NCBI GenBank assembly: GCA_035765175.1 | Contig: DASTYD010000149.1 | Location: 1-43,496, forward strand | From: Gaiellaceae bacterium | GTDB lineage: Bacteria > Actinomycetota > Thermoleophilia > Gaiellales > Gaiellaceae | DNA: 43,496 nt | Direction: 5' to 3' | In this document: positions 1 to 43,496 of the stretch, one piece after another | Position numbering within the stretch: position 1 is the first letter of the stretch | Layout: each line of letters starts with the position of its first letter | Program-made: the position numbers and the translations under genes | Notes under the pieces: generated by a model | What the model was told of the DNA's origin: nothing | Database searches by the model: none | Seen by the model: only the letters and a program-made list of their open reading frames with translations

Positions 1-3000
1 CCGGCTCCTGGTGCCGCCCGAGCCGCAGAAGTCGTCGTTCGACGAGACGGGCGTCAGGTTGTCCACCGAGGGCCCGGTGTACGCCGCCAGGACCGTGTCG
101 AAGCCCGCGTTGCAGGTATCGAAGCGAATCCTCCGGCTCGAGACCGGCGTGAACTTGTACCAGACGGACTTGAACGGCCCCGCGCCGGCGTGCGGAGGCT
201 CGCCGGTCTGCACCGTCGCGTACGTGTTGTCGCCGGACCTGGTTCCGCCCGCGCTCTGAAGCTCGGTCAGGACGTCGGCGTCGCCGAAGTCGTCGTTGGC
301 CGGAGGCGGCGGCAGTGACGGGTTCTCGTAGGCGCCGATCGTCGGCGGGTCGGCACGCGGATCGCCGACGATGTCCGTCGTGATGCCCGCGATCGTCTGG
401 CCGGCTCCGAGAAGCGGCGAGCCGGGCAGCGGCCGCAGGTTCGTCGCCGAGCCGAACATCGGGTCGACATTGATCGAATTGGCGTCCTTGCCGGTTTCCG
501 CCTTCCAGGCGGCGAACGTCGGGCGGTCGAAGAACGGCACCTGCGCCACGGTGGCGGTGCCGATCGCCCCGACCGCGGAGAAGTGCGACGACGGCCCGGA
601 CGTGTACAGGTCGTTGTAGTTCGAGGTGAGGAAGTTGTAGAGGCCGATGGCCGACAGGCCGATCGCGTAGCTGCCCGCCGTGTTTCCGGCGCCGCCGTTC
701 GTCGCGGTCTGCGTGTTGTAGAGCGCGTTGTTGCGAACGTTGAGAAGCGGGTTCGCCCCGACGACCGCCAGCGCGTAGCTGCCGGTGCTCGTGAGCGTGG
801 CGCCACCGTCCCGAGCGCCGGTCATCGACACGGAGTTGAAGTAGATCTCCGTCGTCGCGTACAGGGTCCCGGCCGATCCGACGATGATCCCGGCGGCAAG
901 ATCACCCGGCGTGCTGTTCGCGTTCACGCCGTAGACCGAGTTGTTCGCGATCCGGCTCGTCCCGTAGTTCGGAGTACCGAGAGCGATGCCGGCCGCCGAG
1001 AACGTGTCGGTCTTGACCACGCTGCCGACGAAGTTTCCGGTGACGCTGACGTTCGCGACGTCCTGCGTCGTGATCGCTGTTCCGGTGACGGCGATCGTGC
1101 CGATCGCGAGCCCGAAGACGTCGGCGCTGTTGGCCGCGGTGACGTTGACGACGGTGTTGCCCGTGACCTGCGCCCCGTCGTCGAAGGCGATCCACACGCC
1201 TGCGCGCCCAAGGGCTCCGGCGCCGTTGGCTCCGAGCGTGTTCCCGGTGACGACCGTGCCCGTGTTCTTCGCGGCACTCTGCGAGCCGACGGAGACGATG
1301 CCGAACTGGAGCTGGGTGACGTTGTTGTTCTGGACCCGGTTGTTGTCGTTCCGGGTTCCAAGCGTGCCGGTGCCGATCGTGCTGCTTCCGAAGCCAATGC
1401 CGGCGAACGTCGTCGTCGACGCGTTGCCGACGACGTTCAGGTTCTTGATCGTGTTGTTCGTCGTCGGGTTGGCGGTGCCGACGGTCTGGCCCCAGATCAC
1501 GGCGCTCGCCGTGCCCACGTTCGTGTTCGTGAAGGTCGTGTCACGCGTCGAGCCGCCCGAGTTCGAGCCGTCGATCGTGACGTAGTCGATCCCGTTGAGG
1601 ACGAGCAGCGCTGACGCAGAGCTTCCGCTGAACGTCGGCGAGGCGCCCGCGGTCGGCTTGATCGTCAGCGTGTTCAGCGCACTGTTGCCGCCGTTCGCGT
1701 TGATCGTGATCGGGTAGGTCTCGGCCGCGTATGTGTTGTCGGTCAACACGAACGTGACCGGCCCGGTCATGCGCTTGCTGTTCAGATCGGCGACGGCAGC
1801 GGTCAAGGTTGCGTAATCGCCGCCCGCGCCGACGTTGAAGACCCCGCTGATCGTCGACCCCGTCGTCAGGTGGCCGACTGCGAAGTAGCCGAGCGAGGTG
1901 ATCGTGTTGCTCGGGCCGATCGTCGCTCCGGTGACCAGGCCTCCGATCGAGTCGTACGTCCCGCCCTGCGTCGCCGACTGGCCGATGGCGTTCGCGGTCG
2001 CGGTGCCCTGCTCGGTCAGTCGCACCGTCGCGTTGGTGAAGTTGGCGGCGCCGCCCGTGATCTGGGCGGACCAGTAGCGGTTGTGGTTGATGTCGTCGAA
2101 CCCGGCGCCCCCGGTCCCGCCGGAGTCGGCGTCGAAGGCTTCCGCCTCGATCGTCACCGTCCCGCCGGCATTCGTCGTCGGGTTGACGAGCTCGAGCATC
2201 TTGAACGAGCCCTTGCCGACCGGGAACGTGTACGTGCCGGAGGCAAGGTTGGCCGGTAGCGTGCGGACGAGCGGGCCGTTGACCCAGGTCGCAGCCGAGC
2301 CGCCAGTCACGGATCCCGCCGCCGTGCCCGTGACGATCAGCTTGTTCGACGAGCTCGTGTTGAGCGTTCCCACGCTCAGGAGCAGTGCATTGGCCGCGCC
2401 CGTCGAGGTCAGGTCGCCGCCCGCGAGCGTGACGCCCGTGGGGTTCAGGATCTGAATCGAGGCGACCGTGCGCGAGGCAGGGATCTCGGGGCCGGTGGCA
2501 ACGCTCCCCTGGGATTGAGCGTAGACGAGCGTGTACGCGGACGTGCCGAGGTTGTAGGTCGGGGACGAGTCGAAGTTGCCGGCGGCGAACGCGATGCCGG
2601 TGGCGCCGCGCTGGACGACCGTCAGGAGGGCGTCGCCGTTCCCGATCGTGACCAGATTCGAGTTCGAGAGCTCGCCGTAGAAGAGGTTGGCGCGGTAGAC
2701 GTTCAGCGGCGAGACCGCTGGGTCGAGCGTGACGCCGGGTGCGTTCTGAACGCTCAGCGTGGCGGGCCTGAGGCCGACCGCGCCGAACGTGCCGGTGCCC
2801 GTGTAGTTCTGCTCGTAGCCGCCGTTCAGAGCCTGCAGGCTGCCTGCGAAGTTGAGCGTGCCGAGGTTGTTGCCGCTCACGACGATCGCGCCGTTGTTGA
2901 CGACGGTCGGCCCGATCTGCAGCAATGTCTGACCGACGGTCGCCGAGCTCGTCAGGTTCACCGTGGTTCCGGGCTTGATCGTCGTCGTGCCCCAGACGTT

Positions 3001-4479
3001 CAGCTGCCCGCTCAGGACGAGGTTCTTGTTGTTCGTCGTGTTGTCGACGACGACGCTCGGCGCTTGGCCCTGCGCTCGGAACGTGAAGTTCGTCGCAGTC
3101 GCGGCGGTGCCGATGTTCAGCACGCCGCCGGTGTAGACCATCGTCCCCGCCATGTTGTAGTCGGCGGTCGTCAGCCCGTTGCTGTTGACGAGGTTGATCG
3201 AGCCGCCCGACATCTTCATGACGACGCTCGTACCCGTGAACCCGAACGAGGGCGACGTCGCGCAGCCGCCGGCGACGCAGACGTTGACCTGGCCGGCCGA
3301 CTGCGTGTAGTTGATGAATGCGTTCGAGCTGTTGAGGCGGCCGGCGAGGTTCAGGATCCCGCCGTCGACGTTGAACATCGCGCCGACGCCGGCGCCCATG
3401 ACGTGGGTGCCGAGCGTGCCGACGTTCAGGGTTCCGTCGCTGACGCGTAGGAGGCCGTTGTTCGTGGGGCTCCCTGCCTGCCCGACGACGGTGACGTTCG
3501 GGGCGTTGAGCCAGAAGGCGCCCGTAACGGGAATCGTGTAGGTGGCGGAAGCGAAGACCGGGTTCGAGAACGTGTTGGAGCCGACGATCCGGAAGGTGCC
3601 GTTCGCGATCGTCAGGAAACCCGCGGTATTGGCGCCTTGCACGGTGATCGTCCCGCCGGGGGAGAAGTCGAGCATCGAGACTGCGCTCGTGCCCTTGTTC
3701 AGGTTGATGCCGTTCGTCTGTCTCAGGTCGAGCGAGCCGGAGTTGACGAGACTCGTGTTCGCAGCACCGGTGAACACGATGCCGGCACCGGCCGTGTCGG
3801 CGTTGGTGCTGAAGTCCATCGTGCCGGCGTTCGTGAGGCTTCCGGCTACGGACAGCACATGCCCTGTCTGGGTACCCGTTGCCGCGGACTGGAAGATCCC
3901 GCCGACAGCGACCGTGACGTAGTCACCGACCACGAGTGTCCTGGCGGTCGTTTCCTCGTACTGGAGGACGCCGCCGTTGAAGACGATGAGGCTGAGCGCC
4001 GCCGCCGCAGTGTCGATCGTCACGGTGCAGCCGCTCCCGATGCTCACGCTGTCGGCAGCGGTGGGGACGCCGCCGGACCAGGTCGCGGGCGAACTCCAGT
4101 TGCCACCGGGGGCAACGCACGTGATGTCTGCGAGAGGAGCGTACGAGCGAGAGCCGAAGGCACGGCCGCGGAGGAGATCGAGCGCGCTGGGGATGGTGGG
4201 CGCCGGAGCAGCGCCGACAGCCTGCGGGCGGACGACGCGCGCGCCCGCTCGAATGGATCGAGTCGGCCCGGACGCCTTCGACGGCGAAGCAACCGGTCCG
4301 ATCTGCGCCGACCGGACGGCCGGCACAGCCGCCGAGTCGGGTTGCTGCGAGCTGCTACTCGTGCCGGCCTCGGCGATGGGTACGAGCCCCAACCCGAGCG
4401 CTCCGACGACGAACAGACATAGACGTGTCCGGCCGCGCAGCGCGCGCGTGCCACTAGGTGCCGCATGACTCGAAATCAC
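1..4479 (-). CDS. Giant secreted right-handed parallel beta-helix repeat protein; first 1493 codons, with the 3' end beyond the left window edge
   Basis: Not in the supplied ORF track, presumably because no stop lies inside the window. Hand translation of the minus strand in the phase of + triplets 1-3, 4-6 and so on gave an uninterrupted frame; an explicit in-phase TTA/CTA/TCA check was done only on + positions 1-660. GTG start at 4479-4477, 5 nt downstream of GGGGAGGGGAG. N-terminus VISSHAAPSGTRALRGRTRLCLFVVGALGLGLVPIAEA looks like a signal peptide. The body is G/T/N/V/A-rich with beta-helix-like rungs (GGDYATLTAAVADLN..GPVTFVLTDNTY..ITINANGG; NNRVQNNNVTQ; GNTVVNVTAANS). Codon position 3 is strongly G/C. 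The + strand ORFs over it are R/D/V-rich shadows. Confidence 0.85.
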   Translation of the reverse strand, partial: MISSHAAPSGTRALRGRTRLCLFVVGALGLGLVPIAEAGTSSSSQQPDSAAVPAVRSAQIGPVASPSKASGPTRSIRAGARVVRPQAVGAAPAPTIPSALDLLRGRAFGSRSYAPLADITCVAPGGNWSSPATWSGGVPTAADSVSIGSGCTVTIDTAAAALSLIVFNGGVLQYEETTARTLVVGDYVTVAVGGIFQSAATGTQTGHVLSVAGSLTNAGTMDFSTNADTAGAGIVFTGAANTSLVNSGSLDLRQTNGINLNKGTSAVSMLDFSPGGTITVQGANTAGFLTIANGTFRIVGSNTFSNPVFASATYTIPVTGAFWLNAPNVTVVGQAGSPTNNGLLRVSDGTLNVGTLGTHVMGAGVGAMFNVDGGILNLAGRLNSSNAFINYTQSAGQVNVCVAGGCATSPSFGFTGTSVVMKMSGGSINLVNSNGLTTADYNMAGTMVYTGGVLNIGTAATATNFTFRAQGQAPSVVVDNTTNNKNLVLSGQLNVWGTTTIKPGTTVNLTSSATVGQTLLQIGPTVVNNGAIVVSGNNLGTLNFAGSLQALNGGYEQNYTGTGTFGAVGLRPATLSVQNAPGVTLDPAVSPLNVYRANLFYGELSNSNLVTIGNGDALLTVVQRGATGIAFAAGNFDSSPTYNLGTSAYTLVYAQSQGSVATGPEIPASRTVASIQILNPTGVTLAGGDLTSTGAANALLLSVGTLNTSSSNKLIVTGTAAGSVTGGSAATWVNGPLVRTLPANLASGTYTFPVGKGSFKMLELVNPTTNAGGTVTIEAEAFDADSGGTGGAGFDDINHNRYWSAQITGGAANFTNATVRLTEQGTATANAIGQSATQGGTYDSIGGLVTGATIGPSNTITSLGYFAVGHLTTGSTISGVFNVGAGGDYATLTAAVADLNSKRMTGPVTFVLTDNTYAAETYPITINANGGNSALNTLTIKPTAGASPTFSGSSASALLVLNGIDYVTIDGSNSGGSTRDTTFTNTNVGTASAVIWGQTVGTANPTTNNTIKNLNVVGNASTTTFAGIGFGSSTIGTGTLGTRNDNNRVQNNNVTQLQFGIVSVGSQSAAKNTGTVVTGNTLGANGAGALGRAGVWIAFDDGAQVTGNTVVNVTAANSADVFGLAIGTIAVTGTAITTQDVANVSVTGNFVGSVVKTDTFSAAGIALGTPNYGTSRIANNSVYGVNANSTPGDLAAGIIVGSAGTLYATTEIYFNSVSMTGARDGGATLTSTGSYALAVVGANPLLNVRNNALYNTQTATNGGAGNTAGSYAIGLSAIGLYNFLTSNYNDLYTSGPSSHFSAVGAIGTATVAQVPFFDRPTFAAWKAETGKDANSINVDPMFGSATNLRPLPGSPLLGAGQTIAGITTDIVGDPRADPPTIGAYENPSLPPPPANDDFGDADVLTELQSAGGTRSGDNTYATVQTGEPPHAGAGPFKSVWYKFTPVSSRRIRFDTCNAGFDTVLAAYTGPSVDNLTPVSSNDDFCGSGGTRSR

Positions 4480-4569
4480 GAGGTCTCCCCTCCCCAACGC
4501 CAGGATGTGTGGCGTTCTTACAACTTCCGTGGAGGCAATTCAAGGTTTCGAGGGACGCGCCGCCCTTAG

Positions 4570-5601
4570 TTGAATTGGGGTATGGACGAGAAAGCAGCTC
4601 GGGAGCGCTACGCGGATCTGGAGTGGGCGCAGCCTGACTGGCTCGTACAGGCAAGGGCCTGGATCGAGCAGCACGCGCGGATCGCCGGCGAGCTCGAGCA
4701 AGTGCACCTCAGGCCGTGGTCGACGGTGCTGCGTGTGCCCACGGCCGACGGCGATCTCTTCTTCAAGGCGGCGTCGATCTCGGGGACGTTCGAGCCCGCG
4801 CTGACCGTGTTGCTGGCGGAACGCGTGCCCGAGCGCACCGCAGAGCCGGTAGCGGTCGACCTCGATCGCGGCTGGATGCTCACGCGCGACGCCGGAACGA
4901 GGCTTCGCGAGCTCGTGCAGTCGGCCGCCGACCTGCACCACTGGGCGAGCCTCCTACCGGCGTATGCGGACCTCCAGATCGAGCTCGCGTCGGAGGTCGA
5001 GGAGCTGCTCGGGCTCGGAGTGCCCGACCGGCGACTGTCGAGGGTTCCCGGGCTGCTCTCGACTCTCCTCGGAGACACCGAGGCGCTCATGCTCGACCTC
5101 CCGGACGGGCTGACGTCCGAGGAGCTGGCGCGGATGCGCGCGGAGACGCCCGCGATCGAGGCGATCTGCGCCCAGCTCGCCGGGCTCGCGATTCCCGAGA
5201 CGATCCAGCACGACGACTTCCACGACGGCAACGTCTTCGTCCGCGATGGCCGACACGTCTTCTTCGACTGGGGCGACAGCTGCGTCTCGCACCCGTTTCA
5301 CACCCTCGTCGTCACGCTGCGGGCCGTTGCCATGCGCTTCGACCTCGAGCCCGGTGGCAGCGAGCTGCTCGGGCTGCGCGACGCCTACCTCGAGCCCTTC
5401 GGCTCCTTCGAGCAGCCCGAGGCGCTGCGCGAAGCGTTCGGGCTCGCCTATCGCATCGGGACGATCGGCCGTGCGCTTGCCTGGTACGACTACGTTCGCG
5501 AGTCGGACCCCCGATTCCGGTCGGAGCTCGCGGACGCGGTGCCGTACGGCCTGCAGCGGTTCCTCGAGCACGGGCCGATCGGAACCTGGCGCTGGGAATA
5601 G
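4570..5601 (+). CDS. Aminoglycoside-phosphotransferase (APH) / kinase-like fold family protein
   Basis: The 343-aa ORF has the catalytic-loop motif HDDFHDGNVF (HxDxxxxN) followed by FFDWGD (a DFG-equivalent metal-binding Asp). The track start is TTG; ATG at 4582 (MDEKAA) is an alternative. Divergent from the giant beta-helix gene. Confidence 0.8.
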   Translation: MNWGMDEKAARERYADLEWAQPDWLVQARAWIEQHARIAGELEQVHLRPWSTVLRVPTADGDLFFKAASISGTFEPALTVLLAERVPERTAEPVAVDLDRGWMLTRDAGTRLRELVQSAADLHHWASLLPAYADLQIELASEVEELLGLGVPDRRLSRVPGLLSTLLGDTEALMLDLPDGLTSEELARMRAETPAIEAICAQLAGLAIPETIQHDDFHDGNVFVRDGRHVFFDWGDSCVSHPFHTLVVTLRAVAMRFDLEPGGSELLGLRDAYLEPFGSFEQPEALREAFGLAYRIGTIGRALAWYDYVRESDPRFRSELADAVPYGLQRFLEHGPIGTWRWE

Positions 5602-5641
5602 CGCCTCTGATCTGTGAGAGTTAGGAGGCCGAAAGCGAGCA

Positions 5642-7027
5642 ATGGCTCGAGGATCCACACGCCGCCGAAGGAGGATCCGCGCCCGTCTGCCGGGCGGGCT
5701 GTTGGTGATCGCCATGCTCCTGCCGGCGAGCGGCGGCGTCGCCGGAGTCGCGCTCGTCACGGTGTACCCGTCCTTCTCGCCCGCGCTGGGCCTGGCACCC
5801 GACCTCGCCCCCGCCGCGCTGGAGATCGGCGACCTGAACGGAGACACGAGGCTCGACGTCGTGACCGCAAACCGCCTCGGCAACGACGTCTCGGTCTTCC
5901 TGAACGCGGGCGACGGGAGCTTCCTGCCGCGACGCGACTACGCGACCTCGGCGCGGCCCGACTCGCTGGCGATCGCCGACGTCGACGGCGATGGGAAGCC
6001 CGACCTCGTGACCGGAAGCGAGGGAGACGGCGCCGGCGGCACCGTCTCCGTGCTGGTGAACTCGGGCGACGGCGGCTTCTCCGCGAAGCGCGACTACGCG
6101 ACGGAGGCGACCCCGTCGTCGGTCGCCGCCGGGGACGTAGACGGCGACCGAGCGGAGGACCTCGTGGTCACCATGCTCGACGAGGACGTCAGCGGCTCCG
6201 GAGCGATCGCGGTTCTGAGGAACGACGGCGAGGGCGCGTTCGTGGCCGGGCAGGTCTATCCGCTCGGCGCCGATCCCGCCTCGATCGCGATCGGCGACCT
6301 GAACGGAGACGACAGCGCCGACCTGGCGACCGCCAACACCTACGCCGGCACCCTTTCCGTGCTGCTGAACGACGGCCACGGCGCATTCACGACGCGGCGC
6401 GACTACGCGACCGGGGATTGGGCCCCCTCCGTGGCGATCGGCGACCTGAACGCCGACGGAAGCGCCGATCTCGTCGCGGGGCACTTCGACCGAGTCGTCT
6501 CCGTCTTCTTCAACCGCGGCGACGGCACGTTCGAAGCGCCCCGGGAGCACCAGACGGGCCGGTACCCGAACGACGTCGCGATCGGCGACCTGAACGGAGA
6601 CGGCGCGCCCGACCTGGCGACGGCCAACTACCAGTCCAACACGGTTTCCGTTCTCGCGAACTGGGGCGACGGCAGCTTCGTGGCGAGGCGCGACTACGGC
6701 ACAGCGGTCGATCCGTGGTCGGTCGCGATCGGCGACCTGAACGGCGACGGCAAGCCCGAGGTGGCGGCCGCGAGCGAGGATGCGGACGAGATCTCCGTGC
6801 TCGCGAACACGACCGGCCTCTGCATGGTGCCGCGGGTTCACAAGAAGACCGTCGCGGCGGCGAAACGGGCGATCAAGCACGGCCTGTGCCGGTTCGGCGG
6901 CCTACGCCTCGCCTACTCGAGAACCATCCCCAAAGGCCGCGTCCTGAGCGCGACTCCCAGTCCGGGCGCCGTCCTGCCGACGGGAAGCTCCGTCAGGCTG
7001 CTCGTCAGCCGCGGCCCGCGGCGCTAG
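5642..7027 (+). CDS. Secreted FG-GAP/VCBS seven-repeat beta-propeller protein with C-terminal PASTA-like domain
   Basis: The R-rich N-terminus followed by a hydrophobic stretch (MARGSTRRRRRIRARLPGGLLVIAMLLPASGG) is signal- or Tat-like. There are seven repeats of the type (I/V)A(I/A)GD(L/V)(N/D)GD(G)xxDL(V/A)...VSVLLNxGDGxF. The last 68 aa, CMVPRVHKKTVAAAKRAIKHGLCRFGGLRLAYSRTIPKGRVLSATPSPGAVLPTGSSVRLLVSRG, fit the PASTA pattern (vP.v.G....A...l...G......s...p.G.V....P..G..l..gs.V.L.VS.G). Confidence 0.85.
   Translation: MARGSTRRRRRIRARLPGGLLVIAMLLPASGGVAGVALVTVYPSFSPALGLAPDLAPAALEIGDLNGDTRLDVVTANRLGNDVSVFLNAGDGSFLPRRDYATSARPDSLAIADVDGDGKPDLVTGSEGDGAGGTVSVLVNSGDGGFSAKRDYATEATPSSVAAGDVDGDRAEDLVVTMLDEDVSGSGAIAVLRNDGEGAFVAGQVYPLGADPASIAIGDLNGDDSADLATANTYAGTLSVLLNDGHGAFTTRRDYATGDWAPSVAIGDLNADGSADLVAGHFDRVVSVFFNRGDGTFEAPREHQTGRYPNDVAIGDLNGDGAPDLATANYQSNTVSVLANWGDGSFVARRDYGTAVDPWSVAIGDLNGDGKPEVAAASEDADEISVLANTTGLCMVPRVHKKTVAAAKRAIKHGLCRFGGLRLAYSRTIPKGRVLSATPSPGAVLPTGSSVRLLVSRGPRR
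5824..6744 (+). repeat. Intragenic near-identical DNA repeats encoding the FG-GAP calcium-loop motif
   Basis: gcgatcggcgacctgaacgg occurs exactly at 6287-6306, 6578-6597 and 6725-6744. A 19-nt version lies at 6434-6452 and an 18-nt version at 5824-5841. All copies are in the same reading phase of the propeller gene. Confidence 0.9.
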
Positions 7028-7033
7028 CGCCGC
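7018..7033. repeat. 16-nt perfect palindrome gcggcgCTAGcgccgc containing the stop codons of both convergent propeller genes
   Basis: Read directly: the + gene ends cgg cgc TAG (7025-7027). The - gene ends cgg cgc TAG (complement of 7024-7026). The two genes overlap by 4 nt at CTAG. Confidence 0.95.
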
Positions 7034-8550
7034 CCGACGACGAGATTCACCTTCGAGGCCCTGGCCTTCACGGAGCCGGCGCGGGGGCTCTGCGCGACCA
7101 CCTTCCCCCTCTTCTTCGCTTTCGTCCGCACGTGACGCACCGTTCCGACCCGGCAGTTCGCCCGTCCGATACGCGCGCGTGCGACCGCCAGCCGCATGCC
7201 GATCACCCGGGGGACGACGCAGCGGATCGTAGGCGGCGGAACGGGCACCGCGGCGGCCCGGTCGTGAACGAAGACGTCCGTGAACTGGTTCGAATCTCCC
7301 TGCACGAGGTTCGACGCGTCCGATTCGAAGATCACGAGCCGGCCGTCACCGCTCAGCGCCGGCCGCAGGCTGCTGCCGTTCGCCTCGCCGCCGCCTCCGG
7401 CCACGCTCACGCGCCTGGTCGCGCCGCTGAGACGGTCGTGGAAGATGACGTCGGAAGCACCGTTCGTGTCGCCGGCGACGAGGTTCGAGGCGTCCGAGAA
7501 GTACGCGACGTAGCGACCGTCCCAGCTCAGGGACGGACGGAAGCTCGGACCGTCGGACTGGCTTCCCGAGTCGTCGATGCTCACACGCGTCGTGATGTCG
7601 GTCTGGCGGTCGTGCACGTACACGTCGAACGCGTCGTTCGTGTCGCCCCAGACGAGGTTCCAGGCGTCCGAGTCGAAGGCCACGTAACGGCCGTCAGCGC
7701 TGATCGCGGGATGCAGGCTGTCACCCTCGGCCTGGAAACCGCCCGTGTACTCGCTCACGCGTGTGGTGGTGCCCGCCTGGAGATCCCTGACGAAGACGTC
7801 CGAGCCTTCGTTGTCGTCGAAGTCGACGAGATTCGAAGCGAACGACGTGAAGACGACGACCCGGCCGTCGGCGCTCAGCTCCGGCGTGAAGCTGTCGAGG
7901 ATCGGTTGGTCGCCGTTCCAGGCCAGGCTTGCGCGCGTCGTCGTGCCGTTCTGGCGGTCGAAGACGAACGCGTCGCGCTGGCCGTTCGTGTCATCGGTGA
8001 CGAGGTTGGTCGCAGCCGATGTGAAGGCCACGTACCGTCCGTCGGCGCTGATCGACGGCGAGTCGCTCCCTCCGTTCCCGTTCGCGCCGGCGAGCCCCGC
8101 GCTCACACGGGTCGTGGTATTCGCCTGACGGTCGCGGACGAAGATGTCGTTCGCATCGTTCGTGTCGCCGGCGACGAGGTTCGTCGCTGCCGACGAGAAG
8201 GCGACGAACCTGCCCTCGGCGCTGATCGCGGGCTCGAAGCTGTCCCCGTTCCCCTCGGCTCCGCTACTCCCGACGCTGACCCTCGTCGTCTCGCCGGTCT
8301 GCAGATCGCGGACGAAGACGTCGCGGGCGTTGTTCGCGTCGCCCGTGACGAGGTTCGTCGCATCGGAGTAGAAGGCGGCGTATCGCCCGTCGGAGCTCAT
8401 CGCCGGCACGAAACTCCGGCCGTCGGCCTGAGCGCCGCCCGTGGCGACGCTCAGCCGTGTCGTCACGCCGACGGCGGCGCCTGCCGACGGCAACAGGATC
8501 AGGCCGGTCGCGAGCCCGGCGAGCAGAAGGCGGTACGCCCCCGTTCCCAC
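7024..8550 (-). CDS. Secreted TolB-like (PD40/WD40-like) seven-repeat beta-propeller protein with C-terminal PASTA-like domain
   Basis: GTG start. Signal-like N-terminus MGTGAYRLLLAGLATGLILLPSAGAAVG. There are seven ~58-aa repeats of the type P(A/S)(I/L)SADGRYVAF.S.A.NLV.GDTN...DVFV.D...G.TTRVS. The last 65 aa, CVVPRVIGMRLAVARARIGRANCRVGTVRHVRTKAKKRGKVVAQSPRAGSVKARASKVNLVVGRR, align with the C-terminal domain of the convergent gene. Confidence 0.85.
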   Translation of the reverse strand: MGTGAYRLLLAGLATGLILLPSAGAAVGVTTRLSVATGGAQADGRSFVPAMSSDGRYAAFYSDATNLVTGDANNARDVFVRDLQTGETTRVSVGSSGAEGNGDSFEPAISAEGRFVAFSSAATNLVAGDTNDANDIFVRDRQANTTTRVSAGLAGANGNGGSDSPSISADGRYVAFTSAATNLVTDDTNGQRDAFVFDRQNGTTTRASLAWNGDQPILDSFTPELSADGRVVVFTSFASNLVDFDDNEGSDVFVRDLQAGTTTRVSEYTGGFQAEGDSLHPAISADGRYVAFDSDAWNLVWGDTNDAFDVYVHDRQTDITTRVSIDDSGSQSDGPSFRPSLSWDGRYVAYFSDASNLVAGDTNGASDVIFHDRLSGATRRVSVAGGGGEANGSSLRPALSGDGRLVIFESDASNLVQGDSNQFTDVFVHDRAAAVPVPPPTIRCVVPRVIGMRLAVARARIGRANCRVGTVRHVRTKAKKRGKVVAQSPRAGSVKARASKVNLVVGRR

Positions 8551-8574
8551 TCCACCGTTTTAGCGCGTGGAGTG
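8548..8574 (-). terminator. Hairpin downstream of msrA whose 3' arm contains the GTG start of the TolB-like gene
   Basis: cactccac (8548-8555) and gtggagtg (8567-8574) are perfect complements with an 11-nt loop. The hairpin lies 9 nt after the msrA stop on the minus strand. There is no U-tract. Confidence 0.4.
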
Positions 8575-8582
8575 CGGCTTGA

Positions 8583-9074
8583 CTAGGCGGAACCGACCTT
8601 GCGCAGGGCAGGCGTGCAGGTCGACCGGCCGCGCTTCTCGAGGTACTGCTGGTGGTAGTCCTCGGCCTCGAAGAAGGTCTGCGCGGGCTCGATCTGGGTC
8701 ACGACCGGCTGCGAGTAGTGCGTCTGCTCCTCGGCCTTCGAGCGCAGCGCCGCCTCCTGTTGCTCGTCGTCGTGGACGAAGACGACCGAACGGTATTGAT
8801 CGCCGATGTCCCAGCCCTGGCGGTTCAGCTGCGTCGGGTCGTGCTTGTCCCAGAAGACCTTCAAGAGATCGTCGTACGAGAGCTGCTCGTCGTCGTACGT
8901 GACCTCGACCACCTCGGCGTGGCCCGTCGTGTGCGAGCACACGTCCTCGTACGTGGGGCTCTCGGTGTGTCCGCCCGTGTAGCCGACGCGCGTCCGCGTA
9001 ACGCCATCGAGCTGCCTGAACGCCGCCTCGACGCCCCAGAAGCAGCCCGCTCCGAACGTTGCTCTCTTCTGCAC
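8583..9074 (-). CDS. msrA: Peptide-methionine (S)-S-oxide reductase MsrA
   Basis: [12 protein letters not shown] active-site motif (GCFWG). The fragments [27 protein letters not shown] and DYHQQYL also fit MsrA. Trimmed from track ORF 8583-9182 to the GTG at 9074, which is preceded by GGAGGAGGAG and overlaps the msrB stop (TAGTG). Confidence 0.9.
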
Positions 9075-9466
9075 TACTCCTCCTCCAGTTTCAAGGCCGC
9101 AGAGTTGATGCAATAGCGCTGGCCGGTCGGGTGCGGCCCGTCGGGGAACACGTGGCCGAGGTGGCCGCCGCAGTTCGCGCACAGAACCTCCGTGCGAACC
9201 ATCCCGAACGTCGCGTCGGTTTCCTCGTCGATCGCGTCCTCGCTCGCCGGCGCGTAGAAGGCCGGCCAGCCACAGCCCGAGTCGTACTTCGTGTCGGATG
9301 CGAAGAGCTCCGTGCCGCAGCCCGCGCAGTGGTACGTGCCCGGCTCGAACACGTGGTCGTACTCGCCCGTGAACGGCCGCTCAGTGCCCTTCTCGCGCAG
9401 CACGTGATACTGCTCGGGCGTCAGCTCGGCTCTCCACTCCTGCTCTGTTTTCTTGATCTTCGTCAT
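9074..9466 (-). CDS. msrB: Peptide-methionine (R)-S-oxide reductase MsrB, zinc-binding type
   Basis: [60 protein letters not shown]: two CxxC zinc pairs plus the GCGWP and RYCINS motifs. Only the last 130 codons of track ORF 9074-10336 are used. ATG at 9466. Confidence 0.9.
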
Positions 9467-9518
9467 TCCTAGCTGCCTTTGCTCTTGATTCGGTTGGTTC
9501 GACCGGTCATTTCCGACG

Positions 9519-9566
9519 GACGGGTAGCAGAGCCACCCGTCCTGAAACGGCAACGGAACCGTTGCC
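9519..9566 (-). terminator. Tandem hairpins between the ABC-2 permease gene and msrB
   Basis: GGCAACGG-AA-CCGTTGCC (9549-9566) has 8-bp arms and is followed on the minus strand by GUUUCAG. It is then followed by GACGGGT-9 nt-ACCCGTC (9519-9541). The U-tract is weak. Confidence 0.45.
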
Positions 9567-9603
9567 TCAATCAGTCTAGGCAAGGGCCGATTCGTTACAG
9601 CGG

Positions 9604-10392
9604 TCAAACGCCCACGTCGCGGCGGTTGAACAGCGGCACCGCCGCTGCCGCCACCAGGAGCGCACCGAGGGCGAGCGCGATCACGCCTGCGCCGAGGCCC
9701 TCTCTCAGCGGATCCCCGACCCAGTCGAACGGGGAGAGGACGCGCCAAGGGTCGAGCGCGTCCACGACTTGCGCGAGCCCGTTCAGGAAGTACCCTGCGA
9801 CGGCGAGTGCGGCCGCCACTCCGATCGCCGTGGCTCGCCTTCCCGTCGCCGCTCCGACTGCGAGCGCCAGCGTCCCGTACAGGAGCGCGAGCAGGGAGAC
9901 GGCGAGCACCGCGTCGGCGATCCGCGCACTGGAGATGTCCATCGACACGGCCTTCGCCGAGACGACGACGGTGACCAGCAGCACGACGCCGAGCGTCGCC
10001 AGCTGGAGCGTCAGCGCCCCGAGCTTCTCCAGGAGCAGACGGCTGCGCGACACCGGATGGGCGAGCACCAGCTCGAGCGTGCCCGCCTCCTCCTCCCCCG
10101 CGACTGCGCGCGCACCCCAGCCCACCGCGTAGACGAGGAAGAGCAGGGGCACGACGAGGGCGAACAGCCGCGCGTCGAGGTAGCCGGCCGGTGAGGTGAA
10201 GTCGAGATTGCCGCCCGTGAACGCCTTGAGCGCCTCGGGGGCGTCGCGCTCGAACCGCTTGAAGCCCTCGTTGTCGCGCACGCTGGGCCAGAAGGCGACG
10301 CTGATCAGCACGAGCACGACGAGCCCGAGCGACCACCAGAGGAAGCCTCGGCGGGCGTCCCGGAGCGTCTTCGTGAGGACGCTACGAAGCAT
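9604..10392 (-). CDS. ABC-2 type transporter permease
   Basis: A 262-aa polytopic hydrophobic protein beginning [35 protein letters not shown]. It overlaps the stop of the upstream ATPase gene by 11 nt. The N-terminal 115 aa of the track ORF are an R-rich extension and were discarded. Confidence 0.75.
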
Positions 10393-11278
10393 CCGTGTAG
10401 TAGGAGAGGAACACGTCCTCCAGGTCCGGCTCATGACTCGCCAGGTCGACGACGACGCGCCGCCCGAGCTCCTTGACGAGTGGATCGAGCGGCCCTTCGA
10501 CGAGGATTCGAGCCAGAGTGCCTTCGACCTGGACGCTGCGGACGCCGGGGACGGACGCGAGCGCGTCGCGAGAGACCTCCTCCGCGAAGCGAACCTCGAG
10601 CTCGTGGACGGAGCGCCCATGGAGCTCGCCGACCTCCTCCACGGCCACGATCCGGCCCTCGCGGATGATCCCGACGCGGTCGGCGACGTGCTGGACCTCG
10701 GACAGCACGTGCGACGAGAGGAACACCGTGCGGCCATCGTCGACGGTCTCGCGCACGAGGTGGTGGAACGTCTGCTGGACGAGCGGGTCGAGCCCCGACG
10801 TGGGCTCGTCGAGCACGAGCAGCTCCGGCCTTCCGGCGAACGCCTGGACGAGGCCGACCTTCTGCTTGTTGCCGCGCGACAGCGACCTGATCGGCCTCCC
10901 GAGCTCGAGGTCGAGCCGCTCCGCGAGCGCGAGGACGTGCCGCCGGTCGAAGCCTCCGCGCAGATGGCCGAGGAACTCGAGCAGCTCGAGGGGCGTCAGT
11001 TGCTCGTAGAGCGCGAGCTCGCCGGGCAGATACCCCACGCGGCGGCGGATCTCGACGCCCTGCCGGCGGCTGTCCAGGCCGAGGACGGAGACGCGACCGC
11101 TCGTCGGCCTGATCAGGTCGAGGAGCAGCCGGATCGTTGTCGACTTGCCGGCGCCGTTCGGCCCCAAGAAGCCGAAGCATTCCCCGCGCTCGACCCCGAG
11201 CTGGACGTCCAGCACCCCGCGGTGGCGCTGCTTGCCGTACAGCTTCGTGACGCCGTCGAGCTCGAGGGCCGCTGCCAT
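10382..11278 (-). CDS. ABC transporter ATP-binding protein
   Basis: Walker A GPNGAGKST, signature LSRGNKQKV, Walker B LLVLDEPTSGLD, H-loop SSHVL. ATG at 11278 overlaps the upstream stop (TGATG). Confidence 0.9.
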   Translation of the reverse strand: MAAALELDGVTKLYGKQRHRGVLDVQLGVERGECFGFLGPNGAGKSTTIRLLLDLIRPTSGRVSVLGLDSRRQGVEIRRRVGYLPGELALYEQLTPLELLEFLGHLRGGFDRRHVLALAERLDLELGRPIRSLSRGNKQKVGLVQAFAGRPELLVLDEPTSGLDPLVQQTFHHLVRETVDDGRTVFLSSHVLSEVQHVADRVGIIREGRIVAVEEVGELHGRSVHELEVRFAEEVSRDALASVPGVRSVQVEGTLARILVEGPLDPLVKELGRRVVVDLASHEPDLEDVFLSYYTDAS

Positions 11279-11637
11279 CAGGGCCCGAAGACGTCGCCGC
11301 CGTCGCTGTCCCCAGGCCCGGGCGTCGGCATGAAGAACGTCTCGTCCGGCGGGTGCGGCCGCACCCAGGAGTAGACGTCCTCCGCGAGTCGAGGGGGACC
11401 TGCGACGAGCTCGGTCCAGCCGGCGGCGGCCTGCCAAAGCGCCGCATCCTCGGCCAGCCGCTCGACCGCCTCCCACGCGTCGGCCCCGAACAGGAAGACC
11501 GCCTCCCCCTCCGTGACGAACGCCTGGTGCCGCTCGAGGCACGCTTCGTCGGGGTCGAACGGCGGTCCACGGCGGAGGAGATCCCGTGCTCGATCGCGGG
11601 CGCCGGGCTTGATCGGAAGGATGACGACGAGGTTCAA
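11278..11637 (-). CDS. Hypothetical 119-aa cytoplasmic protein, first gene of the ABC exporter operon
   Basis: TTG start 4 nt after GGGGGA. High G/C at codon position 3. Translationally coupled to the ATPase gene. No motif recognised. Confidence 0.55.
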   Translation of the reverse strand: MNLVVILPIKPGARDRARDLLRRGPPFDPDEACLERHQAFVTEGEAVFLFGADAWEAVERLAEDAALWQAAAGWTELVAGPPRLAEDVYSWVRPHPPDETFFMPTPGPGDSDGGDVFGP

Positions 11638-11684
11638 CAGTTCCCCCTTGACGCGCGGGCAACGATATGCGAAGGTGCGTTCGT

Positions 11685-11718
11685 CAAGTCCTGCAGGCCT
11701 TCGGGTCGGCAGGACTTG
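11685..11718 (-). terminator. 10-bp perfect stem-loop downstream of the disulfide-reductase gene
   Basis: caagtcctgc (11685-11694) and gcaggacttg (11709-11718) flank a 14-nt loop. No U-tract on the minus strand. Confidence 0.45.
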
Positions 11719-11736
11719 GCACTTGAGGGGACCTTT

Positions 11737-13140
11737 TCAGTTACAGATCGCGGCCATCTCGACCGGCTGGGGCATCGCCTGCTCGGCGGCGGCCTTGAAT
11801 CCCTCGCCGAAGGTCGGGAAGACGTGGTGCATCGACGCGAGGTCGTCGACCGTGGCGTCGAGCCGCAGGCCGAGCGAGAGGCCTTGCACGATGTCGCCGC
11901 CGCCCGGCGCCACGACATGGAGCCCGAGGACGCGGCGCGTGGTCGGGTCGAAGACGATCTTGTAGAGACCCCGCTTCTGGTCCTTGTACGAGGAGCGCTG
12001 TACGTGCTTGATCTCGTGCGCGACGACCTCGTGCGCCACGCCCTGCTCCTCGGCCCCCTGCTGGGTGAGACCGACACCCGCGAGCTCGGGCTCGGTGAAG
12101 ATCGCCGTCGGCAGCACGGAGTAGTCCGCTCCCGGCCCGTCGACGCCGAACATGTCGTCGACCGCGATCCGCGCCTGGTACTGGGCGATCGGCGTGAACT
12201 GGTAGCGACCCGTGACGTCGCCGGCGGCCCAGACTCCCTCGACGGAGGTGCGCATGTGCTCGTCGACGACGATGCCGAGCCGGTCGCGCTCGATCCCGAG
12301 CTCGTCGAGCCGAAGCGCCTCGACGTTGGCCACGCGGCCCGACGCGAGCAGCACCCGCTCGACGCGAAGCTCACGCGACCCCTGCCCCTCCACCGGGATG
12401 ATCGTCGCGAGCACCTCCTTGCCGTCACGCCGCACGCTCTTCACGTACGAGGAGAGCACGACCCCGATCCCGTCGTCGGCCTCGAGCACGCCCTGGAGCA
12501 CCGCGGCGGCCTCTGCGTCCGAGCGAGGCGAGAGCCGGTCGGCCCCCTGGACGATGGTCACGCGCGAGCCGAAGCGCGCGAAGATCTGCGCGAACTCGAG
12601 GCCGACGGGCCCACCGCCGACGACGAGCAGCGACTCCGGGAGCTTCGTCAGCTCGAGCGCGGAGACGTGGTCGATCCAGTCGGTCTCGCCGATGCCCTCG
12701 ATCGGCGGGACCGCGGTCCGCGAACCGGTCGCGATCAAGATTCGATCCGCAGTCAACTCCTCGCCGCCGACGCGCACCGTTCGCGGGGCGACGAGCTCGG
12801 CTTCGCCCTCGTACGTGTCGAACCCCGCTGCCCGCAGGTCCTCGGCCCACTTGGGCTGAGGCTTCCTGATCGAGTCCTTGCGGGCCTTGACCCGTTCGAG
12901 GTCGACCTTGGCGGGACCGACGTCGATTCCGAGCTTCCCGGCCAGCTCGTTGATGTCGTGGACGAGCTCGGCGACGACGAGGTACGCCTTCGTAGGCTTG
13001 CACGCGACGTTGGGGCAGCTGCCGCCCCAGCGAGTGCTCTCGACGAGCGCGACGTCGGCCCCGCAGACCTGCGTCGCCTTCGCCGCGGCGTCGCGCGCGG
13101 CCGATCCCGAGCCGAGCACGATCAGGTCGTAGCGCCTCAC
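11737..13140 (-). CDS. Class I pyridine nucleotide-disulfide oxidoreductase (flavoprotein disulfide reductase; lipoamide dehydrogenase / mycothione reductase / MerA-like)
   Basis: Dinucleotide fold YDLIVLGSGSAA. Redox-active pair GGSCPNVACKPTK (CxxxxC). Second Rossmann fold LLVVGGGPVGLEFA. Also GVWAAGDV and a C-terminal HHVFPTFGE His-Glu dyad. I prefer the GTG at 13140 (VRRYDLIVLG). The track ATG at 13194 would overlap the divergent sigma gene. Confidence 0.85.
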   Translation of the reverse strand: MRRYDLIVLGSGSAARDAAAKATQVCGADVALVESTRWGGSCPNVACKPTKAYLVVAELVHDINELAGKLGIDVGPAKVDLERVKARKDSIRKPQPKWAEDLRAAGFDTYEGEAELVAPRTVRVGGEELTADRILIATGSRTAVPPIEGIGETDWIDHVSALELTKLPESLLVVGGGPVGLEFAQIFARFGSRVTIVQGADRLSPRSDAEAAAVLQGVLEADDGIGVVLSSYVKSVRRDGKEVLATIIPVEGQGSRELRVERVLLASGRVANVEALRLDELGIERDRLGIVVDEHMRTSVEGVWAAGDVTGRYQFTPIAQYQARIAVDDMFGVDGPGADYSVLPTAIFTEPELAGVGLTQQGAEEQGVAHEVVAHEIKHVQRSSYKDQKRGLYKIVFDPTTRRVLGLHVVAPGGGDIVQGLSLGLRLDATVDDLASMHHVFPTFGEGFKAAAEQAMPQPVEMAAICN

Positions 13141-13185
13141 AGCCCGCCAGTCTCTCGTACCACGCCGCTCGTTACAGTCGGATGC

Positions 13186-13788
13186 ATGGAGCACGCGCTC
13201 GGCCTCGAGGAGATGCGGCTCGTCGAGGCGCTCCGAAACCGCGACGAGCAGGCGTTCGAGCAGCTGATCCGCATGTACCAGTCCGCCCTCGTGCGCGTGG
13301 CCCAGATGTACGTCTCGAGCCGCGCGATCGCCGAGGACGTCGTGCAGGAGAGCTGGCTCGCCGTCCTCAACGGGATCGATCGCTTCGAGGGCCGCTCCTC
13401 ACTGAAGACGTGGATCTTCCGCATCGTCGCGAACCGGGCGAAGACCCGAGGGCAGCGCGAGGCGCGCTCCCGTCCGTTCTCCGCGTTCGAGCCCGAGGCG
13501 TCGGTCGATCCCGGCCGGTTCGTGGACGGCCAATGGTCGGCCCCACCGGAGAGCTGGCCGGAGGAGCGGCTGCTCGGCACCGAGACGCTTCGGGTCATCG
13601 GCGCCGCGATCGAGGCGCTCCCTCCCTCGCAGCGCGCGGTGATCACGCTCCGCGACGTCCAGGGGTGGAGTGCCGACGAGGTCCGTAACGCGCTCGAGCT
13701 TTCAGAGACGAACGAGAGGGTGCTCCTGCACCGCGCCCGCGCGAAGGTGCGAGCGGCGCTGGAGGAGTACCTCATGGAGGACGCATGA
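13186..13788 (+). CDS. ECF (sigma-70 family) RNA polymerase sigma factor
   Basis: 200 aa from MEHALGLEE. Region 2: DVVQESWLAVLNGIDRFEGRSSLKTWIFRIVANRAK. Region 4: QRAVITLRDVQGWSADEVRNALELSETNERVLLHRARAKVR. A ~50-aa linker joins them. Only the 3' end of an 811-aa track ORF is coding. Confidence 0.9.
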   Translation: MEHALGLEEMRLVEALRNRDEQAFEQLIRMYQSALVRVAQMYVSSRAIAEDVVQESWLAVLNGIDRFEGRSSLKTWIFRIVANRAKTRGQREARSRPFSAFEPEASVDPGRFVDGQWSAPPESWPEERLLGTETLRVIGAAIEALPPSQRAVITLRDVQGWSADEVRNALELSETNERVLLHRARAKVRAALEEYLMEDA

Positions 13789-14039
13789 GCGAGATCGCCA
13801 TGGAGGTCAGCTGTCAGGAGCTCGTCGAGCTCGTCACGGGCTACCTCGACGGCGCTCTCCCGCCTGCGGAACGGGCGCGCTTCGACGCACACATTGCGGG
13901 CTGCGACGGCTGCCGCGCGTATCTCGAGCAGATCCGGCTGACGATCCGGCTCAGCGGCACGCTGCTCCCCGAGCAGCTCGACCCAGCCGCGGAGGAAGCG
14001 CTGCTCGAGGCCTTCCGCGACTGGAAGCGCAGACCGTAA
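13785..14039 (+). CDS. Soluble zinc-binding (ZAS, zf-HC2) anti-sigma factor, RsrA/RshA-like
   Basis: 84 aa with no transmembrane segment. Cys10-x25-His36-x3-Cys40-x2-Cys43 (HIAGCDGC). ATGA overlap with the sigma gene stop. Confidence 0.85.
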   Translation: MSEIAMEVSCQELVELVTGYLDGALPPAERARFDAHIAGCDGCRAYLEQIRLTIRLSGTLLPEQLDPAAEEALLEAFRDWKRRP

Positions 14040-14163
14040 GTCCCGGCCTCGTTCGGCATCTATCGGGCGAGCCGGGTGCTGGCCGGCGCCGGCGAGCATC
14101 AGGTGCGGCACTGGAGCTGTCGCCGTCGGCCCGGGGTCTCGCCCGGCTCTACCATGTGGCGAG

Positions 14164-15099
14164 ATGCGCTTCGGTGCTCTGCTCGCAGTCGCCCTCCTGC
14201 TTCCGGCGCTCGCCGAAGGTGCGTCCCCGAGCTGGCAGGGAGGCGCGCCGCTCCCGCTCGCGCGCGGCGAGGTGGCGGCGGCCGTCGCCGAGGGCCGGAT
14301 CTACGTCATCGGCGGCTTCGCCTCCACCGGCGAGAACTCGACCAGCGCGCAGGCCTACAACCCGGGCACGAACAGCTGGAGCCAGGAAGCCGACCTGCCG
14401 CTTCCGGTCGACCACGCAATGGCCGCGGGCTCTCGCGGCCGGGTCTATGTGGCGGGCGGCTACGGACCGGGGCGCTCTCGGTTGACCACGCTGTTCGCGT
14501 TCACCGGTGACGGGTGGACGAGGCTCGCGCCGATGCCCGAGCAGCGCGCCGCCGGCGGGGCCGCGATCCTCAACGGGAGGCTCTACGTCGTCGGCGGCAC
14601 GGCTTCCTCGACGATCGGAGCGCCCACCGACCTTGCTCGGACGATGCTCGTCTACGACATCGCTCGCGACAGCTGGACGAGCCGCCGTGGGCCGACTCCA
14701 CGCGAGCATCTCGGCGTCGCCGCGCTCGGTGGTCGGATCTACGCCGTGGGCGGCCGGACAGCCGGATTCGACACGAACATGGCCCTCGTCGAGGCATTCA
14801 ACCCGACGACCGGACGCTGGACGCGGCTCCCCAAGGTCCCGGGTCGACGCGGCGGGACCGGCGCGGCCGGCACCGGGCGCTGGATCGTCTCCGTCGGCGG
14901 CGAGGCGCCCGCCGGGACGATCCGCACGACCTACCGTTACGACGTCAGGCGCCGCCGCTGGTCGCGGCTCCCGAACCTCCCCACTCCGCGGCACGGGCTC
15001 GGCGTCGCGGCTGTCGGCCGGAAGGTCTACGTGATCGGGGGCGGGACGAAGCCCGGCCTCTCGGTCAGCCGAGCGAACGAGTCTCTGGTGGTTCGATAG
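14164..15099 (+). CDS. Secreted Kelch-repeat (six-bladed beta-propeller) protein
   Basis: Signal peptide MRFGALLAVALLLPALAEG. There are six repeats with the hydrophobic-GG hallmark (RIYVIGG, RVYVAGG, RLYVVGG, RIYAVGG, WIVSVGG, KVYVIGG), each followed by a W-containing strand. Confidence 0.85.
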   Translation: MRFGALLAVALLLPALAEGASPSWQGGAPLPLARGEVAAAVAEGRIYVIGGFASTGENSTSAQAYNPGTNSWSQEADLPLPVDHAMAAGSRGRVYVAGGYGPGRSRLTTLFAFTGDGWTRLAPMPEQRAAGGAAILNGRLYVVGGTASSTIGAPTDLARTMLVYDIARDSWTSRRGPTPREHLGVAALGGRIYAVGGRTAGFDTNMALVEAFNPTTGRWTRLPKVPGRRGGTGAAGTGRWIVSVGGEAPAGTIRTTYRYDVRRRRWSRLPNLPTPRHGLGVAAVGRKVYVIGGGTKPGLSVSRANESLVVR

Positions 15100-15367
15100 G
15101 GAGCCCGGTCACGACCTCGCGCCGGCCGCCGGCCTCGTAGACGAGGTCGACGCTGTCGTTCTGCCGGTACGTGCCGGCGATGCCGAGGAAGAGCGAGAGC
15201 CAGCGCCAGAAGCCGAGCCGGCCTTCCTTCGCGAGCGGGCGGTCGAAGAGGAGCGTCCGTCCCTCGACCTGGAAGTCGCGCCCGGGCTGCTGAGGGACGC
15301 CGTTCAGGAAGACCTCGTAGGGCTCCGTGACCTCCGGCGGCAGGCTCACCCGCGAGTGCTCAGGCAT
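15065..15367 (-). CDS. Hypothetical 100-aa protein
   Basis: ATG start and high G/C at codon position 3 throughout. Its 3' end overlaps the Kelch gene convergently by 35 nt. No motif recognised. Confidence 0.5.
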   Translation of the reverse strand: MPEHSRVSLPPEVTEPYEVFLNGVPQQPGRDFQVEGRTLLFDRPLAKEGRLGFWRWLSLFLGIAGTYRQNDSVDLVYEAGGRREVVTGLPIEPPETRSLG

Positions 15368-15412
15368 GCGACACCTCGCTCAATGTAGCCCCGTGGTCGG
15401 GTCACTCTTAGA

Positions 15413-16399
15413 ATGGCCCCGCCCGTGCGCCGGAAGCTTCTTGTCGCCTGTCTGAGCCTCCTGGCCCTGGCGCTCCTGCTGACAGGCTCGGCGATGGCCG
15501 GCAACGGAGGGATCGCGCCGCCGGCGGAGACGCCGCAGGCGGGGCGGATCAAGGACCTCTACTGGATCGTGCTGGGGATCACCGCGGTCATCTTCGTGAT
15601 CATCGAGGTCGCCCTGATCGTCTTCGTCGTCCGGTACCGCAACCGCGACCGGCCGCGCGACGACGAGGGCCCGCAGATCCGCGGACACAATCGTCTGGAG
15701 CTGATCTGGACCGTGATTCCGGTGCTGATCCTCGTCGCGATCATGGGCTTCGTCTTCTACAAGCTCCCGGGAATCAAGGACATCCCGGACAGGACCGCGG
15801 CCGGCGAGAAGCTGACCGTGCAGGTCGAGGGCAGGCAGTTCTACTGGCGCTTCAGATACCCGAACGGCGCCGTCTCCGTGAACGAGCTGCGCCTACCGGC
15901 CGGACGCCCCGTCGAGCTCGAGGTCACGGCCCCGGCAAACGACGTCATCCACAGCTGGTGGATTCCCGCCCTCGCGGGGAAGATGGACGCGATCCCGGGC
16001 AAGGTCAACCACCTCGACTTCGTGGCTCCGTCATCACCCGGCGTCTACCAGGGGCAGTGCGCCGAGTTCTGCGGTCTCCAACACGCGCTCATGCTCGCCC
16101 GCGCGCGAATCGTCACCGGAAGCGAGTTCGATGGCTGGGTCTCGGCCCGGCTCCGAGCGGGCACCGATCTCGGGAGACAGACGTTCGAGGGCGCGTGCGC
16201 TCCCTGTCACGGCCTGAGCGGCGAAGGGCTGATCGGCCCGCCGCTCGAAGGGAACGCCACACTGGCGGACGAGGAGCTCCTGAAGCAGCTGCTCGAGAAC
16301 GGCAAGAACGCGATGCCGCCGGTCGGCCGCGGCTGGGACGAACACCAGACCGACGCGCTGATCGCCTATGTGCAACAGGAGTTCGCAAGTGGCGGTTAG
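15413..16399 (+). CDS. ctaC: Cytochrome c oxidase subunit II with fused C-terminal cytochrome c domain (caa3-like)
   Basis: Signal sequence plus two transmembrane helices. CuA site HSWWIP...CAEFCGLQHALM. C-terminal haem c motif CAPCHG with a downstream Met (NAMPPVG). Confidence 0.92.
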   Translation: MAPPVRRKLLVACLSLLALALLLTGSAMAGNGGIAPPAETPQAGRIKDLYWIVLGITAVIFVIIEVALIVFVVRYRNRDRPRDDEGPQIRGHNRLELIWTVIPVLILVAIMGFVFYKLPGIKDIPDRTAAGEKLTVQVEGRQFYWRFRYPNGAVSVNELRLPAGRPVELEVTAPANDVIHSWWIPALAGKMDAIPGKVNHLDFVAPSSPGVYQGQCAEFCGLQHALMLARARIVTGSEFDGWVSARLRAGTDLGRQTFEGACAPCHGLSGEGLIGPPLEGNATLADEELLKQLLENGKNAMPPVGRGWDEHQTDALIAYVQQEFASGG

Positions 16400-18023
16400 A
16401 GCCGAGCCGGTCGAGTACCCGGTGCCGTGGTGGCGCGGCCGCGTCGCGAGCTGGATCACGACCGTCGACCACAAGCGGATCGGGATCCTCTACCTCGTCA
16501 CCTGCCTCGTCTTCTTCGGCGCCGCCGGCGTGCTCGCGCTTCTCATGCGCACGCAGCTGGCGCAGGCGAACGAGGACTTCCTGACGCGCAACTCCTACAA
16601 CGAGGTCATGACCCTGCACGGGACGGCGATGGTCTTCCTCGTCGTCGTCCCGATCCTCGCGGGCTTCGGCAACTTCCTCGTGCCGCTGATGATCGGCGCT
16701 CGTGACGTCGCCTTCCCGCGGCTGAACGCGCTCTCGTACTGGCTCTTCCTGTTCGGTGGCGTGGTCCTGTTCGGGAGCTTCTTCGCCTCGGGCGGCGCGG
16801 CCAACACGGGTTGGACGATCTACGCCCCGCTCTCGGAGAAGGTCGGCGGCGACGGGGTCGACTTCCTGATCCTCTCGCTCCACATCCTCTCCGTCTCGTC
16901 GCTCGTCGGTGCGATCAACTTCCTCGTCACGATCCACCGCCTGCGCGCGCCGGGGATGACGTGGATGCGCGTCCCGCTCTTCGTGTGGTCGATCGAGGTG
17001 TATTCGGCGCTGCTCGTCATCGTCTTGCCCGCGCTCTCAGCGGGCCTGACGATGCTGCTTCTCGACCGGCAGGCCGGCACTCACTTCTTCGAGCCCGACG
17101 AGGGCGGCAACGCCGTGCTCTGGCAGCACGTCTTCTGGTTCTTCGGGCACCCCGAGGTCTACATCATGATCCTGCCGGTGATGGGGATCGTCTCCGAGGT
17201 GCTCCCCGTCTTCTCGCGCAAGCCGATCTTCGGCTACACGGCGATCGTCTTCTCGACGGTCGCGATCGGCTTCTACTCGCTGCTCGTCTGGGCGCACCAC
17301 ATGTTCACGGTCGGGCTGTCCACGCCGCTGCTGGGGTTCTTCATGATCTCGTCGATGATCATCGCCGTCCCGACCGGCGTGAAGATCCTCAACTGGCTCG
17401 CGACGACCTGGCGCGGGAACCTCATCCTCGACACGCCGATGTTGTTCGCGCTCGGCTTCATCGCCCTGTTCACGATCGGTGGGCTCTCGGGAATCTTCCT
17501 CGCAGCCTTCCCCATCGACTGGCAGACGCACGACACGTACTTCGTCGTCGCGCACCTGCACTACGTGCTCTTCGGCGGATCGATGTTCGGCGTCTTCGCG
17601 GGGCTCTACTACTGGTGGCCGAAGATCTTCGGGCGGGTCCTCCACGAGGGCCTCGGCAAGCTCCACTTCTGGCTGCTCTTCATCGGCTTCAACCTCACGT
17701 TCTTCCCGCAGCACCTACTCGGGCTGGACGGGATGGTGCGACGGATCTACACGTACGACCGCGAGGGCTGGGAGACGTACAATCTGATCTCGACGATCGG
17801 CGCCTACGTGATGGCGGTCGGAATCTTCGTCTTCATCGTGAACGTGATCTCGACGAAGCGGCGACCGGGGGCTCGGGCTGGCAACGACCCCTGGCTGGGT
17901 GACACGCTCGAGTGGTACACGACTTCGCCGCCGCCGCCGCACAACTTCGACAAGGTGCCGTACGTGACGAGCGCCCGCCCGTTGCGCGACCTGCGCCGCC
18001 GGATCTGGGAGAAGCGGGTATGA
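16389..18023 (+). CDS. ctaD: Cytochrome c oxidase subunit I
   Basis: TTVDHKRIGILYL, WFFGHPEVYI and HHMF motifs in a 12-transmembrane-helix pattern. I prefer the GTG at 16389, 7 nt after AGGAG (16377-16381). The track start at 16368 is in the same frame. Confidence 0.92.
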   Translation: MAVRAEPVEYPVPWWRGRVASWITTVDHKRIGILYLVTCLVFFGAAGVLALLMRTQLAQANEDFLTRNSYNEVMTLHGTAMVFLVVVPILAGFGNFLVPLMIGARDVAFPRLNALSYWLFLFGGVVLFGSFFASGGAANTGWTIYAPLSEKVGGDGVDFLILSLHILSVSSLVGAINFLVTIHRLRAPGMTWMRVPLFVWSIEVYSALLVIVLPALSAGLTMLLLDRQAGTHFFEPDEGGNAVLWQHVFWFFGHPEVYIMILPVMGIVSEVLPVFSRKPIFGYTAIVFSTVAIGFYSLLVWAHHMFTVGLSTPLLGFFMISSMIIAVPTGVKILNWLATTWRGNLILDTPMLFALGFIALFTIGGLSGIFLAAFPIDWQTHDTYFVVAHLHYVLFGGSMFGVFAGLYYWWPKIFGRVLHEGLGKLHFWLLFIGFNLTFFPQHLLGLDGMVRRIYTYDREGWETYNLISTIGAYVMAVGIFVFIVNVISTKRRPGARAGNDPWLGDTLEWYTTSPPPPHNFDKVPYVTSARPLRDLRRRIWEKRV

Positions 18024-19222
18024 GCCCCTGGATTCGCCTCACGGCTCTCGGCGGCGCGGCAGGGACCTTCGTCGCCGTCGTTTCGGGCTCGGCCGGCCTC
18101 GGCACAACTCACCGCGTGCTCGCCGCGCTCGCGTTGCCGCCGCTCGCCGCCGTGGCCGCAGCGGCATGGGTCAATCACCGAGAGCTGCTTCCGTCGGCAG
18201 TCGCCGCCCTGGCTCTCTTCGGCCTCGCCGCAGCGATCACCGCACCCGGGCTCCACCTCGCCCTCTCGGCCCTGGCGTTTGCAGCCAGTTTGGTCCTTGC
18301 TGCCCAATCGTGGCGCGGTGTCCCAAGGACTTTGCAACACAGTGTTACTTGGGATTTTCGAGGGTCTGTTCGGGACTACCTGACGCTGACGAAGCCGCGG
18401 ATCATGTCGCTGCTCCTGCTGACGGGGCTCTGCGGGATGATCGTCGGGGCGGGTGGGCTGCCGCCGCTTCGGCTCGTCGCCGTGACGATGGTCGGCCTGG
18501 GGCTCGCGTGCGGCGGGGCGAGCGCTCTCAACCACGTGCTCGACGCGGACATCGACCGGCTCATGGGCAAGCGCACACGGTCCCGCCCGGTCGCTGCGGG
18601 CCGCGTCCCGGCGCCCTACGCGCTCGAGTTCGGGCTTGCCTTGATGGCGTTCTCGTTCGTCCTCCTCGCCGGCGTCGTCAATCCGCTCACAGCACATCTC
18701 GCACTTGCCGGAGGTCTCTTCTACGTCCTCGTCTACACGCGGTTCCTGAAGCGCTCGACGCCGCAGAACATCGTGATCGGAGGAGCCGCCGGCGCCGTCC
18801 CCCCACTGGTCGGCTGGGCCGCCGCGACGGGCGACCTCACACTGCCCGCGCTCGTGCTCTTCACCGTCGTCTTTCTCTGGACACCGCCGCACTTCTGGGC
18901 GCTCGCGCTTCTGATCAAGCGCGACTACGAGGCGGCCGGCGTGCCGATGCTCCCCGTCGTGCGCGGCGAGGACGAGACCGCGCGCCAGATCGTGCTCTAC
19001 ACAGCCGCGCTCGTCGCGTTCACGCTCGCGCCCGCGCTCTGGGGGATGTTCGGCCTCGTCTATCTCGTCGCCGCGGCCGCGCTCGGCGCAGCCTTCCTCG
19101 CGCTGGCGTGGATGCTTCGTCGTGAGCGGACGCCGGCGCGGGCGGGCCTCCTCTTCCACTATTCGCTGCTCTACCTGGCTCTGCTCTTCGTCGCGATGGC
19201 GCTCGACACGGTGGTCGCGTGA
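18020..19222 (+). CDS. ctaB: Protohaem IX farnesyltransferase (haem O synthase) with a ~100-aa N-terminal membrane extension
   Basis: ATGA overlap with the ctaD stop. UbiA-type motifs YLTLTKPRI and NHVLDADIDRLMGKRTRSRP. The canonical domain begins near residue 115. Residues 1-100 form about three hydrophobic helices carrying the HR dipeptides THRVLAA and NHRELL. Confidence 0.88.
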   Translation: MSPWIRLTALGGAAGTFVAVVSGSAGLGTTHRVLAALALPPLAAVAAAAWVNHRELLPSAVAALALFGLAAAITAPGLHLALSALAFAASLVLAAQSWRGVPRTLQHSVTWDFRGSVRDYLTLTKPRIMSLLLLTGLCGMIVGAGGLPPLRLVAVTMVGLGLACGGASALNHVLDADIDRLMGKRTRSRPVAAGRVPAPYALEFGLALMAFSFVLLAGVVNPLTAHLALAGGLFYVLVYTRFLKRSTPQNIVIGGAAGAVPPLVGWAAATGDLTLPALVLFTVVFLWTPPHFWALALLIKRDYEAAGVPMLPVVRGEDETARQIVLYTAALVAFTLAPALWGMFGLVYLVAAAALGAAFLALAWMLRRERTPARAGLLFHYSLLYLALLFVAMALDTVVA

Positions 19223-19377
19223 GCGAGCGGCCGGCCGAGCCGTACGTCGCGCCGCGGGAGCCCACCCTGGAAGCCGCCCCGAGCAACATGCTCTTCGGCT
19301 TCGGGCTCTTCGCGCTCTTCGTCCTGCTGTTCGCCGGAACCGTCGGCGTCGGGCTCGTCTACCTCGCGCTCGACTAG
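19219..19377 (+). CDS. Small single-pass membrane protein (52 aa), candidate small oxidase subunit or assembly factor
   Basis: Not in the ORF track because it is under 60 aa. The GTG at 19219 overlaps the ctaB stop (GTGA). Sequence: VSERPAEPYVAPREPTLEAAPSNMLFGFGLFALFVLLFAGTVGVGLVYLALD. High G/C at codon position 3. One clear transmembrane helix. Confidence 0.5.
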   Translation: MSERPAEPYVAPREPTLEAAPSNMLFGFGLFALFVLLFAGTVGVGLVYLALD

Positions 19378-20066
19378 CCCCAGCCGCTCGCGAGCAGCTC
19401 ACGCACCTCCTCGACGCCCGCCTGCCAGACGCCGAGCATGTCCTCGTCGGAGTGCTCGTACGCGCCGCCGAAGGATCCGTCGCCGAGGATGCGCCTCACC
19501 TCCGCCGGGTCGAGGAGCGACGTCTCCACGGACGGCTTCGGCTCGTCGGGGAGCTCGACGCCGGGAAGCCTCGTCCAGGGGAAGTTCTCCATCCAAGAGG
19601 CGTGCGACCCCTCGGAATCGATCGCCCGGACGCTCGCCATCACGCGCTCGCTGTTCCACCAGTCGTGATACAGGACGCGGCTCTCGGGATGCTGCGCACC
19701 CCATTGCGACGCGGCCGAGCGCGCCGGCGTGTTCCCGCCGTGGCCGTTGACGATCAGGATCCGCCGGAAGCCCTGCGACGAGAGGGAATCGAGGAGGTCC
19801 GTGACAACGGCGAGAAACGTCTCGACCCGCAGCGTCGGGCTCCCCGGGTAGGCGGCGAAACGCGGCGTGATCCCGTACGGCAGGACGGGGAGCACCAACA
19901 CGCCGAGAGGTTCGGCGGCCTCGACGGCGACGCGCTCGGCGAGGATGTTGTCCGTCGCGAGCGAGAGGTACGCGTGCTGCTCGGTGGAGCCGACCGGCAG
20001 GACGATTCGATCGTCGCGCTGGAGGTATGCCTCCAGCTGCATCCAGTTGCAGTCCTGGACGCGCAC
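19374..20066 (-). CDS. Creatininase / creatinine amidohydrolase family protein
   Basis: VLPVGSTEQHA and ILIVNGHGGN metal-ligand motifs of the creatininase fold. GTG start. Its stop shares a CTAG with the small + strand ORF. Confidence 0.8.
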   Translation of the reverse strand: MRVQDCNWMQLEAYLQRDDRIVLPVGSTEQHAYLSLATDNILAERVAVEAAEPLGVLVLPVLPYGITPRFAAYPGSPTLRVETFLAVVTDLLDSLSSQGFRRILIVNGHGGNTPARSAASQWGAQHPESRVLYHDWWNSERVMASVRAIDSEGSHASWMENFPWTRLPGVELPDEPKPSVETSLLDPAEVRRILGDGSFGGAYEHSDEDMLGVWQAGVEEVRELLASGWG

Positions 20067-20075
20067 GGTCCGAGA

Positions 20076-20435
20076 TCAGCCTGCCGCCGGCTTCGGCTGC
20101 ATCTCGACTCGCGTGACCAGCCCCTGCTCGTCGAGGTCGATCGAGACGATGAGCTCTTCCTCGGAAGCCGTCTCGTTCGTCTCCGACCAGCGCTGAACTC
20201 GGCGGGCCGGGACGTCGAATCGGCCGTCGGAGCCCTCGATGTCGACGATCTCGACCCTCGAGTCGAGGCCCTCGGGCCCCGGCTGGCTCGCCAGCGCGCG
20301 AAGTGCCTCGAGACCCTCTGCTCGATGCGGGCCGATCTGGATCTCGATCGACGGAGCGGCAAGGGCGACGACGGCGTCGGCGTCGTTGTCGTTCATCGCG
20401 TCGCAGAAGCGGCGGATCGTCTCCTCGGCCCCCAT
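20076..20435 (-). CDS. NTF2 / SnoaL-like small protein
   Basis: 119 aa beginning MGAEETIRRFCDAMNDNDADAVVALAAPSIE, which is a typical SnoaL-like N-terminus. Only the 3' end of a 524-aa track ORF is kept. Confidence 0.6.
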   Translation of the reverse strand: MGAEETIRRFCDAMNDNDADAVVALAAPSIEIQIGPHRAEGLEALRALASQPGPEGLDSRVEIVDIEGSDGRFDVPARRVQRWSETNETASEEELIVSIDLDEQGLVTRVEMQPKPAAG

Positions 20436-20446
20436 GCGGTGCGCCT

Positions 20447-20743
20447 CTAGACCTGAGCCGGCTCCGGGCCGGGTCGCACGAGCACCGTGTCCGCGACGGG
20501 GATGATCTCGTCGACGGGCAGCACCGCGCGTGAGGCGTGCTCGCGGATCGCTTCCGGGCTGATCGCCTGGTAGATGTAGACGGTGCCGACGGAGCCGCCG
20601 TCCTCCTCGAGAACGTAGGAGCGGATCCAGCGAACCTGGTCCGACATCACCTCGTCGCCGACCTTGCTCGAACGTCCCGCCGCTTCCTGAAGCTCCTCCA
20701 CCGACCGCCAGCCGCTTCTGCGCAGAATCACATAGGTGTTCAC
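20447..20743 (-). CDS. DUF4242-like (SCO4226-type) small protein
   Basis: GTG at 20743 preceded by [33 protein letters not shown]...VRWIRSYVLEEDGGSVGTVYIYQAISPEAIREHASRA matches the DUF4242 pattern as I remember it. Confidence 0.6.
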   Translation of the reverse strand: MNTYVILRRSGWRSVEELQEAAGRSSKVGDEVMSDQVRWIRSYVLEEDGGSVGTVYIYQAISPEAIREHASRAVLPVDEIIPVADTVLVRPGPEPAQV

Positions 20744-21893
20744 GTCGTCCTCCTCGAGTGGTCGGTCGGGCGATCCTACGCCTCCGGGGATCTTCCTCGC
20801 GAGGCCCGATCGTGTCGCCGACGGCGTGCGCCTGGCCGTCAAGGACCTCTTCGACACCGCCGGACTGACGACGACGTACGGCTCGATCGTCTTCGCCGAC
20901 CACGTCCCCGAGACGAGCGCCGTAGCAGTGACGCGCTTGGAGGCGGCGGGCTACGCGAACGTCGGCAAGACGAACCTGCACGAGTTCGCGTACGGCATCA
21001 CCTCGGTCAATCCGCACTACGGCACGGTGCCCAACCCGAACTATCCGGGCCGCATGGCCGGCGGCTCGAGCGGGGGGTCGGCGGCTGCGCTCGCAGCCGG
21101 GCTCGCGGACGCGGCGCTGGGGACGGACTCGGGCGGCTCGATCCGGATCCCCGCAGCGTGCTGCGGCGTCGTCGGCTTCAAGCCGACCTACGGGCTCGTC
21201 TCGCTCGAGGGCGTGTTCCCACTGGCACCGAGCTTCGACCACGCCGGCCCGATGGCGCGCTCGGTCGCGGAGTGCACTGCGATGATGGAGGCCCTCGTCG
21301 ACGGCTTCGAGCCGATGACCGTCGAGTCTCTCGAGGAGCTCGAGGTCGGAGTCGCCTGGCTCGATCTGGCCGATCCTGCGATCCAGACGCGCGTGCGCGA
21401 GGCGACCGAGCTCTTCCCGCGCCGCCGCGACGTCGAATTCCCACTGACGGAAACCGTCGCGCCAATCTTCATGCGCGAGGTCGCCGACGTGCACCGCGAC
21501 CTCTTCGCTGAGTTCGCCGACTCTTACGGCGACAACGTGAGGACGAAGGTCGAGCGTTGCCTTGGGCTTCCCGACGCCAAGTACGAGCGCGGCCTGGCGG
21601 CACGTGAAGAGGTGCGCGAGCGGGCCGCGAGCGCCATCGACGGAGTTCACCTCGTCCTCACTCCCACGCTCGGCTTCGTCGCGCCGTCTCTGCCGGTCGA
21701 CGACCTCGAGATCCGCGAGGCGACGATTCGGCTCACGATCCCGTTCAACTCGCTTGGGTGGCCGGCGCTCGCATTGCCGTGCGGCGCTGCCGAGGACGGG
21801 CTTCCGGCCTCGCTTCAGATCGCGGGCAGTCCGGGCTCGGACGCGCTCGTACTGGCAGTCGGCGAGCTCGTCGAAACGCTCCTCAGACGCTAA
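20736..21893 (+). CDS. Amidase-signature family hydrolase, short N-terminus
   Basis: Catalytic Lys context [11 protein letters not shown]. Signature [27 protein letters not shown] (Ser-cisSer-Lys triad). The start is uncertain: the GTG at 20736 overlaps the divergent DUF4242 start by 8 nt. Confidence 0.8.
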
Positions 21894-22933
21894 TCACACT
21901 CGGCAGCGGCTTCCTTCGGGACGCTGACCGTGAGCGGCTTCTGGGGTGCCCAGTTGCCTTTCTGGACAACACGCGTGAACGGCACGAAGGCGAACCCTCT
22001 CGTCGCATCCGCGACCTGGGCGTTGAGTGTGAAGTCGAAGCGATCCTTGCCGCGGAACGGATCCTTGTCGGGATCGACTCGGAGGGTGAACCGCCCGTCG
22101 GGGCCACTGCGCGCCGAGGCGATCTCGGCGCTCGGCAGATTCGCCGGCCCCGTCGAGGACGGCCTGAGCACGGCACCGATCCGCGCCCGGGTCGGTCGGC
22201 AGTCTCGACCGAGCACCGTCCCGCTCACGAGCACGGGCGCGTCAGGGTCGAAGGCGGCTTCGTCGGTCGAGACGTAGTCGAAGCCCAGCACGGCCACCTG
22301 AAACCCCGAGGGAGCCCCGGAGGCGCTGAGCAAGCGAAACACGACGGGCCGGTAGCTGTCTTGGTCGATCCCGATCTGGAGAACCCCGAGGCCGCCGCGG
22401 CCCTCGAGCCGCACCCAGTGCACGGGCCGACCACGCCAGACTCCCTGGCCGACGATCGTCGCGTCGCCGGCGGCGAGAGCTTCGCGGTAGTACTCGGCCC
22501 CGTCGAGCAGTCCTGGGAACGTCGTGAACTCGTCCTCCGAGGCCCTCGTCGTGTAGTCGGCGATCGTCTCTCCGGCGTTTTGGCTGACCACTCGGACGAG
22601 CCCACGCTGCTTGTCGTAGAACGCCTCGTTCGTCACGGGCGAGAAATCGCGGCCCTCACCCCGTTGGAGCTTGATCGTCAAATGGGTAACCGGCCCTCCC
22701 GTGTCGATGGCGGCCAGAGCGCGGTCGAGGACCGATCTGCTCTCGCCGCCGCGATCCCAGGGAGAGGCGAGAACGAGCACGAACAGGGCTGCTGCCACCA
22801 ACGCCACCGCCGTTACCGCGCCGAAGGGCTTCATCCGGCGCAGGCGCTGCGTCTCGACGACAGCGTCCGCGAGCGCGAGCAGCTCCGGGTCGTCGCGCAG
22901 CTCCTCCAGCACCTCGCGGTCACGGATGGTCAT
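21890..22933 (-). CDS. Membrane-anchored putative anti-sigma factor with a large extracytoplasmic domain
   Basis: ATGA overlap with the upstream ECF sigma gene. It has a short cytoplasmic N-terminus, one transmembrane helix (FGAVTAVALVAAALFVLVLASPW) and a ~290-aa outside domain. The C-terminal part (LVSGTVLGRD...SGPDGRFTLRV) resembles a carboxypeptidase-regulatory-like beta-sandwich. Confidence 0.6.
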   Translation of the reverse strand: MTIRDREVLEELRDDPELLALADAVVETQRLRRMKPFGAVTAVALVAAALFVLVLASPWDRGGESRSVLDRALAAIDTGGPVTHLTIKLQRGEGRDFSPVTNEAFYDKQRGLVRVVSQNAGETIADYTTRASEDEFTTFPGLLDGAEYYREALAAGDATIVGQGVWRGRPVHWVRLEGRGGLGVLQIGIDQDSYRPVVFRLLSASGAPSGFQVAVLGFDYVSTDEAAFDPDAPVLVSGTVLGRDCRPTRARIGAVLRPSSTGPANLPSAEIASARSGPDGRFTLRVDPDKDPFRGKDRFDFTLNAQVADATRGFAFVPFTRVVQKGNWAPQKPLTVSVPKEAAAECD

Positions 22934-23412
22934 GGTTCGATCCCCCTCTCGATCAACTCTTCGCGCAACGCTTCGAGCGCACGCCTGAAACGCATCTTGG
23001 CCGCGGCCTCGGTGAGGCCGACCTCGCGTCCGATCTCGGCGAACGTCAGCCCCCGCAGGAGCTTGAGGACGATCACCTGGCTCTGCCCACCGGGGAGCGC
23101 GCCGAGAGCCTCGCGGAGCGCTCGCGCGACGAACGGCCCGTAGTCCGAGGAGCTTCGCGTCTCGGGCAGGTTGACGCGCTTCTCGCGCCGCTGCCTGCGA
23201 GTCTCGTCCACGAAGCGTCGCCTCGCGACGGTGTAGAGCCAAGCGAGCACGGGTGGGTCCCCCTCCTGTGGGTCGGGCAGCCCCGCCGCAGCGGCGGCGA
23301 AGACGTCCTGGGTCAGCTCCTCCGCGCGGTGCGGATCGCGAATCCGCCGGCGGAGGTAGCCGTAGACGTGCTGGTAGTGCCGGCGAAAAGCGCCCTCGGC
23401 AGCTCCGTTCAC
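22930..23412 (-). CDS. ECF (sigma-70 family) RNA polymerase sigma factor
   Basis: 160 aa with a GTG start. Region 2: AEELTQDVFAAAA...WLYTVARRRFVDETRR. Region 4: QSQVIVLKLLRGLTFAEIGREVGLTEAAAKMRFRRALEALR. Confidence 0.85.
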   Translation of the reverse strand: MNGAAEGAFRRHYQHVYGYLRRRIRDPHRAEELTQDVFAAAAAGLPDPQEGDPPVLAWLYTVARRRFVDETRRQRREKRVNLPETRSSSDYGPFVARALREALGALPGGQSQVIVLKLLRGLTFAEIGREVGLTEAAAKMRFRRALEALREELIERGIEP

Positions 23413-23630
23413 ACCCTTCTTCTCGTTCAGAGCCTCAGAAAGTAACGAAGCACGGGGAAACCCCTGGTTCTCCCGTGAGCCCCTCCTTCAGATCGGAGGC
23501 GTCATACGAGGTCTGCGGAGCCGGCGGATGCATCGGAAGTTCGAGCGTTCCCTTCTCCGGTGGGAGCCTCCCGCCGGGCAAAGCCCGGCTCCGGCAGCGG
23601 ATCACAGTGGCGCTCGAAGGCTTCGAGAAC

Positions 23631-24512
23631 CTATCGCGCGGCCGCGCGCGAAGCGGCCTCGTAGACACGGTCGCGCGAGAACTCGTCCAGCTCGGCTGAG
23701 AGGAGTTCGCTCGAGGTCGGGTGACCGCGGGGCACTGGGCACGCTGTGCCGTCCACATCGACCGCCACGAGCTCCTCCGAGTCGTCGTGCTCGAGCTCGA
23801 CCTCGCGCTCGAGCCGGGAGCGGAGCCAGCCTGCGAGGAGCGACGCCTCGGCCACCGGCCCCTCGACGCGCAGTGTGCCGAGCTCGGCGATCCCGGGCCA
23901 CATGCGCGCGAGGCAGCGGCGCCAGCGCTCGGTGCGCCGCCACGCGATGTCGGAGCACGCGGTGCTCTCGAACGGCAGCTCCCCGTAGGCGTCCGGCACG
24001 TCGGGCCACTCGCGCGAGTCGACGATCAGGCGGTCGCAGACCTCGACGAGCTGGTCGACGTTCCGCTCGCCGAACTGCGGGCGCCCGCGCCAGCGCAGGA
24101 ACACGGGCAGGGCGGGGACGAGCAGCGGGTTGACGATGCTCGCCGGCGCCTGACAGCTGCGCCCGCGGAGGCGGAGCTCGATCACCTCGGCCGCGATGTG
24201 CCGGCGCTGCTCGCGGAGCGGAAACGCGAGCACGGAGATCTTTGCGTCCATCCCGTCCTCGGCGTCAGGACGCGGGAAGAGGAGGATCCCGCGCGAGGGG
24301 TGCCGCTCCTCGAGGCCGGCGAGCGTCTCGAGCGCCGCGTCCTCCCACTCGGGAGGCACCCAGGCGAGGTGGGTCATCACGCTCGTCCGGAGATCGGGTC
24401 CCTCTGTCTCGTGGGCGCTCTCGTCACGCAGGCGGCAGAGCTCAGTGACGACGTCGCCGACCCCGACGTCCTCGCCCGACCACTCCTCTGCGTGGACGTG
24501 CGTCGTGCTCAA
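23631..24512 (-). CDS. opcA: Glucose-6-phosphate dehydrogenase assembly protein OpcA
   Basis: The last 293 codons of a 774-aa track ORF. Its position immediately after zwf (TTGA overlap; an in-frame GTG 5 codons upstream is an alternative) and segments such as LRTSVMTHLAWVP and LPVFLRWRG fit OpcA. Confidence 0.75.
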   Translation of the reverse strand: MSTTHVHAEEWSGEDVGVGDVVTELCRLRDESAHETEGPDLRTSVMTHLAWVPPEWEDAALETLAGLEERHPSRGILLFPRPDAEDGMDAKISVLAFPLREQRRHIAAEVIELRLRGRSCQAPASIVNPLLVPALPVFLRWRGRPQFGERNVDQLVEVCDRLIVDSREWPDVPDAYGELPFESTACSDIAWRRTERWRRCLARMWPGIAELGTLRVEGPVAEASLLAGWLRSRLEREVELEHDDSEELVAVDVDGTACPVPRGHPTSSELLSAELDEFSRDRVYEAASRAAAR

Positions 24513-26023
24513 TGCCGGAGCCACTCCCTGCCGTCGCGCTGGATCAGCTCGTCCGCCGCGGCCGGGCCCCAGGTCCCGGCGGCGTAGTTCGGGAACGCGG
24601 GCCGGTCGCGGGCCCAGCCGGCGACGATCGCGTCGACGATCGACCACTGCTCCTCGACCTCGTCCGAACGCGTGAACAACGTCTGGTCGCCCAGCATCGC
24701 GTCGAGGATGAGGCGCTCGTACGCGTCGGGCAGCTCCACGCGGAAGGCGCCGCCGTACATGAAGTCCATGTGGACGGTGCGGATGCGCATCCCCTGGCCC
24801 GGCACCTTGGCGCCGATCGCGAGCGACACGCCTTCGTCGGGCTGCACGTGGACGAGCAGGAGGTTCGGCTGGAGCTCCTCGGTCGCAGAGTCCTCGAACG
24901 GCGGATGCGGCGCGCGCTGGAACTGGATTGCGATCGTCGTCTCGCGGCGCGCCAGGGATTTGCCGGTGCGGACGTAGATCGGCGTGTCGGCCCAGCGCCA
25001 GTTGTCCACGAACAGCTTCGCGGCCACGTAGGTCTCGATCATCGACTGCGGGTCGACGTCGTCCTCGTCGCGATAGCCGGGCGCCTCCGTGCCCTCGACG
25101 AAGCCGGGTCCGTACTGGCCGCGGACGACGTTCTTCGGCCCCGGCGTGCGCATCGCCTTCAGCACCTTGACCTTCTCGTTGCGCACCGAGTCGGCGGTGA
25201 AGTCGATCGGCGGCTCCATCGCGGTCAGCGCGACGAGCTGGAGCATGTGGTTCTGGAAGATGTCTCGGATCGCGCCCGCCTGCTCGTAGTAGGCGGCGCG
25301 GCCTTCGACTCCCAGCGTCTCGGCGACTGTGATCTGGATGTGGTCGATGAACTGGCGGCTCCAGATCGGCTCGAAGATGCCGTTCGCGAAGCGGAGCGCG
25401 AGCATGTTCTGGACGGTCTCTTTTCCAAGGTAGTGGTCGATGCGGAAGACCTCTTCCTCGGCGAACGAGCCGCCGATCAGGCCGGTCAGCTCCCGCGCGG
25501 AGGCGAGGTCGTGGCCGAACGGCTTCTCGACGATGAGCCGCGTCCAGCCCTCGGTCTTTCGGCGCTCGCCGAGCTCCCTGACGATGGTCGGCATCGCCTG
25601 CGGCGGTACGGCGAGGTAGTAGACGCGGTTGCCTCGTGTGCCTCGCCCTTCGTCGAGCTCTGTCAGGAGGTCGCTCAGCTTGTCCTCCCGAGACTCGTTC
25701 GCGAAGTCCATCGAGACGTAGCGGGTGGCATCGGCGAGCCCGTCCCAGACCTCCTGCTCGAAGTCGTCGCGGCCGAATTCGCGGACGGCGTGCTCCATTC
25801 GGTCTCGGTACTCGTCGTCGCTCAAGTCCGAGCGCGCGGCGCCGACGACCGCGAACCGCTCCGGCAGCAGCCGCCGGTAGGCGAGCGCGTAGAGGGCCGG
25901 GAAGATCTTCCGTCGCGTCAGGTCGCCGGACGCGCCGAAGATGACGAGCACGCACGGCTCGGGCGTCCTCCGCGGCCCGAGCCCCTCGAGCAGCGGATTC
26001 TCGGCGACCTGAGTCTCGGTCAT
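24509..26023 (-). CDS. zwf: Glucose-6-phosphate 1-dehydrogenase
   Basis: FGASGDLTRRKIFPALY dinucleotide motif, RIDHYLGKE active-site motif and EKPFG, in a 504-aa protein. Confidence 0.95.
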   Translation of the reverse strand: MTETQVAENPLLEGLGPRRTPEPCVLVIFGASGDLTRRKIFPALYALAYRRLLPERFAVVGAARSDLSDDEYRDRMEHAVREFGRDDFEQEVWDGLADATRYVSMDFANESREDKLSDLLTELDEGRGTRGNRVYYLAVPPQAMPTIVRELGERRKTEGWTRLIVEKPFGHDLASARELTGLIGGSFAEEEVFRIDHYLGKETVQNMLALRFANGIFEPIWSRQFIDHIQITVAETLGVEGRAAYYEQAGAIRDIFQNHMLQLVALTAMEPPIDFTADSVRNEKVKVLKAMRTPGPKNVVRGQYGPGFVEGTEAPGYRDEDDVDPQSMIETYVAAKLFVDNWRWADTPIYVRTGKSLARRETTIAIQFQRAPHPPFEDSATEELQPNLLLVHVQPDEGVSLAIGAKVPGQGMRIRTVHMDFMYGGAFRVELPDAYERLILDAMLGDQTLFTRSDEVEEQWSIVDAIVAGWARDRPAFPNYAAGTWGPAAADELIQRDGREWLRH

Positions 26024-26031
26024 GCGGGACC

Positions 26032-26147
26032 TGTCAGGTGCCTGGCACCGGCCCTCTCGAGGAGTCGGCCAGCAAGGGCTTGGTTACGGGAGTTCGCCGA
26101 AGATGGACCTGGCTCGCGGAGTCGGTACTGGTGCCAGGCACCTGACA
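26032..26147 (-). promoter_or_regulatory. 18-bp perfect inverted repeat bracketing the gnd-zwf spacer (candidate RNA stem or paired operator)
   Basis: tgtcaggtgcctggcacc (26032-26049) is the exact reverse complement of ggtgccaggcacctgaca (26130-26147), with an 80-nt spacer. Each arm contains the sub-palindrome GGTGCC-N-GGCACC. On the mRNA strand the 3' arm ends 8 nt before the zwf AUG. Confidence 0.6.
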
Positions 26148-26156
26148 TGGCTCGGT

Positions 26157-27029
26157 TCATTGCTTCTTCTTCACCGGATGGCCGCCGAACTCGGCTCGGA
26201 GGATGGCGTTGATCTTGGCCGCATAGGACTCGTCCTGGCGAGACGCGAAGCGCGCATAGAGGGCGGCGGTGATCACGGGCAGCGGCACCGCCGCGTTGAC
26301 GGCTTCCTCCACGGTCCAACGCCCTTCGCCGGAGTCCTCGACGTAGTCGGAGATGTCGTCGAGCTCGCCCCCGTGCTTGGCGAGCGCGTCGTGCAAGAGC
26401 TCGATGAGCCACGAGCGGACGACCGAGCCGTAGCGCCAGATCCCCGAGATCTGCTCGAAGTCGAGGTCGAACTCCGAGGCGCGCATGAGGTCGAAGCCCT
26501 CGGCGTAGGCCTGCATCAAGCCGTACTCGATCCCGTTGTGAACCATCTTCACGAAGTGCCCCGCGCCAGACGGGCCGACGTGCGCCCAGCCGCCGGGCGG
26601 GGCGAGCGTCTCGAGGGCCGGTTGAAGCAGCCCAACGCCCCGGTCGGGCCCACCAGCCATCAGGCAGAAGCCCTCCTGCAACCCCCAGATTCCGCCGGAC
26701 ACGCCCACGTCGAGAAACTCGATCCCCCTCTCGGCGGCCTCCTCGTTCCGCCGTTGCGAATCGTGGAAGTTCGAGTTGCCGCCGTCGACGAGCACGTCGC
26801 CGCTCTCGAGAATCCCGAGCAGCTCCCGCGTCGTGTCCTCGGTGATCTTGCCCGCCGGGATCATCATCCAGACGACGCGCGGGGACTCGAGCTGCGACGC
26901 GAGGTCCTCGAGCGACGACGCGGTCGACTCCACCTGTGGGTCGTACGTCATCACCTCGTGCCCACCCTGGCGCAGGCGCTCCGTCATCCCCGAGCCCATG
27001 CGTCCCAGACCGACCATCCCGAGCTTCAC
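26157..27029 (-). CDS. gnd: 6-phosphogluconate dehydrogenase (decarboxylating), short ~290-aa type
   Basis: GMVGLGRMG Rossmann motif and GAGHFVKMVHNGIEYG signature. The GTG at 27029 follows GGAGGA and overlaps the pgi stop (GTGA). Confidence 0.9.
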   Translation of the reverse strand: MKLGMVGLGRMGSGMTERLRQGGHEVMTYDPQVESTASSLEDLASQLESPRVVWMMIPAGKITEDTTRELLGILESGDVLVDGGNSNFHDSQRRNEEAAERGIEFLDVGVSGGIWGLQEGFCLMAGGPDRGVGLLQPALETLAPPGGWAHVGPSGAGHFVKMVHNGIEYGLMQAYAEGFDLMRASEFDLDFEQISGIWRYGSVVRSWLIELLHDALAKHGGELDDISDYVEDSGEGRWTVEEAVNAAVPLPVITAALYARFASRQDESYAAKINAILRAEFGGHPVKKKQ

Positions 27030-28378
27030 AGGTCCTCCAGTCTCACACGGCACACCGTCCGTCCGCGCTCCTTCAGCGATTCCAAATCACCCGCGGCCTG
27101 GGCAGAGATGAGCTGCCTGAACCCGAACCGGCGACCGGGAATCCCAAGCTCCTCACCGAGGTCGTCGACGACCTGGATCGCGAGCACGGTGTTCGGGCCT
27201 CCCTTGTGCAGCTGGCCGGTCGAATGCAGATAGCGCGGACCGAGGCCCTTGGTGACCACACACCCGGTCTCGCGCGCCCGCATGACCAGCGGGTCGAGGT
27301 CCCCCTCGCGCGCGGGGTCGATGAACGCCTGGATCGCGATGTACTGAGGGGGCTCTGCCTGCGCAAGTAGATCGTCGAGCGACCCTTCTGGACCTGGCTG
27401 AGGGACGGTCCCTTGTGACAGAAGGGCGTTCGTCTTGTCCTTGGCGGCCTGCACGTCCGGCTGGTCGAACGGATTGATGCCGAGGATCGAGCCTGCGACC
27501 GCGGTGGCGAACTCCCACCTGTAGAACTCTGCGCCGACGTCATACGGGTCGTCGAGCCGGACACGCCCAAGCTGGCGGTCCGGCCCACCGCCAGGATCCT
27601 CACCCGGAGCGGGTACTACGCCTTTTCCCTGCTTGCCCGTCGACTCCGCGAGCAGCTGCTCCGCCCAGAGCCCGAACCCGACCGGGCTCTCTTCGATACA
27701 GACCTTGTCGCGGCCCTCGCTCCAGTTCTCGCCGAGCTCGGCGCCGAACTGAAAGCCGGGGTTCTCTTCACCGAGCCGGCACCAGCCGGCCATCGCGTCT
27801 GCGCGCTCGAGGATCGCTTGCACGTCGAGGTCGACGAGCGCCGCCGGAACCATTCCGAACGGCGACAGCGCCGAGTACCGCCCGCCGATCGTCGGCTCGC
27901 CGTTGACGACCCAGACGAAGTCGTGCGCCCTGGCGAATTGCTCGAGCTCGGTGTCGGGATCGGTGATCGCCGCGAAGCGGTTCTCGCCACCGCTGCGCTT
28001 CATGAAGTAGTCGAGCTGAGAGCGGGTCTCGAGCGTCGTCCCCGACTTGGACGCGGCGACGAAGAGCGTCCGACCGACAACGTCGAGCCGCTCCTCGAGG
28101 CGCCGAATCGCGGACGGGTGGGTCGTGTCGAGCACGTGCAGCGTCTCGACCGCGAACGTGCGTCGGATCACCTCCGGCGCGAGGCTCGACCCGCCCATCC
28201 CGAGCAGGACGATGTCCTCGTATTCGCGGTCGAGGCTCTCGAGCTCCTCGACGCGCTCGAGCATCCGGCCCGGCTCGTCGAGCCACCCGAGCCACTTCGC
28301 CTCATCGGTGCCCGTCCAGATCGTCGGGTCGCGGGCCCAGATCCTGTCGACGAGCTCGACGGGCTCGAGCGCGGTCAT
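27026..28378 (-). CDS. pgi: Glucose-6-phosphate isomerase (short bacterial type)
   Basis: LGMGGSSLAPE, SKSGTTLET and IGGRYSALS motifs. 450 aa. ATGA overlap with the upstream hydrolase gene. The N-terminal 231 aa of the track ORF were discarded. Confidence 0.9.
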   Translation of the reverse strand: MTALEPVELVDRIWARDPTIWTGTDEAKWLGWLDEPGRMLERVEELESLDREYEDIVLLGMGGSSLAPEVIRRTFAVETLHVLDTTHPSAIRRLEERLDVVGRTLFVAASKSGTTLETRSQLDYFMKRSGGENRFAAITDPDTELEQFARAHDFVWVVNGEPTIGGRYSALSPFGMVPAALVDLDVQAILERADAMAGWCRLGEENPGFQFGAELGENWSEGRDKVCIEESPVGFGLWAEQLLAESTGKQGKGVVPAPGEDPGGGPDRQLGRVRLDDPYDVGAEFYRWEFATAVAGSILGINPFDQPDVQAAKDKTNALLSQGTVPQPGPEGSLDDLLAQAEPPQYIAIQAFIDPAREGDLDPLVMRARETGCVVTKGLGPRYLHSTGQLHKGGPNTVLAIQVVDDLGEELGIPGRRFGFRQLISAQAAGDLESLKERGRTVCRVRLEDL

Positions 28379-29151
28379 GACAGAAAGTCGAGGACGAGGC
28401 GGTCGAACTCGTCCGGCCGCTCCATGCTCGGCACGTGCGCGACGCCGGCCATCGTCTCGCGCCGCGCATTCGGGATCTCGGCTTCGAGCCGTCCTGCAAT
28501 CTCGAGCATCTCCGGCCGGTCGAGGTCCCCGACGATGACGAGCGTCGGGACCGCGATCTCTGCGAGCCGGTCGCCCCAGTCTTCCGCGAGCGGTTGCGGC
28601 TCGCCGTCTTCGCCCGCTTCGAGATAGATCTCGATCGCACGCCGCTGCATCTCGCCCACCTTCGAACGCACCTCCGGATCGACCTCGCCCGGCGAGCGAG
28701 ACGGGCCGTCCACCCACATGCGCAGGTTGACCTCGACCGCCTCGTCGACGTCGCCGCGCTCGAGGGCTGCATCTTCTTCTTCCCAACCCGCCTTCGTCTC
28801 CTCGTTCATCTCGAACCCGCGCAGTCCCGGGGCGACGAGCACGAGCCGCGACACGAGCTCGGGCCGCGCGATGGCAACCTCCATGGCGACGGACCCGCCA
28901 AGCGAGACTCCCACGAGCGCGGCGGGCCCCAGCCGGAGCTCGTCTAACAGCTGAGCCACGTCGCCGGCCCACGAGAACGTCCCGACGGCGGCGGGCGACT
29001 GGCCGAAGCCGCGCAGGTCGAGGCGCACCACCCGGAACTGCTCCGAGTACGGCCTCCACTGCGGCTCCCACATACGACTGTCGGCGATTCCCTCGTGCAC
29101 AAGGACGACGGGCGGCCCTTCACCCGCCTGCTCCCAGTACAGGTCAGTCAC
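28375..29151 (-). CDS. Alpha/beta-fold hydrolase embedded in the pentose-phosphate operon
   Basis: 258 aa. Nucleophile elbow GVSLGG (GxSxG), acid VIVGDLD, and His in GVAHVPSMERPDEF. The GTG start overlaps the tal stop (GTGA) and the stop overlaps the pgi start (ATGA). Confidence 0.85.
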   Translation of the reverse strand: MTDLYWEQAGEGPPVVLVHEGIADSRMWEPQWRPYSEQFRVVRLDLRGFGQSPAAVGTFSWAGDVAQLLDELRLGPAALVGVSLGGSVAMEVAIARPELVSRLVLVAPGLRGFEMNEETKAGWEEEDAALERGDVDEAVEVNLRMWVDGPSRSPGEVDPEVRSKVGEMQRRAIEIYLEAGEDGEPQPLAEDWGDRLAEIAVPTLVIVGDLDRPEMLEIAGRLEAEIPNARRETMAGVAHVPSMERPDEFDRLVLDFLS

Positions 29152-30251
29152 GCCGGAGCAAGCTGGCCGCGCTTCGCCTCGATGCCCTCGAGCAGCTCCG
29201 TAAAGGAGTCGATGAACTTCTGGACGCCCTCTCGCTCGAGCGTCTCGGTCACGTCGTCGTAGTCGACGCCGGCGGCTTCGACCTGCTCGAAGACCTGCTT
29301 CGCCTCGTCGATGCCCTCTTCCAGGGTGAGCGCGACCTCTCCGTGGTCCTGGAAGGCTTCGATCGTCTCGCGCGGCATCGTGTTCACGGTGCCGGGCCCG
29401 ATCAGATCCTCGACGTAGAGCACGTCGCGGTACTCCGGGTTCTTCGTCGAGGTAGACGCCCAGAGGCACCACTGCGGAGTCGCGCCTTTCGCCGCGAGGG
29501 CCTCCCAGCGCTCCCCGGAGAACTTCTCCTCGTAGTTCTGGTACGCGAGCTTCGCGTTCGCGACTGCAAGCTTGCCCTTCAGCTCCGGGTGCCCGGCCCC
29601 GTCGAGCCGCCGGTCGGCCTCCGTGTCGACCCGCGAGACGAAGTAGCTGGCGACCGAGCCGACGTTCGCCGGATCGCCGCCCGCCTCGACGAGCCGCTCG
29701 AGCCCGCGGATATACGCCTCGGCTACCTCCATGTGCCGCTCGAGCGAGAAGATCAGCGTCACGTTGATGTTGCGACCGCGCGCGATCATCTCCTCGATCG
29801 CCGGCAGCCCGGGCTTCGTCGCCGGGATCTTCACGTAGAGGTTCGGGCGCTCGACCCAGTCGTGGAAGCGCGCCGCCTCCTCGATCGTCGCGTCGGTCTC
29901 GTAGGCGAGGTTCGGGTCGACCTCCATCGAGATGTAGCCGTCCTTCCCCTTGCCGCCGTCCCAGACGGAGCGGAAGAGGTCGCACGCCTCCTCGATGTCG
30001 GCGATCGCGAGCTGGAGGAAGGTCTCCTTGAGGTCGTCCTCATGCTCGAGCACCTCGCGGAGCTGGTCGTCGTACCACTCGCCCTCGGCCATCGCCTTCT
30101 GGAAAATCGTCGGGTTCGAGGTGACGCCTGTGAGGGCGTCCTCTTCCATCCACTTCGCAAGCGAGCCGGTCTTCAGCCAGCCGCGCGAGAGCGAGTCGAT
30201 CCAGACCGACTGGCCGAGCCCTGCGATCTGATGCAAACGTGATTCACCCAT
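29148..30251 (-). CDS. tal: Transaldolase (long actinobacterial type)
   Basis: GVTSNPTIF and the Schiff-base Lys context YVKIPAT, in a 367-aa protein. Confidence 0.93.
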   Translation of the reverse strand: MGESRLHQIAGLGQSVWIDSLSRGWLKTGSLAKWMEEDALTGVTSNPTIFQKAMAEGEWYDDQLREVLEHEDDLKETFLQLAIADIEEACDLFRSVWDGGKGKDGYISMEVDPNLAYETDATIEEAARFHDWVERPNLYVKIPATKPGLPAIEEMIARGRNINVTLIFSLERHMEVAEAYIRGLERLVEAGGDPANVGSVASYFVSRVDTEADRRLDGAGHPELKGKLAVANAKLAYQNYEEKFSGERWEALAAKGATPQWCLWASTSTKNPEYRDVLYVEDLIGPGTVNTMPRETIEAFQDHGEVALTLEEGIDEAKQVFEQVEAAGVDYDDVTETLEREGVQKFIDSFTELLEGIEAKRGQLAPA

Positions 30252-30696
30252 GTGCTTTCTCTAGTTCCTCGATCTTCTCCAATCTACGCACATACCGGTC
30301 TCCTCCGTCGAACTTCGCTTCCAGGAAGGTGCGAACGAGCTCGGCGGCGAGCTCCGCGCCGATCACCTCGGAGCCGATGCAGAGGACGTTCATGTCGTCG
30401 TGCTCGACGCCCTGGTGCGCCGAGTACGTGTCGTGGCACGTCGCGGCGCGGATGCCCGCGAGCTTGCTGGCGGCGATCGACGCGCCAACCCCGGAGCCGC
30501 AGACGAGGACACCACGGTCCGCGCCGCCCGACTGGATCGCCTCGCCGACCTCGCGGGCCTTGTCCGGATAGTCGATCTTCGGCTCCGGCGCGTCCGTGCC
30601 GAAGTCGACCGTCTCGTGCCCCAGCGCCTCGACCTCCTCGAGGACGCGCGCGCGCAGCTTGACCCCGCGATGGTCGAAGGCGACCGCAACCCGCAT
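30244..30696 (-). CDS. rpiB: Ribose-5-phosphate isomerase B
   Basis: 150 aa. MRVAVAFDHRG, VLVCGSGVGASIAASK (catalytic Cys) and the HDDMNVLC motif. Overlaps the tal start by 8 nt. Confidence 0.92.
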   Translation of the reverse strand: MRVAVAFDHRGVKLRARVLEEVEALGHETVDFGTDAPEPKIDYPDKAREVGEAIQSGGADRGVLVCGSGVGASIAASKLAGIRAATCHDTYSAHQGVEHDDMNVLCIGSEVIGAELAAELVRTFLEAKFDGGDRYVRRLEKIEELEKAHG

Positions 30697-30717
30697 CGAG
30701 AAGTTACGTTACCTGGG

Positions 30718-32577
30718 ATGGAAGGCCCGGAACTCTGGCGTGAGCTAGGCCAGCAGCTGCGCGTCGACTCGGTGCGCGCCGCGGCGGTCACGAGCTCGGG
30801 GCACCCGACGTCGTCCATGTCGGGGGCCGACCTCATGGCGGTGCTGCTCGCGAAGCACCTCCACTACGACTTCGAAAACCCCGACGACCCGCGGAACGAC
30901 CACCTGGTCTTTTCGAAGGGCCACGCGTCGCCGCTCCTGTACGCGATGTACAAGGCAGCCGGCGCGATCACCGACGAGGAGCTTCTGACCTTCCGCAAGT
31001 TCGGGAGCCGCTTGGAAGGCCACCCGACCCCGGTGCTCCCATGGGTCGACGTCGCGACGGGCTCGCTCGGCCAGGGACTGCCTTACGGCGTCGGGATCGC
31101 GCTCGCCGGGAAGCGGCTCGACCGGTTGCCGTACACGACCTGGGTGCTCTGCGGTGACAGCGAGATCGCCGAGGGCTCGGTGTGGGAGGCCTTCGAGCAC
31201 GCGGCCTACGAGCGGCTCGACAACCTGACGGCGATCATCGACGTCAACCGGCTCGGGCAGCGCGGCGAGACGATGCACGGCTGGGACCTCGACTCGTATG
31301 CGAGCCGGGCCGAGGCTTTCGGCTGGCATGCGATCGAGATCGACGGTCACGATGTCGAGGCGATCGACCGCGCCTACACGGAGGCGGCCGGCACCACGGG
31401 TGTCCCGACCGTGATCGTCGCGAAGACGATCAAGGGCAAGGGCGTGACGGAGGTCGAGAACAAGGACGGTTTCCACGGCAAGGCACTGCCGGAGCCGGAA
31501 AAGGCGATCGAGGAGCTCGGCGGCATCCGCAACATCACGGTCGAGGTATCCAAGCCGGAGATCGAGGGCGAACCGCACGTGTTCGAGTCGTCCGGCACGG
31601 TCGAGCTCCCGACGTACGAGGTGGGCGACGAGGTGGCGACGCGCAAGGCGTACGGCGACGCGCTGAAGGCGATCGGCGACGGTCGCGGTGACGTCGTCGC
31701 GCTCGACGGCGAGGTCTCGAACTCGACCTACGCGGAGATCTTCGCCGCTGCTCACCCGGACCGGTACTTCGAGATGTTCATCGCAGAGCAGCAGATGGTC
31801 GCGGCGGCGGTCGGAATCCAGGTGCGCAAATGGAAGCCCTTCGCGTCGACGTTCGCGGCGTTCTTCACGCGCGCGTACGACTTCGTCCGGATGGCCGCGA
31901 TCAGCAGGGCGAACATCAAGCTCTGCGGCTCGCACGCGGGCGTCTCGATCGGCGAGGACGGGCCTTCGCAGATGGCGCTCGAGGATCTCGCCACTTTCCG
32001 CGCAGTGCACAGCTCGACGGTGCTCTACCCGAGCGACGCCAACCAGGCCGCGAAGCTCGTGGAAGCGATGGTCGACCTCGACGGCATTTCCTTCCTGCGC
32101 ACGACCCGCGCCGAGACGCCGGTCATCTACGAGGCGGGCGAGGACTTTCCCGTCGGCGGGGCCAAGGTCGTGCGGTCGTCGGACGACGACGAAGTGACGC
32201 TGATCGGAGCCGGGATCACGTTGCACGAGGCCCTGAAGGCCGCAGACTCGCTGGCGAGCGAAGGGGTGAGCGCACGCGTGATCGACCTCTACTCGGTGAA
32301 GCCGGTGGACGGCGAGACGCTGCGCGCGGCAGCCGAGGCGACCGGGGGCCGGTTCGTCGTCGCCGAGGACCACTGGCCCGAGGGCGGCCTGGGCGAGGCG
32401 GTCCTGTCGGCGTTCGCCGACTCCGATGAGAGCCCGAGAGTCGTCCACCTCGCGGTGCGCGAGATGCCGGGCTCGGGCAAGCCGGCCGAGCTTCTTGCAG
32501 CTGCCGGGATCGACGCGGAGCACATCGCGAGCGCGGCGCGTCAGCTCGTCGCGAGCACCGTCGGCGCAGCCAACTGA
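30718..32577 (+). CDS. tkt: Transketolase (~620-aa, mammalian-like short type)
   Basis: SGHPTSS, VFSKGHASPLLYA, GSLGQGL, GDSEIAEGSVWEA and NRLGQRG thiamine-diphosphate motifs. ATG at 30718. The upstream 106 codons of the track ORF overlap rpiB and were discarded. Confidence 0.93.
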   Translation: MEGPELWRELGQQLRVDSVRAAAVTSSGHPTSSMSGADLMAVLLAKHLHYDFENPDDPRNDHLVFSKGHASPLLYAMYKAAGAITDEELLTFRKFGSRLEGHPTPVLPWVDVATGSLGQGLPYGVGIALAGKRLDRLPYTTWVLCGDSEIAEGSVWEAFEHAAYERLDNLTAIIDVNRLGQRGETMHGWDLDSYASRAEAFGWHAIEIDGHDVEAIDRAYTEAAGTTGVPTVIVAKTIKGKGVTEVENKDGFHGKALPEPEKAIEELGGIRNITVEVSKPEIEGEPHVFESSGTVELPTYEVGDEVATRKAYGDALKAIGDGRGDVVALDGEVSNSTYAEIFAAAHPDRYFEMFIAEQQMVAAAVGIQVRKWKPFASTFAAFFTRAYDFVRMAAISRANIKLCGSHAGVSIGEDGPSQMALEDLATFRAVHSSTVLYPSDANQAAKLVEAMVDLDGISFLRTTRAETPVIYEAGEDFPVGGAKVVRSSDDDEVTLIGAGITLHEALKAADSLASEGVSARVIDLYSVKPVDGETLRAAAEATGGRFVVAEDHWPEGGLGEAVLSAFADSDESPRVVHLAVREMPGSGKPAELLAAAGIDAEHIASAARQLVASTVGAAN

Positions 32578-32603
32578 GCCCGCCGCCCGACTCCTAGGTA
32601 CAT

Positions 32604-32619
32604 CCCCACCCGGGTGGGG
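32604..32619 (+). terminator. GC-rich palindrome downstream of tkt
   Basis: ccccacccgggtgggg is a perfect 16-nt palindrome 27 nt after the tkt stop. There is no T-tract, so factor-independent termination is uncertain. Confidence 0.4.
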
Positions 32620-32719
32620 AGAAGTCCACCCGCCACCCGCTGTGAGCGTATCGCCGGCCGCGTGACGACGCTGAGGCGGAAGTGAGCCGATTCTGCGCCG
32701 GCTCCTGGGTATCTACGCT

Positions 32720-34609
32720 GTGCCCATGGCCGTCGTCACGGCAACGAACCTGCGCAAGGAGCTCTCCGGCGACCCCCTGTTCGACAACGTGTCGTTCAAG
32801 GTCGAGCGCCGCGACCGCGTCTCGCTCTCCGGGCCCAACGGCGCCGGCAAAACGACGCTGCTCCGACTCCTGAACGGAGAAACGGAGCTCCACGGCGGCA
32901 CGATCTCGATGGCCAAGGGGACGCGCATCGCGCTCCACGACCAGCGCCCGCCGGCCGAGAGCCACGCCTCACTCCGCGATTACGTCCTCTCTGGCGCTGC
33001 GGACCTCACCGCCGCCGAGCGGGAGCTGCGTCGCCTCGAGGAGGCAATGGCCGCAGGCGACCACGACGCGGCGACCCTCCGCCGCTACGCCGAGACGCAG
33101 GCCCGCCTCGAGCATGCCGGCGGCTATGCCTGGCGCGAGCGGCTCGACTCGGTGACCCGGAACCTCGGCTTCTCCTCGGCCGACCTCGAGCGGCCCCTCT
33201 CCACCTTCTCCGGCGGCGAGCTCACCCGCGCCTCGCTGGCCCGCGCGCTCGGCGGCGACCCCGACCTGCTGCTTCTCGACGAGCCGACGAACCACCTCGA
33301 CGTCGCCAGCCTCGAATGGCTTGAACGCGAGCTGCAGTCGATCGACGCCGCGGTGATCATCGTCGCCCACGACCGCTGGTTCCTCGAAGCGGTGACAACC
33401 GCGGTCCTCGAGCTCGAGGCGGGCCGGTCGACCTACTTCGCCGGCCCCTGGCACAACTGGCGGCGCGAAAAGGCCGCACGGCTCTCGGCGGCGACGACCA
33501 CGGCCCAGCGGATCGACGTCGACATCGCGCGCCTCGAGCGATTCGTCGCCCGCTTCCGCTACAAGAAGAACCTCGCCAAGCGCGCGCAGGCGAAGCTGAC
33601 GCACATCGGCCGGCTGCAAAAGGAACGCTCCGAGCTGCGAGGAGAGATCGACCTTCTCACCCGGCGCGCGAGAAGCCTCGGCTTCGACTTCCTCCAGCCG
33701 AAGCGCAGCGGCCGAACCGTCGCCGAGGTCGAGGGAGCCGAGCTCGCGGCCGGCGACAAACCGTTGCTCATCGACGTCTCCTTTGCAATCGAGCGGGGCG
33801 AGCACGTCGCCCTCGTCGGGCCGAACGGCTCGGGGAAGACAACGCTCCTCGAGACGCTCCTCGGCCGCCGGGAGCCGGTCGCGGGGAAACTCCGCTTCGG
33901 GCACGGCGTGGAGCCGGCCTACTTCTCGCAGCATGAGATCGAGCTCGACGAGACGAAGAGCGTCCTGGCCGCGACCCAGAACGCGACCGGCCTCCGGAGG
34001 CCAGAGGCGCAGAACCTCCTCGGCCGCTTCCTGTTCACCGGCTGGGAGATGCACGAGCGCTCCGTCGCCGCGCTCTCGGGCGGGGAGCGGCGGCGGCTTG
34101 CGCTGGCCCTCGTCGTCGCCTCCGGGGCCAACCTGCTCCTTCTCGACGAGCCGACCAACCACCTCGATCTCGAAAGCCGTGAGGCGCTCGAGGCCGCCCT
34201 CGATGCGTTTCCCGGCACGGTCCTCATCGTCTCCCACGACCGCGCGCTGCTCGACGCGATCGCCGACCGTACGCTCGCGATCGAGGACGGCACGATCCGC
34301 TCTTACGAGGGCGGCTGGGCCGAGTACGTGGCTGCGCGTGACGAGCGGCTGAAGCCGGTCGAGCCCGAGCCACCTCCGAAGCCGAAGAGAGAGAAGCCCC
34401 GGCCCGCCAAGCGGAAGACCGGTCCGACCGAGCTCGAGAGCCTCGAGGCCGACATCGCGAGCCGCGAGGCGGAGATCGCCGACCTCGAGCGCAAGCTCGC
34501 CGACGACTGGTCGAACGTCGACGTCGTCGCCGCCCACCGCCGGGCCCGTGACGAGCTCCAGGCTCTGCTCAGCCGCTGGGAGCAGCTCTTCGAAACCTCA
34601 GGCGCCTAG
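32720..34609 (+). CDS. ABC-F family ATPase (two ABC domains, no membrane domain, C-terminal coiled coil)
   Basis: Two Walker A motifs (GPNGAGKTT, GPNGSGKTT), two signatures (FSGGELTR, LSGGERRR) and two Walker B motifs (LLLLDEPTNHLD appears twice). There is an inter-domain linker and a charged C-terminal helix. Confidence 0.92.
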   Translation: MPMAVVTATNLRKELSGDPLFDNVSFKVERRDRVSLSGPNGAGKTTLLRLLNGETELHGGTISMAKGTRIALHDQRPPAESHASLRDYVLSGAADLTAAERELRRLEEAMAAGDHDAATLRRYAETQARLEHAGGYAWRERLDSVTRNLGFSSADLERPLSTFSGGELTRASLARALGGDPDLLLLDEPTNHLDVASLEWLERELQSIDAAVIIVAHDRWFLEAVTTAVLELEAGRSTYFAGPWHNWRREKAARLSAATTTAQRIDVDIARLERFVARFRYKKNLAKRAQAKLTHIGRLQKERSELRGEIDLLTRRARSLGFDFLQPKRSGRTVAEVEGAELAAGDKPLLIDVSFAIERGEHVALVGPNGSGKTTLLETLLGRREPVAGKLRFGHGVEPAYFSQHEIELDETKSVLAATQNATGLRRPEAQNLLGRFLFTGWEMHERSVAALSGGERRRLALALVVASGANLLLLDEPTNHLDLESREALEAALDAFPGTVLIVSHDRALLDAIADRTLAIEDGTIRSYEGGWAEYVAARDERLKPVEPEPPPKPKREKPRPAKRKTGPTELESLEADIASREAEIADLERKLADDWSNVDVVAAHRRARDELQALLSRWEQLFETSGA

Positions 34610-34623
34610 AAGAGCCGGGCCGC

Positions 34624-35418
34624 TTACGTCCGAGACGACTCTGCGTAGGCGCGTGTCGCCCGCCGGTTCTGGATCCAGTAGACCAGGACGACCGCGAGGG
34701 GGACGATGATCACGAGCGACAGAAGCGCGATCGGCAGTGCGAGCCAGGCACGGCTCTGCTGCGGAGGTTGGTACGGCTCCTCCTCGGCCGCCTCCCTGCG
34801 CGCCGGCTTGTCCCGGGCACGCTTGTCCTTCTGCGCCTTCTTGAGCTGACTTGCCGAGAGGGAGGGCGGGCCGTGGAACCGCTTCGGCATCCAGTAGTCG
34901 ACGAGCCAGCGGCCGTCGCGCTGCTTGACGAGCTCGACGTCCGCGGTCATGGCCGAGTACCCGGAGCCCGGCTTCGGGAAGACGAAGACCTCGAGGCCGA
35001 CGGCGTCCTCGTACGAGTACTGGACGAAGCTCCACGTCCCGAGCCCGCGGTCGGCGGCTGGATACGGCACGACCGGCATCTCGCCGCCGACCCACTGCTT
35101 CCGCGTCGTTCCCTGCTTCAGGCTCGGCGCGCTCACGTTCCACGCCTGCACGGGGTTCTCGCCCGCGACGCCGCCGCTGATGAACAGCTTGAGCGAGTGC
35201 CTGACCTGGCGCTTCTCAGCCGCCGTGAACGGCGAGTTCTTCGGCTGGACGTAGTCGGCCACCTCGGGCCCGTTCGCATTCCCTGGGTCGCCCGGGTCGG
35301 AGTAGTGGATCGCGACGAAGGCGATCGGCACGGCGAGCGCGAGGATGGTCGACCAGACCAGCCGACGACGCCAGCGGCGCGATTGCCAGATCTGCGTTGC
35401 GAGTCGAGTGTCCCCCAC
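34624..35418 (-). CDS. Hypothetical membrane protein with N- and C-terminal transmembrane helices
   Basis: GTG start directly after the pdtaR stop (TAAGTG). Transmembrane helices LVWSTILALAVPIAFVAI and AWLALPIALLSLVIIVPLAVVLVYW flank a ~170-aa domain and a K/R/E-rich linker. Confidence 0.6.
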   Translation of the reverse strand: MGDTRLATQIWQSRRWRRRLVWSTILALAVPIAFVAIHYSDPGDPGNANGPEVADYVQPKNSPFTAAEKRQVRHSLKLFISGGVAGENPVQAWNVSAPSLKQGTTRKQWVGGEMPVVPYPAADRGLGTWSFVQYSYEDAVGLEVFVFPKPGSGYSAMTADVELVKQRDGRWLVDYWMPKRFHGPPSLSASQLKKAQKDKRARDKPARREAAEEEPYQPPQQSRAWLALPIALLSLVIIVPLAVVLVYWIQNRRATRAYAESSRT

Positions 35419-35991
35419 TTAAGAACCGGCACCGAAGGTAGCAAGCACGGCCTCCGCGACGACCCGCAGGGGCCGCCCGGAGACCTGGCTCGCCTTCCGG
35501 AGGCGGGCGAACGCCTCCTCTTCGGTGAGGTTCTCCTTTTCCATCAGCAGGCCCTTGGCCCGCTCGATGACCTTCCGGGCGGCGAGAGCGTCCGACAGCG
35601 ACTCGGCTTCCTCGCGCAGCGCCGCGAGCTCCTCGTGTCGCGCCCGGGCCGTCTGGATCGCCGGGAGGAGGTCCTGCTCGCGGAACGGCTTCACGAGGTA
35701 GCCGAAGACGCCTGCCTCGATCGCGCGCGAGACGAGCTCGTCCTGGCCGTAGGCGGTGAGCATGACGATCGGGATCGGCCGCTCGTCGAGGATCCGCCGG
35801 GCAGCCTCGATCCCGTCGAGGCGCGGCATCTTCACGTCGAGCACCGCCACCTCCGGCTGGGTCTCGCGCGCCAGCTCGACAGCTTCCTCGCCGTCGCGGG
35901 CCTCGGCGCAGACCTCGAACCCCGCCCGCTCGAGCAGGGTTCGCAGGTCGAGCCTGATGATCGTCTCGTCCTCGGCGATGAGGACTCTCAC
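35419..35991 (-). CDS. pdtaR: Response regulator with ANTAR RNA-binding output domain (PdtaR-like)
   Basis: Receiver domain MRVLIAEDE...AVLDVKMPRLDG...YLVKP. ANTAR domain ARKVIERAKGLLMEKENLTEEEAFARLRKASQVSGRPLRVVAEAVL. Confidence 0.9.
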   Translation of the reverse strand: MRVLIAEDETIIRLDLRTLLERAGFEVCAEARDGEEAVELARETQPEVAVLDVKMPRLDGIEAARRILDERPIPIVMLTAYGQDELVSRAIEAGVFGYLVKPFREQDLLPAIQTARARHEELAALREEAESLSDALAARKVIERAKGLLMEKENLTEEEAFARLRKASQVSGRPLRVVAEAVLATFGAGS

Positions 35992-36001
35992 ATGGCTGAG
36001 T

Positions 36002-36421
36002 CTACGAAGGAATCTCGTCGCTCAGGCTCTGCGCGAGCATGAACGAGTTCCCGTCCGGGTCGTAGAACGTCGCCAGCTTGACCATGCCCTCGATCTCGTA
36101 CGTGTCGCCGTCGAAGCGCACATCCTTCGACTCGAGATGCTTCCGTGCGGCGTCGATGTCGAGCACACCGAACGTCGGCGTCGCGCCACCGGTCTTCAGG
36201 TCCTCGTTCTGGCCGAGACCGATGGTCACGTGCTTCGTCGCCGTCGACATCTCACACCAGCCGTACTGATCGAGCTTGTAGACGAGCTCGAGCCCGAGCG
36301 CGTCCTTGTACCACTCGATAGCGCGGTCGAGATCCGACACGCCGATCGAGATGACCATGTTCTGGCTGTACTCGAACGGTGTGTTCGTCGCCACCGGGGC
36401 GACCTGCACTTCCTGGGTCAT
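36002..36421 (-). CDS. VOC (glyoxalase / bleomycin-resistance / dioxygenase) family protein
   Basis: 139 aa. The paired beta-alpha-beta-beta-beta pattern (ISIGVSDLDRAIEWYKDALGLEL...ATFYDPDGNSFMLAQ) is typical of the family. It ends 10 nt upstream of pdtaR. Confidence 0.75.
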   Translation of the reverse strand: MTQEVQVAPVATNTPFEYSQNMVISIGVSDLDRAIEWYKDALGLELVYKLDQYGWCEMSTATKHVTIGLGQNEDLKTGGATPTFGVLDIDAARKHLESKDVRFDGDTYEIEGMVKLATFYDPDGNSFMLAQSLSDEIPS

Positions 36422-36470
36422 CGCTCCTCCTCTCGATGTCTTGTCATGTTTTTATACTACGGATACTTCC
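36422..36470. promoter_or_regulatory. AT-rich divergent intergenic region between the VOC-pdtaR operon and the HxlR-type regulator gene
   Basis: A 49-nt spacer with an A/T island, tgtcatgtttttatactacggatac, in an otherwise very GC-rich context. TATACT and (minus strand) TAGTAT are -10-like hexamers. No convincing -35 element. Confidence 0.45.
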
Positions 36471-37013
36471 ATGTCAACGCTCGTAGCGCTCTTCCACAAT
36501 CGCTGGTCGGTGCCGATCCTCGCGGAATTGCACCGCCAGCGCGGCAGCCGTTTCGTCACCCTGTCGCGGATCCTCGGCCTGAACCGCGAGTCGCTGCGCC
36601 GGACGCTCACGGCGCTGATCGACAGCGGGCTCGTCGGACGCAATCCCGGCTACGGCCACCCCCTCCGACCCGAGTACGTGCTCACGAGCTCGGGCGAACG
36701 GATCGCCGCGGGCTGCCGGCCTCTCGTCGAGCGGCTGCGCCGCGGAGACCTGGAGGAAGTCGGCCTCAAGAAGTGGTCGATGCCGGTGGTCTTCGCCCTT
36801 GGCGATGGGCCGTTGCGCTTCTCCGAGCTCCGTGACGCGCTCGAAGGAATCACGCCCCGAGCGCTGACCCTCGCTCTCAAGGATCTCGAGTCGGTCGGCC
36901 TCGTCGACCGGCGCGTCACCGAGGACTATCCGCCGGCGACCGTCTACCGCCTTACCAGGGCTGGCCGACCCCTCGCAACGCTGCTGCGTAACGTGACGTC
37001 AGAACGGCAGTGA
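36471..37013 (+). CDS. Tandem-duplicated HxlR-type winged-helix transcriptional regulator
   Basis: 180 aa. Half 1: HNRWSVPILAELHRQRGSRFVTLSRILGLNRESLRRTLTALIDSGLVGRN...PEYVLTSSG. Half 2: KKWSMPVVFALGDGPLRFSELRDALEGITPRALTLALKDLESVGLVDRR...ATVYRLTRAG. Each matches the HxlR core (W..pIl..L....RF.eL...l..i....L...L..L...GLv.R). Confidence 0.75.
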   Translation: MSTLVALFHNRWSVPILAELHRQRGSRFVTLSRILGLNRESLRRTLTALIDSGLVGRNPGYGHPLRPEYVLTSSGERIAAGCRPLVERLRRGDLEEVGLKKWSMPVVFALGDGPLRFSELRDALEGITPRALTLALKDLESVGLVDRRVTEDYPPATVYRLTRAGRPLATLLRNVTSERQ

Positions 37014-37310
37014 CCCGCGCTTGGTCCACCAGCGCATCACGTCGGCGGCCATCCGGCCGGCCCGAACGGAAGGGTCGGATTCTGCGAGGCGCCGAGTCTC
37101 CTCGAGGTCGGTGCGGTACAGGCAGAAGCCGCGGAGCGTGTCGTCGGGCTGGTCGGAAAACGGGCCGGCGAGGACGAGGTGGCCCTGCTCGGTCATCGCG
37201 GCGAGATGCGCGAGATGTTGCTCCTGCAGCCGATCGAGCTCCTCGTCGGAGAACTCGGCCGCTCTCGGGCCGCGCTTCAGCAGTACGAAGCTGTAGCTGT
37301 CGAGCTCCAT
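36999..37310 (-). CDS. YciI-like (DGPF) small protein
   Basis: 103 aa. FVLLKRGP...EELDRLQEQHLAHLAAMTEQGHLVLAGPF is the YciI pattern. The ATG overlaps the pdtaS stop (TGATG). Its 3' end overlaps the HxlR gene convergently by 15 nt. Confidence 0.7.
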   Translation of the reverse strand: MELDSYSFVLLKRGPRAAEFSDEELDRLQEQHLAHLAAMTEQGHLVLAGPFSDQPDDTLRGFCLYRTDLEETRRLAESDPSVRAGRMAADVMRWWTKRGSLPF

Positions 37311-38713
37311 CAGGCCGGAAAGACGACCTCGGCCCGCAGGCCGCCGTTCGAGTGGAGGTCGAGCGTTCCACGCAGCTCGTCCCGCACGAGCGCACGGACG
37401 ATCGAGAGCCCCGTGCCGTCAGCATCGTCGACGATCCCGCTCCCGTCGTCGGCGATCGCGAGCACCACCTCTCCGTCGCGCCGCGCCAGCTCGACGAGGA
37501 CCGTATTGCCGCCGTGTTCGAGCGCGTTCTGCAGGAGCTCGCTGAAGACGAGGGCAAGCGCCGTCGCCCTGCCGCCGGGAAGCGAAACCGGAGTCAGGTG
37601 CGCGTCGACGTGCTTGTCGGCGCCGAGGCCCTGGACGAGCATCGCGCGCAAGCGGTCGAGCAAGTCGCCGAGATCGACCGCCTCGTCGCGGCGTTCCGTG
37701 AGCACCTCGTGCACCGCGGCGATCGCGAGGATGCGGTTCACCGAGTCCTCGAGCGCCTTGCGCGGGTCGACTCCTTCCGAGCGCGCCTGGAGGCGAAGCA
37801 GCGACGCGACTGTCTGAAGGTTGTTCTTCACGCGGTGGTGGATCTCTTGAGCGAGGACGCCGCGCATGACCGCGCGCCCATGCTCGAGCGCAACCGCCGC
37901 GTGGTGCGCGATCGAGGTCAGGAGCGCCCGTTCCTGCTCGGTGAACGGCGTGTCCCGGTCGCAGACGAGCTCGCCGATCGCGCGGCGCTTCCAACGGAGC
38001 GGGAGCCGGATCGCGTGCTCGCCGGCGCGGCCCTCCGGCCAGGCGATGTTCCCGTCCTCGAGGACGAGGGCCGCGCCGGTTGCTCCCACCGCATCCATCG
38101 TCGTCTTCACGATCGCCTCCAGCGACTCCTCGAGGTAGAGCGAGTCCGAGACCGCTTCCGAGATCTTCGCGAGCGCCTCGAGCTCCGAAACGCGGGCCTG
38201 CGCGTCGGCGTAGAGCTTCGCGTGCTCGATCGTCTGGGCGACCTGCGCCGCGATCGCGACGAGGAGATCGATCTCGGCCTCCGAGAACTTCCGCGGGTCC
38301 TCGGTCCGCACGTTGAGCGCGCCGGCCAGCTTCTCGCGCGCGAGGATCGGGACGGCGAGGATCGATTCGTACTGGTCTTCCGGCAGATTTGGGAACGCCT
38401 TGAAGCGCTCGTCGAGGTGCGCCTGCTCCGCGATCATGATCGGCGCGCGGTCGGCCGCGGCAGTGCCGGTGATCCCCTCGCCGGGCCGCATGCGCGGTGT
38501 GCGCGTCATCTCCTCGACCCGCGTGCCGTGGGTCGCGCGAAGCACGAGCTCGTCGGCTTGGTCGTCGTACAGGTAGACGAAGCACGCGTCGGCGTCGAGC
38601 GCGTCCGCGACCTTGCTGGCGACCAGCGCGAGCACCTCCTCGAGGTCGAGCGTCGAGTTGACCGCCGCACTCGTCTCGGTCAGCAGGCGGAGATGGCGCG
38701 CCGAGACATCCAC
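37310..38713 (-). CDS. pdtaS: Cytoplasmic GAF-sensor histidine kinase (PdtaS-like; HisKA_2 type)
   Basis: No transmembrane segment. N-terminal GAF domain (LDLEEVLALVASKVADAL...GITGTAA...ILAVPIL), a second sensor domain, H-box EIHHRVKNNLQTVASLLRLQ, N-box ELLQNALEHG and G1 box DDGSG. Confidence 0.88.
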   Translation of the reverse strand: MDVSARHLRLLTETSAAVNSTLDLEEVLALVASKVADALDADACFVYLYDDQADELVLRATHGTRVEEMTRTPRMRPGEGITGTAAADRAPIMIAEQAHLDERFKAFPNLPEDQYESILAVPILAREKLAGALNVRTEDPRKFSEAEIDLLVAIAAQVAQTIEHAKLYADAQARVSELEALAKISEAVSDSLYLEESLEAIVKTTMDAVGATGAALVLEDGNIAWPEGRAGEHAIRLPLRWKRRAIGELVCDRDTPFTEQERALLTSIAHHAAVALEHGRAVMRGVLAQEIHHRVKNNLQTVASLLRLQARSEGVDPRKALEDSVNRILAIAAVHEVLTERRDEAVDLGDLLDRLRAMLVQGLGADKHVDAHLTPVSLPGGRATALALVFSELLQNALEHGGNTVLVELARRDGEVVLAIADDGSGIVDDADGTGLSIVRALVRDELRGTLDLHSNGGLRAEVVFPA

Positions 38714-38819
38714 GAGCCGATTCTAGGAAGGAGATCGAGGGCGACCGAGAAATGCCGCTCGGGATGGTTAACAAAACCCTTACGCAGGCCGTGGTTTTCC
38801 GTCACAGACGGCGGGTAGC

Positions 38820-39083
38820 TTGCGATCGATGAGCGCTTCGCGTCCCGACCTTCTCCGCACCATCGGCTATCTCGTCGCCGATGCGAAGGGACGCGTCGTG
38901 GGCACGGTCGAGGCGCCGATGTACGGCACCAAGCCGGACATCCCAGACGCAATTTCCGTGCGCTCCGGTTTCCTCTCCCGGCGTCGTCGGCTCGTTCCCG
39001 CGGACGCGATCTCCGAGATCGACAGCCGCAGCGGCGTCGTCGGGCTCAGCGTCGACCGAGACGCAGTTCTCTCCTTCCTCTAA
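38820..39083 (+). CDS. PRC-barrel domain small protein
   Basis: IGYLVADAKGRVVGTVEAPMY...ISVRSGFLSRRRRLVPADAISEIDSRSGVVGLSVD fits the PRC-barrel pattern. The track start is TTG; ATG at 38829 is an alternative. Confidence 0.6.
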   Translation: MRSMSASRPDLLRTIGYLVADAKGRVVGTVEAPMYGTKPDIPDAISVRSGFLSRRRRLVPADAISEIDSRSGVVGLSVDRDAVLSFL

Positions 39084-39125
39084 ATCGTCTTCCCTTCGGG
39101 CGTTTGCTCGGCTTGAATACCGCGC

Positions 39126-39551
39126 GTGAGCCTGCTCGCGGCCGGTTCCAGGCTGATCCGAGAGCTCCGTACGTGGACGCTCGCGCCGATCGGCTTGGTG
39201 CTCGTCGTGGTTCTCTTGGGAGCGGGAGTCGTAACGGTGCTCGCCACCGGCGGTGAGAGCCCCGAGAAACTGATCCAGAGGTACTTCTCGTCGACGGCAG
39301 GCGGAGGAGCCCCGTCGGAGCAGGCTCGCCTCATCAAGTTCACCGAGTGCCACCCGATCTACAAGAAGGTGCGCGGCGAGTTCCTCGATGAGTGCAGCCT
39401 CGAGTTTCGCGGCCAGGCCTACACAGGCTGCTTCCTCTGGAGCGACGACGGGAACCGCATCGTTCTCGGCAGCCGGCAAGTGGCAAGCCTCGTTGCGGGC
39501 TGCGACCGAGTGTTCTGGGATCGAGCCGCCGGGACACTGGTCTCGCGGTAG
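39126..39551 (+). CDS. Hypothetical membrane-anchored protein with four Cys in the outside domain
   Basis: GTG start. One transmembrane helix (LAPIGLVLVVVLLGAGVVTVLA). High G/C at codon position 3. No motif recognised. Confidence 0.5.
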   Translation: MSLLAAGSRLIRELRTWTLAPIGLVLVVVLLGAGVVTVLATGGESPEKLIQRYFSSTAGGGAPSEQARLIKFTECHPIYKKVRGEFLDECSLEFRGQAYTGCFLWSDDGNRIVLGSRQVASLVAGCDRVFWDRAAGTLVSR

Positions 39552-39737
39552 TCCCCAAAACGACTACGAGCCGCTCCTAGAAGCAGCTCGCAGTCGGCCG
39601 TCAGCGGTCACCCGACGCCCGCCAAAGCGACGGGGACCGGTGAGAAATTGATTCTCCTATTTTCTCAGGGCACCGACAAGTGGCTTGTCTCCTCGGGACA
39701 ACAGCCCGGCTCCACCGCCGGTACCATACTCACCCCC

Positions 39738-39920
39738 ATGGCAAAGATCTTCGAGCGGTTACGGACATGGTGGCGCAAGAGCGACGAGCGTGAGAGCGAC
39801 GAGCACAAGAGCCCGATGGACGTCGGCGAGACCCATCGCCCATCGGGCGCGATCGGTCACGGCGCGACGGTGCCGCCGAACTACGTGCCGCCTTCCGACG
39901 AGGGGCGGCCACCTCACTAG
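39738..39920 (+). CDS. Hypothetical 60-aa charged protein
   Basis: ATG-initiated core of track ORF 39648-39920. G/C at codon position 3 is moderately high. No SD and no known motif. Its 3' end lies in a hairpin shared with glnA. Confidence 0.3.
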   Translation: MAKIFERLRTWWRKSDERESDEHKSPMDVGETHRPSGAIGHGATVPPNYVPPSDEGRPPH

Positions 39921-39930
39921 GTGAGGGGCC
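39907..39930. terminator. Hairpin at the convergent junction of the small ORF and glnA
   Basis: ggcc-a-cctcac / tag / gtgagg-ggcc forms a 10-bp stem with one bulged A and a 3-nt loop. It sits immediately after the glnA stop (39930-39932). There is no U-tract in either direction. Confidence 0.45.
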
Positions 39931-41297
39931 TATAGGACGCTCAGGTAGCGCTCCATCTCCCAGTCGGTGAGCTGAACCCTGTAGTCGTCCCACTCCTTGC
40001 GCTTGAGCTCGACGTAGCGGTCGAAGATGTGCGGGCCCAGGGCCTTCTTGGCCAGCTCCGAATCGGCGAGCTCGTCGATCGCCTCGCCGAGGGTCTCCGG
40101 TAGGGAGACGATCCCGCGCTCCTTCCGCTGCTCGGCGGTCAGGTGGTAGAGGTTCGTCTCCATCGGGTCGGGCAGCTCGTAGCCCTTCTCGATTCCCTCG
40201 AGCCCCGCGTGCAAGAGCGCGGCGAACGTCAGGTACGGGTTGCACGCCGGGTCCGGACACCGGATCTCGGCGCGCGTCGCCTGCTCGTTGCCGGGCTTGT
40301 AGAGCGGGATCCTGATCAGCGCGGAGCGGTTCCGGCGCGACCAGGCGACGTACACCGGCGCCTCGTACCCGGGCACGAGCCGCTTGTACGAGTTCACCCA
40401 CTGCGCGAAGACCGCGGAGATCTCCCGCGCATGCCGTAGCTGCCCGGCGATGAACGCCTTGCCGGCCTCCGACAGATGCCACTCGTCGTCGGGGTCGAAG
40501 AAGCTGTTGCGGCCTTCGTTGAAGAGCGACTGGTGCGTGTGCATGCCGGACCCGTTCTCGCCGAAGATCGGCTTCGGCATGAACGTCGCGTGGTAGCCGG
40601 CCTTCTTCGCGATCTCCTTCACGATCAGGCGGTACGTCAGCGTGTGGTCGGCCATCTCGAGCGCGGGCGCGAAGCGCATGTCGATCTCGTGCTGTGACGG
40701 GCCTACCTCGTGGTGCACGTACTCGACGGGGATCCCCATCTGCTCGAGGGCGCGGACGGTTTCCTGGCGCAGCTCGCTGGCGGCGTCCAGTGTCGTCATC
40801 GCGAAGTAGCCGCCTTCGTCGAGCGTCTCGGTGCCCTTGTCGTCCTCGAAGAGAAAGTACTCCAGCTCGGGTCCGACGTTGAAGGTGTCGAAGCCCATCT
40901 CCTGGCAGCGCTCCAGTGCACGTCGGAGCACGTAGCGGGGATCGCCCTCATACGGCTTCCCGTCCGGAGTGACGACGTCGCAGATCATCCGCCCGACCTT
41001 CGTCTCGCCCTCCTTCCAGGGCATCATCCGGTAGGTGCCCGGGTCGGGGATGGCGACCATGTCCGACTCCTCGATTGCGTTGAAGCCGGTGATCGACGAG
41101 CCGTCGAAGCCCATCCCGTCGTCGAGCGCGCCCTCGATCTCGCTCGGCGTCACCGCGAAGCTCTTCAGGTGCCCTTCGAGATCGGTGAACCAGAGGAGCA
41201 GGAACTCGACTCCGTCGGCCTTCATCTTCTCGAGCGCGTCCGTGCGGGCTTCCTCGCTCGAGGTGGCCCGGTTCTTCGACTCGACCTGCTGCGCCAT
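39930..41297 (-). CDS. glnA: Glutamine synthetase type I (I-alpha-like)
   Basis: 455 aa. GFDGSSI and KPIFGENGSGMHTHQSL motifs. The C-terminal segment NLYHLTAEQRKERGIVSLP resembles the Bacillus-type I-alpha enzyme rather than the NLYDLP adenylylation loop. AAGGAGG lies 7 nt upstream of the ATG. Confidence 0.93.
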   Translation of the reverse strand: MAQQVESKNRATSSEEARTDALEKMKADGVEFLLLWFTDLEGHLKSFAVTPSEIEGALDDGMGFDGSSITGFNAIEESDMVAIPDPGTYRMMPWKEGETKVGRMICDVVTPDGKPYEGDPRYVLRRALERCQEMGFDTFNVGPELEYFLFEDDKGTETLDEGGYFAMTTLDAASELRQETVRALEQMGIPVEYVHHEVGPSQHEIDMRFAPALEMADHTLTYRLIVKEIAKKAGYHATFMPKPIFGENGSGMHTHQSLFNEGRNSFFDPDDEWHLSEAGKAFIAGQLRHAREISAVFAQWVNSYKRLVPGYEAPVYVAWSRRNRSALIRIPLYKPGNEQATRAEIRCPDPACNPYLTFAALLHAGLEGIEKGYELPDPMETNLYHLTAEQRKERGIVSLPETLGEAIDELADSELAKKALGPHIFDRYVELKRKEWDDYRVQLTDWEMERYLSVL

Positions 41298-41311
41298 GTG
41301 TACGCCTCCTT

Positions 41312-41347
41312 AAACACGAAAAGCCCCGGGCCGACTTAGCCCGAGGC
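41312..41347 (-). terminator. Intrinsic terminator between the MFS gene and glnA, inside the glnA leader
   Basis: On the minus-strand RNA, GCCUCGGGC-UAAGUCG-GCCCGGGGC forms 9 bp including one G-U pair. It is followed by UUUUCGUGUUU. The U-tract ends 14 nt before the glnA AUG, directly abutting the SD. Confidence 0.7.
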
Positions 41348-41382
41348 CTCATTGCCTCAACACAACGGCGGGGAGAGTATCA
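41343..41382 (-). promoter_or_regulatory. Candidate glnA leader elements: an extended -10-like box and a hexaloop hairpin that competes with the terminator
   Basis: TGATACTCT (41382-41374) fits TGnTAnnnT and includes the MFS stop codon. GAGGC-AAUGAG-GCCUC (41358-41343) is a 5-bp stem with a hexaloop. Its 3' arm is the first 5 nt of the terminator 5' arm. Confidence 0.4.
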
Positions 41383-42627
41383 CGCCTCGGCTGCCAGCTC
41401 CTCCAGCTCGGGCTCGCGGCCCTGGTGCGCGATCGCCCGGCCGTAGAGCCACAGCGCCGGAGCGATGACGAGGGCGCCCGCCGTGAGGGCGGCGCGGATT
41501 CCCCAGACGTTGCCAATCACTCCCAGCACCGGCCCGCCGCCGGCTTGGCCGATGGCATTTGCCTGTCCCGAGATCGAGAGCACTGTTGCACGCACGGTCG
41601 AATCCCTGATCTGCTCGTTCAGCCAGATCGTGTAGAGCGGCCCGGCAAGGTTGCGTGCCATGAAGACACCGAGTAGGGCGGCGATCGCGAGCCAGGTGAG
41701 CCCGGTCAGTGCGAACACGAGCATCGCTACCATCTCCGCGACCGTCAGCGCGAAGAGGGTGCCCGTCACGACCTTTCGGCCACCCCGCTCGAAGCGCTTG
41801 ATGAGCCAGCCGGTTGCGAAGAACCCGAGCACCATCCCGACGAGCCAGAAGCTCCCGAACCAGACGACCGGGTCGAGGTCGCCGACGCTTGGCAAACCCA
41901 CGTCGCGCAGGAAGTGCGCTTCCTTCAGGCGATCGAAGGCCTCACTCGACATGCCCATGAAGAAGTCGACGCCGACAAGCAGCAGGATCACCGGAGCGGC
42001 CCACGCATAGCGAAAGCCGCTCACCGCCGTCGTGCGCAGCTCGGACACGGGCGATCCGCGCTCGGACTTGGGCCGTCGCCGGAAGCCGGTCTCTGGCATG
42101 AAGAGGATCGAGAGGAGCCCGGCGAGGACGGCGACGGCACCGCCGGCGATCACGCCCGCGCGGAGCGAGTAGACCCCGATCGCGACCTGGAGCAGCAGCC
42201 CGGCCACGGAGCCGATGTAGGCGATGCGAGAGCCCCTGAGGAAGACCCGGCTCACCTTGTCGACCCCCACCTCGTCGCTGATCCAGGCTTCTTCCGCTCC
42301 GCTCGTGAACGTGTAAGCGAGGCCCCAGAGCGCCCAGAGCGCGATGATCGCGACCGGGGACGACACGAGGGCGACGGCCATCCAGGCGACGCCCATCCCC
42401 AGGTAGCCGACGATCAGAGAGAGCCGGCGGCTGTACGTGTCGGCGACGACTCCGGTCGGCACTTCGAACAGGAAGACGGCAGCCTCCATCGCGGTCCCCA
42501 TGAGCACGAGCTCGAGCGGCGAGAGGTTCAGCTCCTGCACGAGGTACACCGCCATGACGACCCACGTCGGCATGGACAGGAGCACCTGGAGGACGTAGTA
42601 GAGGCGGGTGGCGTCCGCGCGTCTCAC
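41380..42627 (-). CDS. Major facilitator superfamily transporter
   Basis: 415 aa with about 12 hydrophobic helices split by a charged central loop (FRRRPKSERGS). The GTG start overlaps the methyltransferase stop (GTGA). Confidence 0.8.
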   Translation of the reverse strand: MRRADATRLYYVLQVLLSMPTWVVMAVYLVQELNLSPLELVLMGTAMEAAVFLFEVPTGVVADTYSRRLSLIVGYLGMGVAWMAVALVSSPVAIIALWALWGLAYTFTSGAEEAWISDEVGVDKVSRVFLRGSRIAYIGSVAGLLLQVAIGVYSLRAGVIAGGAVAVLAGLLSILFMPETGFRRRPKSERGSPVSELRTTAVSGFRYAWAAPVILLLVGVDFFMGMSSEAFDRLKEAHFLRDVGLPSVGDLDPVVWFGSFWLVGMVLGFFATGWLIKRFERGGRKVVTGTLFALTVAEMVAMLVFALTGLTWLAIAALLGVFMARNLAGPLYTIWLNEQIRDSTVRATVLSISGQANAIGQAGGGPVLGVIGNVWGIRAALTAGALVIAPALWLYGRAIAHQGREPELEELAAEA

Positions 42628-43253
42628 CGCGGCTTCCTCGCCAGCACCCAGAGGAACGCGGCGTCGCCCTCGGGCTCGCGCATCCAGACGAGGTCGTCGG
42701 AGAGGAGCTCGAAGCCGGCCTCACGAACGAGCCTGCCGTTGGTCTCGGCATCGAAGCCGGAGAAGAACATCTCGACGCCCAACCACTCCTCCGTCCGGTC
42801 GGGCCCTCCGACGTGACTGAGCGAAGCGAGGAAGAGGCCTCCCGGCCTCAGCCAGCGCTCGATCCTGGCGAACAGAGCCGGGTGCTGGTCCCGCGGCACG
42901 TGCACGATCGAGTAGAAGGCGGTCACGGCGTCGAGGCTCTCGGGGAGCACGTCGAGCTGGGCGAAGTCCGCCTGGACGAACGTCGCGCCCGGGACTGCGG
43001 CGCGGGCTAGCCGGAGCTGCTCCTCCGAGATGTCCACGCCGACGACCTCAAACCGACGGGCAAGCCGGGCGGTCTTCGCGCCGTCCCCGCAGCCGAGGTC
43101 GAGGACGCTCGCGCCGTCGGGAAGCTTGCCTGCAAGTTCCTCGAGAAAGCCCTCCCACGGATCTCCTTCGACCCGCTCGCCCCACTCGCCGAAGCCCGCG
43201 GCGAGCTCGTCGTAGCCCGCCTGCACGGTCTGCAAGTGGTCGGCGCGCCTCAT
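42624..43253 (-). CDS. Class I SAM-dependent methyltransferase
   Basis: Motif I VLDLGCGDG, then VVGVDISEE and the post-I acidic residue. 209 aa. ATGA overlap with the GNAT gene stop. Confidence 0.8.
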   Translation of the reverse strand: MRRADHLQTVQAGYDELAAGFGEWGERVEGDPWEGFLEELAGKLPDGASVLDLGCGDGAKTARLARRFEVVGVDISEEQLRLARAAVPGATFVQADFAQLDVLPESLDAVTAFYSIVHVPRDQHPALFARIERWLRPGGLFLASLSHVGGPDRTEEWLGVEMFFSGFDAETNGRLVREAGFELLSDDLVWMREPEGDAAFLWVLARKPR

Positions 43254-43496
43254 GGGAGTGGAACCGCGCCGAGCATCGTCACTCCGACTCCCCGGTACTC
43301 GTATCCGAGTCGTTCGTTGACCGCACGCATGCCGTCGTTGCGGCGCTGAGTCCAAGTCAGCACCTCGGTGATGCCGTTCTCGGCCGCCCATTCGAGCTCG
43401 AGACGCTTGAGCGCGATCGCGAGGCCGCGCCGACGCCAGTCACGGGCGACGACGGTCAGGCCGTCCTCCGCCACGCCCGGGTTGTCGTGGCGCATC
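43250..43496 (-). CDS. GNAT family N-acetyltransferase, C-terminal part (5' end beyond the right window edge)
   Basis: The acetyl-CoA motif A, VARDWRRRGLAIALK (Q/RxxGxG/A), followed by NDGMRAVNERLGY. Only 81 codons lie in the window, too few for a full GNAT fold, so the Met at 43495 is probably internal. Confidence 0.7.
   Translation of the reverse strand, partial: MRHDNPGVAEDGLTVVARDWRRRGLAIALKRLELEWAAENGITEVLTWTQRRNDGMRAVNERLGYEYRGVGVTMLGAVPLP

Follow-up and report, generated by a model that had tools for sequence, protein, structure and literature searches.

A PcaD-like serine hydrolase gene lodged between tal and pgi in the pentose-phosphate operon of a Gaiellaceae actinobacterium

Results

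A serine hydrolase gene lies within the pentose-phosphate operon

In the window, namely the whole 43,496-nt stretch of DNA analyzed here from a Gaiellaceae soil actinobacterium, a serine hydrolase gene is placed inside a pentose-phosphate pathway (PPP) operon on the minus strand (Table 1). The gene order is rpiB-tal-hydrolase-pgi-gnd, chained by stop/start overlaps, and zwf-opcA is next. The TGA stop of tal overlaps the GTG start of the hydrolase gene as GTGA, the TGA stop of the hydrolase gene overlaps the ATG start of pgi as ATGA, and the stop of pgi overlaps the GTG start of gnd as GTGA, with GGAGGA just 5' of the gnd start. Translation, together with the Pfam and NCBIfam assignments of the neighbors, bore out the gene order and the hydrolase coordinates proposed by a previous sequence-only reading of this DNA, and the two overlaps flanking the hydrolase gene and the succession of opcA, 218 nt, and an ECF sigma gene were confirmed in the sequence. 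The remark in that reading that tal and pgi are of the kind fused in some bacteria is supported by the match of pgi to NF007080.

The start codons of tkt and rpiB are 21 nt apart. Translated from the ATG at 30718, tkt encodes 619 aa, and its homolog in locus L001 has 618 aa. Judging from the sequence, 30718 is a more likely start of tkt than 30400, and 27029 is a more likely start of gnd than 27053. Promoter and terminator consensus scans of this high-GC operon yielded nothing useful.

Table 1. Genes and features of the operon and its flanks, with positions in the window
Feature	Position (nt)	Strand	Assignment and remarks
tkt, transketolase, divergent from rpiB	30718-32577	+	PF00456, PF02779, PF02780
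rpiB, ribose-5-phosphate isomerase B	30244-30696	-	PF02502, 164 bits; first gene of the operon; 8-nt overlap with tal start
tal, transaldolase, actinobacterial type	29148-30251	-	PF00923, 282 bits; NF002881, 504 bits
Alpha/beta hydrolase, 258 aa	28375-29151	-	PF00561/PF12697; stop-free translation
pgi, glucose-6-phosphate isomerase	27026-28378	-	PF00342; NF007080, 452 bits, PGI half of the model aligned
gnd, short-form 6-phosphogluconate dehydrogenase	26157-27029	-	NF007161, 410 bits; TIGR00872, 343 bits
zwf, glucose-6-phosphate dehydrogenase	24509-26023	-	PF02781 + PF00479; 133 nt downstream of gnd
opcA, G6PD assembly protein	23631-24524	-	PF10128 + PF20171; 16-nt overlap with zwf end
Non-coding spacer, 218 nt	23413-23630	-	Post-opcA site; devB-type pgl there in relatives
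ECF sigma factor	22930-23412	-	PF04542 + PF08281; holds the post-opcA position

Purifying selection maintains an intact hydrolase gene

Profile searches placed the product in the alpha/beta-hydrolase (ABH) fold, with full-length matches above the gathering thresholds to PF00561 Abhydrolase_1 (85.2 bits; cutoff 25.8) and PF12697 Abhydrolase_6 (75.5 bits; cutoff 26.3). The dienelactone hydrolase family PF01738 was not among its Pfam matches at E ≤ 0.001. The complete Ser-Asp-His elements noted previously were all recovered, that is, GVSLGG (Ser83, in the nucleophile elbow G81-V-S83-L-G85), VIVGDLD (Asp211), and GVAHVP (His239), and an HEG oxyanion motif is at residues 19-21. The triad was invariant in 15 of 15 operon-linked orthologs and is shared by at least 80% of the more divergent relatives. 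The AF2 model (pLDDT 84.2, pTM 0.86) has cap helices at residues 117-131, 135-147, and 159-179. Foldseek matched this model to MenH, Est816, and aryl esterases with TM values of 0.70-0.77, and identity to any solved structure was at most 28%.

The best NCBIfam matches were PcaDC, PcaCD, and PcaD (111-123 bits), with BioH at 68.4 bits, and homologs are named 3-oxoadipate enol-lactonase or BioH by JGI. That these automated names are correct, the protein being the 3-oxoadipate enol-lactonase PcaD or the pimeloyl-ACP methyl ester esterase BioH, is very improbable, however, as the scores are far under the curated cutoffs (111.2 versus 255.85 bits for PcaD, TIGR02427; 68.4 versus 206.95 bits for BioH, TIGR01738), and neither the window nor 80 related loci contain any pca or bio genes. 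Scores far under the cutoffs also led us to reject an assignment to MenH or RutD.

A decaying or non-functional passenger gene would suit the patchy distribution of the hydrolase and its absence from close sister lineages (described below), but this idea is hardly credible given the intact ORF and the invariant triad. The dN/dS of the hydrolase was 0.15-0.29, reflecting purifying selection that resembles that on pgi, zwf, and opcA, and metagenomes contain hundreds of full-length, 258-aa homologs with 74-91% identity. We rejected a pseudogene on the basis of this conservation and of dN/dS. These results demonstrate an intact gene under purifying selection that encodes an ABH fold with its catalytic triad.

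The lactonase gene is missing from its usual site

No scanned ORF of the window matched the DevB/SOL (PF01182) or YbhE (PF10282) profile, and tblastn with the DevB-type Pgl of a close relative (L020) gave no match in the window. The claim of an operon without a recognizable 6-phosphogluconolactonase gene (pgl) thus stands, as does that of a missing rpe, none of which was found within the window. The sequence-only reading had also invoked an arrangement in which pgl follows opcA. This was borne out in the relatives, where pgl is directly 3' of opcA in ~80/80 loci with visible upstream DNA (L020, L029, L038, L047, L059, and L082-L169), whereas the site is empty here. From the comparison of these loci, the devB-type pgl has evidently been lost from the post-opcA position in the hydrolase-bearing lineage. 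The genome paper of Gaiella occulta states that "all PPP genes were identified", with the gene list not given. In E. coli, losing Pgl comes at a cost (bioRxiv 10.1101/2023.11.29.569206).

On the hypothesis of a non-orthologous 6-phosphogluconolactonase, the hydrolase would replace the lost devB-type pgl, with Ser83 attacking the lactone carbonyl and conserved Arg in the cap holding the 6-phosphate. The empty post-opcA site and the cost of Pgl loss favor this function, as do the stop/start overlaps within an operon for the oxidative and non-oxidative PPP and the presence of lactonases (PcaD models, Est816) among the neighbors in sequence and structure. Counting against it, a search of a paper library for an alpha/beta-hydrolase 6-phosphogluconolactonase or a third lactonase type retrieved nothing relevant.

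The hydrolase is distributed patchily among Gaiellales

We surveyed 68 species-level Gaiellales loci with the rpiB-tal-pgi-gnd-zwf-opcA operon, sampled by Tal, 57 of which were fully informative. The tal-hydrolase-pgi synteny, for which a survey of relatives had been proposed, was kept only in two sub-clades: the hydrolase was at tal-pgi in 12 of the 68 species loci, and the two clades (A and B) were non-sister in a Tal+Zwf+Pgi tree. In clade A, the hydrolase gene has 4-nt overlaps at both ends, and clade B is the sister of a pgl-bearing clade. In the nearest sister lineages (L005/L010, L035), the hydrolase is absent and tal abuts pgi directly. At one locus (L037), the junction is occupied instead by a multi-pass membrane protein and a small ORF; the tal-pgi junction tolerates unrelated cargo. 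OY970250.1 (L013) is an example of a complete genome that bears the hydrolase. The hydrolase is also carried by L002 (contigs of MFD08669.bin.1.20), the devB-type pgl by L059 (OY970397.1), and neither of the two by L067 (CAVVDH010000001.1).

Among the 57 informative Tal-sampled loci, 11 had only the hydrolase, 5 had only the devB-type pgl after opcA, and 41 had neither, which implies that the operon works without the hydrolase or pgl. The two genes never occurred together (0/12 hydrolase-bearing loci, 0/~30 pgl-bearing loci), and the hydrolase was found in 0/25 pgl-sampled loci. Accession-number proximity revealed no assembly shared by Pgl and ABH proteins from NCBI MAGs. Of the anti-correlation with devB suggested by the sequence-only reading, the zero co-occurrence stood, but it was not significant given the clades (Fisher p = 0.57 for the 57 Tal-sampled loci), and the pattern follows clade structure. 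Retention in two clades under purifying selection, the mutual absence of hydrolase and pgl, and the sister position of clade B to a pgl-bearing clade are in line with a 6-phosphogluconolactonase. On the other hand, the many loci with neither gene, the explanation of non-co-occurrence by clades, and the unrelated genes at the L037 junction argue against it. We conclude that the distribution of the hydrolase in relatives is that of a patchy, lineage-specific insertion.

Close homologs lie outside the operon

The hydrolases of clades A and B share 57-63% identity, and non-operon homologs are 60-69% identical to the operon-linked copies and 55-62% identical to the window protein. In three loci (P0401, P0463, and P0494; one labeled Gaiellales), the hydrolase gene runs toward polA and away from a divergent malic enzyme gene. 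Another copy follows ribF, with GNAT genes close by (P0419), another follows corA (P0428), and the homologs P0130 and P0129 have no PPP linkage either. In a bootstrapped distance tree of the hydrolases, the operon-linked copies were not robustly monophyletic: only 52 of 100 bootstraps excluded the types beside polA and ribF, and the operon-linked group had P0130 and P0428 nested inside it.

There are 69 residues invariant in the operon copies, and 39 of them are also found in at least 80% of relatives at 45-52% identity. The cap motif WVDGPxR...MQR is common to the operon copies and these relatives. W123 was the only clade-specific residue of the operon copies, and we found no set of residues beyond it that separates them from non-operon relatives. 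An all-against-all search of representatives detected no fusions to PPP enzymes in the wider family; the multi-domain relatives were tandem ABH, ABH+GNAT, and ABH+methyltransferase. The family was not consistently linked to PPP genes such as zwf and gnd, the nearest members being beside polA, ribF, or corA or on PPP-free contigs.

These observations weigh against a 6-phosphogluconolactonase, since equally close homologs adjoin polA, ribF, and corA, the pocket residues other than W123 are not clade-specific, and the family has no PPP-enzyme fusions. The patchy insertion, combined with family copies at unrelated sites, gives little genomic support for a new kind of 6-phosphogluconolactonase. What the sequence-only reading had adduced for this function, namely the triad, the tight coupling to tal and pgi, and the absence of an operonic pgl, held, but the genomic tests mostly weaken the function itself, and we regard it as doubtful. 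A broader version, in which the whole Gaiellales hydrolase family, at any site, is the third 6-phosphogluconolactonase type and the successor to the post-opcA devB-type gene, also seems rather improbable. The tal-pgi copies would then be operon recruits, and the genomes with neither gene at the operon would carry copies beside polA, ribF, or corA. A shared lactonase function is compatible with the polA, ribF, and corA sites, because pgl need not be operon-linked.

Discussion

We favor, with slightly better than even confidence, a functional small serine hydrolase of a PcaD-like Gaiellales family that is lodged at the tal-pgi junction and has no dedicated PPP step. A PcaD-like alpha/beta-hydrolase family common in Gaiellales would have supplied the gene, and one copy would have settled exactly at this junction in some Gaiellaceae lineages. 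We infer that the hydrolase shares a transcript with the operon, that its translation in this lineage is coupled to that of both neighbors, that its substrate is most likely a small ester or lactone, as presumably for the rest of the family, and that it is neither a required nor a dedicated pentose-phosphate step. The substrate is probably anionic, because of the conserved Arg in the cap. The operon site may provide constitutive, housekeeping-level expression, and the polA, ribF, and corA sites may do likewise for the sister copies. Some observations run against this insertion view. The junction has been kept through ~40% protein divergence, which is beyond a recent accident, and the 4-nt overlaps on both sides in clade A are a classical signature of functional coupling. 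Moreover, the devB-type pgl is lost and never found alongside the hydrolase, and the closest characterized relatives include true lactonases (PcaD; the AHL-lactonase/esterase Est816). The esterase/lactonase assignment is generic as to substrate.

The delta form of 6-phosphogluconolactone is reactive and isomerizes to the gamma form. The hydrolase could accordingly be imagined as a PPP-associated damage-control esterase, not the main lactonase, that acts on side products of the oxidative branch, for example the slowly hydrolyzing gamma-lactone isomer or gluconoyl adducts that arise when nucleophiles are acylated by the delta-lactone. The cell would benefit from this activity but could do without it. 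The operon position speaks for it as it does for a 6-phosphogluconolactonase, its dispensability matches the patchy distribution and the repeated absence in sister lineages, and it suits a lineage without a dedicated pgl. However, family members with shared pocket residues reside in non-PPP contexts, and we consider this candidate role quite unlikely.

On present evidence, the import of the finding is mainly threefold. The operon site that holds a devB-type pgl in relatives lacks one in most of the Gaiellaceae sampled, the junction of tal and pgi tolerates insertions, and an abundant, uncharacterized soil hydrolase family is misnamed by automated pipelines. If the 6-phosphogluconolactonase function were true, it would provide a third, unrelated fold for a step of central metabolism, explain the oxidative pentose-phosphate branch in many devB-less actinobacteria, and put right the "3-oxoadipate enol-lactonase / BioH" label on hundreds of soil metagenome proteins.

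Comparison with known systems

The two known 6-phosphogluconolactonase types have little in common with the hydrolase. YbhE (PF10282), a beta-propeller, shares only the proposed reaction: its fold is unrelated, and the hydrolase has no PF10282 match and an AF2 model that is not a seven-bladed propeller. DevB/SOL (PF01182) shares only the proposed reaction and the operon family, and it differs in its Rossmann-like NagB fold, in the lack of sequence similarity, and in the position of its gene after opcA, not between tal and pgi. The sister copies linked to polA, ribF, and corA, on the other hand, match the window hydrolase in length, triad, and cap motif and differ in contexts that lack PPP genes.

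Est816 (PDB 5EGN) is an esterase from a metagenome whose PDB entry describes it as degrading N-acyl-homoserine lactones. Of the PDB sequences, it matches the hydrolase best (E = 4e-20 over the full length, with an identity of only 26%), and among the Foldseek matches of the hydrolase model it ranks second (TM 0.72-0.76). It indicates that opening of a lactone ring is possible in this sub-fold, although it acts on hydrophobic acyl lactones rather than on sugar phosphates, and its cap sequence differs from that of the hydrolase. The PcaD-like branch (TIGR02427; PDB 2XUA) has the same fold, the size of ~260 aa, the Ser-Asp-His triad, and the helical cap. The match to PcaD (111 bits) remains under the cutoff given above, and the hydrolase does not have the context of the beta-ketoadipate pathway; even so, PcaD shows the best full-length NCBIfam similarity, is also among the PDB sequence matches, and itself hydrolyzes a lactone.

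Organization of the pentose-phosphate operon

The window has a G+C content of ~69%, and its nearest named relatives are Gaiellaceae MAGs (Thermoleophilia, Actinomycetota). Its pentose-phosphate pathway (PPP) genes include 4-nt stop/start overlaps at tal/hydrolase (GTGA), hydrolase/pgi (ATGA), and pgi/gnd (GTGA). The gene order, overlaps, 218-nt spacer, and lack of a DevB/SOL- or YbhE-type 6-phosphogluconolactonase domain in the sequence-only reading were correct in every particular. No scanned ORF of the window carried PF01182 (DevB/SOL) or PF10282 (YbhE), and the genuine DevB-type Pgl of a close relative found no match in the window. The NCBIfam model of a fused Tal-Pgi enzyme was matched by the window tal and by the window pgi.

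Genes of the PPP operon and its flanks in the window
Feature	Position	Strand	Remark
ECF sigma gene	22930-23412	-	
non-coding spacer	between opcA and ECF sigma gene		218 nt
opcA	23631-24524	-	
zwf	24509-26023	-	133 nt after gnd
gnd	26157-27029	-	short-form
pgi	27026-28378	-	
alpha/beta hydrolase	28375-29151	-	258 aa
tal	29148-30251	-	
rpiB	30244-30696	-	
tkt	30718-32577		divergent from rpiB

rpiB and tkt diverge from start codons only 21 nt apart (30697-30717; 20 nt in the related locus L001), so their promoters must sit within the adjacent coding sequences. Elsewhere, an ORF of >1,490 aa on the minus strand (1-4497, running past the window start) carries a signal-like hydrophobic stretch at its N-terminus, is dominated by G, T, A, S, and N, and had no Pfam match at all; its product resembles a surface protein of the beta-helix or adhesin type. 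Two beta-propeller proteins, an msrA/msrB pair, and a Kelch-repeat protein are also encoded, in the regions 5618-8559, 8583-9562, and 13942-15099. The two beta-propeller proteins are convergent, of FG-GAP (+) and PD40 (-) type, each with a C-terminal PASTA domain.

Distribution of the tal-hydrolase-pgi arrangement

A Tal-based scan with one genome per GTDB species gave 80 loci (Tal 63-91% identical), labelled nearly all Gaiellaceae, Gaiellales, or unclassified Actinomycetes, and tblastn mapping placed the rpiB-tal-pgi-gnd-zwf-opcA operon in almost all of them. The hydrolase lay between tal and pgi in 12 of the 68 loci showing both genes (L036 ends after the hydrolase, and L001 was drawn from a different source); most of the hydrolase-less loci have tal abutting or overlapping pgi. 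In the Tal+Zwf+Pgi NJ tree, the hydrolase-bearing loci formed two clades that were not sisters. Clade A comprises the window and L001-L003, with L018 and L040, absent from the tree, assigned by identity; its sister, L005, is without the hydrolase, as is L010. Clade B comprises L013-15, L022, L025, L027, and L061, with the hydrolase-less L035 nested inside. Between the clades, the hydrolase (57-63% identity) has diverged to much the same extent as Pgi (63-65%) and OpcA (53-56%). The synteny expected in relatives was thus kept in two clades but in only 12 of 68 loci. The pattern fits a single insertion of old date and several later losses; alternatively, the hydrolase may have spread through recombination of the operon segment.

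The junction in L037 (1959-3282) holds a 288-aa multi-pass membrane protein, CcdA/DsbD-like by eye and with no Pfam match, and a 111-aa ORF. The tal-pgi junction thus takes up genes unrelated to the hydrolase and is a repeated insertion point. In L034, pgi and gnd are separated by a 3.7-kb insertion that contains a DDE transposase fragment (15320-15898). Two gnd types, 60-80% and only 48-50% identical to the window Gnd, occupy one operon slot (L013, L014, L015, L022, L025, L058, L060, L064, L067, L070, L080), suggesting that gnd was replaced in place. Gaiellaceae-type operons (Tal 67-79% identical) also occurred in MAGs labelled Gemmatimonadales, Verrucomicrobiota, Pseudomonadota, and Bifidobacteriaceae (L004, L045, L056, and L071); these labels are probably binning or labelling errors.

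Loss of pgl and its relation to the hydrolase

A PF01182 gene directly followed opcA in five Tal-sampled loci. A profile built from these five Pgl proteins retrieved thousands of homologues, many named 6-phosphogluconolactonase and from Gaiellaceae. As the sequence-only reading had stated, pgl followed opcA directly in every visible context (7 looked-up loci and 80 metagenome-scan loci, upstream DNA being visible in about 74 of the latter). Downstream of pgl in these relatives are genes for amidase, UbiA, COX1, and COX2, and the same genes lie beyond the sigma/anti-sigma pair of the window. The ancestral layout was therefore ...zwf-opcA-pgl / amidase-ubiA-cox, and pgl is missing from this site in many lineages, including that of the window. 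Since devB of this lineage was never seen away from opcA, the hydrolase-bearing genomes, as viewed through their loci, probably have no devB-type pgl; they may carry a divergent or YbhE-type pgl elsewhere.

The post-opcA slot (window 21890-23630; L013:16601-18083) holds the ECF sigma gene and a downstream ORF, with DUF4349 in L013 and no Pfam match in the window copy. Many relatives that lack the hydrolase have this sigma/anti-sigma-like pair after opcA as well; the replacement of pgl therefore predates the insertion of the hydrolase and extends to more lineages. In L082 (1-2306), a tkt-tal-pgi-gnd-zwf-opcA-pgl operon directly adjoins genes for the RuBisCO large subunit and a LysR regulator, a layout that links the operon to a Calvin-cycle cluster.

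Hydrolase and pgl never occurred together (0 of 12 hydrolase loci; 0 of ~30 pgl loci with the tal-pgi junction visible), and clade B is the sister of a pgl-bearing clade. The predicted anti-correlation with devB held in this zero co-occurrence but was not significant (Fisher p = 0.57), with both genes absent from 41 of 57 fully informative loci. The pgl-targeted sample (0 of 25 with hydrolase) gave P ~0.008, but it counts related sequences whose events are not independent. The pattern is equally compatible with replacement and with independent histories in different clades.

That the hydrolase is a non-orthologous 6-phosphogluconolactonase, as the sequence-only reading proposed, draws on its long retention at a coupled position, the loss of devB in the lineage, the perfect non-co-occurrence with pgl, lactonase chemistry proven in neighbouring alpha/beta hydrolase (ABH) families, and the cost to E. 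coli of losing Pgl. The comparative evidence, compatible with replacement, weakens this proposal more than it strengthens it, because the distribution is patchy and homologues lie outside the PPP; we consider it rather unlikely.

The hydrolase family outside the PPP

We searched 1.8 billion cluster representatives exhaustively. Outside the group of the query itself, the closest relatives were 45-52% identical, and multi-domain relatives (tandem ABH, ABH+GNAT, ABH+methyltransferase) were found. A profile search added many Gaiellales members with 55-69% identity to the operon copies. Of these members, none with a usable contig was at the PPP operon. In P0494, P0463, and P0401 (the last from a Gaiellales MAG), the homologue is flanked by polA and a divergent malic-enzyme gene; in P0419 it follows ribF of a nusA-infB-truB-ribF cluster and precedes GNAT genes; in P0428 it follows corA; P0129 and P0130 have no adjacent tal or pgi. 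By these contexts, the family is not tied to the PPP. A lactonase role is still compatible with the polA, ribF, and corA locations, since genomes with neither gene at the operon might carry a family copy elsewhere; that such a copy serves as their 6-phosphogluconolactonase is unlikely.

The hydrolase NJ tree gave no robust separation of the operon copies from these homologues: the polA and ribF types were excluded from the operon copies in only 52 of 100 bootstraps, and P0130 and P0428 nested among operon-linked copies. Among 69 positions invariant in operon copies, 39 were also conserved in >=80% of the 45-52% relatives, including a cap motif around W146-D148-G149-P150-R152, R162, and M168; only W123 was specific to operon copies. 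The operon copies thus give no sign of a specialised pocket. In the wider family, fusions to GNAT acetyltransferases (in both orders), to a SAM methyltransferase, or to a second hydrolase copy recur (P0140, P0142, P0207, P0121-P0125), and at locus L170 the ribF-linked copy is likewise followed by GNAT genes; these links possibly point to a substrate of the acetyl-ester or acyl kind.

The hydrolase protein and its likely role

Ser83, Asp211, and His239 were invariant across 15 operon-linked orthologues, and dN/dS was 0.15-0.29, similar to pgi, zwf, and opcA. These features mark it as a working enzyme; a dead gene is extremely improbable. Profile placement, which the sequence-only reading had suggested, gave the alpha/beta-hydrolase fold, with Abhydrolase_1 and Abhydrolase_6 covering the full length (Pfam). 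The top NCBIfam similarity was to PcaD-type enol-lactonases (111-123 bits vs cutoffs of 256-430), and scores for the remaining named equivalogs were equally far under threshold. JGI annotation automatically gives hundreds of metagenomic homologues the name '3-oxoadipate enol-lactonase' or 'pimeloyl-ACP methyl ester carboxylesterase'. Since the window protein falls far under the NCBIfam cutoffs of those families, this looks like systematic over-annotation, and the automated PcaD/BioH names are very probably wrong.

This uncharacterised alpha/beta hydrolase occupies an unusual, lineage-restricted position. We lean slightly toward a family esterase/lactonase, probably acting on a small anionic substrate, that was inserted at tal-pgi in some Gaiellaceae, kept for steady co-expression, and dispensable for the operon; the site would supply that co-expression, and the hydrolase would be retained there. 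A role in controlling damage from lactone side products is quite improbable. The AF2 model (pLDDT 84, pTM 0.86) has the canonical sheet and a three-helix cap; Foldseek gave TM 0.70-0.77 to MenH, Est816, aryl esterases, and C-C hydrolases, with no match specific for function. The best PDB sequence match was Est816 (26% identity), an esterase that its deposition describes as AHL-degrading, followed by esterases, PhaZ, MenH, and PcaD.

Follow-up and report, generated by a model that had tools for sequence, protein, structure and literature searches.

A putative transcription attenuator before glnA of a Gaiellaceae bacterium, a one-hairpin member of a proposed family of nitrogen-gene leaders in Gaiellales

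In a 43,496-nt stretch of DNA from a Gaiellaceae bacterium (contig DASTYD010000149.1, assembly GCA_035765175.1; its whole length is called the window here), the leader of the type I glutamine synthetase (GS) gene glnA is very probably a regulated transcription attenuator. Factor-dependent antitermination by a PdtaR-like ANTAR protein is the form of regulation that we consider probable, the leader belonging to a nitrogen-assimilation regulon of the Gaiellales—abundant, almost uncultured soil actinobacteria—in which glnA would carry a one-hairpin variant. As judged by comparison of sequences, the glnA leader is the one-hairpin member of a Gaiellales family of leaders that head three types of GS, a GNAT acetyltransferase, amtB and P-II genes, and all the others have two hairpins. 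The features of the window on which this reading draws are:

41380-42627, minus strand: MFS gene
41382-41380, minus strand: TGA stop codon of the MFS gene
41379-41374, minus strand: -10-like box TACTCT, adjoining the MFS stop; transcription start predicted at ~41365-41368
41358-41343, minus strand: hairpin P2, candidate antiterminator, with 5' arm GAGGC (41358-41354), hexaloop AAUGAG (41353-41348) and 3' arm GCCUC (41347-41343)
41347-41323, minus strand: intrinsic terminator, with 5' arm GCCUCGGGCU (41347-41338), loop AAGUC (41337-41333) and 3' arm GGCCCGGGGC (41332-41323)
41322-41312, minus strand: interrupted U-tract UUUUCGUGUUU, read from the sequence
41311-41305, minus strand: Shine-Dalgarno (SD) sequence AAGGAGG, read from the sequence, 7 nt from the AUG
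41297, minus strand: AUG start codon of glnA
39930-41297, minus strand: glnA, type I GS of 455 aa, downstream of the leader (Pfam Gln-synt_N and Gln-synt_C; TIGR00653 at 542 bits, above its cut-off)
37310-38713, minus strand: cytoplasmic GAF-HisKA_2-HATPase histidine kinase of PdtaS-like architecture, candidate sensor (Pfam)
35419-35991, minus strand: PdtaR-like response regulator with ANTAR output, candidate antiterminator protein (Pfam Response_reg and ANTAR, PF03861)

The MFS stop and the glnA AUG are 82 nt apart in the window, and the terminator starts 33 nt past that stop. The first-pass annotation of this DNA had proposed that a hairpin, GAGGC-AAUGAG-GCCUC, has its 3' arm inside the 5' arm of a GC-rich terminator between MFS and glnA, and both elements were found where it had placed them on the minus strand, the terminator as a 10-bp stem that was also detected by a scan and that covaries in relatives. 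The two folds share 5 nt, GCCUC (41347-41343), which is at once the 3' arm of P2 and the start of the terminator 5' arm. The loop AAUGAG does carry the A at position 1 (A1) and the G at position 4 (G4) to which attention had been drawn, exactly 14 nt separate the end of the U-tract from the AUG, and only the SD fits between the terminator and the AUG, leaving, as had been argued, no room there for a promoter. An SD was also present at the matching position in the aligned relatives.

Folded alone, P2 reached -8.7 kcal/mol, a value equalled by 5 of 200 shuffled sequences (-3.6 +/- 2.0), and the terminator state reached -26.2 kcal/mol, which none of 200 shuffles matched. The terminator fold is thus far more stable than P2, and the RNA, left alone, should terminate. 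A terminator scan that took in 600 nt, and returned 2 sites where 0.3 were expected, found a 13-pair stem at 41350-41320 made up of 10 bp and an A/G-U extension; the GC-rich 10-bp stem leads directly into UUUU, the U-tract being broken after these 4 U, as befits an intrinsic terminator. In one soil run (X44) a variant was seen that has, on the plus strand, T for C at 41335 and C for A at 41338, in the terminator loop and the innermost stem pair, and these differences are natural variation limited to the variable part of the terminator.

With GlnA as query, 80 loci at 75-96% protein identity were retrieved, labelled nearly all as Gaiellaceae, Gaiellales or Thermoleophilia. The module of P2 and terminator stood before glnA in 65 of the 80 genomes, 2 loci were cut off inside glnA, and 13 had a short unrelated leader. 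This conservation is the strongest evidence against a chance arrangement. The upstream gene was an MFS gene in only some of the loci, and the sequence 5' of the -10 box showed no conservation. Within P2, the stem AGGC/GCCU was invariant in all 64 aligned leaders (the outer pair was mismatched in 18 of them), and the loop had a fixed length of six in 66 of 66, with G4 in all 66, A2 in 65, a purine at position 1 (A in 19, G in 47) and free choice at positions 5-6. The terminator does not include the 5' arm AGGC or loop positions 2 and 4, and their being fixed, or nearly so, between free flanks is the pattern of a site of sequence-specific recognition. The four inner pairs of P2 never vary, and covariation is consequently silent on the hairpin. 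The terminator of the same 64 leaders was paired in 98% of cells, with 21 double-change cells (4.6 in shuffles, none of 500 of which reached 21) and compensatory changes at 4 of 10 pairs, and its loop ranged from 3 to 35 nt across genomes.

The 13 genomes that have no attenuator before glnA (L011, L046, L048, L051, L053, L059, L063, L065, L067, L069, L071, L073 and L075; ~110 nt upstream of glnA) have a TAGGCT/TACGCT box followed by a ~25-nt 5' UTR and a small hairpin leading into the SD (in L053, CGUC-GAGC-GACG-AGGAGG), and several of them retain a two-hairpin leader, of the kind described below, before GSII or a second type I GS. One locus, L039 (JBLMYA010000117.1), is labelled Verrucomicrobiota and yet has a Gaiellales-type glnA, both classes of leader and the kinase/regulator pair; its bin assignment looks wrong.

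What decides the interpretation toward ANTAR targets is a second class of leader, in which a further hairpin, P2 and a terminator precede nitrogen genes. A pattern search of the loci located a second copy of P2 and terminator in ~40 of them, on the opposite strand and 2-7 kb upstream of glnA. These leaders add a hairpin, P1, 5' of P2, with a GC stem of 5-10 bp and a linker of 0-5 nt; the P1 hexaloop had G4 in 22 of 22 cases and a purine at position 1 (G in 20 of 22), and P2 of this class had A1 in 22 of 30. P1 covaries, with compensatory changes at 6 of 10 pairs and a score reached by none of 500 shuffles, as does the terminator of this class, and -35 and -10 boxes are recognisable 5' of P1. 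Behind these leaders lie a second type I GS (TIGR00653, 625 bits), a GlnII-like GS and an ArsN1/PAT-like GNAT, to which metagenome contigs found with the P2 pattern added AmtB and P-II genes (about half of the metagenome matches were chance occurrences in coding sequence without a terminator, and these were discarded).

Several other features of the two-hairpin leaders and their genes were observed. A conserved CGTCCGTCCG-like box lies between the -35 (TTGACx/TTGCGT) and the -10 of their promoters (L001:428-600(-), L005:3954-4000(-), L166, L195) and suggests an extra DNA-binding regulator at initiation. About 60% of them have a conserved UGGUCCGA box after the U-tract and before the SD (e.g., L004:486-520(-)), which also occurs in inserts of the glnA leaders of L036, L039 and L052; GUCC within it is a repeat of the terminator's inner 3' arm, and alternative pairing in the read-through RNA would be possible. 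The GNAT acetyltransferase found under such leaders (L052:2532-3008(-), L045:1770-2255(-), L007:3026-3622(-), L155) is nearest to the enzymes that confer resistance to arsinothricin and phosphinothricin by detoxifying these GS inhibitors, with scores below their cut-offs, and detoxification of GS inhibitors may be co-regulated with GS. The P-II-family proteins directly behind two-hairpin leaders (L099:651-986(-), L128, L168, L175) are of 111-117 aa, begin MVKVEAVVV.ERVETVIDAVEEETGHVGVTV... and are divergent from standard GlnB/GlnK, with a Pfam P-II score of 62 bits.

A covariance model built on the two-hairpin class had a sole match in the window, at 41291-41381 (36.5 bits, E 6e-8), the next one reaching only 12.5 bits, and there were no further leader copies in the window; if the arrangement is as in L001, the closest relative, the nearest copy with two hairpins is ~4.7 kb past the window end. 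Across 1.1 Mb of loci the same model matched only the two classes of leader, the two-hairpin ones at 50-99 bits and those of glnA at 25-48 bits. A P1-like hexaloop hairpin (at least 5 bp, at most 6 nt upstream of P2) was present in 80% of the two-hairpin class as against 8% of shuffles, and in 7.6% of glnA leaders as against 6.8%. The space for P1 is taken in glnA leaders by the -10 box, and they have one of the two stem-loops by which ANTAR RNAs are recognised. The first-pass annotation had cautioned that it could find only one good hexaloop hairpin, and this has turned out to be a general property of glnA leaders.

Two candidates for an additional structure were rejected. One was a concealed P1 near the -10 box of glnA leaders, where hexaloop hairpins and stems of any kind adjacent to P2 were no more frequent than in shuffles; one-off stems appeared in L027 and L131. 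The other was a helix of the 5'-end ..CGU.. with the ACGNN loop, in the role of anti-antiterminator or pseudoknot, for which swapped loops matched equally well (15 observed, 12.9 +/- 2.6 expected). Searches against Rfam gave no match at the gathering score across the window, and none that was relevant at E up to 10 in the glnA leader or in a two-hairpin leader.

That glnA has a promoter of its own, with an extended -10, had also been proposed, and here the comparison upheld the promoter box and not its extension. A TAnnnT box stood 9-15 nt before P2 in 66 of 66 leaders (TAGACT in 25; in the window TACTCT, with a spacer of 15 nt), and as it is fixed while the upstream sequence and gene differ, it supports an own promoter, whereas the 'extended' TG was not conserved. 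The start predicted from this box, a few nt before P2, would give a leader of ~70 nt in the window. In soil metatranscriptome contigs glnA was heavily covered, as an abundant mRNA, and the MFS region had zero depth in the same runs. One near-identical RNA contig (X25) runs over 41224-41354 and takes in the SD, the terminator and most of P2, and in several RNA contigs of relatives the terminator and U-tract are continuous with glnA coding sequence; only read-through RNA was seen, the contigs being short and of a kind that does not capture terminated leaders of ~50 nt. Runs of undefined kind, probably DNA, do extend into the MFS gene. The RNA data are consistent with the existence of read-through RNA, and nothing in them favours co-transcription with MFS, with the low depth and possible carry-over of DNA making them less than decisive.

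These observations bear on a different account of the leader, in which there is nothing but a terminator for the MFS gene, P2 folds by chance, and glnA is either co-transcribed or transcribed independently. The terminator does lie 33 nt from the MFS stop, and a scan with the sigma-70 consensus found no promoter. The module, however, also occurs where the upstream gene is unrelated or distant, and before five other nitrogen gene families with -35 and -10 boxes of their own, and the MFS gene had no depth in RNA runs that covered glnA. This account is contradicted by the comparative data, and we regard it as very improbable.

A second account, that the leader is a decayed or simplified one, is also unlikely, if less starkly so. 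Here the terminator would be a constant partial brake that may also serve the MFS gene, the hairpin would mainly stabilise the mRNA, and glnA would be controlled elsewhere. P1 is indeed missing, 13 related genomes manage without the attenuator, and the abundance of glnA mRNA in soil metatranscriptomes would suit such a brake. The U-tract pattern, UUUUYGYRUUU, is kept in glnA leaders, and it is interrupted and shorter, its first U run averaging 3.8 as compared with 5.3 in two-hairpin leaders (p = 1e-6), which suggests a leaky terminator; we infer that the shorter run would fit a leakier brake on a housekeeping glnA. A stabiliser or spacer, on the other hand, would leave AGGC and loop positions 2 and 4 free to change, and these are invariant or nearly so in 66 genomes whose GlnA goes down to 75% protein identity; nor does such a role account for a module that stays with glnA whatever the upstream gene.

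The ANTAR response regulator and nearby kinase noted in the first pass were both confirmed by Pfam. Residues 2-188 of the regulator align to residues 15-201 of Rv1626 (PDB 1S8N; 174 bits, E 2e-50), a homology over its full length, and its receiver, coiled-coil linker and ANTAR domain make it a regulator of PdtaR type; the window has no other gene with an ANTAR domain, and each locus likewise has just one. The kinase sits between the regulator and glnA, and in nearly all sufficiently long loci it lies 0.4-7 kb downstream of glnA, with the order glnA, kinase, regulator kept in nearly all of these, including those without a glnA attenuator. Since the linkage persists where the attenuator is absent, synteny is weak evidence, suggestive rather than discriminating. 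The best matches of the N-terminal GAF domain of the kinase were the GAFs of PtsP/EI-Ntr (PDB 3CI6, 3TRC; E 1e-21 to 1e-20), with NifA also among them, and its PDB matches included no structure of a PdtaS sensor domain. The GAF of EI-Ntr binds glutamine (PMC4848567), and by analogy the likeness suggests a nitrogen signal for the kinase.

With these components, the favoured mechanism of factor-dependent antitermination can be set out. Transcription would begin a few nt 3' of the TACTCT box, and P2, a 5-bp hexaloop hairpin, would form first; the terminator, which comes later and is more stable (-26 vs -9 kcal/mol), would then displace P2 and take GCCUC, and the default outcome would be a transcript that ends in the U-tract, 14 nt before the AUG. 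A factor on P2, reading R1, A2 and G4 of the loop together with the AGGC/GCCU stem, would hold GCCUC back, and with this segment sequestered there would be only a 5-bp remnant, GGGCU/GGCCC, 5 nt off the U-tract, and the polymerase would enter glnA. The likeliest factor would be the PdtaR-like regulator encoded nearby, acting as a phosphorylated dimer and receiving its input from the GAF kinase, which would in turn report nitrogen status. The start site, the binder, the signal and the direction of regulation are the parts of this model that we infer; the folds with their conservation and covariation, the module common to the nitrogen genes, the lack of P1 before glnA, and the identity of the proteins and their linkage to glnA are observed. 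Each element of the earlier reading of the leader is supported as far as analysis of sequence reaches.

The attenuator might instead be regulated by something other than an ANTAR protein—another RNA-binding protein such as a P-II-like one or GS, a small RNA, or a metabolite with a direct effect on the hairpins—and this we consider rather unlikely, though the least so of the alternatives. The binding of an ANTAR protein is a prediction from sequence, its gene stays linked to glnA where the attenuator is absent, and the regulon includes the unusual P-II-like genes of 111-117 aa. A1, which was important for NasR and EutV, is not conserved here, 71% of the glnA leaders having G at position 1, as do 20 of 22 P1 loops. 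The single hairpin of the glnA leader counts against the ANTAR reading as well, the second being thought necessary for ANTAR dimers; for EutV both hairpins and their spacing are needed for good binding and induction (PMC3369931). Mycobacterial PdtaR, moreover, is described as working at the level of translation or through sequestration and not as an antiterminator (PMC8131098, PMC8164766). Against another factor stands the combination of adjacent hexaloop hairpins, an invariant G4, a second hairpin that overlaps a terminator, and nitrogen genes, which is a specific signature of ANTAR targets (PMC3369931), with an ANTAR regulator encoded beside the regulon. A metabolite in particular is disfavoured by hairpins too small, and too devoid of internal loops or junctions, for a ligand pocket, and by the lack of any Rfam riboswitch match.

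A broader proposal, which goes beyond the ANTAR mechanism and which we put forward tentatively, is that in this deep lineage of actinobacteria the PdtaS/PdtaR-type system is at root a nitrogen-status system, in which the GAF may sense glutamine or 2-oxoglutarate, the regulator antiterminates every ammonium-assimilation operon, and one hexaloop hairpin close to the 5' end is enough for the housekeeping glnA. If this were true, leaders with one and two hairpins would make an affinity hierarchy, the two-hairpin rule for ANTAR targets would be relaxed, and there would be a concrete and testable idea for the long-unclear physiological role of PdtaS/PdtaR.

The Gaiellales would, on the ANTAR reading, gain a coherent post-initiation nitrogen regulon comprising three GS, AmtB, P-II and an acetyltransferase. 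This regulon is new in that no description of it was found in Rfam or in the survey of actinobacterial ANTAR systems, which makes no mention of the Gaiellales lineage (PMC8164766). It would link an orthologue of PdtaR with antitermination of the classical kind at nitrogen genes, at a time when the mycobacterial literature still calls the mode of PdtaR action unclear, and the one-hairpin glnA leader, kept in 66 genomes, offers a natural test of the two-hairpin ANTAR rule. Such leaders can be annotated in metagenomes by means of the covariance model and the consensus.

Among known systems, the glutamine riboswitch of cyanobacteria (the glnA RNA motif) is likewise a cis-acting RNA before nitrogen-assimilation genes, but it has a three-stem junction, an E-loop and a pseudoknot, in place of which the Gaiellales leaders, with no Rfam match, set simple hairpins against a terminator. 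The mycobacterial PdtaS/PdtaR system and the actinobacterial ANTAR RNAs (Mehta et al. 2020/2021; Buglino et al. 2021) share with the present case a regulator homologous over its full length, a cytoplasmic GAF kinase and GC-rich RNA targets; they differ in that the hairpin here competes with a classical terminator, and in the kinase GAF, which here resembles those of EI-Ntr and NifA.

Among the closest known systems are also the leaders governed by EutV (eutP, Enterococcus faecalis), NasR (nasF, Klebsiella) and AmiR (amiE, Pseudomonas). By definition, ANTAR targets have a pair of hexaloop hairpins carrying A1/G4, of which the second overlaps a terminator (PMC3369931, PMC3369936, PMC8164766), and as in those leaders the glnA leader has a short hexaloop hairpin, on a stem of 5 bp where at least 3 bp are expected and with A1 and G4 in the window, whose 3' arm is the 5' part of the terminator, a target in nitrogen metabolism, an ANTAR response regulator encoded nearby and, as proposed here from sequence, read-through that would depend on a protein. 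It departs from them in its single hairpin, near the predicted 5' end of the transcript; their full layout of P1, linker and P2 is found here in the sister leaders of relatives. In the Gaiellales family loop position 1 is mostly G, the hairpin stem is invariant in sequence, and the 0-5 nt linker of the two-hairpin relatives falls at the lower limit of the published 2-25 nt (PMC8164766) or under it. Nitrogen genes, GS among them, had already been predicted as ANTAR targets in other phyla (PMC3369931, PMC3369936), and the predicted regulons of Desulfotomaculum acetoxidans (Ramesh et al. 2012) and of GnfR in Geobacter (Ueki and Lovley 2010) likewise have several leaders with the motif before P-II, ammonium transporter and GS genes in one genome. 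What sets the present family apart from these is its occurrence in Gaiellales of the Thermoleophilia, its regulator of PdtaR type, and its inclusion of three GS isoenzymes together with an acetyltransferase of the kind that acts on GS inhibitors.
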